NCBI GenBank assembly: GCA_023254095.1
Contig: JALNLM010000010.1
Coordinates: 1-48,378, forward strand
Source: Candidatus Geocrenenecus huangii
GTDB lineage: Archaea > Thermoproteota > Nitrososphaeria_A > Caldarchaeales > Wolframiiraptoraceae
Length of the DNA: 48,378 nt
Direction: 5' to 3'
In this document: in pieces, positions 1 through 48,378 of the stretch
Position numbering within the stretch: the first letter of the stretch is position 1
Layout of the letters: the number at the start of each line of letters is the position of its first letter
Notes under the pieces: generated by a model
What the model was told of the DNA's origin: nothing
Databases searched by the model: none
The model's input: only the letters and a program-made list of their open reading frames with translations
Made by a program: the position numbers and the translations under genes

Positions 1-147
1 CTGACGGATAAGCAGATCGAGGAAGTCTTAGAGACCACTAAAGACATACTACTAGATGATGAAACATTCTGGAGAATAGTAATGGAGACGATAGAATACT
101 CGATAAAAGACGTATTAAACATACATAGTGATTATGACGATGAATAA
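1..147 (+). CDS. 3' fragment of a hypothetical protein entering from the left edge
   Basis: Frame 1 is open from base 1 (LTDKQIEEVLETTKDILLDDETFWRIVMETIEYSIKDVLNIHSDYDDE) to TAA at 145-147; protein-like acidic, helical composition. Confidence 0.55.
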   Translation: MTDKQIEEVLETTKDILLDDETFWRIVMETIEYSIKDVLNIHSDYDDE

Positions 148-672
148 TAAACAGTATAGTTTCTTAAGTCTCGGAAACCTGTTTACAAGTTCTTCTATTT
201 TCTCTTCAGGTGGGTCAGCAACTAAAATACTGTATTTTTCTTCATTTCCTATCTCTAAAGCATCTCTCTGTTCTATCTTTACATTTTTCAGTTTGCCGAG
301 ATTCTTATAGGCTGCCTCAACATATATGTCTACAGCTTTAACATTCTTAACATTCATAATGTATGCTAGTTTCGATAAAGCTCCACTTCCACAGAATAGG
401 TCGAGCATGCTTTCAGGTTTTAGTAGAGAGAGTGTTCTTGCAAGTAGCTCCGTTATGCCTGGAGTAGGACCATAAATGTATCCATCCATGTATGGAAGCC
501 ACCTAACTTTGAGTTTACTACAGATTAGAGCTATAGGTGAGTATGGAGACAGCATACCTGAATCTATAAGCCAATCGATTCTGACACATCTCAAGGCAAG
601 TAGGAATAAGAGAAACCTCTTAAAAAACAAGATTGATACGCGGAAGACAATATGAGGAGAGACGGTGTACAA
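115..672 (-). CDS. Class I SAM-dependent methyltransferase (RsmD-like motif IV), possibly C-terminally truncated
   Basis: Motif I LDLFCGSG, acidic beta-2 VDI, motif IV-like ILVADPP. Confidence 0.7.
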   Translation of the reverse strand: MYTVSPHIVFRVSILFFKRFLLFLLALRCVRIDWLIDSGMLSPYSPIALICSKLKVRWLPYMDGYIYGPTPGITELLARTLSLLKPESMLDLFCGSGALSKLAYIMNVKNVKAVDIYVEAAYKNLGKLKNVKIEQRDALEIGNEEKYSILVADPPEEKIEELVNRFPRLKKLYCLLFIVIITMYV

Positions 673-707
673 TATCTTGAAAGTCTTAGTTTATCATTTT
701 TAGATTT

Positions 708-2117
708 TTAGACGATTTCTTGAATTGCTTGGTTTAGTTTTTCTATCCCTTCATCTATTTCATGTATCGGTTTTACCGCTGAGAGTCTCACATGCTGAGG
801 ATATTCTCCGAACCCTGAGCCGGGAGCAACTGCAACCCCATATTCTCTTAAGAGTTTCAAAGCAAAATCTGAAGAGTCTAATCCGGGGATCTTGATTCTT
901 GGGAATAGGTAGAAAGTCCCATCTGGCGGATAGACTTCTATCAAACTATTCTTCTTAAGCTTACTGTACATGTACTGAACTCTCTTCCTTATCTCGTCAA
1001 CGTTCTTTACAACGACTTCGTCATCTGTGAGAGCTTTAAGTGCAGCCCTCTGAATAAACTCTGGAATACATGTCATCATTAATCCTAGGATTTTAGCCGC
1101 TCTATCTATGAATGCTCTATCACCTACTAGATACCCTATTCTGTAGCCTGTCATCCCCCACATCTTCGAAAAAGACCCTACAAGTACGTACCCCTCATTT
1201 AGTACCTTAACTATGCTTGGAGAATACTTATCGTGAAAATAGTATCGAGAGTAGACTTCATCACTTATAATAGTTAAACCTGATCCCCTAGCTTCTTCAA
1301 CAAGATTCTTTAACTCTCTCAATGTTAAGGCCTTCCCGGTTGGGTTATTAGGATAATTTATTATCAGTATACTCGATGCAGGTGATGCATGTTTCGATAA
1401 TTCTCCAGATTTAATTATCCAGCCATCTTCAAGCCTCGTCTTTATGGGTACATATCTTCTACCAAGATGCTCAGCTATTTCTCTGTAAAGAGGCCACGCA
1501 GGCTCAGGAACTAGGACTTCACTACCTATATTAGATAATACTTGTACGGCTACATAGATTGCCATAACTCCTCCAGCAGTTATAAGTACATTTTCACTCT
1601 TGAAATCTGTTCCATATAATTCATTTAGATGCTCCGCAATGGCCTTCCTCAGCTCAGTGATGCCGTAGGATGGGAGATACCTCGACCTACCTTCTCTAAG
1701 AGCTCTACATGCTTCTTCAACAACATCTTTAGGGGCTGTGAAATCAGGTTCACCTATCTCTAACCTTATAATCTTCTTACCGGATCTCTCTAGCTCTACA
1801 GCCATGTAGAAGATCTCTCTTAAACCAACCTTCTCAACTCTTCTAGTTTTCTCCAACTGGATCTTCGTAGACTCAGAGATGAAGAATGAGATAAGCCTAC
1901 TCGTAAAATCTTTATCTAAACCTATTTCTTCAGAAATTTTTAAAGAATCGTTAAACAATTCAATTTCAACCTGTCTATCTAAGACTTCTATGCCGAGTTT
2001 CTGCTTGATCTCAGCAATCTTTAAGACAAGCTCATTCCTTCTAGCAGCAAGCATCAAGATCTCTCTAGTAACTTTCTTAACCTCTTCTCTAAGCTCCTTA
2101 AGCTCAACGCCACCCAT
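708..2117 (-). CDS. Chorismate mutase (AroQ-type) fused to class I/II PLP aminotransferase
   Basis: N-terminal LREEV...R...IAEIKQ...VLDRQVE AroQ pattern; C-terminal IGEPDF, YPNNPTG, DEVY, SFSKMWGMTGYRIG (PLP Lys). Confidence 0.85.
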   Translation of the reverse strand: MGGVELKELREEVKKVTREILMLAARRNELVLKIAEIKQKLGIEVLDRQVEIELFNDSLKISEEIGLDKDFTSRLISFFISESTKIQLEKTRRVEKVGLREIFYMAVELERSGKKIIRLEIGEPDFTAPKDVVEEACRALREGRSRYLPSYGITELRKAIAEHLNELYGTDFKSENVLITAGGVMAIYVAVQVLSNIGSEVLVPEPAWPLYREIAEHLGRRYVPIKTRLEDGWIIKSGELSKHASPASSILIINYPNNPTGKALTLRELKNLVEEARGSGLTIISDEVYSRYYFHDKYSPSIVKVLNEGYVLVGSFSKMWGMTGYRIGYLVGDRAFIDRAAKILGLMMTCIPEFIQRAALKALTDDEVVVKNVDEIRKRVQYMYSKLKKNSLIEVYPPDGTFYLFPRIKIPGLDSSDFALKLLREYGVAVAPGSGFGEYPQHVRLSAVKPIHEIDEGIEKLNQAIQEIV

Positions 2118-2387
2118 AATCTTCTACAAAGTAAATAATTCGAGATTATTAACTTCTCTTTACGCAGTCTCGATAAGATTCTGAAACTAGCCTAGATTGA
2201 TCTCTACTTCTAAAGAGGTAGAATAAGTATTAACCTAGGAAAATGATGCCTTTCCAAGAATATTTAAATGAAGAATCTTTAGTTATTCTCAAGACTTTTT
2301 TAAGATTTTCAAGATAAAAGCCTCATTTCTTAAGAATTTATAGAAATCTATTTATAATGGTTTTAAGTTTTTTGGGTTCAAGAAGAA

Positions 2388-3233
2388 ATGACGATACTAG
2401 AAGTTATCGTGGATGTGGTGAGGCTTGAAGAGAAACTCATCATAAATAGTTTGAGAGAAAATGGCTTAGAGGTATTACTGACCAACTTGAAAACAGATCC
2501 ACTATCGTGGGTTGTAGATGAAGATATAGCGATTTCGATTATTAGACCTATCTCAATGTATAGAGCTGTCTACTCTGCATCTATAAGAGAATCAATGAAT
2601 GTTCAGACGATAAATAATTCTTCTTCAATAATGATTTCAGGAGACAAGATCTTAACTCTCTCCAAGCTTAAAGCTCTCAATATATCCTTTCCTCAAACAT
2701 GTATAGCATTCACTAGTAGTGCAGTCTTAAAAGCAGTAGAGAAGATTGGTTTTCCTCTAGTAGATAAACCTCCGGTTGGAAGCTGGGGGAGGCTTGTAAC
2801 ACTAGTTCAAGATATGCACGTTCTAAAGAGTATAATAGAGCATAGAGATATGTTGCCGAGCCAAACTACGAAAACCCACATAATACAAAAATACGTAAAA
2901 GATAGTAGGAAAGATATAAGGGTTCTAACTCTGCCTAACCAGATCATTGGTGCAGTGGTAAGAAGACCAGGTAATGGAGAGTGGAGATGTAATGTAGCAT
3001 TAGGAGGTAGAACTGAACCATACAGGGTAGATGGCGAACTCGAAGAATTAACATGCAAAGTAGCTGAAACAATCGGAGGAGAGTTCATAGCAGTAGATGT
3101 ATTCCAAGAAGATGGGAGATACCTTGTCAACGAAGTTAATGGGGTTCCAGAGTTCAAAGGATTCATGACTGCAACAAAAATAAACGTACCACAAATACTG
3201 GCCAGACACATTAAGGAGAAGATCAAGAAATAA
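2388..3233 (+). CDS. argX: Glutamate--LysW ligase (ATP-grasp, RimK/LysX family)
   Basis: KPPVGSWGR; WRCNVALGG and EVNGVPEFKGF are ArgX-type (NVA / GF) signatures. Confidence 0.8.
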   Translation: MTILEVIVDVVRLEEKLIINSLRENGLEVLLTNLKTDPLSWVVDEDIAISIIRPISMYRAVYSASIRESMNVQTINNSSSIMISGDKILTLSKLKALNISFPQTCIAFTSSAVLKAVEKIGFPLVDKPPVGSWGRLVTLVQDMHVLKSIIEHRDMLPSQTTKTHIIQKYVKDSRKDIRVLTLPNQIIGAVVRRPGNGEWRCNVALGGRTEPYRVDGELEELTCKVAETIGGEFIAVDVFQEDGRYLVNEVNGVPEFKGFMTATKINVPQILARHIKEKIKK

Positions 3234-3395
3234 TCTTTTGGGCTCAAGCAGATTGAAAACTATCTTGGACAAGACTCCTTAATCACGCATTTTCCAACTA
3301 TGAGGAAAAGGTATCTGGTTACGACTTAACTCGATCACTATATCTCTAACTAATCTTATATATGCCTCCACCCCCTCTAATCGTAGTGTAGACCG

Positions 3396-3503
3396 ATGGT
3401 TAATGAAAAACGGTATAAAGAAGAATTAATTAATGCTGTTATCTATTTTGAGTTTATAGGTCCAAAGAAGAAAAAGAAGAAACGTAGGTCCGTAAATTGT
3501 TAA
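3396..3503 (+). CDS. Possible 35-aa basic small protein
   Basis: ATG 3396 to TAA 3503: MVNEKRYKEELINAVIYFEFIGPKKKKKKRRSVNC; TTATATAT at ~3356-3363 upstream. Confidence 0.25.
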   Translation: MVNEKRYKEELINAVIYFEFIGPKKKKKKRRSVNC

Positions 3504-3516
3504 ACAGGTTTATGGA

Positions 3517-4569
3517 CTAGATCGGTCTTAGAGGTGGAGTATCTATTCCCATTTTTTCATCAAGCTTCAACATGATATTCATGCATTGAACGGCCTGGCC
3601 AGCTGCGCCTTTAACTAGGTTATCTATTGCGCAGAAAGCTATGGCTCCTACGTCTTGGTAGGGTACAGCTTTAACGTCGGCATAATTAGACCCTAGCACG
3701 TTAGTGGGGTCGGGATACTTGAATAGCCCCTCGCCTACTATTCTTATAAATGGTTCGCCGCCGTATCTTTTCGCATATATTCTCCTGAGAATATTATCGT
3801 CGATTTTTTGTTGGGTTAACCATGTATGGCATGTAGCTAGAGAACCTCTTACCGCTCCAACCGCATGAGGTACAAATATTATCTTTACTTTTCTTCTTGA
3901 AAGGAGCTCCAGCTCTTGTATTATCTCAGCAACATGTCTATGTCCTTCTACACTATACGGTCTCATAACATTAGCTCTCTCTGGATGATGTGTCCCCGGA
4001 TTTGGTCTCCGTCCAGCCTCACTACTACCAACCTTAACGTCTACTACTATCCGTTCTAGATCGATAATGTTTGATTCAACTAGAGGGGTCAATGCAAGAA
4101 TAGATGATGTTGCATTACATCCGGGGCATGCGACGAGATTCGCATTTCTTATCTCTTCTCTATGTAGTTCAGGTAAACCGTAGACAGCTCTATCGAGAAG
4201 GTCTAAAGCTTCATGCTTCATCCCATACCATGCTTCATAATCTTGGGGGTTCCTAAGCCTAAAATCTGGACTAAGATCAATAATCTTCAACCCGCTCTCT
4301 AAAAGCCTAGGCGTAATCTTCTGGGAAATCCCTGAAGGCGTATTTACGAATACGAGATCGCATCTTGATGTTAACTCATCTATTGATACATTTGAAAACT
4401 TAAGATCAGGATAGTACCTCCTTAAGTTTATGTGAACATAGGATATAGGCTTTCCTGCAAATTCTCTAGATGTGGCCACGTTTACTTTAACTTCTGGATG
4501 GATTGACAATATCCTTAATAGTTCTCCTCCAGTGTATCCGCTTGCACCAACTACTCCAACCCGAATCAT
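3517..4569 (-). CDS. lysY: [LysW]-aminoadipyl/glutamyl-phosphate reductase (ArgC family)
   Basis: VGASGYTG Rossmann motif, DLSPDFRL, ACPGCNAT catalytic Cys, DNLVKGAAGQAVQ; start moved to ATG 4569 (MIRV). Confidence 0.92.
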   Translation of the reverse strand: MIRVGVVGASGYTGGELLRILSIHPEVKVNVATSREFAGKPISYVHINLRRYYPDLKFSNVSIDELTSRCDLVFVNTPSGISQKITPRLLESGLKIIDLSPDFRLRNPQDYEAWYGMKHEALDLLDRAVYGLPELHREEIRNANLVACPGCNATSSILALTPLVESNIIDLERIVVDVKVGSSEAGRRPNPGTHHPERANVMRPYSVEGHRHVAEIIQELELLSRRKVKIIFVPHAVGAVRGSLATCHTWLTQQKIDDNILRRIYAKRYGGEPFIRIVGEGLFKYPDPTNVLGSNYADVKAVPYQDVGAIAFCAIDNLVKGAAGQAVQCMNIMLKLDEKMGIDTPPLRPI

Positions 4570-4713
4570 CGGAAAGCCTATAAGGTTAGCCATATTTCAG
4601 GCTTACCTTACCGACAAGGCATCGCTGAATAAATAGGAAACAGTGAGAATCAGTAAATTCCATTAATGGGGAATAGAGTTAATATGCGGGCTTCAATTAA
4701 TCATGTAAAGGCC

Positions 4714-5520
4714 ATGACCTTAATAGTTGTGAAAGCCGGCGGAAGAGCACTTGAACAGAATATCGATAACATATTGAAGAGTATTGCTGTCAGAGCTGCT
4801 AAAGGATTGAAGATGATCTTCGTTCACGGGGGAGGAGACACTGTATCTAGGTATGAAACGCTGATGGGTATAGAACCGAGATTCGTCATCTCTCCTCAGG
4901 GTATAAGGAGTAGGTATACTGATGAGAAAGAGTTAGAAGTCTATGTAATGGTTATGGCAGGGAAGATAAATAAAGAGATAGTCGCTAAGTTGAACATCTT
5001 TGGAGTAAAAGCTATAGGGTTGACGGGCGTAGATGCAGGATTCATGAAGGCAGAAAGAAAGAAGAAAATAGTAATCCTAGATGAAAATAACAGGAAAAAG
5101 ATTATACCTGGCGGATATACGGGAATGATTAAGGAAGTCAATGCAGTTCTCCTCACAACGCTCGTTGATAAAGGATATCTACCTGTTATAGCGCCTATAG
5201 CATTTGGAGAAGAAGGAGAATTACTAAACGTAGACGCCGACCAAGCAGCTGCAAAGATCGCCGAATCTATCCCCGCCGAAAAACTACTCATACTAACAGA
5301 CGTCGAAGGAGTATTGATCGAAGATAAACTAGTAAAGAGGATAACGCTAGAAGAGGTGGATACTTTGAAAACGAGGATAGGTTTCGGGATGAATAGGAAA
5401 GTGTTAATGTGTGCTAGCGTAGTACAAACGGGTGTAAGAGAATCAATAATTTCTTCAGGGTTAATAGGAGACCCGTTGAAGGCATTAGAGGATGATCTGG
5501 GCACAAAGATTACCTTGTAG
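4714..5520 (+). CDS. lysZ: [LysW]-aminoadipate/glutamate kinase (ArgB family)
   Basis: VVKAGG, VHGGG, SRYTD, GGYTG, LNVDAD, GMNRK; start moved to ATG 4714. Confidence 0.92.
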   Translation: MTLIVVKAGGRALEQNIDNILKSIAVRAAKGLKMIFVHGGGDTVSRYETLMGIEPRFVISPQGIRSRYTDEKELEVYVMVMAGKINKEIVAKLNIFGVKAIGLTGVDAGFMKAERKKKIVILDENNRKKIIPGGYTGMIKEVNAVLLTTLVDKGYLPVIAPIAFGEEGELLNVDADQAAAKIAESIPAEKLLILTDVEGVLIEDKLVKRITLEEVDTLKTRIGFGMNRKVLMCASVVQTGVRESIISSGLIGDPLKALEDDLGTKITL

Positions 5521-5610
5521 CTTCTAAAGTCTCGAAGATGCTCTTCAGCAATGAAAGAATTAATCAATTAAAGGAGTATGGCCCCTCTTGATTGTTGTTA
5601 ACGGAGTCTT

Positions 5611-7170
5611 CTAGCTTGTAGGTGGACTGTTTCTTATAGTTGGTGTCGCCTGTGCTTGGATAGGTGTTAGGCCTAGTTTTCTCTCAATTGTTTTTCCTTT
5701 CCATTCTGCATATTTTATAAAGGTCCTGAGTAGGATTTTTAAGGGAGCCGATGTAGGTTTATTCAAGTAGAATTTGTTTATTATTTCTTCTGCCCAATAT
5801 ATGGAATGCCATAAGCATCTTCTCATAACTTCAACATGTTCACTCGTTATCTTAACATCCGTAAACCAACTCTCATTCTTCAATATTCCCATCGGGACGA
5901 AGAACATAGGGACTATCAAAGACCTGTATGGTCTAAGCCTATCGATTAATTCAATTGTCTGGACTAAGTCTTCAGGTTTTTCGTCAGGTAAGCCGAGAAT
6001 AATCGTAGCGGCTGGTATAATATTGTTCTCATGCATTATCATGAAGGCCTCTTCAACTACCTGGGGCCAAGACTCTGCAGGATATGGGAGAGACTTTGCA
6101 GGCATGATCTTCTTAGCGAGCCTAAGAGATCCGGTCTCCAATCCAACTTCTACTCCCAGATATTTCTGGACTCCATTACTCTTAACGATCTCCATAATCT
6201 TTGAGATTAGCTTGTATTCTTTTTCAGCGTTTGTTATTGCTGCAAGGCTTGCATGACTCCAAGCAATTTCTTTAAGATGTTTTCTCGCAACTTGGTGAAG
6301 TTTTATCAAGGCATCAGGATTTAGTTTTATTCCATTTGCACCATATAGTAGCACGTCTTCAGAGTGGAGTATTCCATTCTTAACACCTTGCTCAACATTA
6401 ACCATAATCTCTTTCTCGATCTTTTCTAGGGGGATATGTCTTAGGCTTCTAAGGGTTACCGAGCAGAATCTGCATCCTCTAGGGCATCCGCGCATAATCT
6501 CGATGAGCCCATTTATACTTGCATACTTTATCAGAGGGATCTCATCTATTGTTGGAACATCTCTGGGACCAACGAAGACGTATTTTGGAAGAGGCTCACC
6601 ATCAAAGACCTTCCTTACAAGGTCTAATGTTATTCTCTCTCCTTCTCCATCTACTACTGTATCTATCATCCACCTAGACCATAAATCTAGTTTATAGAAC
6701 CACTGCCATGCCGAGGGTCCTCCAGCAATAATCTTCAACCCTTTCTTTTTAGCTTCATCAAGTGGAAGCCCCTCCATGAATTTTTTGAAGCTCCTAACGT
6801 TTACAGGCTCCTTTTTGGTTATGATCCACCATTCACTACTCGGCGGGCAAAGAGCGAAGTAGTCATGATGGCTTAACATCAGGATCTTCGCATCCATCAG
6901 ATATTTTCTCACATGATCTGGGTCTATTACTGCAGCATTATATCCATGATTTAATAGTAATGCTTCAAGCTTTCTCAAAGCGTAAGGTGCTTGCCACGGT
7001 CTTCCTTTCTCGTCAGTCTTCATTTTAGGTGCAGCTATCCACATCCATAGATTTTCAGGCATACCTATAGGTGGACCCGTGGCCATGAATCCTAGAAACT
7101 CTTTGCCATGATGGTTTGACATCATCGTTCTATCCGTTGTCAAAATTATGTCTATCTTTTCGGAGGCCAC
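5611..7170 (-). CDS. B12-binding-type radical SAM enzyme, GDGT ring synthase (GrsA/GrsB)-like
   Basis: CPRGCRFC cluster motif; N-terminal ILTTDRTMMSNHHGKEFLGF, QAPYALRKLEA, GGPSAWQW, VGLETGS and IVPMFFVPMG match my recollection of Sulfolobales Grs proteins. Confidence 0.7.
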   Translation of the reverse strand: MASEKIDIILTTDRTMMSNHHGKEFLGFMATGPPIGMPENLWMWIAAPKMKTDEKGRPWQAPYALRKLEALLLNHGYNAAVIDPDHVRKYLMDAKILMLSHHDYFALCPPSSEWWIITKKEPVNVRSFKKFMEGLPLDEAKKKGLKIIAGGPSAWQWFYKLDLWSRWMIDTVVDGEGERITLDLVRKVFDGEPLPKYVFVGPRDVPTIDEIPLIKYASINGLIEIMRGCPRGCRFCSVTLRSLRHIPLEKIEKEIMVNVEQGVKNGILHSEDVLLYGANGIKLNPDALIKLHQVARKHLKEIAWSHASLAAITNAEKEYKLISKIMEIVKSNGVQKYLGVEVGLETGSLRLAKKIMPAKSLPYPAESWPQVVEEAFMIMHENNIIPAATIILGLPDEKPEDLVQTIELIDRLRPYRSLIVPMFFVPMGILKNESWFTDVKITSEHVEVMRRCLWHSIYWAEEIINKFYLNKPTSAPLKILLRTFIKYAEWKGKTIERKLGLTPIQAQATPTIRNSPPTS

Positions 7171-7173
7171 ATA

Positions 7174-7521
7174 CTACACCTCCATGATTTTTACCTTCGT
7201 GTTAAGCGGGATCTGCAAGTCTACCTTATTCTTTATCAATGTGATTTCTTCCTCAGCTGCCTCTACATCTCTCTTCAAGTCTTCTATCGGCCTCGCCTCT
7301 ACCAATATACTAAGACTAGTATTCTGTAAAAGTATTCTTCTGACATGGACCATATATGATAGATCGTCCACATTCTCGAGATAGAATCTTAACCTAATTC
7401 TCATCTCTGCTTTAGAATGATAGTCGAGCAAGCATTCGATTATTCTATCTACTCCTTCTTCACTTACTTCTCCGACGTACCAGATATCGTGGAATCTCTG
7501 ACCTAGCATCGTCTCTGGCAT
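7174..7521 (-). CDS. Hypothetical 115-aa alpha/beta protein, co-transcribed with the Grs-like gene
   Basis: Intact ORF ending 3 bp before the rSAM start; its last codons carry GGAGGTG as a ribosome-binding site for the next gene. Confidence 0.7.
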   Translation of the reverse strand: MPETMLGQRFHDIWYVGEVSEEGVDRIIECLLDYHSKAEMRIRLRFYLENVDDLSYMVHVRRILLQNTSLSILVEARPIEDLKRDVEAAEEEITLIKNKVDLQIPLNTKVKIMEV

Positions 7522-7738
7522 ACTCTCTTCTACTTGGAGAAGTCTTAGTAGCAGTCTATAAAATTTTACTTACTCTTACCCTGCGATAAATATATGCTGT
7601 TGAATCATGTAAAATCTAGAAAGAATTTGCTAACCTATTTCTCAAAATTTAGCCAATGACGTGAGGGGGTTCACTCGATCAGGTCGATACAGTTATATAT
7701 CTCTATATGCTACAGTTTGTTTTCAGGGGTTGAATGAT

Positions 7739-7915
7739 ATGAAGAAACTAGAATGCCCTGTATGTGGTGGACATCTAGAAGTACCTGATGATGCTGTTTC
7801 GGGAGAGCTGTTTGAACATGATGAATGCGGTGCTCAGCTAGAACTTGAAGTAGATGAAAACGGAGACTACAAGCTTAAGGAAGCTGAAGAGATCTCAGAA
7901 GATTGGGGAGAATAA
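7739..7915 (+). CDS. lysW: Amino-group carrier protein LysW
   Basis: 58 aa, CPVC...HDEC Zn ribbon, acidic, C-terminal EDWGE; start moved to ATG 7739. Confidence 0.96.
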   Translation: MKKLECPVCGGHLEVPDDAVSGELFEHDECGAQLELEVDENGDYKLKEAEEISEDWGE

Positions 7916-8091
7916 ATAAACACTCTGGGTAGATATTCATTATCTATTTTCGTGGTTAGGTTTATACGAAAAAAGTAAAAAATATTCATTAAACGAAATA
8001 ATTCGAACGATATGTATACTAGATTTTGCAGATTTCGTATGTAATTCTGAATAGATTTATTAGATTCACAGTATATATGCTTTTAGCATAA

Positions 8092-8940
8092 ATGAAAGTC
8101 GGTGTAGCGTACGACGTCATCAGATGGGAGGAAAGAGCAATCATAGAAGCGATAAAGAAACTTGGACATGATGTTAGACCTATACAGGTAAACAAGAAGA
8201 TTTTCTGGTTGACTGGAGTGAATGGGTTCAGCGAGCTAGATTTTGTAATCCAGCGATGTGTAAGCTTCTATCGAGCATTAGCCTCTACGGCAATATTCGA
8301 AGAACAAGGTACAACGGTAGTAAACAGCTTCAATGTTATAAGAGATTGTGAAGATAAACTGTATACAACGTTGAAGCTTGCTAGAAACAGTATCCCTGTT
8401 CCTAGAACCGCGGTATCTTTTAGTAGGGAAGGATGTGTGAATGTTGCAGAGGAATTAGGCTACCCGCTTGTCGTTAAACCTATCTATGGTAGCTGGGGTA
8501 GGATGGTGAGCAGAGCATTAGATAAAGACAGCTTACTCGAAATCATAGAATTCAGAGAGTACATGCAGAGCCCATACTTCAAAGTCCACTACCTACAGGA
8601 ATACGTAGATAAACCGAACAGAGATATTAGAGCATTCTATTTCTGGGGCGAGGTCCCAGCAGCGATATACAGGGTCAGCAGTAGTTGGAAGACTAATACA
8701 GCGTTAGGCGGGGTTGCCGTAGAAGCAGAGCTTGACGATGAATTAAGCGAGATCGTGAAGAAGTCTGGAGAAGTTATGGGTGGAGGGGTTCTGGGAATCG
8801 ACATACTTGAATCAAGAAATGAGAGATACCTAGTGAGCGAGGTAAACGCTATACCTGAGTTCAGGAATACCGTCAGGGTAACAGGTAAAGACTTAGCTAA
8901 GATAATGATAGAAACGACCATCAATAACATCAAAAAATAG
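8092..8940 (+). CDS. lysX: Alpha-aminoadipate--LysW ligase
   Basis: IRWEE, KPIYGSWGR, WKTNTALGG and EVNAIPEFRNT are LysX-type (NTA / NT) signatures; follows lysW. Confidence 0.88.
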   Translation: MKVGVAYDVIRWEERAIIEAIKKLGHDVRPIQVNKKIFWLTGVNGFSELDFVIQRCVSFYRALASTAIFEEQGTTVVNSFNVIRDCEDKLYTTLKLARNSIPVPRTAVSFSREGCVNVAEELGYPLVVKPIYGSWGRMVSRALDKDSLLEIIEFREYMQSPYFKVHYLQEYVDKPNRDIRAFYFWGEVPAAIYRVSSSWKTNTALGGVAVEAELDDELSEIVKKSGEVMGGGVLGIDILESRNERYLVSEVNAIPEFRNTVRVTGKDLAKIMIETTINNIKK

Positions 8941-9003
8941 TACAAGGTTATTCATGTTAACGTAAGCCATAAAATCGTCAAGTTACTTATGATTTGAGTA
9001 GAA

Positions 9004-10062
9004 ATGAGCAGAGAATTAGAGTTTGCAAGGGACTTGCTTCTCGACCTGATACGAGTCTACACTCCCCCAGGGTACGAACATAGATTAATTCCTGTGTTTA
9101 GAGAGTGGGCGGATAAGCTCGAATACGATGAATTCTACGTAGATGATGTTGGAAACATATTTCTCAGACGTGGTTCACGTGGAAAGACTATTCTCCTTGC
9201 AGGACACCTAGACACAATCCCCGGAGAGATAGATATCAAACTAGACCAAGAAACAATATACGGTAGAGGTGCGGTAGACGCTAAAGGACCATTGGCCGCG
9301 TTCATCATTGGAGGAATGCTAGCCAACCTAGAAAATGATAATTCAAAAGTTATTGTTGTGGGCCTCGTCCGAGAGGAGGACGATGGGCTGGGAGCTAAAC
9401 ATTTAGTGGAGGAGTCGTTTAAGTCGGATCACATCATAGTAGGTGAACCGACAAATCTTGGAGTTGCAGTAGCTTATAGGGGGAGCATATTGATTAGAGT
9501 CTCGGCGTACACGCTTGGCGGGCATAGCTCTGCACCATACATTGGAGAATCGGCTCTAGACAAGCTGATACAGTTCATAAACGTCATCAATACAAAGTAT
9601 AGCGGGGTAGACTTCGATGAGACATCATGTGCTTTCACAGTATTAAGGGCTGGAGACTGGCTTAACAATCTTCCGAAAAAAGGAGAAGCATACGCGAACA
9701 TAAGATATCCTCCTGGACATAATCCAGAAGATATATTAAGAGAGATTGAAAACATCGCTAGGAGTACCAGAGTAGAATTCGAGGTTCTAAGTGTAGAGAA
9801 GCCTGTTCGAGTTAGTGTGAATACAGATGCTGTGAGAGCATTGCTTAGGAGTATGTTAAAGTTGAATATGAAGCCGAGGGTTGTCAAGAAGACTGGGACA
9901 AGCGATATGAATACTTTGATAGCTATATCTAGAAGTATAACAGCGTTCGGTCCAGGAGATTCTAGGCTAGCCCATACAGATCATGAAAGAATTAATGTAG
10001 ATGAAGTTGTTACTGCGGCAAGGATAATCTCGAATGCTCTAAATGAATTATCTAGGGTTTAG
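9004..10062 (+). CDS. lysK: [LysW]-lysine/ornithine hydrolase (M20 family)
   Basis: GHLDT, GRGAVDAKG, REE, GEPT, KTGTSDMN, FGPGD...AHT; in the lysWXK run. Confidence 0.9.
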   Translation: MSRELEFARDLLLDLIRVYTPPGYEHRLIPVFREWADKLEYDEFYVDDVGNIFLRRGSRGKTILLAGHLDTIPGEIDIKLDQETIYGRGAVDAKGPLAAFIIGGMLANLENDNSKVIVVGLVREEDDGLGAKHLVEESFKSDHIIVGEPTNLGVAVAYRGSILIRVSAYTLGGHSSAPYIGESALDKLIQFINVINTKYSGVDFDETSCAFTVLRAGDWLNNLPKKGEAYANIRYPPGHNPEDILREIENIARSTRVEFEVLSVEKPVRVSVNTDAVRALLRSMLKLNMKPRVVKKTGTSDMNTLIAISRSITAFGPGDSRLAHTDHERINVDEVVTAARIISNALNELSRV

Positions 10063-11945
10063 AAGTATTGAGTATATTCGTCTAGACCGAGTTCTCTTAA
10101 TTTTTCAGGATGCGGTATCCCGGAATCGCTCCATCCTCTTAGACGATAATATTCCTTCCGCATCTTCAAGAATTTTTCAAGATCTATATTTTGACCTTTA
10201 GAAGACCCGAACTTCAAGTTTTCAGAATATATTCTAGGTGGAAGCATATCATCATCTTTCTTTAAGCCTTCTCGTATATTGTAGATTCTAATTAGATTAT
10301 TTATTTTTTCACCTTTCTTCCTTAATTCCAATGGATCAATGATTCTACCTGTTGCGAGGTAATAAATCTCTGAAAGCTCTTTCCACAGTAACGGTCCTAT
10401 AACAGGTAAACAATAGAATTTACACATTACCATGCTGTCAACTACTGCATAGAAGTCTTCAAGTTCTATCACGTATTCTACGTGGCCATCGTAGGATAGC
10501 CTGTCAACTTTGATCTCTGGATTGAATGGATGTGCTCCTACGAGATTCGGTCTATACGCGACATGTCTTAGATGGCATGCTCCCCTCGCAGATACAGCAT
10601 ATGCTAATGCTACTCCCTTCAAGGCCCTCGGCTCATATCCTGGGAACTCTAAGGCCTTAACATGTACAGCGTGGCCAGTTGCGTTGAATTTCTCAGAAGC
10701 CCTCTTAACACCCTCCGCCAAAATGTCTCCTAACCCCCTCCTGTAAGCGATCATTTCAATCGCTTTCAGTAATGCTTGACTTTCCCCAAACCTTAACCAG
10801 TCTTCATCGATTAATTTCTTCTCGGAGAGATACATTGCGTAAGCTACGACGTTCCCTGTGGAGATCGTGTCAACTCCAAGTTTATTCGCTAGGTCGTTCG
10901 CCCTTATTATTGCTTCTAGGTCATCTATGAATGGAAGTGGTCCAAATGCGAATAAAGTTTCATATTCAGGTCCTTCTACTTCTAAACCATCCGGAGTCTC
11001 TGAATGCCTCCCGCACGCTACTGGACAAGCGAAACATGTGATTTTCTTCTTCACGTAGAGTTTGTTAAAAGTTTCAGGCCCTACTTTTTCATAGCCTTCG
11101 AAGTCTCCACCTTCATAGTATCTAGTAGGTAGAGAACCTGTGGAATTCGTTAAGGCCATTATAGCTGAGGTTCCATACTTTGATAGTCCTTGAAGCTTCT
11201 CCCTAGCCAATCTCACTACCTTATTTCTAAGCTCAATGAATTTTTCTTCATCTACAGGTTCAACTCTGTGGCCCCCGCGTATAGCTATTGCTTTTAGTTT
11301 CTTGCTGCCCATTACTGCTCCTCCACCCGTTCGACCGAAGAAGCCTCCTCGAATCTTCTTCTTTTCATGCATATAGAGACCGTGTACTATACATGCAAAT
11401 CTTACAAGGTTTTCTCCAGCAGGCCCTATCGTCGCCGTCATTACCTCTCCAAGCTCACTCCATAATTCTTTCTCTGTCGCATAAGTATCGAGCCCCCATA
11501 AATGCGATGCATTCTCTATCTCTACTTTACCATCTTCAGCTAGGAGGTAGACTGGGCTACTTGATGCTCCCCTCACTACTACTGCGTCAAGACCCGCTTT
11601 AACAAGCTCAGTACCAATATACCCGCCGCACAATGATTCTCCGAAGAATCCTGTTAAAGGAGACTTGAAGACCGCGGCCATTCTTGCCGCACTTGGTAGG
11701 ACCAGCCCCTCAACTGGGCCGACGGCAAATACTAACAGGTTGTCAGGTGATAGTGGATCAATATTTGGAGGAGTTTTGTCTATTAGTATTTTTAAACCTA
11801 GGCCGATGCCTCCAATATAATTGGCGTAAAGCATCTCGTTAGACTCGAGATACCTTACCGACTTATTAGATAAATCCACGAGAGCGATTTTATTCCAGTA
11901 ACCACTCCGCCTAACCTTACTCATTTTAACATCACGGTTCGGCAT
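10059..11945 (-). CDS. aor: Tungsten-type aldehyde:ferredoxin oxidoreductase family protein
   Basis: KSPLTG, IGPAGE, GAVMGSKKLKA, CFACPVAC, EYETL, DTISTG, RGACH motifs. Confidence 0.9.
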   Translation of the reverse strand: MPNRDVKMSKVRRSGYWNKIALVDLSNKSVRYLESNEMLYANYIGGIGLGLKILIDKTPPNIDPLSPDNLLVFAVGPVEGLVLPSAARMAAVFKSPLTGFFGESLCGGYIGTELVKAGLDAVVVRGASSSPVYLLAEDGKVEIENASHLWGLDTYATEKELWSELGEVMTATIGPAGENLVRFACIVHGLYMHEKKKIRGGFFGRTGGGAVMGSKKLKAIAIRGGHRVEPVDEEKFIELRNKVVRLAREKLQGLSKYGTSAIMALTNSTGSLPTRYYEGGDFEGYEKVGPETFNKLYVKKKITCFACPVACGRHSETPDGLEVEGPEYETLFAFGPLPFIDDLEAIIRANDLANKLGVDTISTGNVVAYAMYLSEKKLIDEDWLRFGESQALLKAIEMIAYRRGLGDILAEGVKRASEKFNATGHAVHVKALEFPGYEPRALKGVALAYAVSARGACHLRHVAYRPNLVGAHPFNPEIKVDRLSYDGHVEYVIELEDFYAVVDSMVMCKFYCLPVIGPLLWKELSEIYYLATGRIIDPLELRKKGEKINNLIRIYNIREGLKKDDDMLPPRIYSENLKFGSSKGQNIDLEKFLKMRKEYYRLRGWSDSGIPHPEKLRELGLDEYTQYF

Positions 11946-12101
11946 ATGTAAAAGAAAAACGAGAAGCTATAAGGTTTTTACCGTATCTTTTCTCTATCCA
12001 TTGACCTGGACCTAACGCATTCATGAGTCAAGAAGTAGTCAAGCATTATATTATTCATACTCTTAACAATCTTTAAATTTTATTCTATTCTTAATCAATG
12101 T

Positions 12102-12437
12102 ATGGATATCAAGATAGAATATCAATCTATAGACGAGGATTTATGGAGGAGTGCAAAAGATAATGCTGTAACCTTGTTGAAGACTGATAGGTTGGAGATC
12201 GGTATACTTGAGATTTCTCCGGGTGTAAGGTTTCCTAAAGAAGGCTACAGCATCCATAGCGAGAATGATGAGTTTGCATATGTTTTATCTGGAGAAGTGG
12301 TTTTCAGCGCTGATAAAGAATCTATCAAGCTGAGAGAAGGAATGATACTGTATAACAAGAAAGGTACACCTCACGCTACTGCGAACCTCAGCAGTAAACC
12401 TGCAAGAGTTCTATGGATTCTTTCTCCTCCGAGGTAG
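12102..12437 (+). CDS. Cupin-domain protein
   Basis: H...EFAYVLSG and GTPH..N cupin motifs. Confidence 0.85.
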   Translation: MDIKIEYQSIDEDLWRSAKDNAVTLLKTDRLEIGILEISPGVRFPKEGYSIHSENDEFAYVLSGEVVFSADKESIKLREGMILYNKKGTPHATANLSSKPARVLWILSPPR

Positions 12438-12447
12438 GTGGCTCAAC

Positions 12448-13554
12448 TTGTACAAGGATAGGATCGAGAAGATTAGAAGGTTAATGGACGACCAAGGTAT
12501 AGATATTGTAATGATTACGTCTGAGCCTAATATGTTATACTTTTCAGGATATAGTGCAGTATCTCTTGAAAGATTGATTGCGTTATTGATAAATAGAGAA
12601 GAAGAAAAGGTGTCTCTCATTGTCCCGAGACTGGAGGAGAAGAGAGCTGAAGAAAACTGTAAATTAACGGATTTCGAATTGATAAGCTACAGCGATACAG
12701 AGAATCCAATCAACATCCTTGAGAAGGTCTTCTATAAAAGCAGACAGGTGACTATAGGCGTCGAAGAAACAATACCATTCAAATATGTTTATCCTATAAT
12801 CAGCAAATATGTGAGTATAAGGTATTCATTGGTAAATGATTTGATATATTCTCTGAGGATTGTTAAAGAACCTGAGGAGATAGAAGCTCTAAGGAAAGCT
12901 GCTGAGATAAATAATCGAGTTTTACTAGAGGCTATAAGGAATATTAGAGAAGGCTTATCGGAGAAGAGCGTCATGATGCATATCAAGAATTACGCCTTCG
13001 AGGCTGGAGCTGATGAAGTATCTTTCGCGCTAGTACAGAGCGGAAGTCATTCTGCATTACCTCACCAAGAACCCACAGACAAGATAATCCATAGTGGGGA
13101 CGCAGTTGTTCTAGACATAGGGATTAGATACAGAGGATATTATTCCGATTTAACGAGAACGGTTGTATGCGGCTCTCCATCAACCAAGCATGTAGAGATA
13201 TTCAACATAGTATCAAATGCCCAGCAAAATGCGCTAGATGCAATTAAAGAAGATATAAAAGCAGAGGACGTAGATCTCGTAGCCCGTAGAACTATTGAAT
13301 CATATGGTTATGGAGAATATTTTATACATAGGACTGGACATGGTATTGGACTAGAAGTTCATGAGCCACCATTCATTAAGGTCGGCAACACGAACCTACT
13401 GAAGAATGGGATGGCCTTCACGGTTGAGCCGGGAATATACTTACCAGATCAATTCGGTGTAAGATTGGAAGATAATGTTATAGTAAGTAGAGGTGGGTAC
13501 ATCAATCTAGCCAGCATACCTAAATCACTCTACATAGAAGACTACGATGTATAA
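12448..13554 (+). CDS. pepQ: Xaa-Pro dipeptidase / M24B metallopeptidase with creatinase-type N-domain
   Basis: All five metal ligands present: LDIG, SDLTRT, HRTGHGIGLEVHE, VEPGIY, RLED. Confidence 0.85.
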   Translation: MYKDRIEKIRRLMDDQGIDIVMITSEPNMLYFSGYSAVSLERLIALLINREEEKVSLIVPRLEEKRAEENCKLTDFELISYSDTENPINILEKVFYKSRQVTIGVEETIPFKYVYPIISKYVSIRYSLVNDLIYSLRIVKEPEEIEALRKAAEINNRVLLEAIRNIREGLSEKSVMMHIKNYAFEAGADEVSFALVQSGSHSALPHQEPTDKIIHSGDAVVLDIGIRYRGYYSDLTRTVVCGSPSTKHVEIFNIVSNAQQNALDAIKEDIKAEDVDLVARRTIESYGYGEYFIHRTGHGIGLEVHEPPFIKVGNTNLLKNGMAFTVEPGIYLPDQFGVRLEDNVIVSRGGYINLASIPKSLYIEDYDV

Positions 13555-13578
13555 AGTAAGAAAAGGCGGAAATAGTTA

Positions 13579-14541
13579 TTATTCGTAAAGCCAGCATCTG
13601 ACGATGTGATTACTGTCTAGCACGATGTCCGGAGGATCCCGTTGACTGCATACAGGCTTAGCGAATGGACATCGAGTATGGAATCTGCACCCGTTTGGAG
13701 GCTTAACCGCGCTCGGTATCTCGCCTATCGACTCTATACCCTTAGGTTTGATTTTTTCATCCTCTTCAGATAACGTAGGTATCGAAGATAGAAGCATCTG
13801 TGTATATGGATGCATAGGCGACTTGAAGAATTTCTCCGTTGGGGCTTCTTCATAGATTTTTCCAAGATACATTATCATTACGCGCTGCGAGATATTCCTA
13901 ACGACTCCAAGGTCGTGTGTTATTAACAGATATGTAAGTTGGAGTTCTTTCTGGATTTTTACAAGCGTGTTGAGGACTTTTGCTTGAGAAGATACATCTA
14001 GCGCAGAAGTTGACTCATCGAGGATTATGAATGATGGTTGTGGAGCCAGAGCACGAGCTACTGCAACCAGCTGTTTTTCTCCTCCACCAAGTTCATGAGG
14101 ATACTTGAACATGAATTCTTCGCTTAACCCAACATACTCCAGTAATTCTGCTACTTTATCGTATATCCTCCTCTTATCAATAGTCTTATGTATTAAGAGA
14201 GGTAGGCTGATAATATCTTTCACTAATCTCTTAGGGTTCAGAGATGTTCCAGGGTCTTGGAAGACTATCTGTATGTCTCTCTTTAATTCTAACGGTCTCT
14301 TCTTCATCGGCGCTGATAAGTCGTATCTGTTCTTGTAGATTATCTTGCCATCGTCTGGAGAGTAGAAGCCCATTATGACGTGGCCTGTAGTCGTCTTACC
14401 GGAACCCGACTCTCCAACCAATGCTAGCGTCTCACCATACCTTATGTTAAAGCTCACTCCATCAACTGCTCTAACTACGCCTTCAGCTGTATTGAAGTAT
14501 TTTTTAAGGTCTGAAACATTTAAGATTATATCGTCTTGCAT
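13579..14541 (-). CDS. Oligopeptide/dipeptide ABC transporter ATP-binding subunit (OppF/DppF-like)
   Basis: GESGSGKT, FQDP, HPYT and GCRFHTRC C-terminal domain. Confidence 0.92.
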   Translation of the reverse strand: MQDDIILNVSDLKKYFNTAEGVVRAVDGVSFNIRYGETLALVGESGSGKTTTGHVIMGFYSPDDGKIIYKNRYDLSAPMKKRPLELKRDIQIVFQDPGTSLNPKRLVKDIISLPLLIHKTIDKRRIYDKVAELLEYVGLSEEFMFKYPHELGGGEKQLVAVARALAPQPSFIILDESTSALDVSSQAKVLNTLVKIQKELQLTYLLITHDLGVVRNISQRVMIMYLGKIYEEAPTEKFFKSPMHPYTQMLLSSIPTLSEEDEKIKPKGIESIGEIPSAVKPPNGCRFHTRCPFAKPVCSQRDPPDIVLDSNHIVRCWLYE

Positions 14542-14553
14542 CTAACCACCTCC

Positions 14554-15522
14554 CTAATCATATAGGTAGCATGAAACTGTATGTTCGGCGCTCAATTGTA
14601 TTCTACTTGGTTTCGTATTAATGCACTTATCCATTACGTAGGGGCATCTAGGAGCAAATCTGCATCCAGCCGGTGGGTTACGATAGTCTGGAAGTTTACC
14701 TCTTATCCCCTCTCCTACTCCTACTGAGCTAAGCCTAGGAGTACTTGCTATAAGCAACTGTGTATATGGATGCTTAGGCTTATTGAACATTTTTCTCGTT
14801 TCCGCCTCCTCCATTATATCCCCTGCATAAAGAACGTATACCTTGTCTGTCATCTGGTAAACCATTCCAAGTGCATGAGAGACGAGTATTATGCTTAGAT
14901 TCTTCTCAACTACTAGTCTGTGTATGAGTTTCAGGATCTGGTCTTGTATGGTTACGTCGAGGTTGGTCGTCGGCTCATCTGCAAGCAACAACTTTCCAGC
15001 CGATGCCAAGGCCATCGCTATCATGACTCTTTGCCTCATCCCTCCACTCAACTGGAATGGATACGACTCTAGTACTCTATCAGGGTCAGGCAGCCTGACA
15101 TCATTAAATATTCTCAGGGATTCTTCATAGAGTTCTTTACTTGATGGATTATGGCCTTCAGTCGTCATTTTGTACTTTAAGATATCGTAGAGCTGGTCTC
15201 TAATCTTAAAGACGGGGTTAAGAGCGGCCATAGGGTCTTGAAAGATCATGCCTATTTCTTTTCTCCTAATCTTAGCGAGTTCGCTATCGCTCAGTTTTAG
15301 AATATTTCTACCATCATACCTTATCTCACCTTTTGAGATTATGCCGTTCTGAGGAAGTACTCTGAGTATTGTTTTTAGAAGGGTTGTTTTTCCGCTTCCA
15401 GATTCACCGATTATTCCTACACGTTCCCCTTTCTCTACTTTCAGCCACACACCATTTAATACTTTAAGAGTATACCAATAACTCTTATAGTTGACGTATA
15501 GGTTATCTATCTCGAGCAACAT
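14554..15522 (-). CDS. Oligopeptide/dipeptide ABC transporter ATP-binding subunit (OppD/DppD-like)
   Basis: GESGSGKT, LSGGMRQR, ADEPT, HPYT, GCRFAPRC. Confidence 0.92.
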   Translation of the reverse strand: MLLEIDNLYVNYKSYWYTLKVLNGVWLKVEKGERVGIIGESGSGKTTLLKTILRVLPQNGIISKGEIRYDGRNILKLSDSELAKIRRKEIGMIFQDPMAALNPVFKIRDQLYDILKYKMTTEGHNPSSKELYEESLRIFNDVRLPDPDRVLESYPFQLSGGMRQRVMIAMALASAGKLLLADEPTTNLDVTIQDQILKLIHRLVVEKNLSIILVSHALGMVYQMTDKVYVLYAGDIMEEAETRKMFNKPKHPYTQLLIASTPRLSSVGVGEGIRGKLPDYRNPPAGCRFAPRCPYVMDKCINTKPSRIQLSAEHTVSCYLYD

Positions 15523-15524
15523 CT

Positions 15525-16424
15525 CTACTCACCTGCGAAGACATCTCTAATACCGTCTCCGAGCAAGTTGAAAGCAAGTATGATCAATACTATGCTTGCA
15601 GCGGGTCCGAGGCTCATCCACCAGTATTCTGGAAGATACTTACTGTATTCTGAAACCATTGTACCTAGGTCAGGTGTAGGAGGCTGGGCTCCAAGTCCGA
15701 CGAAGCTGATTGCCGCACCTATAAGTATAACCCATCCAGCATCTAAAGTAACTTTTGTAAGTATTGTTCCCAACTGGATAGGAAGTAACTCTCTAAAGAG
15801 TATGTGTAGAGTAGATGCTCCTTGAGATTCTGCTGCTAGGATGAATGGCTCATTTCGAATCGACACGGTCATAGAATATGTTAATTTTACATACCATGGC
15901 CACCACATCAGTGAGACAGCCATCATAGCATTGAAGATATTTGGCTCAAGTATGGATGCTATAGATAAGGCTAAGACGAGAGGTGGGAGAGAGATGAATA
16001 TGTCTGATAGCCTCACTATGACCGTCTCGATGAATGTCCCCCTATAATATCCTGCTATCAAACCGAGTATGACTCCTGTCGGAGTCACGAGTGATAGAAC
16101 TAACCCGATCATCATGAAAGCATATCTGAATCCGAAAATTATTCTGCTAAAAACGTCTCTACCATACATGTCTGTTCCAAGAATGTGTTCGAATGATGGT
16201 GGCCTATAGGCATTCTTAAAGGCTATGTGTAAACCTGCATGAGATGGATAAGGCGCTATATACTCTGCGAAAACCGCCATCAATAAGAGTATAAGTATTA
16301 TCGATAAGCCTACCATGGATAATTTGCTCCTCCGGAATCTAAACCACATTCTCTTCCAATTCTCTCTCTTTACTTTCTTCTCCAGTTCAAGAAATTTTAC
16401 TTCGTTGACTGAAGATTCCTGCAT
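15525..16424 (-). CDS. Peptide ABC transporter permease (DppC-like)
   Basis: LGTDMYGRD, EAA-like loop, FVGLG, FNLLGDGIRD. Confidence 0.92.
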   Translation of the reverse strand: MQESSVNEVKFLELEKKVKRENWKRMWFRFRRSKLSMVGLSIILILLLMAVFAEYIAPYPSHAGLHIAFKNAYRPPSFEHILGTDMYGRDVFSRIIFGFRYAFMMIGLVLSLVTPTGVILGLIAGYYRGTFIETVIVRLSDIFISLPPLVLALSIASILEPNIFNAMMAVSLMWWPWYVKLTYSMTVSIRNEPFILAAESQGASTLHILFRELLPIQLGTILTKVTLDAGWVILIGAAISFVGLGAQPPTPDLGTMVSEYSKYLPEYWWMSLGPAASIVLIILAFNLLGDGIRDVFAGE

Positions 16425-16431
16425 TTTCTAT

Positions 16432-17484
16432 TCACCTCCTATATTTGACTCTCGGGTCTAGGTAGGAGACTACTAGGTCTATGATTATTGAGGCTATTGT
16501 GTAGGCTAAGCCGATTACTAGTACAACCCCAACTATAGCATTCAAATCTTTTCTCAACATCGCTGTGATACCATATCTCGATAATCCAGGCCAATTGAAT
16601 ATCAATTCAACAAGAAATGCGTTTCCAAGCATAGAGGCCATGTCCAGGGTCATAATAGTGACGGTGGGTATCATTGAGGGTTTAAGAGCATACTTAAAGA
16701 ATATGGTCGAGCTTGGAATACCGTGAGCGTACATATTAAGGATATAGTCTCTGTTTATGTTCTCGATTAGACTTGCTCTCAATATCCTGGCTTCTTGAGC
16801 TATACATCCAATAGCGAGAGATAGCGAAGGTATAATTAGATGTGCTAATGCATCGATAAACGCTACTAAGTTTCCATTTATTAGGGAATCAACCGTGACG
16901 AGGCCTGTAACGCGGGGAACCTCGAGCCCTAAGCTTAGCCTGCCGTATGCTGGAAGCAAGTCTAACCAGTTAGCTAGTACAAGCTGCAATATTATGGCCC
17001 ATACAAATGACGGGATAGCTATACCGACATAGGCAAACACCCTTACAAAGTTATCAATCAAAGAGTTAGGCCTCCTACCGCTGAGAACTCCTAGACTGAA
17101 AGCACCTATGATATCTATGATCAAAGTGAAGATTATCAATTCAACTGTTGCTGGAAGAAATTCTAGGATATCTGTGAGAACATCTCTGAAGGTTACTAAT
17201 GATAACCCGAATCTACCATGGAAGACATCGATGAGCCAATAAAAGTATTGTATGTAGATTGGCTCGTTTAAGCGGAGGAGCTTTCTATACTGTTCCACGA
17301 CATCTTCGGGTGCTCTAGGTCCTAGGGCAAGCCTTGCGGGGTCACCTGGTAAAACCCTAGCTATAATAAATATAAGTATGGAGACTCCGAAGAGAGTCAC
17401 GACGCTGTATAGTATCTTTCGTAAATAATAGCTGTTCAAAAAATCCTGTAAACGTTGTAGGGATTTTTTCTCTCCTACAATCAT
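16432..17484 (-). CDS. Peptide ABC transporter permease (DppB-like)
   Basis: LPGDPA, PATVEL, PSFVW, ELIFNWPGL, LDPRV. Confidence 0.92.
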   Translation of the reverse strand: MIVGEKKSLQRLQDFLNSYYLRKILYSVVTLFGVSILIFIIARVLPGDPARLALGPRAPEDVVEQYRKLLRLNEPIYIQYFYWLIDVFHGRFGLSLVTFRDVLTDILEFLPATVELIIFTLIIDIIGAFSLGVLSGRRPNSLIDNFVRVFAYVGIAIPSFVWAIILQLVLANWLDLLPAYGRLSLGLEVPRVTGLVTVDSLINGNLVAFIDALAHLIIPSLSLAIGCIAQEARILRASLIENINRDYILNMYAHGIPSSTIFFKYALKPSMIPTVTIMTLDMASMLGNAFLVELIFNWPGLSRYGITAMLRKDLNAIVGVVLVIGLAYTIASIIIDLVVSYLDPRVKYRR

Positions 17485-17548
17485 TTTCCGACTCCTTCTA
17501 TACTCAAGGCCAACTATTAATCTTACAGCGTCATTTTAGTTTTTAATG

Positions 17549-18307
17549 CTATACCAAGTTTTTCAGATTCCATGCAAGTAGCTCGGATGTTGGTGGAGGC
17601 TCATATGTACATATCTTGCTATGGCTCCATCCACAAAGCCTCTTTAGTTTTACGAGTTGCTCAGCATGCTTCACAGATGCGATTATCGGGTCTATTACTG
17701 GAACTCTATATTTTTCTTGGACTAGTTTAAAGAATCCAAAGAAGACTGTACATCCAAGTATTATTACTTCGGCTCCTTCTCTAAGACATTCCTCGATTAC
17801 AGCGTACAGTCTCTTCTCGGTTTCTTTCTCATCCTTGTGGAGATCGTGTACTCCTAATCCTATGTCTTTGAAAGAAGTTAGCCTATCTTCTAACCCGTAT
17901 TCTTTCACTCGATTCATCATTAACGGGATCCACTTCTTCCTACCAACCACTATAGCGAATTTCTCTCCTAGAGATAACGCGGTACACGTTGAAGACTCGA
18001 GGGGGGCTGTTACAATAATGTTGCTTATCTCTCTGGCCTCTTTTAATCCAGGATCGTAGAAACATCCAATAACACATGCATCATATCCATTCTTCTCTGC
18101 TTTCTTGACTTCCTCCAAGATATTGGGGATGATGATGGCATCATATGAATAGTATTCTAGATGATGTGGCCCCACGTTAAATGATGTTACATCTATCACT
18201 GTATCCGGGTCTTTATATTTATCTAAGTAATCTTTCATGGGTTTATCGAAGACATCGGTCCCCACAGGATTTATATATAAAACCTTATTCAAGAACGTCA
18301 CCTTCAA
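17549..18307 (-). CDS. Asp/Glu/hydantoin (allantoin) racemase family protein
   Basis: INP, catalytic Cys pair GCFYDPG and ILGCT, PVIDP; true start may be TTG 18292 after an AGGTGA SD. Confidence 0.88.
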   Translation of the reverse strand: MKVTFLNKVLYINPVGTDVFDKPMKDYLDKYKDPDTVIDVTSFNVGPHHLEYYSYDAIIIPNILEEVKKAEKNGYDACVIGCFYDPGLKEAREISNIIVTAPLESSTCTALSLGEKFAIVVGRKKWIPLMMNRVKEYGLEDRLTSFKDIGLGVHDLHKDEKETEKRLYAVIEECLREGAEVIILGCTVFFGFFKLVQEKYRVPVIDPIIASVKHAEQLVKLKRLCGWSHSKICTYEPPPTSELLAWNLKNLV

Positions 18308-18312
18308 TTCAT

Positions 18313-18323
18313 AAAAAATAAAA
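18313..18323 (-). terminator. Possible U-rich archaeal terminator after the binding-protein gene
   Basis: TTTTATTTTTT on the minus strand, 30 nt after the stop codon. Confidence 0.35.
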
Positions 18324-18352
18324 TGGAAGATAAGTTTTTTGTTTTCTCAGCT

Positions 18353-20152
18353 TTACTTTGGAATTCTCTCCGGGAATACTTGGAACCATCTAAAGTCTAG
18401 CTCATACTCGGCGATTGGGATTACTTCCCCTCTAGCTGCTGGATAATCGATGTATTCGGCTTGATAAGCTCTCAAAACGACATGCTCATACACGTATACG
18501 GATGGATACAGTTCAATTATTTTTCTTTGTATCTCATAGTATTTCTGCATCCTCTGGTCGAAGTCTATCGTTCCTAATGCATCTTCTATCATCGCATCTA
18601 TCTCTGGATCCATCAGCCACTCACCCTGCTCCCATGTTCCAGTAGCATGTGAATGGTATCTTGAGGAGAGTATCGAGCCTGCTTCTGCATAATGTGCAAC
18701 AACGAATATCGATACTGCGTTCGGGGTGGTCTCCATCTTGGTCATACCTTCTACGACTGATAGCCAAGGTACCTTGACTACATTTACCTTTAAGCCTATT
18801 TCCTCCATGTTTGCTTTAAAGAGTAATGCTACTCTTTCTTCCCAAGGAACTTCTGCGATCCACCAATACTCTATCGGATACTTATCCAGCTCACCCCAAT
18901 ACTTCGACTTCTTAAGTTCTTCTATAGCTGCTTGGATATTTCTCTCTATTGGTTTAAGTGTTGGGTCAGCTCCTGGAAGCATGCTTGGAACTGGGCCGGC
19001 CGGTCTCCTTTCGTATGGTATTATCTCCGCTATAGCTGTATCGTAGTCGAATGCTAATGCTATTGCCTTCCTAACATGAATATCGTCCGTCGGAGGCTTC
19101 TTTGTATGGAGCATTATATAGAATATCATTGCTTGGGGTACTTGGGCAATCTTCACGCCGGGTATCTTGCTCATAGCTTCATAGTTTTCGAGGGGTTGCC
19201 ATTGATCTGTAACTTCTAGCTGTCTTTTCTCTATCATAGTACGTATAGTCGTCGGCTCGGTGAAACCATACATTATCACTTTTGTTGGAGCATTCGGGGC
19301 TGTCTCACCCCAGTAATCATCGAACTTAACCAATGTTACAGATTCTCCTCTTTTATACTCATGTAGTTTATATGGTCCTGAACCAGCATCCATCTCTCCA
19401 GCCATCAGCCACGTCTTACCGTAGTCGCCCATATCTTCATACGGCCCCTCAGCAATATGCTGCTTTACCAATTCACTATCTACTATGTATAGCCTCACTA
19501 ACGTGATCAAGAATGGGCCGAAAGGATTCCTTAAAACAATCTGGGCAGTGTACTTGTCTAAAGCCTTCGTTTTTTCAAGGTCTACATATGGCTTGAAGAG
19601 ATAGCCGTATCCTTCACCTATGATAATCATTCTCTTTAACGAGAATACCACATCTTCCGCTGTCAGCTCCCGCCCACTATGGAATTTTACACCCCTTCTT
19701 AGATAGAAAGTCCATGTTAAACCATCTTCAGAAACCTCCCATCTTTCAGCAACATGAGGCTTAACAGTCCCCTCCCTTGTAGGATAAACCAGAGTATCAT
19801 ACACGTTGATGAAATATACTGAGCTGGCCTCATCGGATCCAACTGCTGGATCCATGTACGGAACATTGGCGAATGATACTCTAAGAAGTCTTTCTTTAAC
19901 CGGTGTAATGGTTGGTGTCGTAACAGTCGTCGGGCTTGGAGTAGGTGTAGTTACTATGGTCGTGGTCGTGGGCGTAGTTACTGTGATAGTAGGTGTAGGT
20001 GTTATGGTTGTAGGTGTTGTCGGGGTTGTTACGGGTGAGGTCGTAGGTGTTGGGGCAGGAGGAACAGTCAAAAAGTAGGCTGCACCCGCTATAGCGACTA
20101 TCACTATGATTACTACGACAGCGATTACCACGGATTTACTGATGCCTTTCAT
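18353..20152 (-). CDS. Peptide ABC transporter substrate-binding protein (family 5) with N-terminal membrane anchor and Thr/Pro linker
   Basis: MKGISKS plus hydrophobic helix, YDTLV, WTFYLRRGVKFHSG, GSGPY, VRKAIA; start moved to ATG 20152. Confidence 0.92.
   Translation of the reverse strand: MKGISKSVVIAVVVIIVIVAIAGAAYFLTVPPAPTPTTSPVTTPTTPTTITPTPTITVTTPTTTTIVTTPTPSPTTVTTPTITPVKERLLRVSFANVPYMDPAVGSDEASSVYFINVYDTLVYPTREGTVKPHVAERWEVSEDGLTWTFYLRRGVKFHSGRELTAEDVVFSLKRMIIIGEGYGYLFKPYVDLEKTKALDKYTAQIVLRNPFGPFLITLVRLYIVDSELVKQHIAEGPYEDMGDYGKTWLMAGEMDAGSGPYKLHEYKRGESVTLVKFDDYWGETAPNAPTKVIMYGFTEPTTIRTMIEKRQLEVTDQWQPLENYEAMSKIPGVKIAQVPQAMIFYIMLHTKKPPTDDIHVRKAIALAFDYDTAIAEIIPYERRPAGPVPSMLPGADPTLKPIERNIQAAIEELKKSKYWGELDKYPIEYWWIAEVPWEERVALLFKANMEEIGLKVNVVKVPWLSVVEGMTKMETTPNAVSIFVVAHYAEAGSILSSRYHSHATGTWEQGEWLMDPEIDAMIEDALGTIDFDQRMQKYYEIQRKIIELYPSVYVYEHVVLRAYQAEYIDYPAARGEVIPIAEYELDFRWFQVFPERIPK
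19901..20063 (-). repeat. Low-complexity Thr/Pro/Val coding repeat (glycosylated linker)
   Basis: PPAPTPTTSPVTTPTTPTTITPTPTITVTTPTTTTIVTTPTPSPTTVTTPTITP. Confidence 0.8.
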
Positions 20153-20398
20153 CTTTGTAGTAGGATACTTAGACCTAAAATTCTCTAGCTTTCTCCTCAT
20201 AATCTTCTTAAGATAATGCCCCAATAGCGTATATAAAGTTTAATCTAGAATAATTCAAGCATCTATCTAAATAATTAAGATTTCAATAGTTGATATTACA
20301 TTATTTCATGTTTATGATATTTACGGTATAAAATTGGTGATTTAGTAAGTCATAATCTTTAATAAATTGTCATTAATTATTTCATAGATGATTTCAAT

Positions 20399-22453
20399 AT
20401 GGTGTATCGTGTAGGCATAGATATTGGTGGTGCTTTTACAGATCTGGTTGCATATGACGATGAAACAGGCGACTTCGTATGGGTTAAAGATGAGACAACA
20501 CCTCACGACCCATCAATAGGAGTATTAAACACAGTATCGAAGAGCAAAGTGGACTTCTCGAAAGTCCTCTCGATAATTCATGGTCAAACACTAGTCATCA
20601 ACACGATCATTGAGAGGAAGGGTGCAAAGGTAGGATTAATCACAACGAAAGGATATCGAGACGTACTTGAGCTTCAGAGGTCAAATAGGAGGGACATGTA
20701 TAACTTTAGATATAAGAAGCCTCAATCCCTCATTCCGAGACATCTTAGACTAGAAGTTGATGAACGAATTATGTCGGATGGGACAATCTTGAGGCCGCTG
20801 AATGAAAAAGATGTTGAAAAAGCTACCCAGAAGCTTCTGGAAGAAGGGGTTGAAAGCATATGTATCAGCTTCATAAACTCCTATGCCAACCCATCACATG
20901 AGATAAGAGCTGGAGAGATAGCACGTAAAATTACTAAACTACCTATAACGTTAGGACATGAGATAACACGTGAATGGAGGGAGTATGAGAGGACAGCTAC
21001 CGCTGTATTGAATGCTTACGTTAAGCCTAAGCTTGAAAAATATCTAGATAAGCTAGAAAAAGAATTTATTAAACAAGGGTTCTCTAGAAAACCTTTTGTC
21101 ATGCTTTCAAGTGGAGGTATGGCCTCATTCGATTTCGCTAAAGATTATCCTATATATACTATAGAATCTGGCCCAGTAGCAGGAGTTATCGGCGGAGTCT
21201 ATATTGCTAAACTAGTCGGCGAGAAAAATGTAATCATACTAGATGGAGGCAGTACAACAACTAAAGCAAGCCTAGTCGAGGACCTTACACCTAGAGTCCA
21301 CACAGAATACTATGTGGAAAGAACAAGGTTCACTGCTGGATACCCGGTACGAGTACCAGTGGTTGATACCTTCGAGATAGGAAACGGTGGAACAAGCATA
21401 GCGTGGATTGACGAGATCGGGAACCTGAGAGTAGGGCCTAAAGCAGCTGGAGCCTACCCTGGTCCAGCATGTTATGGTAAAGGTGGCAGAGAGCCAACAG
21501 TCACGGACGCATACGCAGTTAATGGATTGATTAATCCAGAGTATCTCCTCGGAGGGGCCATGAAGATCTACAGGGATCTAGCGGTTAAAACTATAAAAGA
21601 GAAGATTGCAGACCACTACAATATATCAATCGAGGAAGCTGCGGAGGGGGTAATCAAGCTCGCCAACGAGAATGCTGCCTACGCTATTAGAGTAGTATCT
21701 GTGCAGAGAGGATACGATCCTAGAGATTTCACATTAATAGCTCACGGAGGCTCTGGGCCTATGTTCGCTCCATTCATATCCGAAGAACTAGAAATAAAGA
21801 AGATAATCGTACCGGTAATTCCGCCTGGAGTATTCAGTGCATGGGGAATGTTAACGACGGATATTAGACACGACCTAGTAGTCACAGAAGTAATTAGACT
21901 GGATAAAGAAAACGCTTCAAAGAGAGTAAACGAAATATATAGAAGCCTCGAAGAAAAGATGCTAGGGATCTTTAAGGAAGAACTAGGCGTAACGGAGGTC
22001 ATACTTCAAAGATACGCCGACATGAGATACTATGGACAAGAGCATACTGTCAAAGTACCTATACCTTCAGGTCGCATAAATGATGAAGAAGTTAAGAAAA
22101 TAATAGAGAGATTCCACGAATATCATGAGAGAGAATACGCTTTTAGACTAGATAGTCCCGTGGAAATAGTTAATTTCCACCTAGTAGGCGAGTATAGAGT
22201 TAAGAAATTCGAATTAAAAGAATTAAATAATGCAGTGGGCTCCCTAGATGATGCTGTTATGCAGGAAAGAAGAATCTATGTGAATGGAGAAGAACTAAAG
22301 GTTCCCGTATATAACAAGCAAAGGCTGTCTCCAAGATTCAGGATCGAGGGGCCGGCGATAATCGAGGACCCGACCTCAACAATCTTAGTCTTGGCTTCTC
22401 AGAAAGCAATAGTAGATAAGTATGGGAACGTGAATGTATTAAGAGGTGGGTAA
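20399..22453 (+). CDS. hyuA: ATP-dependent hydantoinase/5-oxoprolinase subunit A
   Basis: GIDIGGAFTD, REYERT, ESGPVAG, DGGSTT, GAYPGPACYG, RGYDPRDF, MRYYGQ. Confidence 0.88.
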   Translation: MVYRVGIDIGGAFTDLVAYDDETGDFVWVKDETTPHDPSIGVLNTVSKSKVDFSKVLSIIHGQTLVINTIIERKGAKVGLITTKGYRDVLELQRSNRRDMYNFRYKKPQSLIPRHLRLEVDERIMSDGTILRPLNEKDVEKATQKLLEEGVESICISFINSYANPSHEIRAGEIARKITKLPITLGHEITREWREYERTATAVLNAYVKPKLEKYLDKLEKEFIKQGFSRKPFVMLSSGGMASFDFAKDYPIYTIESGPVAGVIGGVYIAKLVGEKNVIILDGGSTTTKASLVEDLTPRVHTEYYVERTRFTAGYPVRVPVVDTFEIGNGGTSIAWIDEIGNLRVGPKAAGAYPGPACYGKGGREPTVTDAYAVNGLINPEYLLGGAMKIYRDLAVKTIKEKIADHYNISIEEAAEGVIKLANENAAYAIRVVSVQRGYDPRDFTLIAHGGSGPMFAPFISEELEIKKIIVPVIPPGVFSAWGMLTTDIRHDLVVTEVIRLDKENASKRVNEIYRSLEEKMLGIFKEELGVTEVILQRYADMRYYGQEHTVKVPIPSGRINDEEVKKIIERFHEYHEREYAFRLDSPVEIVNFHLVGEYRVKKFELKELNNAVGSLDDAVMQERRIYVNGEELKVPVYNKQRLSPRFRIEGPAIIEDPTSTILVLASQKAIVDKYGNVNVLRGG

Positions 22454-24197
22454 AATGAGCAAGAGAGACATCTTCACTCTAGAGATAATCAAGAGCGGTT
22501 TGATAACTGCCAATGAAGAAATGTTTTACGCTTTCGGGAGAACAGCTAAGAGTCCAGTAATCTATGAAGTATTAGACTACGCCGTAGGGATAACCGATTC
22601 AAAGGGAGAACTGATCGCCCAAGCCCCAGGCGTTCCAGGATTCTCAGGAGTCTTAGACTTCGTAGCCAAAGAAGTACTCGAAAAATGGAGTGGAGAAATG
22701 CGTCCAGGGGACGTTTACATCCTCAACGTACCATATAAGTCTGGGACCCACCTAAACGACGTTACATTAGCAATGCCCGTCTTCTACAGAGACGAATTAT
22801 TATCGATGATCTTGAACAAAGGACACTGGAGTGAAGTAGGAGGAATGCATTTCGGAAGCTGGACATCCGACTCGACTGAAATATATCAAGAAGGTGTACA
22901 ATTCCCTTGTATAAGACTGTATCGTGAGGGAAAACCGAACAAAGATGTAATAGACATTATCTTGGAGAATTCACGTCTACCTCTGCATACGCTTGGAGAT
23001 ATGGAAGCTCAGGCGGCGTCAATGAAGGTAGCTGCTAGAAGAATTGAAAAACTGATTGAGAAATACGGTATAGAGAACGTTAAGAACGCTATGGAGAAGA
23101 TCATAGATGATGGATATAAGCTCGCATTACTTAATTTGAAGAAGCTGCCTAAGGGAGTATTCGAGGCAGAGGATTACCTAGATGACGACGGGTTAACAGA
23201 TGAACCAGTATACGTAAGAGTAAAGGTAACCATAACGGATGAAGAATTCTTAGCGGACTTCACTGGAAGTGGAAGTGTGAAAGGATCTATAGCGTCGCCG
23301 TATCCCGCCACCGTCTCGGGAGTTAGAGAAACATACATGGCTGTAACTGACCCGCATGTAGACTTAAACGGCGGCTACTTTAAACCATTGAAAGTTATCG
23401 CTCCCGAAGGTTCAGCTTTCAATCCTGTCAAGCCAGCTCCTACATCAACGTTCTGGGAAGCAATGTCTTATTCGACAGACCTAGTATGGAAGGCTCTAGC
23501 ACCACATGTACCTGACAAGCTAACTGCCGGACACTTCTTATCAATTCTAGCAACAATTCTAGGAGGCATAGATGAAAGAACGGGTGAACCCTTCGCAATA
23601 GTAGAGCCTCAAGCTGGAGGATGGGGTGCAGGCTACGACATGGATGGAGAAAGCGGGCTAGTAGCATGTGGAGATGGAGAAACCTACATAGCATCAAACG
23701 AAGTCTACGAAAAACACATGCCGATACTTGTGGAGAGATACTGCTTGAACACTGAGAGTGGAACGGGCCATGGTAAGTTCAGAGGAGGATTCGGAGTAAT
23801 AAAAGACTACAGAGTTCTATGTAGTGAAGCTTCTTTCACAGTATCTATCGGTAGAAATAAGTTCCCGCCATGGGGTGTAGCTGGAGGAATGAACGGAACA
23901 CCAAACTACTGCGTAATTTTCAAGCAAGGCGAGGAACCCAAGATCGTTAGAAAAGTAGCAGCAGTAAAACTAAAGAGAGGAGATATGGTAAGCCTAAGGT
24001 CTGGAGGCGGAGGAGGCTGGGGAGATCCCCTTGAAAGAGATCCAGAACTAGTTAGAATGGATGTCAAGAATGAGTACATAACGATCGAGACAGCTAGAGA
24101 AATATATGGGGTAGTCCTAGACCCGAAAACACTAGAAATAAAATGGGATGAGACGAAGAAGCTCAGAGGAGAATTGAAGAAAAAGAAATCCGGATAG
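22446..24197 (+). CDS. hyuB: ATP-dependent hydantoinase/5-oxoprolinase subunit B
   Basis: GTHLND, KGHW, EIYQEG, GKFRGG, GGGGGWGDP; overlaps the hyuA stop. Confidence 0.88.
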   Translation: MGKMSKRDIFTLEIIKSGLITANEEMFYAFGRTAKSPVIYEVLDYAVGITDSKGELIAQAPGVPGFSGVLDFVAKEVLEKWSGEMRPGDVYILNVPYKSGTHLNDVTLAMPVFYRDELLSMILNKGHWSEVGGMHFGSWTSDSTEIYQEGVQFPCIRLYREGKPNKDVIDIILENSRLPLHTLGDMEAQAASMKVAARRIEKLIEKYGIENVKNAMEKIIDDGYKLALLNLKKLPKGVFEAEDYLDDDGLTDEPVYVRVKVTITDEEFLADFTGSGSVKGSIASPYPATVSGVRETYMAVTDPHVDLNGGYFKPLKVIAPEGSAFNPVKPAPTSTFWEAMSYSTDLVWKALAPHVPDKLTAGHFLSILATILGGIDERTGEPFAIVEPQAGGWGAGYDMDGESGLVACGDGETYIASNEVYEKHMPILVERYCLNTESGTGHGKFRGGFGVIKDYRVLCSEASFTVSIGRNKFPPWGVAGGMNGTPNYCVIFKQGEEPKIVRKVAAVKLKRGDMVSLRSGGGGGWGDPLERDPELVRMDVKNEYITIETAREIYGVVLDPKTLEIKWDETKKLRGELKKKKSG

Positions 24198-24210
24198 CAC
24201 CCTTCTCCTA

Positions 24211-24220
24211 TTTTATTTTT
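24211..24220 (+). terminator. Possible U-tract terminator after hyuB
   Basis: TTTTATTTTT 14 nt after the stop, between convergent genes. Confidence 0.35.
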
Positions 24221-24339
24221 AAAGATATCCTGTGGTTTTCTTATTCTTGACATGCTTAGCCGAATACCTAGATTGAGGTTAAATATTTGTTCTTTTCTTG
24301 AATGCCCGTTTTTCTTAACAAACTATGTTAATCTCTATA

Positions 24340-25776
24340 CTACAATGTTATTGACGATATGAAATGTTTCTGTAGTTTTTCCAATGTATCTCTACACCAT
24401 TGTCTCAACCCTTCTACTCTCCTACGGTCTACTTCAATCATTTTCCTAACTTCTTGAGGATTGGCCGATCCTAACGTTCTGTAAGAACCTGTTATTCTAT
24501 AGGGGTCTAGCCAGCTTCGGAATTTATCATAGTCTACATTTAGAATACTGTTTTTCTGAGCTACTTCTTGGAATTTTTTCACGTCTAGGGTGTTCCTATC
24601 GACGGCTTCAGAGAGTTCTGCACAGAATTGATGTGCCACTCTAAAACTTACTCTACATTCTTCTACGATCTTGTTGGCGACCTCTGTTAAAAGGATGGAT
24701 CCTCTACATGCATTGAGTGCCTTATCTCGATTGACATCTATTGCTGGAATAATCCTGGAAAATATGTTGGCGGTCTCCATTACTTCTCTGAACGAATTCC
24801 ACAGTTTAGGAGTTATCTGCTGGTAATCTAGGTTATATCCACTCGGCTGTCTAGACATTATGGAGATTATCTTAACCAAATCTCCTAGCACTTCTCCAAT
24901 CTTCGTCCGAACTATCTCTAAAACCACGGGATTCTTCTTCTGAGGCATAATACTGCTAGTTGAAGCAAACTCTTCAGGAAAATCTATCAAGCCGAATTCT
25001 TCCGTAGAGTATAGTATGAGTTCTTCAGCTATGCATGAGTATATGTTCGCTGAGTTAACGAGATATGATAAGACAAGTATGATGTAGTCTCTTGATGTAG
25101 TTGCATCTAGAGCGTTCTCGACTAAATCTTCAAATCCTAGCAGTTGAGCCTCTCTCAATCTGTCTATGGGGGTAGAGGACCCCGCCGCTGCTGCAGATCC
25201 TAGAGGTGAGAGGTTGATCCCAGCATATATGTTTACTACATTCGAAGAATTCCTTAAGATCTTGCTAGCATATGAGTGGAGTATGAAGCCGAAGGTGCCT
25301 GGAGCAGCTCTTTGTAAATGAGTGTATATCGGGAAGATTACCTCTGAGTATCTTTCAGCTTGGTTAAGCAATACATCTGCCAGCGATAATTCGGTTAAAA
25401 CTGTTTCAAGTAATCTTTCTCTTGCTCTAATTCTTATAGCTGCGGCCACAGCATCATTTCTACTTTTACCGTAGGCAAGCATACCTCCAGAATACTCTGA
25501 GGCGGAAGAGACTGCCTGTTCAATGAAGACATGAATATCTTCTAATCTGGGATCTAGCTCTTTAGGAGGGTTCTCATAAATTCGTTTAAGAGCATTTAAT
25601 GCTTTCTGGAGTTCTTCAAATCCCAGAAGCTTCTTCTCATAGAGCATCCTTAAATGTACTGCATTTACCCATATAACAGCATTAAGTATTTCATTGTCGA
25701 AAGAGAGTGATGAAATGTATTCTGCAGCTTCATTATCCATTTCTTTCCTCAACTTCGCACTTCTAAAGATACTCAT
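24340..25776 (-). CDS. argH: Argininosuccinate lyase
   Basis: EDIH, GKSRND, YTHLQRA, STSSIMPQKKNP, GYNLD. Confidence 0.95.
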   Translation of the reverse strand: MSIFRSAKLRKEMDNEAAEYISSLSFDNEILNAVIWVNAVHLRMLYEKKLLGFEELQKALNALKRIYENPPKELDPRLEDIHVFIEQAVSSASEYSGGMLAYGKSRNDAVAAAIRIRARERLLETVLTELSLADVLLNQAERYSEVIFPIYTHLQRAAPGTFGFILHSYASKILRNSSNVVNIYAGINLSPLGSAAAAGSSTPIDRLREAQLLGFEDLVENALDATTSRDYIILVLSYLVNSANIYSCIAEELILYSTEEFGLIDFPEEFASTSSIMPQKKNPVVLEIVRTKIGEVLGDLVKIISIMSRQPSGYNLDYQQITPKLWNSFREVMETANIFSRIIPAIDVNRDKALNACRGSILLTEVANKIVEECRVSFRVAHQFCAELSEAVDRNTLDVKKFQEVAQKNSILNVDYDKFRSWLDPYRITGSYRTLGSANPQEVRKMIEVDRRRVEGLRQWCRDTLEKLQKHFISSITL

Positions 25777-25851
25777 ACTCTCTAAGCCTAGGAGATTTTA
25801 GCTTAAGGTGCCTTTTAACATTTCGAGTATGTGTCGGAAAGAAAACAAGAT

Positions 25852-27051
25852 CTAAGATTGTTTAATAGTCTGTTTTCGATAAGTGTAATACATTGTGCTT
25901 GGAAGACCCCAAAGCCTCGAGAATGCTTCTCCAGCTTTCTGGTCGAAGACGCTTTTAGAGGTGTATGTGATCATCTCAGGGTTGTATAATGGTTTCTCAG
26001 CTATCCTACCGACGATCCTAGCTGAGCCTTTGAATAATTTTATCCTAACCTCTCCTGTCACCTCTTCTTGTGTTTCATCGATAAATGCATTTATTGCTTT
26101 CACTAGAGGGTCTACCCAGAGACCAGAGTAAACCATCTCAGCCCATTTATGTTCGATTATTGGTTTGAAGTCTAAGATTCTTTTATTAAGAACCATTTTC
26201 TCAAGGTCTTGATGGGCGTAGATTAATAGTAGGGCTGCTGGAGCCTCATATACTTCTCTAGATTTTAGACCTACAACTCTATCCTCGATATGATCTATGT
26301 AGCCGAATCCATGCACCCCTCCTATGATATTCAACTCCATAATTAGCTTTTCTAAAGGCATCTTTACCCCATCGATAGACTTAGGTATCCCCTTCTCGAA
26401 CTCGATTACTATTTCCTGAGGATTGTCCGGTGTCTCATCTAGTGGCTTTAGATATTTGAAGGCTTCTATAGGTGGCTCAATCCATGGATCTTCTAGTTCT
26501 CCTGCTTCTATACTTCTCCCCCATAAGTTTTCATCAATACTAAATCTGCTCTTCCGTGGGTTTACTGGCAGCCCGTTTTTCAATGCGTACTCTATTTCCT
26601 GGTCCCTACTCATATTCCACTCTCTGACTGGTGCTATTATTTTCAGGCCAGGAGCTAGAGCAGAGAATGTTACATCAAATCTTATCTGGTCATTCCCTTT
26701 ACCTGTACATCCATGTGCTACTGCATCGCATCCTTCCTTAAGAGCGACTTCTGCGACTTCTTGTGCTATGAGAGGTCTGCTGAGAGCTGAAGAAAGAGGG
26801 TAAACACCTTCATACAATCCATTAGCCTTAATACATTTAGCAACATATTCTTCTGCGAACTTCTCTCTAGCATTAATGAAGTAATGCTTGATGGCTCCAC
26901 TCTTCAAAGCTTTTTCTTCTATTTCTTCAAAATCTTCTTCTTGGCCTACGTCTACCGTAACCGTGATTACTTCTGCATTATACTTCTCTTGCAGCCACTT
27001 AATAGAAACCGTAGTATCTAGTCCACCTGAGTATGCAAGTGCGACTTTCAT
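25852..27051 (-). CDS. argG: Argininosuccinate synthase
   Basis: AYSGGLDT, HGCTGKGNDQ, SIDENLW, GLKSREVYEAP. Confidence 0.97.
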   Translation of the reverse strand: MKVALAYSGGLDTTVSIKWLQEKYNAEVITVTVDVGQEEDFEEIEEKALKSGAIKHYFINAREKFAEEYVAKCIKANGLYEGVYPLSSALSRPLIAQEVAEVALKEGCDAVAHGCTGKGNDQIRFDVTFSALAPGLKIIAPVREWNMSRDQEIEYALKNGLPVNPRKSRFSIDENLWGRSIEAGELEDPWIEPPIEAFKYLKPLDETPDNPQEIVIEFEKGIPKSIDGVKMPLEKLIMELNIIGGVHGFGYIDHIEDRVVGLKSREVYEAPAALLLIYAHQDLEKMVLNKRILDFKPIIEHKWAEMVYSGLWVDPLVKAINAFIDETQEEVTGEVRIKLFKGSARIVGRIAEKPLYNPEMITYTSKSVFDQKAGEAFSRLWGLPSTMYYTYRKQTIKQS

Positions 27052-27149
27052 GCTTTATCTTAGCTTAAAACCACAATAAAAAAATTATGCTTATTATAAA
27101 CCCGCTTCTAAAAAATAAAAGTCACTATATAAATGTCTATAATAAGTCT

Positions 27150-28739
27150 TCACTCACCCTCTGAGATAAGATATCTTTCTTCTATCTCTTTCATTATTTT
27201 TTCCTGTGCTTCTTCTAATGTTTCCTTATCTATGCCTAAGCGGCTTAAGAGTTTAGAAATATCTGGAGGTTTTTTATCAATCAGCTCTCCAGCGTACTTA
27301 GCGATCATGGGTAGATACTTTGCATATATATTCAATTTTTTTACAGCTGTCTGCTTCTTCTCAATCTTCGAAAGATATAGCTTAAGATGTCTAGCAGCTT
27401 CTCTAATCGCTATCACGAGCTCTCTCTCTATTTCCGGTCTATCAGCTATAGCTTCCTTACCCACACTCTTGTACGGTATTTTTGGAGAGCAGATATGTGT
27501 TACTAATGCTACAGGCGCAACTTTTGGAACCTTATAATTTGACCAGTCTATTCTCTCGTTGACAACTTTCCAGACAACATCTGTTCTTTCATCGTATAGA
27601 AGAGGTATCTTATTAGCAAACCTATACAGCTGTATTCCTTCAGCTACAGGTATTTCTCCTCCATATGCTAATCCAACTTCGACTACGAAGGGGAAGCCTG
27701 AATACGATGATGGTGGACGTTGAACAACATGTACGAAATCTGGCTTGAGCATATTCTGGATTCCTATCTTCAATAATTCTTCACCGATTGGACTTACACT
27801 TGAAGGGTCTGGTGTTCTAAACTTATTGTAACGTTTAATCGCATCGACCAGCGCGGTGACTTGTTCATGTGTTAATTTTCTCGGGTTAGCATCTTCAGAT
27901 AGCCCAGCTAATTGAACTAGTTCTCTAGCAGTCTTCTCTCCAACTCTCTGGAAATTCGAGACTAGGAATGATATGATATCTTTCTGTCTGGAGTTTGCTA
28001 GAAGCCTATTCATAGCTTCGACATCTACTCCTACAGGGTGGGGTAGAGATTCTTTAGGAGGTTCTGGAACTTTATCTGTAGCTCTTGGGAAAAAGTACAT
28101 TCTACCTCTAGGGTCTATAAATAGTAAGGATGCATGCGGGTTTGCTAAAGCTGTGTGTTTAAGATATTCGATTATTTTTGCTTTGCTCCCAGTATAATCT
28201 GCCTCTAGATAAAACTCGATTATTGTACCTCTCCATTTTCTCTCATTCTTGAATACTTCATGTTTGAAGATCCTAGGCTCGTTTTTTACAATATCTATCA
28301 TTAGTACAAATTTATGAATTTCTTTTCCTCCTCTACTAGATATAACAGTAGCCGGCTTATTGGTAGTTATCTGACCATATAGCAAAGCCATAGTTCCACC
28401 TAGCCCGAAGGTTCCACGGTTTTGTTTATATCCATACTTGCTTCCAAACAATACTGTCGCAAAGGCTCTTGGAATATACTCAGGATCCACTCCTATACCA
28501 TTGTCTTCAATCGTTAGTTTATAGACCGCGTTCTCCTCACTCTCTGTTTGACCCTCGGCTGATAATTGAATAATTATGTTTGGAGGAATCTTACTTATCT
28601 CGGCCGCATCTAAAGAGTTCTCTACAAGTTCCCTTATACTCGTGTATAGCGATCTAGATGGGTTGCTGAAGCCAGCTATATCTCTGTTTCTGTAAAAGAA
28701 GTCAGCTGGAGATATCTGCTCGAAGCTCACCTCAACCAT
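27150..28739 (-). CDS. top6B: DNA topoisomerase VI subunit B
   Basis: ELVENSLDA, EDNGIG, GSK...QNRGTFGLG GHKL motifs, RFANKIPLLYD, KIPYKSVGKEA; start moved to ATG 28739. Confidence 0.96.
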   Translation of the reverse strand: MVEVSFEQISPADFFYRNRDIAGFSNPSRSLYTSIRELVENSLDAAEISKIPPNIIIQLSAEGQTESEENAVYKLTIEDNGIGVDPEYIPRAFATVLFGSKYGYKQNRGTFGLGGTMALLYGQITTNKPATVISSRGGKEIHKFVLMIDIVKNEPRIFKHEVFKNERKWRGTIIEFYLEADYTGSKAKIIEYLKHTALANPHASLLFIDPRGRMYFFPRATDKVPEPPKESLPHPVGVDVEAMNRLLANSRQKDIISFLVSNFQRVGEKTARELVQLAGLSEDANPRKLTHEQVTALVDAIKRYNKFRTPDPSSVSPIGEELLKIGIQNMLKPDFVHVVQRPPSSYSGFPFVVEVGLAYGGEIPVAEGIQLYRFANKIPLLYDERTDVVWKVVNERIDWSNYKVPKVAPVALVTHICSPKIPYKSVGKEAIADRPEIERELVIAIREAARHLKLYLSKIEKKQTAVKKLNIYAKYLPMIAKYAGELIDKKPPDISKLLSRLGIDKETLEEAQEKIMKEIEERYLISEGE

Positions 28740-29059
28740 GTTCCAAGACCCTACTTTAACATTATACAACTTTGTCTTAAAACTTAACTATCAAGTAATA
28801 CCTTGACAATCTACTATTTCTCTATTAAGGAGAAATACTAAATAACGAGTTAGCTCATGTACTGTGAACACCTGAACATCTTACACATCCTACATCCCAA
28901 ATAGATTTTAAACATAAGCAACTTAACAGAGATCTTATTAATAATTTGTCTAAAATTTATGAAATTGGTGTTAATTCTACAGGTTTGCTCTATGCACTAT
29001 ATTTAAAGGGATAGTTGATTAGCCTCATATATTCGTAGATATCTATGTAAAATGGAGTA

Positions 29060-30499
29060 ATGTCGCTTGAAGTAGATGTTTTAAGGTTTACCCGAAGAGT
29101 AGTAGGTAACTCGTTTGTAAGAAACATCATGAGAAGGCTCGCAGATGGAGATACTCATGGTTATCGTTCGAGGCTAGAGCACGTTCTATGCATGCTCGCC
29201 GGCGTTGCGTCACCACATGATAAATCAATTGAATGTATGATAGAGTACAGATTATTTGATTCATTTATTAAACTTGCGTTAAGATGCATGAACATCAATA
29301 GGGAAGAATTTGAAGCAGGTATAAGAGACCCGTCAATTAGAAGAGGTATAGAGCTTGTATTAAGGAGTTTGATACTTTACGGTGTTACAGTGCCGCAGAA
29401 GCTATGCTCACCATTCCTCATAGTCTGGAATTTTACCAATAAATGTAATTTAAGATGTAAGCACTGCTATCAGGATGCATCTCATCCATTACCAGGCGAA
29501 CTTACTTTAGAAGAAAAGTTGAATGTTGTAGGTCAACTGGATAGAGTGGGAGTACCGTTAATTGCACTAAGTGGTGGTGAGCCGACAATACATCCAGACT
29601 TCTTAAGAATTGTAGAAGAAGGATCTAGGAGAGGAATATACATGGCTGTCGCAACTAATGGTACCAGATTCTCAAATATGGGATTCGTAGAGAGAGCATT
29701 GAAAGCAGGATTAAAATATGTTGAAGTGAGTCTAGACTCTGTTAACCCTGAGATACATGATGAGATCAGAGGTGTGAAGGGAGCCTGGGAGGAAACTATA
29801 AGAGGAGTGAAGAATCTTGTAAAGATGAACGTCTCCGTCGGCTTAGCAATGACCGTTACAAAGCTCAACTATAGAGAGATCGAAGATATGGTTAAACTCG
29901 GAGAAGAACTAGGAGTAAAGAGAGTCATCTTCTTCAATTTTATACCTACAGGGAGAGGTAGAGATATAGTTAAACTAGATCTAAAGCCCGCTGAGAGAGA
30001 AGAGCTCCTCAAGAAAGTGTATGAACTAGCACGTAAATCTAGAGTTCAGGTAGCTTCTACGGCTCCCCAGCTTGCTAGAGTATCATGGCAGATGAGTAGT
30101 GGGTCTGATTGTCTACCTACACACTTCACTCCACCTAAAAGTCAATCTCTAAGAGCCTTAGCAGAATTCATAGGAGGATGCGGGGCTGGGAGAATATATG
30201 CGGCTATACAGCCTGATGGAAAAGTTACTCCATGTGTTTTTCTGCCGATAATTGTTGGAGATTTGAGAACTGAGACTTTCCAAGAAATATGGAATAATAG
30301 CTTAGTTATGGAAAGGCTTAGAGATAAAGATTTACTTAAACAGCCTTGTGGAGTATGCCATTACAAGTATATTTGTGGAGGATGTAGAGCTAGAGCATAT
30401 GCATACTTTAATGATTTTCTAGCGGCTGACCCTGGATGCTTAAGAGGAAGCATCGTTAAATCGAGTCTAATCACTCAACCTATCCAGAAAAGCTTGTAA
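29060..30499 (+). CDS. Radical SAM/SPASM-domain protein with long N-terminal extension (candidate GMGT synthase-like)
   Basis: CNLRCKHC, SGGEP, GCGAG...TPC and CGVC...CGGCRARA...DPGC SPASM cysteines. Confidence 0.85.
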   Translation: MSLEVDVLRFTRRVVGNSFVRNIMRRLADGDTHGYRSRLEHVLCMLAGVASPHDKSIECMIEYRLFDSFIKLALRCMNINREEFEAGIRDPSIRRGIELVLRSLILYGVTVPQKLCSPFLIVWNFTNKCNLRCKHCYQDASHPLPGELTLEEKLNVVGQLDRVGVPLIALSGGEPTIHPDFLRIVEEGSRRGIYMAVATNGTRFSNMGFVERALKAGLKYVEVSLDSVNPEIHDEIRGVKGAWEETIRGVKNLVKMNVSVGLAMTVTKLNYREIEDMVKLGEELGVKRVIFFNFIPTGRGRDIVKLDLKPAEREELLKKVYELARKSRVQVASTAPQLARVSWQMSSGSDCLPTHFTPPKSQSLRALAEFIGGCGAGRIYAAIQPDGKVTPCVFLPIIVGDLRTETFQEIWNNSLVMERLRDKDLLKQPCGVCHYKYICGGCRARAYAYFNDFLAADPGCLRGSIVKSSLITQPIQKSL

Positions 30500-30536
30500 G
30501 ATAATCTATCGAATAGGTCTTCACTTCTATGTTTAT

Positions 30537-31067
30537 TCATGGCTTAGTGTTTCCTGAATTGCCATTCCCTATTTTGGATTCTAGTTTTTCAAGTTCATCT
30601 AACACTCCTTCTCTAGCTAGCGATATGACTAATTCGTCGTAGGTTGCATCTATTATCTTTACACATACTTCTGGATATGTAAGGTCTATCGGTATTCTAT
30701 GCTTCCAGTAATATCCATTTCCGACGTTCAATCTAGTGAATAACCTCAATAGAGAAGATGTTAGCCGGTAGTTCGGAATATTTATCATGTATTCAACGAA
30801 ACAGTTCTTATAAGCTTTTTCGTAAACGTCTCCATAGAACGTATTAAAGAAGAGGTAAAGCGGATAATCTTTCCTATACGTCTCCCAGCTTGTGAAACGG
30901 CTGTATAGTGGTTTCCAACCATCATCTCTAAGATACATGTCTTCGAGAGATATCGGCCTCTTCCAGTAGCTTACAAGGTAGCCTCTTTCTTCAAGCTGAG
31001 GAATAATGAAGCCTCTAATAATCCCCTGCCTCATTAACTCGAGTCTTTCTCTATCAGTAAGATTCAT
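30537..31067 (-). CDS. Hypothetical protein
   Basis: 176-aa intact ORF filling the gap; aromatic-rich, no recognised motif. Confidence 0.65.
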   Translation of the reverse strand: MNLTDRERLELMRQGIIRGFIIPQLEERGYLVSYWKRPISLEDMYLRDDGWKPLYSRFTSWETYRKDYPLYLFFNTFYGDVYEKAYKNCFVEYMINIPNYRLTSSLLRLFTRLNVGNGYYWKHRIPIDLTYPEVCVKIIDATYDELVISLAREGVLDELEKLESKIGNGNSGNTKP

Positions 31068-31232
31068 TACTAATCACTACTCAACAGATGCCTTACCTAG
31101 TATCAATTAGGTATGAAGTCGTGAAATTATAAGGTTTGCTTTCAGCATTCAGGCGGCCCGGCACCCGTTATACTATTTAATTATCTAACGTAAAGAAGAC
31201 TTTATAGACCGCGGTGCTACCTTTCTCCAGAA

Positions 31233-31643
31233 CTATCTTATTCTAGATATCTTGTAAGCTGGGATAATGGATACTACTCCGAGAATGTGTGCGATAGTAC
31301 AATACATACATATAGTGTTAAGAATAGCTAGCTCGATCCATAGTAAGGCCGCTACTGAAGGCACGCTCATTAAGGCCCATACTAAAACTAGATATGAAGC
31401 AGCTTTTCCATGCTTGTAGGATACAACTATCGTTAAGAATAGAAGTGTTAGAAACCATGCTAAGCCGAGAGTGGATAGAGGAATTCCATATATCTTAGAA
31501 TAGGGGCTGGTGATGACTTTATCACATTCTCCGACCCCAATCTTGCATACAGGCTGCCTCGAGGCATATTCCAGGTAGGATGATACAATTACCCCCATTA
31601 TGGAGATTATTATGAGAGTAAGTGTCCAGAAAGTTTTCTTCAA
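31233..31643 (-). CDS. Vitamin K epoxide reductase (VKOR) family disulfide-formation protein
   Basis: 4 TM helices, loop Cys pair C...C-x-V-x-x-S-x-Y-S, GIPLS, CMYC. Confidence 0.92.
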   Translation of the reverse strand: MKKTFWTLTLIIISIMGVIVSSYLEYASRQPVCKIGVGECDKVITSPYSKIYGIPLSTLGLAWFLTLLFLTIVVSYKHGKAASYLVLVWALMSVPSVAALLWIELAILNTICMYCTIAHILGVVSIIPAYKISRIR

Positions 31644-32308
31644 CTTATGGTCCCCTCTATAGCTTTAGCTAATATCTCTATAGAGCTTTCACCGACTATT
31701 TTTTGAACTATGTTATGAGAGCTATCAAGTATAATGAATGTCGGGGTTCCTTCGACACCATACTTGTCAAAGACCTCATAATTAACATCTAGCAGAATTG
31801 TTTGTGTCAAACCATATTTCTCGATTACACTCTTTAATTGCTCTTTCAACGGCGTCGAGATTACTAAGAAAACCATTCTATCACCATACCTTCTACTTAG
31901 TTCTTCTATTGTCGGTATCATGTTTATACAATGTCCACAATTTGGCTGGAAGAATTCTAGGAAAACTGGCTTTCCACTAAAATCCGATAAGCCTATGTAG
32001 CGTTCTAAAGAACTTGATGGGTCATATACTGGTAGAGAGAAATCGGAAGCCCGCTGTAGATTCGGCTTAGAAATAGTTATTTTACTTTGCTGCGTAGTAA
32101 CAGTGGTTGTTGTAGTTTGCTGTTCTAGAGCTGGGAGCCGAATAGTCAAGATGATAAGTGTTATAATCACAACTAGTAGCAGTACAGGTAAAATTACTCT
32201 AACCCCATAATATCTACCAGCATGATCGACCCTCATATGGTTCTTAAGACCGTACTCACTTCTAAAAGACTTCCCACAAACCTTGCAAACATACTTCTCT
32301 TTGTCCAT
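31640..32308 (-). CDS. Membrane-anchored thioredoxin-fold (TlpA/DsbA-like) protein with N-terminal C2H2 zinc finger
   Basis: YVCKVCGKSFRSEYGLKNHMRVDH, TM helix, Thr-rich linker, CGHC, GTPTF cis-Pro loop; 4-bp overlap with VKOR gene. Confidence 0.88.
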   Translation of the reverse strand: MDKEKYVCKVCGKSFRSEYGLKNHMRVDHAGRYYGVRVILPVLLLVVIITLIILTIRLPALEQQTTTTTVTTQQSKITISKPNLQRASDFSLPVYDPSSSLERYIGLSDFSGKPVFLEFFQPNCGHCINMIPTIEELSRRYGDRMVFLVISTPLKEQLKSVIEKYGLTQTILLDVNYEVFDKYGVEGTPTFIILDSSHNIVQKIVGESSIEILAKAIEGTIS

Positions 32309-32377
32309 CTGTAAACCAAGCCTACCTATCCATATAAAAGTTTAACTGAAAAAACTAGTTTAAAGATTAGTTGGGTG

Positions 32378-32469
32378 AGCCCCGGGCGGGGTTTGAACCC
32401 GCGACCCCTGGCTTTCTGTATTTCCTTGGTTTACCAAGCCAGTGCTCCACCAGGCTGAGCTACCGGGGC
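32378..32469 (-). tRNA. tRNA-Thr(GGT) with 18-nt intron (32414-32431) at position 37/38; CCA not encoded
   Basis: Minus strand GCCCCGG TA GCTC AGCCTGGTG GAGC A CTGGC TT GGT A [AACCAAGGAAATACAGAA] A GCCAG GGGTC GCGGG TTCAAAC CCCGC CCGGGGC T; all stems pair; U73. Confidence 0.92.
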
Positions 32470-32547
32470 CCTATCTCAGATTATTTCTTAGAAGTTAATG
32501 AATTTATCTTAATCTTTATAGGAGATGGAAGATAAAGTGTAAGTATT

Positions 32548-34122
32548 TTATTTTGCATAAGCTCCAGGTTGTTTCCTTGGATCTGAAACTGCTAAGAATA
32601 GGTTATCTTTCTTAAATACTGATTGAACCGCTCCAAAGTATATGTCTGTTCCAGGATACATGGAGACTTCTCTAACTTCACCTATGTTTAGTCCTGCTTT
32701 GATAAGTCCGCTGCTCGAGATCTTATCCTTAATCAAGTCTTCTAAAACTACTCTGTCCCCTCTGACATGTATTCTTCCTTCGAGTACTGAGGAGACTGGA
32801 TCAAGTCTTCTTATAAAGTAGTTAGAGAGAGTCTGTACTAGCGAAGATATTATCCTCATACCTCCAGATGCGCCTATCACTATCGTTGGAGAGCCGTCTC
32901 TATCAAGTATGATTAATGGAGACATACTGCTCGCAGGCCTCTTACCTGGAGATATGGAGTTCGGATGATCTCTCTGAAGGGTGAAGTCATGCATCTCATC
33001 GTTTAGCAAGATCCCTTTAACAGTTATCCCTGAGCCCATAAAACATTCAATGGTTTCTGTGAGAGATACAAACATCTTACCTTTTCCATCTGCAATACTT
33101 ATATGAGATGTTCCACCTCTATCTCCAACTAGGTGGTAGGAGACTCTACCTTTTTCAATGGAATCTAGAGACTGTCTGACATGGTTTTCTGAAAGGAGCC
33201 TATTAAAATCCATCTCATTAAATAATGGGTCTGATATTATGGAACATCTTTCATCAATTATGTGAAAGAGAGTATGTGCAAGTCTTAGGTAATATTCTTC
33301 ATCTTTCAGTTCCGTCTCAGATAATATCTTTAAGGCTTCGATTAATAATATGCCTGAGCTTGGAGGAGGCATAGTTGCGAACTTTAAAATCTTACCTCCA
33401 ATTTCTAATTCATAGATGATTGGCTCCCTCCATATTGCCTTATAGCATGATAGATCTCTTAAGGAGAGGAACCCATTGTTGATAGAGAATATCCTATCGA
33501 TCTCTTCAGCTATCTCTCCTTGGTAAAAGTATTCTATATTGTCTCTAAGCATTCTTAGTGTTTGAGCAAATCCTCTATAGGATATTGTAGAATCCTCAGG
33601 ATATATTTTTCCATCTTTGAAGAATGTAGTGTAGCTTTCTGGGCACATCTTGAGTTTGTATTTTGCATTATCTAGATCTTTGTTCATGCATTTACTCCAT
33701 AATCTTGACACTCGACATGATTCCGCATACTTTATCACTAGGTCTATTATCTTACTCCACTTAAATTCTCCGAATTCTTGATGTAGCATCCAAAGTCCTC
33801 TTAATGTACCTGGAACGGCCACAGCTTTATAGCCGATCGAAGCATCTTCCTCACTTCTATAATCTTCGATTCTCGCTTTCTGTGGAGCTACTTCACGGTA
33901 ATCCAAAGCTCTAAACCCGTGGTCTTCTGAATATAGTAATGCGAATCCTCCTCCGCCTAGACCACTCCAACCTGGCTCGAGCACGTTCAAGAGTAATGAA
34001 GCAGCTATAGCTGCATCAACTGCATTGCCCCCTTCCCGCATTACTTCTAGAGATATGTGTGAAGCTACCGGCGAATGAGAAGATATTGCTTTTTCACCTA
34101 TAGAATATACGTTCTCAGACAT
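32548..34122 (-). CDS. ggt: Gamma-glutamyltransferase (Ntn hydrolase)
   Basis: GGNAVDAAIA, GLGGGGF, DYRE, VPG, TSH nucleophile, LNDEMHDF, PGKRPASSMSP, GASGG. Confidence 0.92.
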   Translation of the reverse strand: MSENVYSIGEKAISSHSPVASHISLEVMREGGNAVDAAIAASLLLNVLEPGWSGLGGGGFALLYSEDHGFRALDYREVAPQKARIEDYRSEEDASIGYKAVAVPGTLRGLWMLHQEFGEFKWSKIIDLVIKYAESCRVSRLWSKCMNKDLDNAKYKLKMCPESYTTFFKDGKIYPEDSTISYRGFAQTLRMLRDNIEYFYQGEIAEEIDRIFSINNGFLSLRDLSCYKAIWREPIIYELEIGGKILKFATMPPPSSGILLIEALKILSETELKDEEYYLRLAHTLFHIIDERCSIISDPLFNEMDFNRLLSENHVRQSLDSIEKGRVSYHLVGDRGGTSHISIADGKGKMFVSLTETIECFMGSGITVKGILLNDEMHDFTLQRDHPNSISPGKRPASSMSPLIILDRDGSPTIVIGASGGMRIISSLVQTLSNYFIRRLDPVSSVLEGRIHVRGDRVVLEDLIKDKISSSGLIKAGLNIGEVREVSMYPGTDIYFGAVQSVFKKDNLFLAVSDPRKQPGAYAK

Positions 34123-34126
34123 CCTA

Positions 34127-35101
34127 TCAACCTATTCTATACCAGTTCCTTAGTCCATCTCTATCTAGCTCGAGTATCACCCCTTTCAATATCCCAGAAG
34201 AATATTCTGAACCTGGATTAAATACTATGGTCTTCCCTACTTTATCGTATCCAGCCGATTCATGTATATGTCCATGGAGACCAATTATCGGTTTGTATTT
34301 TTCAATGAACTTTCTTACAGACTTGCTTCCAACATTTTCCTTCTCCATCTCTCCAAGACTATACACTGGTTTTAGATTCTTATCTAGCTTAGGAGCAACA
34401 TCTATAACCGTATTATAGGGTGGTGGATGGAAACAGCATATTATTTTGTCCCAATCTCTATCGACTAGGTTTACTGTCTTCTCCAACATCTTCCACAACT
34501 TGTTTTCTTCAGCTTCCCTAGGAGTATTCCATGGGGTCGGGTTAACGTGATCGAAGGAGACCATGCCATAGCCTAATGGTAGCTCTACTAATTTACCTAG
34601 AGGATACATATCTCTGATGCTTTTTTTCAATACTGGGTCTATATCTAAGATATCGTCGTTTCCAGGCATAACTATAACTTGCTTATCTTTCTGGACGTGT
34701 TCTTCTAGCATTACGACCCATCTCTTGATATTCTCAGTTATCAATGTTGAGAATAATCTGTTGACTTTTTCAGGATCTTTTTTCAGTTCTTCTACTTCTT
34801 CTCTACTACAAATATATGGATATACTCCACAATTCTTTAATTCATTCTTTGCTTGTTCCAAATTCTCTGATCCTTTAACTATGTTTGTTTTTCCTTTAAA
34901 GGTGTATTGATAGTTTTCTCCTCCGAGGTCTATTATTGGAATTATTGCTTTTCCAGTTAGGTCTCCTGAAAGTATCATAACATCTATTTCATGATGTTGT
35001 GGAATTGAGAGGAATCTTCTAAATACTAGCTCGCTATTATGGATATCAGCGACAAAGAATATTTTGAAGGAGCTCATTCCTCCTCTCGACCTTTCACTCA
35101 A
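34127..35101 (-). CDS. Calcineurin-like metallophosphoesterase (Icc-related)
   Basis: ADIH, SGDLTG, MPGNDD, FHPPP, LHGHIHE, FNPGS. Confidence 0.9.
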   Translation of the reverse strand: MSERSRGGMSSFKIFFVADIHNSELVFRRFLSIPQHHEIDVMILSGDLTGKAIIPIIDLGGENYQYTFKGKTNIVKGSENLEQAKNELKNCGVYPYICSREEVEELKKDPEKVNRLFSTLITENIKRWVVMLEEHVQKDKQVIVMPGNDDILDIDPVLKKSIRDMYPLGKLVELPLGYGMVSFDHVNPTPWNTPREAEENKLWKMLEKTVNLVDRDWDKIICCFHPPPYNTVIDVAPKLDKNLKPVYSLGEMEKENVGSKSVRKFIEKYKPIIGLHGHIHESAGYDKVGKTIVFNPGSEYSSGILKGVILELDRDGLRNWYRIG

Positions 35102-35147
35102 GACCTATATTAATAGTTGAAATATAAAAAAGATTATGGAGTTTTCA

Positions 35148-36806
35148 TTAAGCTGGAGGTATCTCGGCGAATATCTTTTCAGTCTTTATGCCCTTCTTCT
35201 TATTTGCCCAGTTATAGTATGAGTAGAGTATTATGGCTAGCAGTGTCCAGCCTATCATCCAGGAAGGCGATACAAACGTTACGTCTGCAGCCATTTGCTG
35301 TAAACCAAGTACTAAGAGTATAAATGTTGATACAATTGCCGCTCCTCCTACAATCGATATTACAGGGACTCCTCCAATAGTCTTCGTATAGCCCTCCTTA
35401 TAGACCTCCGGCCTCCTAAAGGGCAGGATCGTTGTAGCTATCGCTGATAGGAACCATCTAACGGCTACTGCCGTAACAGCTGTTATCGCATAGAATAGTG
35501 GTCCATATTCTGGAGATGCTAAAATTAATAGCATTAATATGGCTCCGACTATTACTAATGTTATAGACCAGTGTGGTGTCCTAAACCTATCATTAACTTC
35601 CGCCAGCTTCTCCGGGAAGAACCTATCAAATGATAATGCGAATGCGATTCTTGATGGTACCATCATGTATACGGGGATTCCATTCATTACCCATAATGGT
35701 ACAGCCAGAGTAATGATGATGGCGAGTATAGGTGCCCAGCCACCGAAGAGAGAAGCTATAAAGACCGCCCAGGTAGGTGTCTGTACAGGGTTGATTGCAA
35801 GCTGACTATAAGCGCTTTCGGTATTCATTACATACTCGTAGGCTGAGAAGAATTCTCTAAACCCTAGAAGAGTTAAAGATGATATCGAGAGATAGTATGC
35901 GAAGACGAGTATTATTGCTCCAACCGTTCCTAGGAAGAAGTTTCTCTTTGGCCTATCTATCTCTCCAGCCATGTAATTAGCGTATTCAAGCCCCCAGAAT
36001 GCATATGCTGAGATAACGATGCTGAGTGAGAGGGTTATCTCAGGAGACCATGGACCAGGCCAACCCCACTTAGAGGGGTCGCCAGTAGCCGATGCCACAT
36101 AATCTCTCCAACCTGTCGCTGACGCTACATTCATTATCTCATCATATGCCCCTGACCCGTAAGTCATATCCCATAGATTTCTTACCTGACTCGGCGTTAG
36201 AGATGCTGCGTATGCTGCTCCAGCTATAGTAGCTATTCCTGCTACTAGCGCTAGGAGGAAGAGTATGTTTATGACATATTTGTAGACTTTTACCCCTAGT
36301 AGGCTGATAACTCCAAATACCAATACGAAGAATATTCCGAGACCTATTGAAGCGACTGGGTCAGTGGAGAGCGATTCTCCCAAAGAAACCAAACCATTAT
36401 TATGTGTTGCTAATCCTACTTGTATTATCGCGCTTCCCCAGAACCAGGCCATGAAGTAAGACAATGCTCCTACGATCCAGATATGTACTCCGAGTACCAG
36501 TAGTGCCTCTATGTATCCTAGCAATGGGTGGAGTACCCTGGAGATTCCTACATAGTCTGAGGCAGTTCTAGGCATAGCCATGGTTAAGAAGATTACGGCA
36601 AATGCTGCTAGAGCCATTATTACTCCTCCAAGGACTAATGCTAATGGTATGTTTGCTCCAGGCGCAGAGTATCCTTGGCCAGCAGTAAATAGGTAGAACC
36701 CGTCCGCTATAACGTAGTTCGCGGCCATAGCCATGACCGAGAATGCGCCGATCTCTCTTACAAGCCCCGAAGTTCTTCTAACAAATACTATCTCCTCAGA
36801 ACTCAT
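35148..36806 (-). CDS. APC-superfamily amino acid/polyamine permease
   Basis: FVRRTSGLVRE N-terminus, about 12 TM helices, MPR, AGEI, SRIAFALSFDRFFP, TPH, EIPP C-terminus. Confidence 0.9.
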   Translation of the reverse strand: MSSEEIVFVRRTSGLVREIGAFSVMAMAANYVIADGFYLFTAGQGYSAPGANIPLALVLGGVIMALAAFAVIFLTMAMPRTASDYVGISRVLHPLLGYIEALLVLGVHIWIVGALSYFMAWFWGSAIIQVGLATHNNGLVSLGESLSTDPVASIGLGIFFVLVFGVISLLGVKVYKYVINILFLLALVAGIATIAGAAYAASLTPSQVRNLWDMTYGSGAYDEIMNVASATGWRDYVASATGDPSKWGWPGPWSPEITLSLSIVISAYAFWGLEYANYMAGEIDRPKRNFFLGTVGAIILVFAYYLSISSLTLLGFREFFSAYEYVMNTESAYSQLAINPVQTPTWAVFIASLFGGWAPILAIIITLAVPLWVMNGIPVYMMVPSRIAFALSFDRFFPEKLAEVNDRFRTPHWSITLVIVGAILMLLILASPEYGPLFYAITAVTAVAVRWFLSAIATTILPFRRPEVYKEGYTKTIGGVPVISIVGGAAIVSTFILLVLGLQQMAADVTFVSPSWMIGWTLLAIILYSYYNWANKKKGIKTEKIFAEIPPA

Positions 36807-36922
36807 GAGAAAAAATCTCGCATGCTTGCATATAAGATTTTAAGATTACAAAATACACGTTCATCATGATATTACATCCTGAAGGTCTTCCAAGTGTATC
36901 CTTCTTAAAAGTTAATTAGTCC

Positions 36923-38311
36923 GTGTATAAAATATCGGATATTATGAGTAAATTAGATAACATTATGGAGATTGTTGAGAGGAATAAAATCAAGTTCGTC
37001 AGGTTTATCTATGTCGGACTAGACGGGGTTCTAAGAGCTAAGTCGTCTTATCTAGATGAGCTTGAAGACCACTTAATCCACGGTATAGGTTTAACCATGG
37101 CGATGCAGTCTTTCACAGCTCTCGATACGCTACTATCAGAACCGAGATTCGGACCAGAATCGGAAGATATCTTCTTAGTCCCAGACCTAGAAACATTCTC
37201 ACCCATAACCTACGTAGAAGGACAGGGTAGGGTACTATGCGATATGAAGTTGAGAAATGGAGAAGAATGGGGCTTCTGTACTCGCAGTCTCCTCAAGAAG
37301 CTCTCGAAGAGATATAAAGAAGAACTAGGGATTGTTTTTCAGAGTGCTGCAGAAACCGAGTTCTACATACTGAAGCAGACGGCGCCCGATAAAGTTGAGC
37401 CAATAGATTGGGCGAGATGTTTCTCAACGGTCGGATATGACGCTCTTGGAGACATAATCTTAGAGATAATCGACGCGCTTAAAGCCTCGGGAATATCCGT
37501 AGTGAGGATCATTAAAGAATATGGTCCAGGACAAGTAGAGATAAATATGAAGCATAGGAACATATTAAGAGCCGCTGATGATATGGTTGTCTTGAGGGAT
37601 GTTGCAAAAGGTGTTGCGGCAAAACATGGTCTAGTGGCCACTTTCATGGCGAAGCCTTTCGACTGGCATGCGGGAAGCGGTATGCATTTCCACATAAGCG
37701 GTCTAGATACGGAGACAGGTAAAAACGTATTCTATGATAAGAACGATAAGAAAGGATTGAACCTATCTCGAACAGCATACTACTTCATTGGGGGAATCCT
37801 ACATCATATGAAGTCTCTATCGGCTATTGTAGCTCCGACGATAAATTCGTACAAGAGATTGATTCCTGGGTCATGGGCTCCATCGAACATATGCTATGGA
37901 TACAATAATAGGTCTGCAGCAATAAGAATACCGACTACGAGAGTTGGAAAAGAAGAGAAAAATATTAGGATAGAGTTTAGAACACCGGATGCAACCGCAA
38001 ACCCATACCTAGCGCTGGCGGCCACTATAGCGGCGGGGGTTCATGGGATTAGAGAAGAGATCGATCCCGCAGAACCCGTTAACGTAGATGCGTACAAGCT
38101 CTCAAAAGAAGAGAGAGCTAAGAGGAATATAGAACTTCTCCCTACAAGTTTGAGAGAAGCTCTAGAGTATCTTGATAGGGATGACTATCTTAAATCTGAA
38201 CTTGGCTCCGAGCTAATAGAAGAATACATAAAGATCAAGAAGGTTGAATGTGAATCCTATGAACATTATGTAAGCCCATGGGAGATTAAGAACTATGTCC
38301 CAGTATTCTAA
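36923..38311 (+). CDS. Glutamine synthetase-like gamma-glutamyl-amine ligase (PuuA/GlnA3-like)
   Basis: ETEFY, EYGPGQVE, TFMAKP, GSGMHFH, NSYKRL, NRS..IR, RIEFR..D...NPY; lacks the ammonium-site DGSS and has GSWAP instead of GYEAP. Confidence 0.85.
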   Translation: MYKISDIMSKLDNIMEIVERNKIKFVRFIYVGLDGVLRAKSSYLDELEDHLIHGIGLTMAMQSFTALDTLLSEPRFGPESEDIFLVPDLETFSPITYVEGQGRVLCDMKLRNGEEWGFCTRSLLKKLSKRYKEELGIVFQSAAETEFYILKQTAPDKVEPIDWARCFSTVGYDALGDIILEIIDALKASGISVVRIIKEYGPGQVEINMKHRNILRAADDMVVLRDVAKGVAAKHGLVATFMAKPFDWHAGSGMHFHISGLDTETGKNVFYDKNDKKGLNLSRTAYYFIGGILHHMKSLSAIVAPTINSYKRLIPGSWAPSNICYGYNNRSAAIRIPTTRVGKEEKNIRIEFRTPDATANPYLALAATIAAGVHGIREEIDPAEPVNVDAYKLSKEERAKRNIELLPTSLREALEYLDRDDYLKSELGSELIEEYIKIKKVECESYEHYVSPWEIKNYVPVF

Positions 38312-39272
38312 GATTAGAGAGATCTTAAACACCTTAAAGGATGTCGACGTTGACAAAGTCTTGCAGGCCGTGCAGGATAGGGTAAAAGTATATCCTACAC
38401 CACATTATCTACCGATTCACATAGAATATCTTAATGAGCTAGATCAGAAAGAAAACTTCTGTGGCGCGTTTAGTGCATCATACATCTTGAGAGGTTTAGG
38501 CTACAGGACCCACAGAAATGAAATAGTAGACCAAGACTATATAGCGTATCTTTCAAGAGTAAACGTAGACCCAAGAGACTTAGAAAAAATTAGGAAATTA
38601 AAGAATGAGATAGCTAGTTTATCAGGAGAAGAAGCTAGAAAGATTGTTGAGGAGAACAGAAGTATATGGTATAGGTTTGATGATCTTCCAACAACTGTGA
38701 AGTCTCAGGAGCTTGGCGCTAGCCCTGAAGGAATCACTTACGCAATCCATGAAGTAAGCATGTCTAAGCTTAAAGTAATACCTGTGAAGACCGTTAGTAA
38801 GACTGAGGATGAGCTCTTATCAAGCGAGAAAATGGCCGTCCTTCTAGAATTATTCAAGAAAGCTGAAGTATACAATGCACAGTTTATACTAAACTTGAAC
38901 ACGAGATACTTGTTAGACTCTGAGAAGATCTTTAAGTTATCAGAGAAGCTTCTGTTGGGAGAAGTGTTCCAAGAAGTTTATAGAGAAAGTGTTGGGCACT
39001 ATGTTGGATGTGCTGGCTTGATAGAAGTTAACGATAAGCCTTTAATCATTATAAGAGAAACGTATCGGAAGTATGGAGTACATCTTCAACCTGCAGAATA
39101 TGTTAGAAGAGCTCTAATAAGAGAGGATGGAAGGGAAGGTGGAGTCCTAATCATTGTTCCAGCAGATTTAGAAAAGGATCTTAAGAAGATGCTGAGTGAT
39201 AGAGGATTAAGGGTGGAGACTTGGGATAATGGAAGCCCATATACTCCGTTTACCAGCCGGCGAACCTTCTAA
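38295..39272 (+). CDS. Uncharacterised papain-fold-like Cys hydrolase
   Basis: Q-x4-CG (QKENFCGAF) followed by a helix, GHYV, IRETY; overlaps the GS-like gene by 17 bp. Confidence 0.6.
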   Translation: MSQYSKIREILNTLKDVDVDKVLQAVQDRVKVYPTPHYLPIHIEYLNELDQKENFCGAFSASYILRGLGYRTHRNEIVDQDYIAYLSRVNVDPRDLEKIRKLKNEIASLSGEEARKIVEENRSIWYRFDDLPTTVKSQELGASPEGITYAIHEVSMSKLKVIPVKTVSKTEDELLSSEKMAVLLELFKKAEVYNAQFILNLNTRYLLDSEKIFKLSEKLLLGEVFQEVYRESVGHYVGCAGLIEVNDKPLIIIRETYRKYGVHLQPAEYVRRALIREDGREGGVLIIVPADLEKDLKKMLSDRGLRVETWDNGSPYTPFTSRRTF

Positions 39273-40584
39273 CCTTCTCTTTATCTATTCTATCTTTTTC
39301 TAAGTCGTCCACAGCTTTTTCAAATATTTCTAATGCTTTCTCTACATCTTCACTACTCACCGTTAAGGGTGGGGTAATCTCTATGACGTTAGAATATGTT
39401 CCTACGTAAGTAACGAGTAGACCGAGCTCGAAGGCTCTATAGACGAGGCAGGCAGCCTCGAAGGTAGCGGGTGTCTTCGCTTTAGGGTCTTTAACCAGCT
39501 CAGCTCCTAAGATCATCCCCTTACCTCTAACATCACCTATTAGTTGATGTTTTTCTCTTATCTCGTTAAGCCTCTTCAAGATGTAGTCTCCCACTCTAGC
39601 AGCTCTTTCATGAATTTTATCTCTCAAGATTATGTTTATGGTTGCTAATGAAGCGACACAGCTAACTGGATGAGCGCTACTTGTGAAGAGATGGGCCGCT
39701 ATAGCCGCGTCCATGATCTCTCCTCTTCCGACGACCGCGCTTAGAGGGAGTCCGGAGGCCATGGGTTTAGCCATAGATATAACGTCTGGAGCCACATTTG
39801 AATGTTCTATAGCGAAGAACTTGCCTGTTCTTCCAAATCCGACTTTAACTTCATCGACGACTAAGCTTATCCCTCGATGCTTACAGATCTTATGTAGTTT
39901 GGGGATGAATTCTGGAGGTGGAACGATTACTCCGCCATCGCTTTGTATAGGCTCAATAATTATTGCAGATAAGTCTTCAGCTGGAGCATTCTCTATAACA
40001 TTATTCTCAAGAAAGTCTATACATAGTAACCCACATTCTGGATATTGTTGCTTGAATGGACATCTATAACAATAAGGATATGGAGCCTTCAAGGTGTTTG
40101 GGAATCCGATAAATCTTGTTAATGCTTTATGCCCAGATAAGCTCAGAGCCCCCATAGTCTGTCCATGATAAGATCCCTGAAATCCAAGCAGCCTCCTTCT
40201 ACCAGAATATATAGGCATTATCTTATAGATTAACTCATTAGCATCTGAGCCTGTTAAACCAAACCATACCTTCTTCTTGAAATCTCCAGGTGTTACCTCT
40301 ACTAATCTTTCAGCTAATTCTATTCCCACAGCGTTTGGGAAAGTAGTATGAGATGAGAATACTAACTTTTCTAGTTGTTTCTTCACTGCCTCGATTACTT
40401 CTGGGTTATTATGTCCTAGATTCGTTACAGCCCATTGCGATGAGAAATCTATATACTCTCTACCTTCTACATCCCAGATCTTTGAATTAAAAGCTCTATC
40501 AACTACTATTGGATAAAATCTTATACCTATAATTCTGCCAACTACACGTTCTTCTCTCTCCAAGTATTCAAGTACGCTAGACAT
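39250..40584 (-). CDS. Class III PLP aminotransferase (GABA/putrescine transaminase-like)
   Basis: DVEGREYIDF, LGH, GSDANE, SYHGQT, EPIQSDGG, DEVKVGFGRTG, MAKP. Confidence 0.9.
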   Translation of the reverse strand: MSSVLEYLEREERVVGRIIGIRFYPIVVDRAFNSKIWDVEGREYIDFSSQWAVTNLGHNNPEVIEAVKKQLEKLVFSSHTTFPNAVGIELAERLVEVTPGDFKKKVWFGLTGSDANELIYKIMPIYSGRRRLLGFQGSYHGQTMGALSLSGHKALTRFIGFPNTLKAPYPYCYRCPFKQQYPECGLLCIDFLENNVIENAPAEDLSAIIIEPIQSDGGVIVPPPEFIPKLHKICKHRGISLVVDEVKVGFGRTGKFFAIEHSNVAPDVISMAKPMASGLPLSAVVGRGEIMDAAIAAHLFTSSAHPVSCVASLATINIILRDKIHERAARVGDYILKRLNEIREKHQLIGDVRGKGMILGAELVKDPKAKTPATFEAACLVYRAFELGLLVTYVGTYSNVIEITPPLTVSSEDVEKALEIFEKAVDDLEKDRIDKEKVRRFAGW

Positions 40585-40638
40585 GCTTATAGTATCCCTC
40601 TTATGCCATATAAATTTATAAACATCTAGACTATTAAA

Positions 40639-41463
40639 ATGCCCGGAGTAAGGTTGATAGACGAATTTTCATCTAAAGTATTGAAGACAGCTCTCGAAAT
40701 CGTTGATGCAGCTCATAATAGAGGTGTAGTAGCAAGGATCTTGGGAGCAGTAGCGACGTACCTCCATTGCTGTAACGATACCCAGGCTCTAACATTCATC
40801 AAAAACGCGGGGAGACTTACTACCGGAAAGGTATTTACAGACGTGGACCTAATAGCTTACAGTAAGCAGCGGAAACAATTAGTAAACCTTATGAGAGAAT
40901 TGAATTTTGATGAGAATAAAATTATAAACGCATTGTTCGGATATAAGAGATTGTTGTTCTTTAAAGATCAGGTAAAAGTCGATATATTCTTTGATAAACT
41001 AGAATTCAGCCATGATGTATTTTTTGGGAGTGAGCCAGGTAAAGGAAGGCTTGAAATAGATTATCCCACAATAAGCTTAACAGACTTGATGTTAGAGAAG
41101 CTCCAGATACATCAAATAAATAAGAAAGATATAATCGATATAATAGCGGTCTTGATAGTGCATGATGTAGGCGATACAACTGAAAAAGAGGTCATAGATG
41201 GGAAGTATATAGGGAGCATATTGTCCGATGATTGGGGCTTCTGGTATGACGCACTTGAAAATTTGAAGAAAGTTGAGTACTTCGTAAATAAATTTAGAGA
41301 AGAGAACCTGTTGAGTTCTGACCAATCTACTAAGGTTCTCCAAAATATTGAAAAGATTAAGATAGCTATTGAAAATACTGAGAAGACTAAGAACTGGATT
41401 AAACGCTCTAAGATAGGTACCTCAAAACCATGGTATAGGGAAGTTGAAGATTTGAATGTTTAA
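40639..41463 (+). CDS. Stand-alone Pol-beta-superfamily nucleotidyltransferase-like protein
   Basis: ILGAVA (hG[GS]-like), TDVDL, KVDIF third Asp, C-terminal LEKL...KKDIID helix motif. Confidence 0.7.
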   Translation: MPGVRLIDEFSSKVLKTALEIVDAAHNRGVVARILGAVATYLHCCNDTQALTFIKNAGRLTTGKVFTDVDLIAYSKQRKQLVNLMRELNFDENKIINALFGYKRLLFFKDQVKVDIFFDKLEFSHDVFFGSEPGKGRLEIDYPTISLTDLMLEKLQIHQINKKDIIDIIAVLIVHDVGDTTEKEVIDGKYIGSILSDDWGFWYDALENLKKVEYFVNKFREENLLSSDQSTKVLQNIEKIKIAIENTEKTKNWIKRSKIGTSKPWYREVEDLNV

Positions 41464-41548
41464 CGATAATTTATATCTTTTACTGTTTTCCGTGGCCAAA
41501 GATAATAGTTTTTAAGAAACTTTAACGTATATCGTATGGTGAAACTTT

Positions 41549-42733
41549 ATGGTGAAGTTAATCCAGTTTTATAGCCCTCGAGGCTTAAAGCTCTCTAGGG
41601 CGGAAAACCAGTATGTATGGGATACCAATGGAAGAAAATATCTAGATTGTCATACTCAGTACGGGTCAATCTTTCTAGGACATAGAAACCCGAAGATAAC
41701 AAACGCTATCAAAGAACAGATCGATAAGATTTACGGAGCATATCCGGCATTTGATACAGAAGCTAAAGAGAAAGCATTAGAAAGTCTAAGCAAGATTCTC
41801 CCAAGAAAACTTGAATACGTATACATGTTGAACGGGGGAGGAGAAGCAGTAGAATTAGCATTAAAGATTACTAGAAAAATTACAGGAAGAAAGAAATTCA
41901 TCTCCTTCATCAATGCATTTCATGGAAGAACAATGGGGGCCTTATCTGTTACATGGAATCCAAAATACAGAGAGGGATACGATCCATTCCCATGGGATGT
42001 AAAATTCCTACCATACAATAAGGTTGAAGAACTGGAGAAAGAAGTAGACGATGGAATAGCCGGGGTCATCGTTGAAGTAATACAGGGAGAAGGGGGGCTG
42101 AATGAGGGATCAGTAGAATTCCTGAAAGCTATTAGAGAAGCATGTGATAAGGCGGGGGCACAGATGATTATAGACGAGGTCCAGACAGGCTTCGGTAGAA
42201 CAGGATATCTCTGGGCACATCAGATCGCAAACGTAGAACCCGACATACTAGTAGCAGGGAAAGCTATAGGAGGAGGATTTCCAGTAAGCTTAACTGCTGT
42301 TAAAACAGAACTTGGAGAAAAACTAAAAGAAGGAGACCATGGATCAACTTTTGGAGGAAATCCGATTGCATGTGCAGCCTTAACAGCCTCCATTCAAGTC
42401 TTACTAGAAGAAAAAGTAGTAGAAAGGGTAGCTCAAACAGGCAGGATATTTAGAGAAAGTCTTGAAAAGGTTAAGGAAGATTTTGGAGAAGTTGTAAGAG
42501 AAGTAAAGGGCCGGGGATTGTTCCTCGGCATAGAGACAAGATTTGAACCTACATCTATACTAAAACTATTACAAGATAATGGTGTGATAGCTTTAAGAGC
42601 TGGAAGACTGGTAGTAAGATTCCTACCTCCATACATGATATCTACAAAAGACATAGAGTATGCGGTGGGAACGCTTAGAAATGTTCTAAGCCAGGTAAAA
42701 GAAGAAAAAATAGTAACGAAAACACAAACCTAG
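41549..42733 (+). CDS. lysJ: [LysW]-aminoadipate/glutamate semialdehyde transaminase (ArgD family)
   Basis: AFHGRTMGALSVTWNPKYR, IQGEGG, DEVQTG, AGKAIGGG, HGSTFGGNP, RFLPP. Confidence 0.9.
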   Translation: MVKLIQFYSPRGLKLSRAENQYVWDTNGRKYLDCHTQYGSIFLGHRNPKITNAIKEQIDKIYGAYPAFDTEAKEKALESLSKILPRKLEYVYMLNGGGEAVELALKITRKITGRKKFISFINAFHGRTMGALSVTWNPKYREGYDPFPWDVKFLPYNKVEELEKEVDDGIAGVIVEVIQGEGGLNEGSVEFLKAIREACDKAGAQMIIDEVQTGFGRTGYLWAHQIANVEPDILVAGKAIGGGFPVSLTAVKTELGEKLKEGDHGSTFGGNPIACAALTASIQVLLEEKVVERVAQTGRIFRESLEKVKEDFGEVVREVKGRGLFLGIETRFEPTSILKLLQDNGVIALRAGRLVVRFLPPYMISTKDIEYAVGTLRNVLSQVKEEKIVTKTQT

Positions 42734-42804
42734 ATAAGACAATTTTGAGTAAGGAAATACGTGGCCCCTCAATTTTTATTCGATCTGAAACATTCCTTAA
42801 GGAC

Positions 42805-43332
42805 TTATCTCCACTTTTTCAATAGATACTTATTCCACACTTGGGCCGTTATGTATCCTCCAGCGAATCCGTTTAGCACGCCTCCGATAAGTATCATTAG
42901 ATACAGGGATGGCGCCCAAGGCATCATGCCCACCATTACGGTAACATACATGCTTGCACCTCCTAAAATTGCGGAAGCAATAGACAACGCGATCATGAGC
43001 CTCCATGTATTAACCGGTGCAGAAGAAGTCTTTACTCTAAATAAAGAGATAAAACAATCAATCATAAGTCCATAGATTAGAGCAAACAAAAATGTAAATG
43101 GAAAGAATGCTGGTCTCCAAAACTGCGTAAGTAAGCCTGAGACTATTCCCGTCATCGTTCCACCAAATCTTCCAACCATGAAATTAGCCAAAGTATAGAA
43201 AATCACTTGAAGGATTATCATAAACTTATCGATTGGGGATGGTAGGAAAACCTTCGAGATGAAAACAACAATAGATGAAAGAGCCAAAATAGGAATCCTC
43301 CGAGAAACTCTTTGACCGATCTTATACGTCAT
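42805..43332 (-). CDS. Polytopic membrane protein, ECF S-component-like
   Basis: 175 aa, 5-6 TM helices, G-x-x-G...G-x-x-x-G and YGL.ID pattern. Confidence 0.55.
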   Translation of the reverse strand: MTYKIGQRVSRRIPILALSSIVVFISKVFLPSPIDKFMIILQVIFYTLANFMVGRFGGTMTGIVSGLLTQFWRPAFFPFTFLFALIYGLMIDCFISLFRVKTSSAPVNTWRLMIALSIASAILGGASMYVTVMVGMMPWAPSLYLMILIGGVLNGFAGGYITAQVWNKYLLKKWR

Positions 43333-43413
43333 GCTGGAAATACAAATCTTCTGGAAATATAAAAATTACCTAACAATTACATGTTAAAATATTGGGTTTA
43401 CATATATTGATAT

Positions 43414-43479
43414 GCCCTCAGATGATGATAATGACCTGCACAGAACTCGATGAAGATCATGCACCTTACTGAAGAGGGT
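43414..43479 (+). ncRNA. Box C/D methylation-guide sRNA (double guide, 16S rRNA helix 34)
   Basis: C ATGATGA 43422-28; guide TAATGACCTGCA; D' CAGA 43441-44; C' ATGAAGA 43450-56; guide TCATGCACCTTA; D CTGA 43469-72; terminal stem GCCCTC/GAGGGT. Confidence 0.9.
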
Positions 43480-43543
43480 GTAGATAAGCTGAAAAGAAAT
43501 CATATTACCTGCTACGTCCCTAAATAAGCCGATTGTTCAAGAC

Positions 43544-43588
43544 ATTCATGATGATGGGGAAACTTTACTAGGTAGAAGTCATCTGAAT
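43544..43588 (+). promoter_or_regulatory. Possible K-turn/C-D motif hairpin in the moaD leader
   Basis: ATGATGA 43548-54 and CTGA 43583-86 inside an ATTCATGATGA/TCATCTGAAT inverted repeat; no clear C'/D' boxes. Confidence 0.3.
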
Positions 43589-43601
43589 ACATGTAGGTGA
43601 A

Positions 43602-43868
43602 ATGATTATAGAATTCATAGGGCCATTGAAGAAGATTGCCGGTGCAGGAAGACTAGAATTAACGATAGATAGAGAGATGAAGCTTATAGAGATATTGAAG
43701 ATCCTTCCTGAACCTATTAGGAAGAGAGTATTGGAATCATCTGGAAAGCTCTCTCCGGATATAATATTTTTAGTCAATGATGTAGAAGTTAAGAGTCTAG
43801 GTTTAGAAAATATTTCTGTTAAACCCAGCGACAAAATAGTTATGATACCGATCATACATGGTGGGTGA
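43602..43868 (+). CDS. moaD: MoaD/ThiS/SAMP ubiquitin-like sulfur carrier
   Basis: 88 aa beta-grasp pattern, FLVND, C-terminal HGG; AGGTGA SD directly upstream. Confidence 0.85.
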   Translation: MIIEFIGPLKKIAGAGRLELTIDREMKLIEILKILPEPIRKRVLESSGKLSPDIIFLVNDVEVKSLGLENISVKPSDKIVMIPIIHGG

Positions 43869-44033
43869 AAAGCAGACGATATTGGTGAAGTTGATATAGT
43901 AAAATATCCGTGATCCTCTATATGGTTGAGATAAGCTGGATAATGTTGGAAGATGAATTTCTAGAAAAATTGTTGTATACGTAGCTTGAAGCTTATATCA
44001 TGGTTAAAGACCAAGAGTATATAGTGGATCGTT

Positions 44034-44594
44034 TTGGAGAGAGTGGAGTATCGTGGATACCATGTCGCTGTGGGAGTATATCGCTTACTTGGTAAAGATC
44101 GTATTGAGAACTTTGAGAGAATAATTGATGAGCTGTCTGGAGGCGACGTCATTATAGAGTTGTTCAATTCAGAATTCATTATCTCTCTAAAACAGATAGT
44201 ATTCGCAGCTCTCTCCGCCATCAATGCATTCCTTTCTGAATCGAACATAGCTAGAAGCCTCGGTATCGAGATACTTCTCAGACTTTCGTCTGAGACTCAG
44301 ATAGATAGAGCAATAGATAAGATTGGAGTGAACAAGAATGTTGACGAGGTCGGCGTATGTATTGTGAGTAAAGATATAGACAAATTGGAAGAAACGATGA
44401 GAAGTTTACTTCAAAAGATAAGTACTGTAGAGATAACTGAGGAATCACTACATTCTATAGATAGGGTAAAGAAAACAGTAGAATTCTACAACATAAGACG
44501 GGAAGAAGTTGAATCCATTCAAGCTAGAGACTTCTACGAGGCAGTCTTACTCATAGTATTAGAGAAGATAGCTACAGTTGACGTTGAAAGATAG
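44034..44594 (+). CDS. cgi121: KEOPS complex subunit Cgi121
   Basis: NIARSLGIEILLRLSSETQIDRAIDKIG and C-terminal LEKIA. Confidence 0.88.
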   Translation: MERVEYRGYHVAVGVYRLLGKDRIENFERIIDELSGGDVIIELFNSEFIISLKQIVFAALSAINAFLSESNIARSLGIEILLRLSSETQIDRAIDKIGVNKNVDEVGVCIVSKDIDKLEETMRSLLQKISTVEITEESLHSIDRVKKTVEFYNIRREEVESIQARDFYEAVLLIVLEKIATVDVER

Positions 44595-44615
44595 CTTCTC
44601 ATAGAATTCTTTTCA

Positions 44616-45260
44616 CTATTCTAACGCTTTCAGAACATGTTGTAGGAAGAGTGCTTCCGGTACTGCGCCCTCGAAGAAGATCTCTTCATTTATCACCGTT
44701 TTCGGAACAGCTAGAACATTGTATCTACCTGATAATTCTTGGAATTCTAGTGCCTCAATCATGTCTCCTGTTATTAGAGTATTCTCTATAGCGAATTGAT
44801 GTGCGAGCCTCACTACTCGAGGGCAGTATGGGCAAGATGGTGTAACAAAAACTTGAATATGTACTGGTTTATCGATTTTCTTTAGTACTTCTTTAGTTTT
44901 ACTCGTTAATCTACTAGTATTTCTAGAGACGTCTACTATGTCTTCTATGAGTGTTGAGAATTCGTATCCGGACGGTAGACCGAAGAATCTAACACCATAT
45001 TCTTTCTCACCGAACAATAGTATTGCGGGAACTTTATCTACACGCCATCTAGTAGCTAATTCTTTATCTTCATCAATGTCGTAGACTTCTTTACGTATTC
45101 TAGTAGAGGTTGAAGAAACTTCCTCGATCAATTGCTCAGCCGTCTCACAGTATTCACAATCCTCTTTCTTCTTGAAGAGAATCACCCTCACAATGTTTCC
45201 TAACTCTTTCTCAAACTTGTTTACTAAGAATTCTCTATCTTCCTTCTTTAGTAATGACAT
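44616..45260 (-). CDS. pdo: Protein disulfide oxidoreductase (two thioredoxin units)
   Basis: CEYC and CPYC motifs, GLPSGYEF, FEGAVPE. Confidence 0.9.
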   Translation of the reverse strand: MSLLKKEDREFLVNKFEKELGNIVRVILFKKKEDCEYCETAEQLIEEVSSTSTRIRKEVYDIDEDKELATRWRVDKVPAILLFGEKEYGVRFFGLPSGYEFSTLIEDIVDVSRNTSRLTSKTKEVLKKIDKPVHIQVFVTPSCPYCPRVVRLAHQFAIENTLITGDMIEALEFQELSGRYNVLAVPKTVINEEIFFEGAVPEALFLQHVLKALE

Positions 45261-45319
45261 CCTTAGGATATAACTTTCTAATCACTAAATAAATATTCCG
45301 CATGAACAAAAACCGCATA

Positions 45320-46492
45320 TTACTTTTGAATGTAGTTGTAGAGTTTTTCAAGAGGTTTATATTCGTCGACTTTGACCCCCAAGCTTATAAGTATCCTGGT
45401 TAAAGCTGATATGGTATAGAGGATGTAAGGTGGTGTAGCTGTTAATCCCATATGACCTATTCTGAAAGATTTTCCTTCAAGTTGTCCTAGACCCCCAGAA
45501 ATCATTATATTGAATTTCTCTAACAATCCTCTAACTATCTTGTTGCATAATCCTTCAGGAGATCTTACTGCTGTAACGGTTGGTGAAGCGTATTCCTCAG
45601 GTGCAACTATTTCCAAATCCATTGCTCTTATGGCCTCCCTAAAGGCTGCAGCTATTCTTCTATGCCTTTCATATCTATTCTCTAAGCCTTCGTTCAATGC
45701 TATTTTTAGTGCTTCCCGTAACCCAACAATACTATGGGTTGGAACAGTTGATGGATACGGGTGGCCAATGGGTCTCCATTTATCCATGTATGTTTTCCAT
45801 ACACTTAAATCTAAGAACCAGGATGAAGGCTTCCATACTCTATCTTCTACAAATCTGAAAACTTCGTAGCTTATAGCTACTGGAGCTATTCCGGGCACCG
45901 AAGATAATGCTTTCCCAGCGTATCCTACACAATAATCTATATTCCAATCATCAACCCGGAGCTCTACTGCCCCATATGAAGAAATAGCATCAACGATATA
46001 GAATAGATTGTTTTCTTTAGCTATCCTACCGTAAACCATTATCGGGTTACTGACCCCGGTGGATGTTTCATTATGGACAACCGCTAATCCCTTTACGTCT
46101 TTATGAGTCTTCAAAACGTCTTCTACGTATCTAGGCTCAACGACCTTACCATACTCGGCTTTAAGAGATATAACTCTACATCCTAGATGTAGCGCCATCT
46201 CTTCGATCCTTTCACCGAAGAAACCATTAGAAATGACTATGATCTTCTCGCCAGGCGCTATGAGGTTAGCTATACCCATTTCTAGGGCTGCTGAACCAGG
46301 TCCAGGAAAGATTATTACTTCTCCACTTGTATTAAATACTTCAGCTGCAAGCTTAGTAGTTTCTTCATAGATTTCACCCCATTCCTTACCATAGTGTGGA
46401 TAAACAGGCATGGAAACTGAAGCCAGAACCTCATATGGAACTTCAGTGGGGCCAGGGATCATCAAAATAGGTTTACGGGTACATCTATTCAT
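45320..46492 (-). CDS. Class V PLP aminotransferase (alanine-glyoxylate/serine-pyruvate family)
   Basis: LMIPGPT, VHNETSTG, VDAISS, GKAL, FRIGHMG. Confidence 0.9.
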   Translation of the reverse strand: MNRCTRKPILMIPGPTEVPYEVLASVSMPVYPHYGKEWGEIYEETTKLAAEVFNTSGEVIIFPGPGSAALEMGIANLIAPGEKIIVISNGFFGERIEEMALHLGCRVISLKAEYGKVVEPRYVEDVLKTHKDVKGLAVVHNETSTGVSNPIMVYGRIAKENNLFYIVDAISSYGAVELRVDDWNIDYCVGYAGKALSSVPGIAPVAISYEVFRFVEDRVWKPSSWFLDLSVWKTYMDKWRPIGHPYPSTVPTHSIVGLREALKIALNEGLENRYERHRRIAAAFREAIRAMDLEIVAPEEYASPTVTAVRSPEGLCNKIVRGLLEKFNIMISGGLGQLEGKSFRIGHMGLTATPPYILYTISALTRILISLGVKVDEYKPLEKLYNYIQK

Positions 46493-46508
46493 TCACAAAT
46501 CTCACATC

Positions 46509-46976
46509 TTACCTCGATCTATTCTTATCTATATATTTTTCCCCATTTCCTTCAGGCTTCATTGCATGATAATATTGTTTCGGATTCTCTGCAGCTTCTC
46601 TTGCCAGCCTATCAGCTTCCCTATTTTCTACTCTACTTATATGCATTATCTTGAACTTCTTAATATTCTTCATCAATTCCTGCACCTCTCTATACAACCT
46701 TCTTATCTTCTCATCTCTTACATTGTATTCTTTATTGATCTGCTTAACTAGGAGCTCGCTGTCAGAGTAGAGCTCAACTTCATCTGCACCCAATCTAGAA
46801 GCTATTTCGAGAGATTTGATCAAAGCTAAGTATTCTGCCTCATTATTAGTCCTTAAACCTATGTAATCTGAGGATCTAAAGATCTCCCGTCCCTCTTCAT
46901 TATAGATTATTAACCCTATCCCAGATGGACCAGGATTACCTTGAGAAGACCCGTCGAAGAATATCTTCAGCTTCAA
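46509..46976 (-). CDS. rnhA: Ribonuclease HI
   Basis: FDGSSQGNPG, TNNEAEY, SDSELL, NREAD.LA. Confidence 0.93.
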   Translation of the reverse strand: MKLKIFFDGSSQGNPGPSGIGLIIYNEEGREIFRSSDYIGLRTNNEAEYLALIKSLEIASRLGADEVELYSDSELLVKQINKEYNVRDEKIRRLYREVQELMKNIKKFKIMHISRVENREADRLAREAAENPKQYYHAMKPEGNGEKYIDKNRSR

Positions 46977-47152
46977 CTAATTTTGACCCACCCACCCATT
47001 ATATCTTCTCCCCAATATACCTTTAAAGTTTTTAAGACTTCCTCGATCCACTCACCATATAATACTTATATAATCTACCCAATCTTTATCAATACTCTAT
47101 TCATATATTCTATTTTTAAGTAGCTACTTGAGGGAGGAGGAGATGAGATACA

Positions 47153-47761
47153 TTGACTAATATTAATGGTATCAGAATTGTCTTCGTCGATACTGCTAAT
47201 AATTCTAAGAATCATTGTTGCTATGATCCTGTTGAGGATAGGTTCTTCGAGGTTGAGAGTCTCAGAGAACTAGAAGACCATGATGAGGTATATCTTGATT
47301 CATCGATATTCCAAAGTATGTGGAGTGAGATAGGGGAGCTTCTCAGAGAGGGGAAGAGGGTCTTCTACTTTAGACGTCCATGGAAATGGAGAGAGCTGAG
47401 GGATGGATTATCTGAAGAGTTGAAGAAGAAATTCGGGAAGAAGAAGAGTGACTTCGGTGACACATACGCTCTGTCAAAGATTCCTAGGACCTGGAAATGG
47501 TTTAGAGAGATAACATCAATTGATGTAGAGATAAAGCCATTACTGACGTTGGAAAAATTTTACTACAAGAACTATCAAAGATTGCTGATGCTTAAAAGTC
47601 TAAGTGTAGATGTTGATAGAGATATCGATGAAGTGGAAAGTAGAATATCAATGATACGTATGCGATGTAACATGAGATGTAACATGAGCTCGGGGATCTG
47701 GATGATGGTGTTCATGAGCCTGACTGTGAAGCTACATTTACGATGTCTATCTAGGTTATAA
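47153..47761 (+). mobile_element. Truncated divergent IS110-family-like transposase (N-terminal RuvC/DEDD domain only)
   Basis: VFVD13..K.H, VYLD49, L..G..V...P, KSD100FGD103 (KTDxxD-like); sequence degenerates at a tandem duplication near 47664; no C-terminal Ser domain. Confidence 0.55.
47664..47687. repeat. Perfect 12-bp tandem duplication GATGTAACATGA x2
   Basis: 47664-47675 is identical to 47676-47687. Confidence 0.9.
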
Positions 47762-47854
47762 TGCAATAAACTAAATTCAACTTCAACAATTTATCATAGC
47801 ATGCACGTGCTGGAGAGAAGTGAAGTTGTGTGAGTGATGAAATCATGCTCTTGG

Positions 47855-47870
47855 GCGAAAGCCTTTAGAG
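47855..47870 (+). promoter_or_regulatory. Putative BRE-TATA promoter for the last ORF (leaderless)
   Basis: GCGAAAG + CTTTAGAG about 26 nt upstream of GTG 47892. Confidence 0.45.
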
Positions 47871-47891
47871 CCGCCATCCCGCAAATTATTT

Positions 47892-48338
47892 GTGCTCACG
47901 AAATTTAGCGCGAGAATCCTCATCTTAGTCATAGCAGTTGTGGTTCTTCTCATCTTCATTTTCTTCTTTCGGGGCGGAGAGGTTTTTGAAGCATCGCCAT
48001 CTTTGGATGAAGAATTCCGGCTAAAGGTCGGCGAGAGAGCCTTGATAAGAGAAATAGGCTTGGTTCTAACATTTAATCGAGTTGTTGAGGACAGTAGGTG
48101 CCCGATAAACGTTTACTGCTTTTGGCCCGGAAGGGTAACAATAGAAATGTTGGTGGCCAGGAGAGGTCAAGATGCCGAGATGATAAACCTGACGATACCA
48201 GGGTCCGAAAAAAGAGAGCTAGACGGCTACATAATCATGCTACTAGGCGTCGAGCCTCAAAGAGAGTACCCCGACAAAGTAGAAATCCCCCAATCTAGCT
48301 ACGAGATCACTCTAAAGGTCTCACAGAGATCACGCTAA
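47892..48338 (+). CDS. Membrane-anchored/secreted beta-rich hypothetical protein with DSRCP-x4-C-x-W motif
   Basis: N-terminal hydrophobic helix, VVEDSRCPINVYCFWPG. Confidence 0.75.
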   Translation: MLTKFSARILILVIAVVVLLIFIFFFRGGEVFEASPSLDEEFRLKVGERALIREIGLVLTFNRVVEDSRCPINVYCFWPGRVTIEMLVARRGQDAEMINLTIPGSEKRELDGYIIMLLGVEPQREYPDKVEIPQSSYEITLKVSQRSR

Positions 48339-48378
48339 AAAGCTGCACGAACGATCAGATCAAAGGAGGTTAAGTTCG

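Follow-up and report, generated by a model that had tools for sequence, protein, structure and literature searches.

The seven-gene island considered here belongs to Candidatus Geocrenenecus huangii, a hot-spring archaeon, and occupies positions 32548..41463 of the window, that is, of the whole analyzed stretch of DNA of 48,378 nt (GCA_023254095.1 JALNLM010000010.1:1-48378; Table 1). A first-pass annotation had described seven contiguous genes next to a tRNA, and all seven open reading frames were recovered where it had placed them, with the tRNA-Thr (GGU) gene 78 nt from the stop codon of the γ-glutamyltransferase (GGT) gene. The tRNA gene is outside the functional unit: it adjoins the island only in the genus of the window, and in genus g2 other genes flank the island. 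The reported absence of a C26 hydrolase (PuuD) and of an aldehyde dehydrogenase also holds for the island genes.

Table 1. Genes and other features of the island and its border, in window coordinates.
Feature	Coordinates	Strand	Basis and remarks
tRNA-Thr (anticodon GGU)	32377..32469	-	93 nt; ARAGORN
Cytoplasmic GGT (Ntn hydrolase)	32548..34122	-	PF01019, E 4e-109, 366 bits; last gene of the APC-MPE-GGT operon
Calcineurin-type metallophosphoesterase (MPE)	34127..35101	-	PF00149, 28.6 bits (cut-off 21.5)
APC-superfamily permease, 552 aa	35148..36806	-	PF13520, E 4e-25; first gene of the APC-MPE-GGT operon
Putative divergent promoter region	36807..36943	.	Two conserved TATA-like blocks
GS-like ATP-dependent γ-glutamyl ligase	ORF 36923..38311, likely gene 36944..38311	+	PF00120, E 3e-115
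DUF6885, predicted papain-fold Cys/His enzyme	38295..39272	+	PF21819, E 3e-42
Class III (fold-type I) PLP enzyme	39250..40584	-	PF00202, E 2.5e-103
Pol-β-superfamily nucleotidyltransferase (NTase), 274 aa	40639..41463	+	Motif and predicted fold

The ligase most likely starts at the ATG at position 36944, and the region between it and the permease gene would act as a divergent promoter. The alignment of nine orthologous intergenic regions shows two invariant TATA-like blocks, one (ATATAA) at about 36830 and the other (AAAGTTAATTAG) at 36908-36919, each approximately 25-30 nt from its own start codon. Two RNA libraries from a single study contain contigs matching portions of the APC, GGT, ligase, DUF6885, and PLP genes. 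These matches are a weak sign of expression of the island rather than proof of transcription, because carry-over of DNA is possible.

The genes have nearly coinciding distributions among 61 related genomes. GGT is present in 13 of them, and orthologs of the ligase (60% identity or more) are found in the same 13. DUF6885 occurs in 12, the exception being G034, whose contig ends at the ligase gene; orthologs of MPE and NTase are present in 12 and 11 genomes, respectively. Among ten loci fetched from relatives, seven contain all seven genes in the order of the window, two are cut by contig ends, and one genome has the seven genes in two places. In G017, one contig carries APC-MPE-GGT-ligase as a single co-directional run and a second carries DUF6885-PLP-NTase; the genes are rearranged yet all kept. 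In genus g2 the order is conserved despite unrelated flanks. The juxtaposition of the seven genes is not due to chance, and they behave as one unit. The first-pass annotation had made its interpretation dependent on the genes being found together elsewhere; they co-occur in other genomes, so the interpretation survives this test. Within the unit two modules are distinguished, one formed by the ligase and DUF6885 and the other by the permease, MPE, and NTase.

The ligase belongs to the glutamine synthetase (GS) superfamily (Gln-synt_C) and has kept the residues that bind metal, ATP, and glutamate: E144, E146, E199, E206, H255, H257, R312, R330, R335, and E351 do not vary among 13 sequences. The genome encodes its own canonical GS (contig C5), which contains LDGSS and the flap PGYEAP. 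In the ligase, the D50/DGSS site is absent, the loop with Y179 is deleted, and the flap reads PGSWAPS, with Trp replacing E327. The two features highlighted in the first-pass annotation, the lack of DGSS and the Trp in the Glu flap (GSWAP), are thus both confirmed by this comparison. Assignment as a glutamine synthetase proper was rejected, as the ammonium site (D50/S53 of DGSS, Y179, and the E327 flap) is missing. The same active-site changes are described for PauA7 and GlnA3 in the available part of PMC5403932, and with the invariant catalytic residues they support the proposed assignment of the protein to the non-ammonia, γ-glutamyl-amine type.

By published residue descriptions, as far as the accessible parts of PMC5403932 and PMC8394153 give them, the signature of retained metal, ATP, and glutamate residues, lost D50 and Y179, and Trp at E327 is shared with PauA7 (PA5508), GlnA3 and GlnA2 of Streptomyces, and the glutamate-putrescine ligase GlnA-2 of Haloferax mediterranei. 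The same parts of these papers contain no mention of a DUF6885 partner of these enzymes. Set beside them, the island ligase scores below the NCBIfam cut-off for γ-glutamylputrescine synthetase, although this model (NF045547) is its best match (432.8 bits, cut-off 650). It shares 29% identity with PuuA from E. coli (E 1e-54), and among solved sequences true GSs come closest to it (268 bits). A quick tree places the archaeal ligases nearest to the GS of the same genome, on long branches and weakly supported (83).

The first 17 nt of the DUF6885 gene lie within the ligase gene. Q51, C56, and H235 are invariant in its product (alignments A1 with 13 and A2 with 10 sequences, two rows being common), and position 255 is a conserved acid, Glu in six archaeal rows and Asp in seven rows of A1 and in all ten of A2. 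An invariant W310 is followed by a nearly invariant DNGSP tail. The AF2 model (pLDDT 93.8) matches 42 chains at Z 8 or more, the matches listed being cysteine peptidases of the papain fold. The protein is therefore predicted to have the papain-like (clan CA) cysteine peptidase fold with a Gln/Cys/His site, and its earlier designation as papain-like is borne out by the model. The best fold match is Alr0975 from Nostoc, a "primitive phytochelatin synthase" (PDB 2btw, 2bu3, and 6tho; Z 15.6 and rmsd 2.9 for 182 residues, with a Foldseek E of 2.4e-6). The papain fold and Gln/Cys/His are common to the two proteins, and according to the PDB entry titles Alr0975 acts on a γ-glutamyl peptide and was solved as a γ-Glu-Cys acyl-enzyme. 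However, the identity is only 13-15%, and DUF6885 has its own C-terminal W-DNGSP motif and extra helices. None of 13 DUF6885 members matched the phytochelatin synthase family PF05023 (MEROPS C83) at E up to 5, and the modeled likeness is one of fold only. No papers on DUF6885 were found in the searched literature, which leaves out most subscription journals.

DUF6885 is tied to GS-like ligases across Archaea and Actinomycetota. The APC-ligase-DUF6885 arrangement recurs in a second archaeal family. Among 72 actinobacterial loci with full-length DUF6885, a GS-like gene is directly adjacent on the same strand in 44 and lies elsewhere within 8 kb in a further 15; the remaining 13 lack one, and in eight of these the contig extends for less than 1.4 kb on one side. 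The DUF6885-adjacent ligases are spread over several clades of the quick tree, which fits an enzyme that would read the common glutamyl part of a conjugate. The bacterial neighborhoods contain GntR regulators, aldehyde dehydrogenases, class III and class V PLP enzymes, and M20 peptidases, and look catabolic. A PuuD-like C26 gene is present in only two of the 72 loci; since these two have both genes, DUF6885 is no simple substitute for PuuD. In the genome of the window no convincing PuuD was found, the matches to PF07722 (C26) being two weak partial ones (40 and 30 bits) inside frames of 577 and 522 aa.

The GGT has a full-length domain, a Thr nucleophile, and the pocket motifs of γ-glutamyltransferases (PF01019). 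It is 29% identical to Ggt from E. coli (E 9e-59), the alignment beginning after the E. coli signal peptide; the Thr of "GGTSH" is found opposite that of "TTH" in the E. coli enzyme, and both SSMSP and GG are kept. The score with the TIGR00066 equivalog model (289.7 bits) is below the cut-off of 357.85. Together with DUF6885, the island carries two candidate γ-glutamyl-cleaving enzymes.

The class III aminotransferase of the first-pass annotation stands as a member of the class III family, although not securely as a transaminase. In the PDB, its nearest sequences are those of a broad-specificity amino-acid racemase (344 bits), an amino-acid amide racemase (337), and an aminocaprolactam racemase (336), followed by Ala/Ser racemase (326) and Ile 2-epimerase (317); GABA transaminases (276) and PuuE (253 bits, 33% identity) are behind all of these. 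Since the closest solved relatives are racemases of the class III fold, transamination is not secure. Archaeal enzymes of the same clade are racemases, according to the accessible part of PMC6047364. Every NCBIfam match, racemase models included, is below its own cut-off. By these similarities the enzyme is a transaminase or a racemase, and it may be the latter. No oxidase of the PuuB type and no aldehyde dehydrogenase of the PuuC type are found among the seven genes. The suggested oxidation of an aldehyde by a W-AOR is not upheld, as the AOR gene (10059-11945) lies 20 kb from the island, outside the conserved unit. Three aldehyde dehydrogenase genes (PF00171) are present in the genome on other contigs.

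The three remaining genes have a history of their own. The MPE has all five metal-binding motifs of calcineurin-like metallophosphoesterases: GD, GNDD, H225, GH, and HE are invariant in 12 sequences (alignment A6), and D19/H21 are nearly so. The NTase has no Pfam match, and its proposed identity as a nucleotidyltransferase is borne out by the G...DxD...D motif of the pol-β superfamily (G36, D68-x-D70, and D115, invariant in 11 sequences) and by the predicted fold (AF2 pLDDT 88.7). The best fold matches are ANT(2'')-Ia (Z 12.7), LnuA (Z 12.7), and the toxin MenT1 (Z 11.5). The catalytic motif is common to all of these, but identity to ANT(2'')-Ia, LnuA, and MenT is 14-16%, the Foldseek matches are weak (best E 1.7e-3), an additional helical domain forms the C-terminus of the archaeal protein, and its gene accompanies those of a permease and an MPE rather than lying in a resistance or toxin-antitoxin context. 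The permease shows no real similarity to PuuP from E. coli.

The phyletic patterns of NTase and MPE match (26 and 24 of the 61 genomes, respectively). Paralogous APC-MPE-NTase sets exist in other families, with permease paralogs heading stand-alone cassettes; at 19 of 23 non-island loci MPE paralogs adjoin NTase paralogs, and at 9 of the 23 an amidase of the FmdA/AmdA family is beside the cassette. Of 401 sampled genomes of the phylum, 77 (about a fifth) contain the NTase family. NTase and MPE are absent from the bacterial and the second archaeal versions of the ligase-DUF6885 loci. Thus, the NTase and phosphoesterase, previously regarded as an unexplained pair, are not a stray part of the glutamylation pathway but form with the permease a separate cassette widespread in the phylum. 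Nothing on this cassette was found in print, again in a search leaving out most subscription journals.

Gamma-glutamylation is the main route by which bacteria detoxify or consume polyamines, ethanolamine, and aromatic amines, and the hydrolase step of such pathways is taken to be performed by a C26 enzyme. The Puu system of E. coli (puuP-puuA-puuD-puuR-puuC-puuB-puuE, NC_000913.3) has the logic and the layout of divergent operons in common with the island: an APC-type importer, a GS-like ligase, a glutamate-regenerating hydrolase, and a class III PLP enzyme. Unlike Puu, the island lacks the C26 hydrolase PuuD, the oxidase PuuB, the aldehyde dehydrogenase PuuC, and PuuR; its permease is unrelated to PuuP by sequence, DUF6885 and GGT are in the position of the hydrolase, MPE and NTase are added, and the PLP enzyme is nearer to racemases than to PuuE. 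The unit probably varies a strategy known from bacteria: an amine would be imported and tagged with glutamate, and a cysteine enzyme would remove the tag. We favor, with a probability of roughly 0.55, a self-contained unit for uptake and processing of an amino compound by Puu-like γ-glutamylation, in which glutamate would be regenerated by DUF6885, GGT, or both.

In the scheme that we infer from the gene content, the permease would import the amino compound, and the ligase would use ATP and glutamate to form its γ-glutamyl amide. DUF6885, apparently translationally coupled to the ligase and predicted to be a Cys-His thiol enzyme most similar in fold to primitive phytochelatin synthase, would cleave an amide bond of the conjugate. 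It may take off the γ-glutamyl group, in the role of PuuD, or it may cut just beyond γ-Glu-X in the manner of phytochelatin synthase, the cytoplasmic GGT then freeing glutamate. The PLP enzyme would act by transamination or racemization, either on the still-tagged compound or later on its product. The permease, MPE, and ANT/Lnu-like NTase would represent an older three-gene cassette that provides the import step, and a nucleotidyl or phosphoester step by NTase and MPE may act on the substrate or serve as a regulatory switch.

Other explanations agree with parts of these data. That the seven genes are unrelated neighbors with no common function could be argued from their four transcription units of differing orientation; it is hardly credible given the coinciding phyletic patterns, the gene order kept while flanks differ, and the retention of all seven genes in the rearranged G017, and it is already contradicted by the order conservation and the co-occurrence of GGT and ligase. 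The ligase might instead be a second glutamine synthetase, with NTase and MPE as a GlnE-like switch for its adenylylation and de-adenylylation. These two could plausibly add a group and take it off again, and true GSs are nearest to the ligase both among solved sequences and in the quick tree. We consider this very improbable, as D50/DGSS, the Y179 loop, and E327 are all gone, a canonical GS is already encoded in the genome, the NTase fold resembles ANT, Lnu, and MenT with no GlnE among the matches listed, and the APC-MPE-NTase cassette mostly occurs with no GS-like gene.

A rather unlikely alternative is salvage of D/L-amino acids, amino-acid amides, or lactams, in which the PLP enzyme would be a racemase, the ligase would act on the α-amino group, DUF6885 would cut after γ-Glu-X, and GGT would free X and glutamate. 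The PLP enzyme is indeed nearest to racemases and epimerases (317-344 bits vs. 276 for GABA transaminase), the archaeal enzymes of its clade are racemases, and an FmdA/AmdA-family amidase accompanies the paralogous cassette. Moreover, the two cleaving enzymes would get different bonds: phytochelatin synthase cleaves γ-Glu-Cys|Gly, and Alr0975, the best fold match of DUF6885, was captured with γ-Glu-Cys. On the other hand, fold similarity does not fix the bond that is cut, no NCBIfam racemase model reaches its cut-off, we know of no GS-like ligase that acylates α-amino groups of amino-acid amides, and such an ATP-spending detour is hard to justify compared with a plain amidase. An improbable one is a biosynthetic or homeostatic unit that makes and turns over a γ-glutamyl compound (a thiol or compatible solute, for example), much as cells use a ligase, phytochelatin synthase, and GGT to handle glutathione. 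The three central enzymes, a GS-fold ligase, a phytochelatin-synthase-like thiol enzyme, and GGT, are the three enzyme types acting on γ-glutamyl peptides, but an operon headed by a permease that is kept with the ligase-DUF6885 pair in three lineages, the patchy distribution (13 of 61 relatives), the catabolic look of the bacterial contexts, and the lack of a Pfam phytochelatin synthase match at E up to 5 for DUF6885 argue against this.

Returning to Puu-like processing of an imported amino compound, a more detailed joint reading can be offered only tentatively. DUF6885 might be a new thiol-enzyme family for γ-glutamyl conjugates, repeatedly recruited in place of PuuD by different lineages of GS-like ligases in Archaea and Actinomycetota, with the regiochemistry of phytochelatin synthase, that is, cutting or transferring after γ-Glu-X; the archaeal island would therefore also need GGT. 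The APC-MPE-NTase cassette might serve Thermoproteota as a hitherto unrecognized uptake device: the nitrogen compound brought in, the transporter, or the enzymes would carry a nucleotidyl group transiently, until released by the phosphoesterase. If true, an obligately ligase-linked papain-fold enzyme found in both domains would be a new catalytic family for γ-glutamylation, and DUF6885 would have a testable function, with the permease-phosphoesterase-nucleotidyltransferase cassette as a separate unexplained module. The archaeal island would be a natural "complete kit" from a thermophile, comprising an importer, a ligase, two candidate de-glutamylases, and a PLP enzyme, and, coming from thermophiles, its proteins should be stable and easily assayed.

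The observation of a seven-gene island in the first-pass annotation is confirmed by comparison with related genomes: all seven genes occur in the window's order in 7 of the 10 DUF6885 loci fetched from them. The island (32548-41463) consists of seven ORFs in four transcription units and comes from an archaeal 1.6-Mb, 96%-complete genome. Close protein homologs of the window carry source labels of Aigarchaeota, Caldarchaeales, or Nitrososphaerota, and hot-spring metagenomes hold near-identical DNA. The minus-strand run of the APC permease, metallophosphoesterase (MPE), and gamma-glutamyltransferase (GGT) genes has gaps of 46 and 4 nt, and the genes of the glutamine synthetase (GS)-like ligase and of its papain-fold partner DUF6885 overlap by 17 nt. 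Separating the permease and ligase genes is a 137-nt stretch with two blocks that are invariant across nine orthologous loci, each located approximately 25-30 nt from a start codon; we infer that these blocks are divergent archaeal promoters. Among RNA-library contigs (two libraries, one study), there are partial matches to the genes of the permease, GGT, ligase, DUF6885, and PLP enzyme, a weak sign of expression, as DNA carry-over is possible. None of them covers the MPE or nucleotidyltransferase (NTase) genes, and such contigs cannot show absence.

Table. Coordinates of the island genes and of other features in the window
Feature	Coordinates	Strand	Basis
LysX/ArgX-like ATP-grasp ligase	2388-3233		
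Semialdehyde dehydrogenase	3517-4593		
Amino-acid kinase	4666-5520		
LysX/ArgX-like ATP-grasp ligase	8092-8940		
M20 deacylase	9004-10062		
Aldehyde oxidoreductase (AOR)	10059-11945		
Opp/Dpp-type peptide ABC transporter	13579-20224		
Asp/Glu/hydantoin racemase	17549-18307		
Hydantoinase/oxoprolinase A and B subunits	20399-24197		
VKOR-family membrane protein	31233-31643		
C2H2 zinc finger-thioredoxin-fold protein	31640-32308		
tRNA-Thr	32377-32469		
GGT	32548-34122	-	Pfam/NCBIfam
Metallophosphoesterase (MPE)	34127-35101	-	Pfam/NCBIfam
APC permease	35148-36806	-	Pfam/NCBIfam
GS-like ligase	36944 (likely start)-38311	+	Pfam/NCBIfam
DUF6885	38295-39272	+	Pfam/NCBIfam
Class III PLP enzyme	39250-40584	-	Pfam/NCBIfam
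274-aa protein (NTase)	40639-41463	+	ORF; motif and predicted fold
LysJ	41549-42733		Best NCBIfam model Sulfolobales LysJ, below cut-off
RNase H/RVT_3-type protein	46509-46976		

DUF6885 is found in 12 of the 61 related genomes, all from one family. Besides the complete loci, one fetched locus carries six genes up to a contig end, with the seventh gene opening another contig; a further locus is confined to a contig of 4 kb; and in one relative (G017) the DUF6885-PLP-NTase genes lie on one contig and co-directional APC-MPE-GGT-ligase genes on another. A genome-wide search detects GGT in 13 of the 61 genomes and ligase orthologs (at least 60% identity) in the same 13. Orthologs of MPE and NTase are present in 12 and 11 genomes, respectively, the gaps falling at contig ends in 70-78% complete genomes. 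Since no further GGT is found in the other 48 genomes (E <= 1e-60), GGT in this group is confined to the island. Conservation of the permease and the PLP enzyme was derived from the fetched loci.

In another genus (g2), the island is flanked by unrelated housekeeping genes. Thus, the unit is bounded by the NTase and GGT genes, with LysJ and the tRNA as mere neighbors. The tRNA-Thr gene lies 78 nt past the GGT stop codon; its length of 93 nt is above that of a standard tRNA, and it may contain an intron. Integration of the island beside this tRNA was rejected: the island does not stand out in GC content, no integrase-type domain was detected among the neighbors scanned, and in g2 the island is not next to the tRNA. 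A clean empty site was not upheld for G003, a congeneric genome without the island, where the LysJ side is syntenic and the opposite side is rearranged.

The ligase contains a full GS catalytic domain, with the metal, ATP, and glutamate ligands all invariant in 13 aligned sequences. It lacks the DGSS motif and the Tyr179 loop and has Trp in place of the GS flap Glu; the canonical GS encoded on a separate contig (C5) keeps all three. The same active-site signature is described for PauA7 and GlnA3, with E327 changed to Trp and D50 and Y179 missing (PMC5403932), and E327, D50, and Y179 are missing from the Haloferax glutamate-putrescine ligase GlnA-2 (PMC8394153). The best NCBIfam model for the ligase is gamma-glutamylputrescine synthetase, at 432.8 bits against a 650-bit cut-off, and the ligase shares 29% identity with E. 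coli PuuA. The kept catalytic ligands and the lost ammonium site suggest that the enzyme works like a gamma-glutamyl-amine ligase, without assignment to a characterized subfamily. In a quick, midpoint-rooted tree of 71 GS-like sequences with some long branches, the archaeal ligases form one clade, and the DUF6885-adjacent ligases fall into several separate clades. If this tree holds, DUF6885 would have joined with different ligase lineages, which would fit an enzyme reading the glutamyl part common to the conjugates.

The DUF6885 family is small, with 272 clusters (50% identity) in a set of 1.84 billion representatives, and our literature search found no published account of it. Residues Gln51, Cys56, and His235 are invariant, and position 255 is acidic; Q265-P266 of the HLQP block and Trp310 are also invariant, the latter preceding a DNGSP tail that is nearly invariant. 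The AlphaFold model (pLDDT 93.8) predicts a papain fold. In structure comparisons, the model comes closest to Alr0975, the "primitive phytochelatin synthase" of Nostoc (Foldseek E 2.4e-6; VIA-align Z 15.6 with rmsd 2.9 across 182 residues), followed by an unpublished "P210 CD lyase" (PDB 22oc), for which no paper was found, and then by the pseudomurein endoisopeptidase PeiR and C39 peptidase domains. By sequence, DUF6885 falls outside the phytochelatin synthase family. A sequence search of PDB returned nothing meaningful (best E 0.16), and a search of Pfam at E up to 5 gave faint C39-like hints alone. Fusion to a GS-like domain is absent in the six DUF6885 matches scanned, which included the longest among those listed. 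One of them, P0153 (606 aa), combines an EamA-type transporter domain with DUF6885, being either a real fusion or a gene-calling artefact.

The ligase-DUF6885 pair is also observed in a second archaeal family (named Methanomethylicaceae by a source), in the arrangement APC permease-ligase-DUF6885. In two genomes of this family (loci L031 and L033), the trio is convergent with genes for DUF6512 and ornithine cyclodeaminase/mu-crystallin, neighbors that hint at a diamino-acid or cyclic-imine substrate there. A one-genome-per-species scan, built on a narrower DUF6885 alignment (A2), identified 75 bacterial loci, nearly all in Actinomycetota; counts refer to the 72 loci with full-length DUF6885. 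A GS-like gene is directly adjacent on the same strand in 44 of the 72 and lies elsewhere within 8 kb in 15; the remaining 13 have none, 8 of them being truncated at a contig end. In all four aligned DUF6885-linked bacterial ligases, the flap residue is Trp or Phe. The bacterial neighbors include genes for APC permeases, PLP enzymes of classes III and V, M20 peptidases, GntR regulators, and an aldehyde dehydrogenase (ALDH). A hydrolase of the C26 family similar to PuuD of the E. coli Puu pathway is encoded in only 2 of the 72 loci and an ALDH in 3, and no locus has a PuuB-like oxidase; the window's genome contains no convincing C26 hydrolase gene. In two Actinomycetota loci (L046 and L088), an APH-type kinase is fused to a class III PLP enzyme near DUF6885, one of the fusions adding an M23 domain; the kinase-PLP enzyme architecture resembles amino-alcohol kinase/phospho-lyase pairs.

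The NTase and MPE, which the first-pass annotation had left as an unexplained pair, are part of a permease cassette. An NTase profile search gives a match in 77 of 401 genomes of the phylum. Seven of the 30 NTase loci returned are island orthologs; of the other 23, 19 have the MPE gene as an immediate neighbor, and 9 have a gene for an FmdA/AmdA-family amidase in such a position. The distributions of NTase and MPE match (26/61 and 24/61 genomes). Paralogous cassettes elsewhere combine APC permease-MPE with a convergent or co-directional NTase gene. At four loci (L110, L112, L113, and L114), an FmdA/AmdA-family amidase gene followed by the NTase gene is convergent with MPE and the APC permease. 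In G003, an FGGY kinase instead accompanies the cassette together with a class III PLP enzyme; in another relative (G050), two luciferase-like monooxygenases do so. The island is thus a fusion that brings together this cassette and the ligase-DUF6885 pair as well as GGT and the PLP enzyme.

Residues G36, D68-x-D70, and D115 of the 274-aa NTase are invariant. Its predicted structure (pLDDT 88.7) is weakly matched by Foldseek alone; the top fold matches are two nucleotidyltransferases of small molecules, ANT(2'')-Ia and LnuA (Z 12.7 each), then MenT1 (Z 11.5). The MPE keeps all five metal-binding motifs; it has no sequence relative in PDB, and ESM Atlas yielded generic metallophosphoesterase clusters alone.

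The PLP enzyme shares 33% identity with PuuE. Its nearest solved relatives are class-III-fold racemases/epimerases (317-344 bits), which outscore GABA transaminases (276 bits), and archaeal members of this clade are reported to be racemases (PMC6047364). Thus, the transamination proposed earlier is possible, not secure. The alignment of GGT with E. coli Ggt starts directly after the signal peptide of the latter, and both the Thr nucleophile and the pocket motifs are kept, so that GGT reads as an active cytoplasmic enzyme. The AOR, suggested earlier as the tungsten-dependent aldehyde oxidizer of the pathway, lies 20 kb away and outside the conserved block, and was rejected as part of the unit. 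Three ALDH genes are found elsewhere in the genome. The best aldehyde dehydrogenase match, on contig C2 of the same genome (44521-45912), has one in-frame TGA, which may reflect a pseudogene, a sequencing error, or recoding.

The earlier interpretation holds in part: the island is most probably a variant of the known gamma-glutamylation strategy, with a non-orthologous thiol enzyme, DUF6885, for which no published function was found, and a separate, widespread transporter cassette. In the proposed scheme, where all enzymatic roles are predictions from sequence and fold, the permease would admit a compound, and the ligase would spend ATP to couple the amino group of that compound to glutamate. 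The tagged form, or its product, would be the substrate of the PLP enzyme, and DUF6885 and GGT would strip the tag and return glutamate. The two candidate de-glutamylases may be redundant or differ in substrate range. Alternatively, like its closest relative by fold, DUF6885 may cut the bond past gamma-Glu-X, leaving GGT to free the glutamate. The NTase and MPE are candidates for transient nucleotidylylation of the imported compound or for a modification switch on the transporter or enzymes. With the AOR outside the unit and the ALDH genes elsewhere, an oxidation step, if any, would come from unlinked genes.

The window contains several other features. A LysW-type amino-carrier pathway is represented by dispersed genes, namely those for the two LysX/ArgX-like ligases, the semialdehyde dehydrogenase, the amino-acid kinase, the M20 deacylase, and LysJ. 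The peptide ABC transporter has an Asp/Glu/hydantoin racemase gene embedded in it and is adjoined by the hydantoinase/oxoprolinase subunits; the region 13579-24197 possibly forms another unit handling nitrogen compounds or lactams. In a further protein, an N-terminal C2H2 zinc finger is fused to a thioredoxin-fold (AhpC/TSA, Redoxin) domain; its gene overlaps that of the VKOR-family membrane protein, and the pair is kept in relatives. The RNase H/RVT_3-type protein is 155 aa long.

What the first reader, a model, noticed from the sequence alone, without database searches (positions are those of the whole stretch)
34127..41463. Candidate writer/eraser pair: stand-alone nucleotidyltransferase plus metallophosphoesterase around a GS-like enzyme
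Seen: 40639-41463 has the hG-x, DhD, third Asp and K...KD..D pattern of Pol-beta/AbiEii-like NTases with no adjacent antitoxin or HEPN gene; 34127-35101 is a complete calcineurin-like phosphoesterase in the permease operon. Established: bacterial GS is controlled by reversible adenylylation (GlnE) and PII by uridylylation (GlnD, NTase plus HD hydrolase). Inference: the two proteins form a split, reversible NMPylation switch acting on the ligase, permease or aminotransferase, or they activate and release a phospho-amine substrate.
Basis: inference. Interest (0 to 1): 0.75.

Follow-up and report, generated by a model that had tools for sequence, protein, structure and literature searches.

The report
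Permease with nucleotidyltransferase and phosphoesterase partners
The two enzymes really are a functionally linked pair, but their constant third partner across archaea and bacteria is a special amino-acid-type permease and not the glutamine-synthetase-like enzyme, so this is an undescribed three-gene unit that probably controls or serves nitrogen-compound uptake.

Summary

- In 47 related loci with at least 4 kb on both flanks, an MPE homologue is present in 44 and a permease homologue in 44.
- In 201 genomes of the phylum, NT occurs in 27, this MPE in 26 and this permease subfamily in 28. The same 26 genomes hold all three, even where the genes are unlinked.
- Bacterial relatives keep the trio.

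The GS-like gene, DUF6885, aminotransferase and GGT are a lineage-specific insertion (at most 10 of 80 loci), so the ligase is not the general target.

The permease subfamily has its own cytosolic marks: an N-terminal R-x-x-S/T-G-L and a C-terminal E-I/V-P-P-x end. Some bacteria fuse this NT domain to a Fic domain.

Best reading (about 0.4): a reversible nucleotidylylation switch on the permease. Main rival: the enzymes act on the imported compound. No biochemistry exists.

The parts
40639..41463 (+). NT: 274-aa Pol-beta-fold nucleotidyltransferase of an unnamed DUF1814-like family. Residues G36, D68, D70, D115, K154 and K163-D164-x-x-D167 are invariant.
34127..35101 (-). MPE: calcineurin-like metallophosphoesterase with all metal ligands and GNDD in place of GNH[DE]. 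The likely start is the ATG at 35077.
35148..36806 (-). APC-superfamily permease of a special subfamily. It has an N-terminal cytosolic V-R-R-T-S13-G-L-V-R and the C-terminal end ...F-A-E-I-P-P-A. It is the third constant member of the module.
36923..38311 (+). GS-like ligase. It is closest to gamma-glutamylputrescine synthetase (432.8 bits, below the 650-bit cut-off). It is a lineage-specific insertion between the permease-MPE pair and NT.
38295..39272 (+). DUF6885 protein. Its start overlaps the end of the GS-like gene by 17 nt. It belongs to the lineage-specific insertion.
39250..40584 (-). Class-III aminotransferase/racemase-family protein (AT3a), divergent from NT. A homologue lies near the trio in 20 of 80 loci.
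32548..34122 (-). Gamma-glutamyltranspeptidase, 4 nt downstream of MPE in the same operon. It is lineage-specific (8 of 80 loci).

Best explanation
The NT and the MPE are the two soluble members of a conserved three-gene module. Its third member is a dedicated subfamily of APC-type amino-acid/amine permeases.

Shown: the three families are inherited together in archaea and bacteria.

Inferred mechanism:
- The NT transfers an NMP from an NTP onto a hydroxyl group of the permease. The best candidate site is the Ser/Thr of the family-specific cytosolic N-terminal motif R-x-x-S/T-G-L (Ser13 here).
- The MPE hydrolyses that phosphodiester again.
- Uptake of nitrogen compounds is thereby switched on and off after translation.
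- The family-specific C-terminal tail (E-I/V-P-P-x-COOH) would be the docking site for one of the two enzymes.

In this archaeon (Caldarchaeales-like), a gamma-glutamylation route for an amine (GS-like, DUF6885, aminotransferase, GGT) has been inserted into the module. That route tells us what this particular permease probably imports. It does not tell us what NT and MPE act on.
For: (1) Linkage
- tblastn with the window's proteins finds an MPE homologue in 69 of 80 related loci and a permease homologue in 45 of 80.
- With all cluster members as queries the counts are 70 of 80 and 64 of 80. Among the 47 loci with at least 4 kb on both sides they are 44 and 44, and both lie within 4 kb in 36.
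- Gene order and orientation vary between lineages while the trio persists.

(2) Genome-level co-occurrence in 201 genomes of the phylum
- NT is in 27.
- Full-length MPE matches (E 1e-87 or better) are in 26.
- The permease subfamily is in 28.
- The same 26 genomes hold all three, including complete genomes in which NT and MPE lie hundreds of kb apart.

(3) Bacterial relatives
- 16 of 18 bacterial loci (Actinomycetota, Chloroflexota) have the MPE within 3 kb of NT. The permease is seen in 4 of 18, with short flanks.

(4) Constant enzymes, varying context
- Median pairwise identity over 46 loci is NT 50.4%, MPE 43.0% and permease 25.1%.
- The neighbouring catabolic genes change from lineage to lineage: ornithine cyclodeaminase, OTC with a DDAH/ADI-like gene, CN-hydrolase, aldehyde dehydrogenase, AOR, Fe-ADH, formamidase, GS-like.
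- Some genomes have 1 NT with 2-4 MPEs and 5-7 permeases.
- An enzyme acting on the cargo should vary with the cargo.

(5) Family-specific cytosolic marks on the permease
- 55 of 56 complete permease ORFs carry R-x-x-S-G-L near the N-terminus, and 55 of 56 end in [IVL]-P-P-x. None of 434 other ORFs of at least 300 aa in the same loci carries either.
- Unlinked paralogues keep both marks (12 of 12 fetched).
- Bacterial members have S or T at the hydroxyl position.
- The two genomes that hold a related permease but no NT or MPE have permeases lacking the S/T-G motif.
- The only other APC permease of this genome lacks both marks.

(6) Fic fusions
- In a bacterial class, 4 of 4 examined places with partial NT matches encode Fic_N + Fic + a complete NT domain (hhalign probability 99.8, E 1.2e-27). 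One of the four looks degenerate in its middle part. One of the intact fusions lies directly behind a trio.
- All characterised Fic targets that I know of are proteins (recalled).

(7) Precedent for the eraser
Against:
- The best structural relatives of the NT modify small molecules (ANT(2''), LnuA) or tRNA (MenT1/3/4). None modifies a protein.
- The N-terminal motif overlaps the generic APC pre-TM1 segment, so it may be structural.
- In two genomes whole trios are multiplied (4-5 NT, 4-5 MPE, 5-6 permeases). That fits substrate-specific enzyme sets as well as it fits a switch.
- MPE and permease co-diverge more tightly (r 0.905) than NT does with either (0.733 and 0.704). NT could therefore act on something else. 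These correlations are inflated by shared ancestry.
- The context is catabolic throughout, which also suits a metabolic role.
- The Fic motif in the fusions reads H-P-F-V-G-G-N-G-R, with Gly where I recall Asp/Glu in active AMPylators. Their activity is therefore uncertain.
Confidence: 0.4

Rival explanations
1. Substrate-level chemistry. The permease imports an amine, amino-alcohol or amino acid. The NT nucleotidylylates a hydroxyl or phosphate of it, as ANT(2'') and LnuA do with amino-sugars. The MPE then cleaves the phosphodiester, either to release the compound or to leave a phospho-amine for a class-III phospho-lyase/aminotransferase.
For: - A class-III aminotransferase-family gene lies near the trio in 20 of 80 loci. 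Aldehyde-handling genes (Aldedh, AOR, Fe-ADH) recur.
- Whole trios are multiplied in some genomes.
Against: - NT and MPE are far more conserved than the permease (50%, 43% and 25%). The flanking pathways differ by lineage.
- A single NT co-exists with up to 7 permease paralogues.
- This reading does not explain the family-specific cytosolic termini of the permease or the Fic fusions.
- Nucleotidylylation followed by hydrolysis is a futile cycle unless the cleavage side differs.
Confidence: 0.25
2. RNA-directed pair. The NT is a MenT/AbiEii-like enzyme that adds nucleotides to tRNA or other RNA 3' ends. The MPE trims them or heals the 3' ends, acting as an enzymatic antagonist. Together they would link translation to amino-acid supply.
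For: - All four DUF1814 motifs are present.
Against: - No AbiEi/MenA-type partner recurs near the NT. Apart from NT itself, only MPE, permease and AT3 recur in 12 or more of the 80 loci.
- PADLOC has no match for the NT.
- About 50% identity across phyla and strict coupling to a permease family are unlike toxin-antitoxin modules.
- Pfam AbiEii does not match the window protein at all.
Confidence: 0.1
3. Second-messenger pair. The NT makes a nucleotide signal, the MPE degrades it (class-III-phosphodiesterase-like), and the signal gates the permease.
For: - The MPE resembles the cNMP phosphodiesterases Rv0805, Lmo2642 and MPPED2.
- A CBS-domain gene sits beside the trio in 3 loci.
- One relative is fused to a phosphoribosyltransferase domain.
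Against: - The permease has no recognisable nucleotide-binding domain. Its only large insertion (about residues 205-262) lies in a loop predicted to be extracellular.
Confidence: 0.08
4. The MPE acts on the NT itself. As in MenT toxins, the NT would be silenced by phosphorylation of a hydroxyl next to the catalytic aspartates (invariant T67 here), and the MPE would be the phosphatase that re-activates it.
For: - T67 is invariant directly before D68-x-D70.
- Auto-phosphorylation of MenT1 and MenT3 as a regulatory mechanism is described in PMC11375011. The word 'phosphatase' does not occur in its main text (passages read).
Against: - This does not explain the permease.
- The MPE co-diverges with the permease more than with the NT.
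- GNDD-type MPEs look more like diesterases than protein phosphatases (recalled).
Confidence: 0.05

Closest known systems
AmtB-GlnK-GlnD, and GlnE acting on glutamine synthetase (reversible uridylylation/adenylylation in nitrogen control)
   Same: A Pol-beta-fold NMP transferase and an opposing hydrolytic activity are genetically tied to a nitrogen-compound transporter. The module sits among nitrogen-catabolic genes.
   Different: - No PII protein is among the genes that recur next to the trio.
- There is no HD domain and no second NT domain.
- The eraser candidate is a metallophosphoesterase.
- The transporter is an APC permease and not Amt.
- The proposed target is the transporter itself.
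- No sequence-level relation to GlnD or GlnE was found.
This comparison rests on established knowledge and is an analogy only.
DUF1814 nucleotidyltransferases (AbiEii, MenT1-4)
   Same: - Motifs I-IV are present, including the +DxxD pentad.
- Distant family members give weak hits to Pfam AbiEii and NTP_transf_5.
   Different: - No cognate antitoxin is present.
- The G-to-DxD spacing is 31 residues, not 15.
- Pfam PF08843 does not match the window protein.
- The family is strictly coupled to an MPE and a permease.
- It is highly conserved across phyla and not patchy or mobile.
ANT(2'')-Ia and LnuA (small-molecule O-nucleotidyltransferases)
   Different: - Sequence identity is only 14%.
- Those enzymes lack the long C-terminal helical domain and the conserved tail.
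- They are stand-alone resistance genes.
Uncharacterised MPEs aq_1956 (2yvt) and TT1561 (1uf3); MPPED2, Rv0805, GpdQ, PptH
   Different: - The two closest have no known function.
- The window MPE has extra inserts (about residues 45-130) and GNDD.
- None of them is known to pair with an NTase and a permease.
Fic-domain AMPylators/deAMPylators
   Same: Bacterial relatives fuse Fic_N + Fic to a full copy of this NT domain.
   Different: The window has no Fic domain. The fused Fic motif is non-canonical, judged against a motif recalled from memory.

Membership tests
Pol-beta nucleotidyltransferase fold superfamily | alpha-beta-alpha-beta-alpha-beta core with hG[GS], [DE]h[DE] and a third carboxylate | tested here: met
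   [not shown]
DUF1814 / AbiEii / MenT (Pfam PF08843) | Motif III lysine and motif IV +DxxD (PMC3985639) | tested here: met
   K154 and K163-D164-x-x-D167 are invariant. The motif definitions were read.
DUF1814 / AbiEii / MenT (Pfam PF08843) | Match to the family HMM above its gathering score | tested here: not met
   No hit for the window protein even at E up to 10. Among 15 distant representatives, 2 gave sub-threshold AbiEii hits (E 0.0028 and 0.031) and 5 gave sub-threshold NTP_transf_5 hits (best 30.7 bits, cut-off 31.2).
DUF1814 / AbiEii / MenT (Pfam PF08843) | Cognate antitoxin gene (AbiEi/COG5340 or MenA) next to the NTase | tested here: not met
   The window neighbours are aminotransferases. 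In 80 loci, apart from NT itself, only MPE, permease and AT3 recur in 12 or more loci.
Calcineurin-like metallophosphoesterases (Pfam PF00149) | HMM match above cut-off, plus the DxH, GD, GN(H)[DE], H and GHxH metal-ligand motifs | tested here: met
   [not shown]
GlnD / GlnE type nitrogen-control nucleotidyltransferases | NT domain joined to an HD or second NT domain; PII or GS as target | tested here: not met
   No GlnD or GlnE model matched the NT in Pfam or NCBIfam. The protein has a single domain and there is no HD domain. The GS-like gene is present in only 10 of 80 loci. Target identity is not testable here.
APC superfamily permeases (Pfam PF13520) | HMM match above cut-off and about 12 TM segments | tested here: met
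   89 bits against a cut-off of 27. The hydropathy profile is consistent. No solved relative was found by sequence.
Toxin-antitoxin or anti-phage defence system | Match to known defence models; patchy, mobile distribution | tested here: not met
   PADLOC has no hit for NT, permease or DUF6885. The MPE gives only a 43-residue generic hit.

The most novel reading that the evidence does not exclude
A membrane transporter is itself the substrate of a dedicated nucleotidyltransferase. A Ser/Thr in the permease's N-terminal R-x-x-S/T-G-L motif is reversibly nucleotidylylated by the NT and cleared by an MPE that docks on the invariant C-terminal E-I/V-P-P-x tail. This would be a previously unknown post-translational control of nitrogen-compound uptake, shared by many archaeal phyla and by soil Actinomycetota and Chloroflexota.
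Probability: 0.3. Interest if true: 0.85.

Novelty: new variant of a known kind. Interest (0 to 1): 0.72.

Why it matters
The NT family has at least 1426 cluster representatives and no curated model. It always travels with one MPE family and one permease subfamily in two domains of life. I found no paper that describes the trio.

If the pair is a switch on the permease, it would be the first case of a transporter regulated by direct nucleotidylylation. It would also give archaea, which lack GlnD and GlnE (recalled), a nitrogen-uptake control of their own.

If the pair instead acts on the cargo, it defines a new nucleotide-activated step in amine catabolism. Either outcome is testable with three small proteins.

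Tried and rejected
- Sequence searches of the NT gave nothing usable: Pfam (only a chance DUF2624 hit at E 0.05), NCBIfam, PADLOC, and PDB by single sequence and by profile.
- Foldseek against PDB gave no match at E 0.001 or better, although every top row was an NTase. VIA-align was needed.
- The word-index search for longer, fused forms found none. Fusions do exist, though: NT with a PRTase domain and Fic with NT.
- GS-like ligase as the target: rejected as a general explanation because it is in only 10 of 80 loci.
- Toxin-antitoxin or defence reading: rejected (see the membership test).
- RNA-library contigs from two runs of one study lie on the permease, GGT, GS-like, DUF6885, AT3a and LysJ-like genes, but none lies on NT or MPE. 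Contigs cannot show absence, so this says nothing about NT or MPE expression.
- DUF6885 has no solved relative by sequence and no paper.
- Earlier-findings look-ups by place and by sequence returned nothing.
- The GS adenylylation-loop tyrosine was looked at by eye only and is not used.
Full report
WHAT IS IN THE WINDOW

The window comes from an archaeon: it encodes topoisomerase VI B and CGI-121. The closest relatives of the genes studied are labelled Aigarchaeota, Caldarchaeales or 'Wolframiiraptor'. DNA runs that hold the stretch are hot-spring metagenomes.

The region 32.5-42.7 kb holds these genes:
- On the minus strand, an operon of APC permease (35148-36806), metallophosphoesterase (MPE, 34127-35101) and gamma-glutamyltranspeptidase (32548-34122).
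- On the plus strand, a GS-like ligase (36923-38311). Its best NCBIfam model is gamma-glutamylputrescine synthetase at 432.8 bits, below the 650-bit cut-off. It also falls below the GlnA cut-off.
- A DUF6885 gene (38295-39272) that overlaps the ligase gene.
- On the minus strand, a class-III aminotransferase-family gene (AT3a, 39250-40584).
- On the plus strand, the candidate nucleotidyltransferase (NT, 40639-41463).
- A LysJ-like class-III aminotransferase (41549-42733). In one relative (L009) it sits next to a LysX-like ATP-grasp gene, so it belongs to a different pathway.

CHECK OF THE OBSERVATION

The NT has no match in several libraries:
- Pfam, even at E up to 10. The only hit is a chance one to DUF2624 at E 0.05.
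- NCBIfam.
- PADLOC.
- PDB sequences, by single sequence or by profile.

It nevertheless has 843 homologues in one collection and 1426 cluster representatives in another: 842 at E 1e-10 or better and 119 at E 1e-30 or better. All named ones among the 120 listed are called 'hypothetical protein'.

In an alignment of 43 homologues with 44-89% identity to the window protein, 46 positions are invariant. Among them are G36, D68, D70, D115, K154, K163, D164 and D167. These correspond to motifs I-IV of DUF1814/AbiEii as described in PMC3985639 (passages read): hG[G/S]-x15-DhD, a motif III lysine, and the +DxxD pentad. The difference is that 31 residues separate G36 from D68.

The AlphaFold model is confident (pLDDT 91.1, pTM 0.90). 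Foldseek found no match at E 0.001 or better, but all its top rows are NTases. VIA-align against 48,161 chains gave the following:

|---|---|---|---|
| ANT(2'')-Ia | 11.6 | 152 | 3.4 |
| MenT1 | 11.4 | 168 | 3.5 |
| JHP933 | 10.2 | | |
| a fungal NTase-like protein | 10.1 | | |
| LnuA | 10.1 | | |
| TglT/MenT3 | 9.9 | | |
| MenT4 | 8.7 | | |
| TM1012 | 8.0 | | |

Of 15 distant representatives scanned, 5 gave sub-threshold NTP_transf_5 hits and 2 gave sub-threshold AbiEii hits. The NT fold is therefore real.

The MPE passes Pfam Metallophos (28.6 bits, cut-off 21.5). In 38 homologues the following are invariant: D11, H13, G38-D39, G139-N140-D141-D142, H217, H270 and H272. Its model has pLDDT 95.6. 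The best fold matches are:
- then MPPED2 (19.6), Mre11 (19.2), Rv0805 (17.5), GpdQ (17.4) and PptH (16.3).

Homologues start at the ATG at 35077, so the TTG at 35101 is probably not the start.

THE PAIR IS LINKED, BUT TO THE PERMEASE

A scan of one genome per species found 201 places that encode an NT relative. The best 80 were kept. They come from Caldarchaeales, Bathyarchaeia, Desulfurococcales, Sulfolobales, Methanomethylicia, a Korarchaeon, Thermoplasmata, DHVE2, Njord- and Baldr-archaeota.

Counts by method:
- tblastn with the window's own proteins: MPE homologue in 69 of 80 loci, permease in 45, AT3a in 20, GS-like in 10, DUF6885 in 8, GGT in 8.
- All-against-all clustering of 1098 ORFs from these loci: only three families recur widely, NT (73 loci), MPE (67) and permease (62). 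The next is AT3 with 19.
- All cluster members as queries: MPE in 70 of 80 and permease in 64 of 80.
- The 47 loci with at least 4 kb on both sides: MPE in 44, permease in 44, and both within 4 kb of NT in 36. The three without either are L009, L012 and L025.

The usual arrangement is permease, MPE, NT on one strand with gaps of a few bases. Other orders and orientations also occur, which argues for selection on the linkage.

In the window's own lineage, the GS-like gene, DUF6885 and AT3a lie between the permease-MPE pair and NT. One Desulfurococcales locus (L060) has a different insertion in the same place: GS-like, an amidohydrolase and a GATase_6-like gene.

GENOME-LEVEL CO-OCCURRENCE

In 201 genomes sampled from the phylum:
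- The NT profile matched 27.
- The MPE profile matched 45. Of these, 26 are full-length matches at E 1e-87 or better. The other 19 are partial matches at E 1e-21 to 1e-29, to another MPE family.
- The permease profile matched 28 at E 1e-30 or better.

The same 26 genomes carry all three. The exceptions are:
- G045, which has an NT with an in-frame TAG and neither partner.
- G003 and G191, which have a permease match only. Their permeases lack the S/T-G motif described below.

In several complete genomes NT and MPE lie far apart yet co-occur. Copy numbers are often unequal, for example 1 NT with 3 MPEs and 7 permeases in G163.

Bacterial relatives keep the trio:
- Of 18 bacterial loci (Solirubrobacterales, Gaiellaceae, Thermoleophilia, other Actinomycetota, Chloroflexota), 16 have the MPE within the 3-kb flank. 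Four show the permease.
- The five archaeal loci of that scan (Caldivirga, Acidianus, 'Aramenus') have no MPE within 3 kb.
- In one bacterial class, 41 of 151 genomes have NT matches, with up to 9 per genome.

WHAT THE COMPARISON SAYS ABOUT MECHANISM

Over 46 loci that hold one complete copy of each gene, median pairwise identity is 50.4% for NT, 43.0% for MPE and 25.1% for the permease. NT is the more conserved of the two in 94% of NT-permease pairs.

The catabolic genes beside the trio differ by lineage:
- ornithine cyclodeaminase;
- ornithine carbamoyltransferase with a DDAH/arginine-deiminase-like gene;
- CN-hydrolase;
- aldehyde dehydrogenase;
- aldehyde:ferredoxin oxidoreductase;
- Fe-alcohol dehydrogenase;
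- formamidase;
- class I/II and class III aminotransferases;
- GS-like ligases.

The permeases therefore probably carry different amines or basic amino acids, while NT and MPE stay nearly constant.

The permease subfamily has two marks of its own:
- An N-terminal, pre-TM1 R-x-x-S-G-L, in 55 of 56 complete ORFs.
- A C-terminus ending [IVL]-P-P-x, typically G-I-D-x4-Y/F-x-E-I-P-P-A/E, in 55 of 56 complete ORFs.
- The exceptions are one ORF cut by a contig end and one with a divergent C-terminal end.
- None of 434 other ORFs of at least 300 aa in the same loci has either mark.
- Twelve unlinked paralogues from two complete genomes keep both.
- Bacterial members have N-A-T-G-L or K-A-S-G-L, and end E-I/V-P-P-E. 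The hydroxyl is kept while the residue changes between Ser and Thr.
- The only other APC permease of this genome lacks both marks.

Hydropathy places the N- and C-termini in the cytosol. The one large insertion (about residues 205-262) falls in a loop predicted to be outside (a simple prediction).

Some bacteria encode proteins of about 690 aa with Fic_N and Fic domains followed by a complete copy of this NT domain. The hhalign probability is 99.8 with E 1.2e-27 over 243 columns, and all NT motifs are kept.
- I examined 4 of the 24 partial-match rows (15 genomes). All 4 are such fusions. One of them looks degenerate in the middle.
- One intact fusion lies directly behind a trio.
- From recall, Fic enzymes modify proteins. 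The fused Fic motif reads H-P-F-V-G-G-N-G-R, which by recall is not the canonical form, and an S-x-x-x-E-G inhibitory-helix motif is present.

EXPLANATION AND RIVALS

What is shown is a three-gene module. What is inferred is its chemistry.

My best reading (about 0.4) is a reversible nucleotidylylation switch on the permease: NT is the writer, MPE is the eraser, Ser13 is the candidate site, and the C-terminal tail is the candidate docking site. It rests on five points:
- NT and MPE stay constant while cargo pathways vary.
- Copy numbers are unequal.
- The permease has family-specific cytosolic termini.
- The NT domain is fused to Fic in some bacteria.
- PptH is an MPE that, from recall, removes a phosphodiester-linked group from a protein serine.

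Against it:
- There is no evidence of binding or modification.
- The nearest NT folds act on small molecules or tRNA.
- Whole trios are multiplied in G037 and G069.
- The context is catabolic.

The main rival (0.25) is that NT and MPE act on the imported compound. Lesser rivals are:
- a MenT-like RNA-directed pair (0.10);
- a second-messenger pair (0.08);
- MPE as a phosphatase acting on NT itself (0.05).

COMPARISON WITH WHAT IS KNOWN, AND NOVELTY

The NT is a divergent relative of DUF1814 enzymes. It fails the family's HMM and lacks an antitoxin partner, so I do not file it as AbiEii or MenT.

The closest functional analogy is AmtB-GlnK-GlnD. It shares no part with this module beyond the NT fold.

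Literature:
- Six searches found no description of the trio or of DUF6885. I saw listings only.
- I read passages of PMC6393860, PMC11375011 and PMC3985639.
- No supplements were opened.

Eight earlier notes of this scan describe the same trio in other genomes. I saw them after my own analysis. They agree with it but are not independent evidence.

EXPRESSION

Contigs from two RNA-library runs of one study lie on the permease gene (35206-36769) and on parts of five neighbouring genes. Such contigs do not prove transcription.

VERDICT

This is an undescribed, widely conserved module whose mechanism is open.

Noticed in passing
L131:1915-3984, L132:3565-5874 (-), L133:6334-8409 and 11524-13599 (bacterial genomes G337, G319, G229): Proteins of about 690 aa that join Fic_N + Fic to a full copy of the NT domain. 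Two of them are followed by an S9 peptidase with PD40 repeats. One lies directly behind an NT-MPE-permease trio. One copy looks degenerate in its middle part.
   Followed up: partly
protein P0205 (527 aa): A relative of the NT fused to a type-I phosphoribosyltransferase domain (Pfam Pribosyltran, E 7.7e-14).
   Followed up: no
G000:C2:1-531 (L086:4-534): A second NT paralogue in the same genome, cut by the contig start. Its best BLAST hit in the NT cluster is 60% identical. The profile searches found no second MPE or permease in this assembly (96% complete).
   Followed up: partly
G045:C4:92048-92869: A very close NT homologue (E 4.7e-135) with one in-frame TAG, in a genome without the MPE or the permease. 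It may be a decaying gene.
   Followed up: no
window 36923-39272: The GS-like gene and the DUF6885 gene overlap by 17 nt. They travel together in 7-8 related loci. DUF6885 has no solved relative by sequence and is not mentioned in any paper searched.
   Followed up: partly
window 31233-32308: A VKOR-family gene is followed by a thioredoxin/AhpC-like protein that carries an N-terminal C2H2 zinc finger (Pfam zf-C2H2, E 4.5e-7), an unusual combination. A radical-SAM/SPASM gene lies nearby at 29060-30499.
   Followed up: no
L060:4001-10804: A Desulfurococcales locus with permease-MPE-GS-like-amidohydrolase-GATase_6-like-NT, preceded by PdxS/PdxT and a class-III aminotransferase. It is a second, independent insertion of a gamma-glutamylation route into the trio.
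   Followed up: partly
window 35206-36769: In two metatranscriptome-library runs of one study, assembled contigs cover most of the permease gene. Small pieces lie on the GGT, GS-like, DUF6885, AT3a and LysJ-like genes.
   Followed up: partly

Follow-up and report, generated by a model that had tools for sequence, protein, structure and literature searches.

In a 48,378-nucleotide stretch of the genome of Candidatus Geocrenenecus huangii (the window), we identified a gene for a protein of Pfam family DUF6885 that overlaps the gene for a glutamine synthetase (GS)-like glutamate-amine ligase. We propose, with moderate confidence, that DUF6885 is a thiol amidase or transferase that acts on gamma-glutamyl-amine conjugates in the same pathway as the overlapping ligase. 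The reading of a shared pathway is based on observations described below: the fold of the protein, its conserved residues, the linkage of the two genes, and their co-inheritance. The features of the locus are as follows.

32548..34122, minus strand: gamma-glutamyltransferase (GGT) homologue (G_glu_transpept, 4.1e-109)
34127..35101, minus strand: metallophosphoesterase (Metallophos, 2.3e-06)
35148..36806, minus strand: APC-family amino-acid/amine permease (AA_permease_2, 4.2e-25)
36807..36922, no strand: divergent, AT-rich intergenic region of 116 bp that separates the permease and ligase operons
36923..38311, plus strand: GS-like glutamate-amine ligase, 462 amino acids (Gln-synt_C, 2.8e-115, and Gln-synt_N_2)
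38295..38311, plus strand: overlap of 17 nucleotides between the ligase stop and the DUF6885 start, pointing to translational coupling
38295..39272, plus strand: DUF6885 gene, 325 amino acids, predicted papain-fold thiol enzyme like phytochelatin synthase (Pfam and AlphaFold2 model)
38445..38462, plus strand: codons for Gln51 to Cys56 (QKENFC), with Gln proposed for the oxyanion hole and Cys as the nucleophile
38997..38999, plus strand: codon for His235, proposed general base
39057..39059, plus strand: codon for Glu255 (Asp in bacteria), proposed third member of the triad
39222..39239, plus strand: C-terminal WDNGSP motif, with W310 and N312 invariant in 94/94 members
39250..40584, minus strand: class-III (omega-) aminotransferase (Aminotran_3, 2.5e-103)

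Identification of the DUF6885 gene

The reading frame starts with an ATG at position 38295. As the first-pass annotation had anticipated, its product matches an existing DUF; PF21819 (DUF6885) scores 144.8 bits (cut-off 27; E 3.3e-42), and positions 2–251 of the 251-position profile are covered by the 325-amino-acid protein. The N-terminus (MSQYS...) is kept in relatives that share 67–97% identity. Together with the PF21819 score and the conserved overlap with the ligase gene, this conservation indicates that the reading frame did not arise by chance. A chance motif is likewise ruled out by the Pfam score and by the size of the family, which comprises 266 clusters among 1.84 billion representative proteins. 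A literature search found no paper that names the DUF6885 family.

Profile searches failed to connect DUF6885 with other papain-like or amidotransferase families. PF05023 was not matched at E values up to 10, and the profiles of the C26 and class-I glutamine amidotransferase (GATase) families (PF07722 and PF00117) and of BtrH_N (PF14399) gave no match. The match to PF13529 (C39_2) fell below threshold (E 0.23; 12.5 bits, cut-off 24), and a HMMER search of PDB sequences returned nothing. We therefore rejected membership in PF05023, C39, C26, or BtrH_N on the basis of sequence.

Predicted fold and structural relatives

The AlphaFold2 model of the DUF6885 protein (pLDDT 94.4) reveals a papain fold, and pLDDT is still high to about residue 320, that is, through the region of the WDNGSP motif. 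The closest solved relative is Alr0975 (NsPCS) from Nostoc sp. PCC 7120 (Foldseek E 4.4e-06), a prokaryotic peptidase that resembles, and represents a primitive form of, phytochelatin synthase; it belongs to MEROPS family C83 and Pfam PF05023. Alr0975 aligned with a Z of 16.5 and an rmsd of 3.0 over 184 residues among the Foldseek candidates and was the top match (Z 16.0) among 48,161 representative chains in a search performed without Foldseek, which ranked the same families. The Foldseek candidates included 253 chains at Z 8 or more, the best 50 of which, as listed, are papain-fold enzymes; arylamine N-acetyltransferase and transglutaminase folds are absent among the best 50 listed in either structure search. 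C39 and C39-like domains (ComA, PCAT1) form a second tier (Z 12.6–13.2; rmsd 2.1–2.4), and the nearest ESM-Atlas clusters outside DUF6885 are those of PF05023 (score 0.95; 174/256 features shared). The suggestion made from the sequence, that the protein has a papain fold resembling phytochelatin synthase (PCS) and C39, is thus upheld by Alr0975 at Z 16.0–16.5, C39 at about 13, and the ESM-Atlas neighbors.

Alr0975 and DUF6885 can be aligned over 181–186 residues and have in common the order Gln, Cys (opening a helix), His, and Asp, although their identity is only 12–16%. DUF6885 differs in having additional helical structure at its N-terminus, an inserted helical segment at approximately residues 86–135, and the C-terminal WDNGSP motif. 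Alr0975 forms a gamma-Glu-Cys acyl-enzyme and cleaves the bond after gamma-Glu-Cys rather than the gamma-glutamyl bond, as described in PMC3855540. Action on gamma-glutamyl compounds through a thioester would be a further likeness, which for DUF6885 is a proposal. The genomic contexts differ as well, since DUF6885 genes lie beside GS-like ligases and not among genes of glutathione metabolism.

DUF6885 is about 190 residues longer than C39 domains and is not fused to an ABC transporter; genes for double-glycine leader peptides are not found nearby, and no ABC exporter adjoins the DUF6885 gene in the window. PDB entry 22oc ("P210 CD lyase", released 2026-03) aligned over 177/193 residues with a Z of 15.3, and a literature search found no paper behind it. 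BtrH of butirosin biosynthesis also has a papain fold of the C39/C70 branch, and the group that it transfers is gamma-glutamylated. Transfer of an acyl group instead of hydrolysis is described for BtrH in PMC10318531; its donor is a carrier-protein thioester, whereas the DUF6885 locus contains no gene for a carrier protein.

Candidate catalytic residues

The motifs that the first-pass annotation had singled out, Q51-K-E-N-F-C56-G, G234-H235-Y-V, and E255-T256, are present in the translation, and the conservation that it expected of Cys and His holds, with C56 and H235 found in 94/94 genome-derived members. Indeed, Q51, C56, H235, and D/E255 are all kept in these 94 proteins, and they occur in 106, 106, 112, and 112 of 113 database members, respectively. 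Position 255 is Glu in 14 of the genome-derived members, all of them archaeal, and Asp in the other 80.

The helix formed by residues 56–67 begins with Cys56 in the AlphaFold2 model, in agreement with the earlier placement of the Cys at a helix start. His235 lies at the opening of strand 234–245, and Glu255 just after strand 248–254. This predicted arrangement, with Cys at the N-terminus of a helix and His and the acid on later strands, is that of the papain superfamily (clan CA). Comparison with 12 cyanobacterial PCS-like proteins in hhalign gave a weak match (E 0.013, probability 3%), in which His235 aligned with the His of GGH and Asp/Glu255 with the Asp of LDVS; at low stringency, FC56G aligned with FCG of the cyanobacterial PCS-like proteins. 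Because of the topology of the model and the alignment to phytochelatin synthases, Cys56 and His235 are predicted to be juxtaposed. In AtPCS1 the triad is C56, H162, and D180, and the oxyanion Gln (Q50) stands six residues before the Cys (PMC3855540). The spacing from Gln to Cys is five residues in DUF6885, compared with six in PCS and papain.

Linkage to a GS-like ligase in Archaea

The best NCBIfam model for the ligase is gamma-glutamylputrescine synthetase, although its score of 432.8 bits lies under the cut-off of 650. By sequence, the closest solved relatives of the ligase are true archaeal glutamine synthetases (1.2e-78). The ligase has no DGSS loop, whereas the genome's other GS does; the second, GS-type gene is located on another contig.

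The coding regions overlap by 17 nucleotides, as reported in the first-pass annotation, from the ATG at 38295 to the last base of the ligase stop codon (TAA, 38309–38311). This overlap and a GGGAG sequence 11–15 nucleotides upstream of the ATG are kept in 9/9 archaeal loci of the same family. The ligase gene is directly upstream of DUF6885 in 8/8 other loci of that family and in 3/3 loci of a second archaeal family. The first 11 archaeal loci to be read thus all place a GS-like ligase beside DUF6885, and the two genes also adjoin in two further genomes (G488 and G485). The exception is G486, in which DUF6885 is unlinked from the ligase. There, permease, phosphoesterase, GGT, and ligase form one co-directional row, with the phosphoesterase between permease and GGT; the aminotransferase still adjoins DUF6885 while the ligase is located elsewhere.

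Co-inheritance extends this linkage. Ligase, DUF6885, and GGT share one distribution within the archaeal family, namely 12 of its 31 genomes. DUF6885 is found in 12/12 genomes with a ligase orthologue and in 0/18 tested genomes without one; the corresponding counts for GGT orthologues are 12/12 and 0/19. Aminotransferase orthologues (at least 68% identity) occur in 11/12 cassette genomes and in 0/19 other family genomes. In the window, the aminotransferase gene is convergent with DUF6885 and overlaps it by 23 nucleotides. In the second archaeal lineage, the permease adjoins the ligase (permease-ligase-DUF6885), and GGT was found in none of the genomes (0/3). Two nearby genes were considered as cassette members and set aside: the gene for a 274-amino-acid protein at 40639–41463, on account of its wide occurrence among archaea (843 clusters), and a second aminotransferase at 41549–42733, which is LysJ-like and part of a set of Lys/Arg genes.

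Bacterial loci and family tree

We examined 80 bacterial loci drawn from 466 matching genomes; reading frames in high-GC loci were selected with a GC3 filter. A ligase gene on the same strand adjoins DUF6885 in 57/80 loci, lying downstream in 34, upstream in 8, and on both sides in 15, whereas 22 loci have none adjacent. The remaining locus (L079) has a ligase gene just downstream and was left unscored because the window's protein had no match there. The coupling to the ligase proposed for the window is thus conserved in Archaea and in several bacterial phyla. A permease lies next to the ligase in 34/80 loci, an M20 peptidase in 36/80, and a C26 or class-I GATase gene in 18/80; in L066, which reads ligase-C26-DUF6885-ligase, the C26 gene lies directly beside DUF6885. 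Among the 44 loci with full flanks, 35 contain another amidohydrolase and seven contain a ligase without any other amidohydrolase. Pau-like clusters of actinobacteria have the order DUF6885-ligase-unknown-permease-SDR-FAD oxidase, together with an aldehyde dehydrogenase gene close by; C26 is absent. In G403, one of the genomes with such a cluster, a different GS-like gene lies beside C26 and aldehyde dehydrogenase genes, without DUF6885.

Ligase-free members adjoin EamA transporters in 12/80 loci and also occur near nitrilase-type CN-hydrolases, Orn/Lys/Arg decarboxylases, and M20 peptidases; since they sit among other genes, the family can work without the ligase. One protein (P0149) is a fusion of EamA and DUF6885. 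No fusion of ligase and DUF6885 was found among the best 150 of 266 representatives or, as weak evidence, in a search for longer proteins; P0158, in which Gln-synt_N_2 is joined to the C-terminal half of DUF6885, was rejected as a probable artefact of gene calling. In the tree of the family, ligase-linked members make up the archaeal clade and most bacterial clades, and the unlinked EamA-type clade (12 members) is nested inside them.

Proposed mechanism and alternatives

We infer the substrate of DUF6885, the bond that is cleaved, and the balance of hydrolysis and transfer as follows. An amine would be taken up by the APC permease and gamma-glutamylated by the ligase at the expense of ATP, after which the far end of the conjugate would be modified, here by the class-III aminotransferase. 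DUF6885, probably a thiol enzyme of the papain superfamily located in the cytoplasm, would then attack an amide bond of the gamma-glutamyl conjugate to form a thioester acyl-enzyme. Cys56 would serve as the nucleophile and His235 as the base, with Glu255 (Asp in bacteria) orienting His235 and Gln51 contributing to the oxyanion hole. Water could resolve the thioester, making DUF6885 a hydrolase that performs a PuuD-like step on a different fold; less likely, an amine would do so, as in the transpeptidase reaction of phytochelatin synthase. A dedicated transpeptidase of this latter kind, which uses the ligase's gamma-glutamyl-amine as acyl donor to build new gamma-glutamyl conjugates or oligomers that GGT, C26, or M20 enzymes recycle, strikes us as improbable.

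The closest structural relative suggests another division of labor, in which DUF6885 is a PCS-type dipeptidyl peptidase or transpeptidase that recognizes the gamma-glutamyl head while its cleavage or transfer takes place one amide bond further on (gamma-Glu-X|Y), leaving the gamma-glutamyl bond to the co-encoded GGT in this archaeon and to C26, GATase, or M20 in bacteria. We consider this rather unlikely. It would accord with the formation of a gamma-Glu-Cys acyl-enzyme by Alr0975 (PMC3855540), with the inheritance of GGT together with the cassette (12/12 versus 0/19), with the presence of another amidohydrolase in 35/44 full-flank loci, and with the gene row of L066. However, the second archaeal lineage has neither GGT (0/3) nor a full-length C26 (2/2 genomes), seven bacterial loci with full flanks lack a second amidohydrolase, and the cassette has no gene to build a second amide bond.

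DUF6885 might instead act ahead of the ligase, releasing an amine, as a thiol amidase, from a conjugate brought into the cell (for example, an N-acyl polyamine or small amide); the ligase would tag the amine and a separate enzyme would untag it. The surroundings of ligase-free members (EamA, CN-hydrolases, decarboxylases, M20), the P0149 fusion, and the frequency of other candidate deglutamylases are consistent with this order of events, to which we nevertheless give little credence: an upstream step would need neither strict co-inheritance with the ligase nor a 17-nucleotide overlap, the tree places the unlinked EamA clade as derived, and no candidate conjugate is known. Papain-fold relatives, to judge from the best 50 listed, are mostly peptidases (C39, staphopain, UfSP), and overlapping genes frequently code for subunits, which raises the idea that DUF6885 acts on a protein, be it as a peptidase for processing or regulation or as a subunit bound to the GS-like ligase. 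This appears very improbable given that the ligase switches between upstream and downstream positions in bacteria and is unlinked in G486, that the neighbors throughout are small-molecule amine enzymes and permeases, and that, as weak evidence, a fused ligase-DUF6885 protein was not found.

DUF6885 and the PuuD step

If DUF6885 acts as a hydrolase on gamma-glutamyl-amine conjugates, it would stand where other gamma-glutamylation pathways use a different fold. To our knowledge, in every described case the gamma-glutamyl tag is taken off by a hydrolase of the class-I amidotransferase type; IpuF and AtdA2 are further examples. The canonical pathway consists of the PuuP/A/B/C/D/E steps, and its tag-removing hydrolases PuuD and PauD are of this class, as described in PMC9397018. 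Like DUF6885 as proposed here, PuuD and PauD (Peptidase_C26) are Cys-His-acid hydrolases encoded beside a PuuA-type ligase, in clusters that also encode a permease, an aldehyde dehydrogenase, and either an amine oxidase or an aminotransferase (PMC9397018), and in some clusters DUF6885 takes their place. Their class-I glutamine amidotransferase fold is unrelated to the papain-like fold of DUF6885. Because DUF6885 has this fold and does not match PF07722 or PF00117, it can at most be a functional analogue of PuuD.

The first-pass annotation raised the possibility of a non-homologous replacement for PuuD and suggested an anti-correlation of DUF6885 and C26 genes in GS-like clusters. Support for both is mixed. 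A full-length C26 is absent from the window's genome, which is 96% complete, and from 2/2 genomes examined from the second archaeal lineage; DUF6885 and C26 exclude each other in these genomes, as they do at both GS-like loci of G403. Replacement is thus consistent with two archaeal lineages and with the one actinobacterial cluster type that lacks C26, but the archaeal cassette contains a co-inherited GGT and 35/44 full-flank bacterial loci contain another amidohydrolase. Similarly, the anti-correlation holds in archaea and part of bacteria but not in general; because the two co-occur in 18/80 bacterial loci, DUF6885 is not a simple one-for-one substitute for PuuD. The GGT of the cassette could be the deglutamylase, since it is gained and lost with the cassette and stands in a row with the ligase in G486.

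Discussion

Gamma-glutamylation is the main bacterial route for the use and detoxification of polyamines and monoamines. Our analysis ties a phytochelatin-synthase-like papain fold to GS-like ligases in at least two lineages of Archaea and, with 466 matching genomes, in hundreds of species of soil bacteria. If DUF6885 is a deglutamylase, it would provide a clean case of non-homologous replacement, and both a Pfam DUF and the GS-like paralogues found in Caldarchaeales, Thermoleophilia, Rubrobacteria, and Dormibacterota would gain a function. A transferase, by contrast, would hint at unknown gamma-glutamyl metabolites; were the transpeptidase reading true, these might be, for example, gamma-glutamylated polyamines that thermophilic archaea and soil Actinomycetota use as compatible solutes or to buffer metals or thiols. 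In either case, the phytochelatin-synthase branch of thiol enzymes would be extended to Archaea and to amine metabolism.

Structural analysis of the DUF6885 protein

Features of the window around the DUF6885 gene
32548-34122 (-): GGT
34127-35101 (-): metallophosphoesterase
35148-36806 (-): APC permease
36923-38311 (+): GS-like gene, hereafter the ligase
38295-39272 (+): DUF6885 gene, open reading frame of 325 amino acids
39250-40584 (-): class-III aminotransferase

The first-pass annotation proposed that the DUF6885 gene encodes a papain-like protein resembling phytochelatin synthase (PCS) and C39 domains, which might match an existing DUF. The protein matches Pfam DUF6885 (PF21819) across the entire profile (E 3.3e-42) and none of the NCBIfam models. 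The family is small; a 17-member profile retrieved 266 clusters at E ≤0.001 (68 at ≤1e-30) among 1.84 billion representative proteins. The AlphaFold2 model generated from the alignment of that search (mean pLDDT 94.4, pTM 0.92) supports the proposed fold. Foldseek against the PDB placed nine chains of the Nostoc "primitive phytochelatin synthase" Alr0975 at the top (best E 4.4e-06); staphopains and C39 domains came next. VIA-align superposed Alr0975 on the model over 184 residues with a Z of 16.5 and an rmsd of 3.0 Å, followed by 22oc (15.3), the pseudomurein endoisopeptidase PeiR (13.7), C39 domains (~13), staphopain (~12), and papain-type proteases (~10). A Foldseek-independent structure search over 48,161 representative chains returned the same ranking. 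PCS clusters also led an ESM-Atlas feature search, which is independent of structure and was ranked without DUF6885 clusters (0.95; 174 of 256 features in common). Judged by sequence, the relationship to PCS is remote: the protein had no match in a plain sequence search of the PDB and none to the PCS profile PF05023 at E up to 10. The second-best structural match, PDB 22oc ("P210 CD lyase"), was released in 2026-03; we found no paper describing it, and it may become the closest characterised relative of DUF6885 once published.

The motifs noticed in the first pass, Q51-KENF-C56-G, G234-H235-Y-V, and E255-T256, are all found in the translation. In the model, helix 56–67 begins with Cys56, His235 opens strand 234–245, and Glu255 comes after the next strand, a predicted layout that is that of papain. 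Among 113 database members of 240–345 amino acids, Gln51 is kept in 106, Cys56 in 106, His235 in 112, and Asp/Glu255 in 112, the exceptions being mostly gaps in truncated gene calls. All four residues are present in each of 94 members translated from species-representative genomes, which agrees with the expected conservation of Cys and His; N200, Y257, Q265, P266, R276, W310, and N312 are also invariant in this set. Position 255 is occupied by Glu in all 14 archaeal members and by Asp in all 80 bacterial members. A profile alignment with 12 cyanobacterial PCS-like proteins from genomes pairs VGH235 with GGH and D255-T-Y with LDVS (E 0.013, but an hhalign probability of 3%); a low-stringency alignment pairs FC56G with FCG. 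By these alignments, the DUF6885 motifs would correspond to those of the published PCS triad, Cys56/His162/Asp180 in AtPCS1, whose oxyanion residue Gln50 has its counterpart in Gln64 of NsPCS (PMC3855540). The conserved Gln lies six residues ahead of Cys in PCS and papain, whereas the spacing in DUF6885 is five. We consider it very probable that DUF6885 is an active thiol enzyme.

Linkage of DUF6885 to a putative amine ligase in archaea

The source genome is small and archaeal (1.6 Mb, 96% complete), and the closest relatives of the protein carry the source labels Aigarchaeota, Caldarchaeales, or Nitrososphaerota. The ATG of the DUF6885 gene lies 17 nt ahead of the TAA stop of the ligase gene. 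This overlap, reported in the first pass, is conserved in nine of nine loci of the window's archaeal family, in which the ligase stop is TAA, TAG, or TGA; a GGGAG element lies 11–15 nt 5' of the ATG in all nine. The 3' end of the DUF6885 gene overlaps the convergent aminotransferase gene by 23 nt.

The ligase protein contains Gln-synt_C (2.8e-115) and the N-domain Gln-synt_N_2. Its best NCBIfam model, gamma-glutamylputrescine synthetase, scores 432.8 bits, under the cut-off of 650, and the protein also falls under the GlnA cut-off. The protein of a second, GS-type gene on a different contig has a DGSS loop, which we take to be part of the ammonium site; at the aligned position, AMQSF is found in the window's ligase and in the relatives of that ligase. 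The nearest solved structures by sequence are archaeal glutamine synthetases (1.2e-78) and glutamate-methylamine ligase (1.1e-74). The GS-like protein is therefore a likely, though putative, amine ligase.

Of 401 genomes sampled from the phylum, 14 contain PF21819; in 13 of these the match exceeds the cut-off. The ligase is directly upstream of DUF6885 in eight of eight further genomes from the window's family and in three of three complete loci of a second archaeal family, f12, in which identity to the window's proteins is 51% for the ligase and ~38% for DUF6885. Full-length ligase orthologues (60–84% identity) occur in 12 of 31 genomes of the window's family; DUF6885 is present in all 12 and in none of 18 genomes that lack the orthologue (G490 falls outside this count). 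GGT orthologues match this distribution exactly, occurring in those 12 and being absent from the remaining 19. Aminotransferase orthologues occur in 11 of the 12 (the contig of the twelfth, G485, stops within DUF6885) and, at ≥68% identity, in none of the other 19. In genome G486, permease, phosphoesterase, GGT, and ligase form one row on a single contig, and DUF6885 is convergent with the aminotransferase on a separate contig. What is inherited together is therefore a cassette of six genes, in which [GGT, phosphoesterase, permease] diverge from [ligase, DUF6885], which converge with [aminotransferase].

Permease, metallophosphoesterase, and GGT (32548-36806, -) form an operon divergent from the ligase; the metallophosphoesterase may be a sign of a phosphorylated amine substrate. 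Single in-frame stops in an aminotransferase orthologue (TAA; G285:C7:29431-30759) and a ligase orthologue (TGA; G187:C116:4631-6004) may be assembly errors or mark decaying copies. The f12 module is smaller, consisting of permease-ligase-DUF6885 with an adjoining ornithine-cyclodeaminase/mu-crystallin gene; this gene and a DUF6512 gene lie beside the module in L117:6934-8022 and L118:9610-10593. These neighbours hint at a diamino-acid or cyclic-imine intermediate.

Elsewhere in the window, 40639-41463 (+) encodes a 274-amino-acid protein with no Pfam or NCBIfam match and a G-x-V-x-T-D-V-D stretch that looks nucleotidyltransferase-like by eye; its 843 related clusters are spread over Thermoproteota, Bathyarchaeia, and Methanomethylicia, and the protein is not cassette-specific. 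LysW-type lysine/arginine biosynthesis genes (2388-10062 and 41549-42733) encode two LysX-like ATP-grasp ligases, a semialdehyde dehydrogenase, an amino-acid kinase, an M20 LysK-like peptidase, and a LysJ-like aminotransferase (494.8 bits, under the cut-off of 700). The LysW-type pathway likewise employs gamma-glutamyl amide protection. Hydantoinase A/B (oxoprolinase-type; 20399-24197, +) or aldehyde:ferredoxin oxidoreductase (10062-11945, -), encoded 13–25 kb from the cassette, could serve a gamma-glutamyl pathway through 5-oxoproline opening or aldehyde oxidation. The gene at 46509-46976 (-) encodes a small protein (155 amino acids) of the RNase H / RVT_3 type.

Genomic context in bacteria

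A pattern scan with one genome per species found relatives in 466 bacterial genomes; the counts below rest on the best 80 loci. Thermoleophilia, Rubrobacteria, and other Actinomycetota supply most of these; Dormibacterota, two cyanobacteria, and single records from Acidobacteriota and Chloroflexota are also represented. A tblastn search using the proteins of the window showed that 57 of the best 80 have an adjacent same-strand GS-like gene (34 downstream, 8 upstream, 15 on both sides); in 5 more such a gene lies elsewhere in the locus, 17 lack one, and 1 is unscored. The ligase pairing noted in the first pass thus extends beyond the window, to the 11 archaeal loci above and these 57 bacterial ones. 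Pfam scans (130 ORFs, 15 loci) and tblastn with 14 neighbour proteins revealed four recurrent layouts.

Recurrent layouts of bacterial DUF6885 loci
A: DUF6885-ligase-unknown 151 aa-APC permease-SDR-FAD oxidase; aldehyde dehydrogenase upstream; no C26
B: aminotransferase-GATase-GntR-aminotransferase-ligase-[C26]-DUF6885-ligase-permease
C: [ligase]-DUF6885-ligase-M20 peptidase-[Orn/Lys/Arg decarboxylase]
D: EamA transporter-DUF6885; M20 peptidase nearby; no ligase

In a 94-member tree, the archaeal proteins group as a single clade, and most bacterial clades are occupied by ligase-linked members. The 12 members with layout D make up a nested clade whose sister is layout A; losing the ligase linkage requires at least 6–8 changes. 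The layout D clade is actinobacterial (L031, L033, L043, and nine others), with DUF6885 directly behind the EamA gene. A 606-amino-acid database protein, P0149, is an EamA-DUF6885 fusion. The 151-amino-acid ORF of layout A, which has no Pfam match, is conserved between ligase and permease in 12 loci (L017:9112-9567 and 11 others).

Proposed function of DUF6885

The first-pass annotation raised the possibility that DUF6885 replaces the C26 hydrolase PuuD. The canonical pathway comprises PuuP, PuuA, PuuB, PuuC, PuuD, and PuuE, with PauA-D as the Pseudomonas counterpart (PMC9397018). Four observations favour replacement. No full-length C26 was found in the two f12 genomes examined and no GGT in three, and DUF6885 is the sole amidase candidate beside the ligase in f12 archaea. 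Layout A contains every Pau function except PauD and, by analogy, reads as a Pau/Puu-like set with DUF6885 in PauD's place. In the window's genome, C26 matches are only partial and lie within 577- and 522-amino-acid frames that look like generic amidotransferase domains. In layout-A genome G403, another GS-like gene adjoins C26 and aldehyde dehydrogenase without DUF6885, and G405 has a further C26-ligase pair. Against replacement, GGT lies within the window's own cassette, and C26 or GATase occurs in 18 of the best 80 bacterial loci, including L066 (ligase-C26-DUF6885-ligase). M20 peptidase occurs in 36 of the 80. Full 7-kb flanks are available for 44 loci. Of these, 33 include a ligase and 35 another amidohydrolase of some kind; just 7 combine a ligase with the absence of any other amidohydrolase. 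Thus, the anti-correlation with C26 suggested in the first pass does not emerge as a general pattern. These data would fit several gamma-glutamyl intermediates that are each served by a separate hydrolase, by analogy with the multiple PauA and PauD of Pseudomonas, or else a role for DUF6885 other than simple deglutamylation.

That DUF6885 functions in one pathway with the ligase is a prediction we hold with good confidence. The combined reading, in which a thiol enzyme of the ligase pathway mainly hydrolyses a gamma-glutamyl-linked amide, strikes us as an even bet. Cys56, assisted by His235, Glu255, and Gln51, would attack an amide carbonyl of a gamma-glutamyl-amine conjugate; the leaving group would be the amine, or the portion beyond the scissile bond, and either water or an amine would then resolve the thioester. 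Cleavage of the PCS type, at the bond next after the gamma-glutamyl bond, is unlikely; an amine-releasing amidase acting in the step before the ligase is more doubtful still, and a role directed at proteins is highly improbable.

Our literature search found no publication that mentions the name DUF6885 and none that joins "phytochelatin synthase-like" with "glutamine synthetase"; PF21819 is absent from the main text of a 2023 classification covering papain-like enzymes (PMC10318531). What is new here is the archaeal six-gene cassette with GGT and its strict co-inheritance, together with a minimal permease-ligase-DUF6885 module in a second archaeal lineage.
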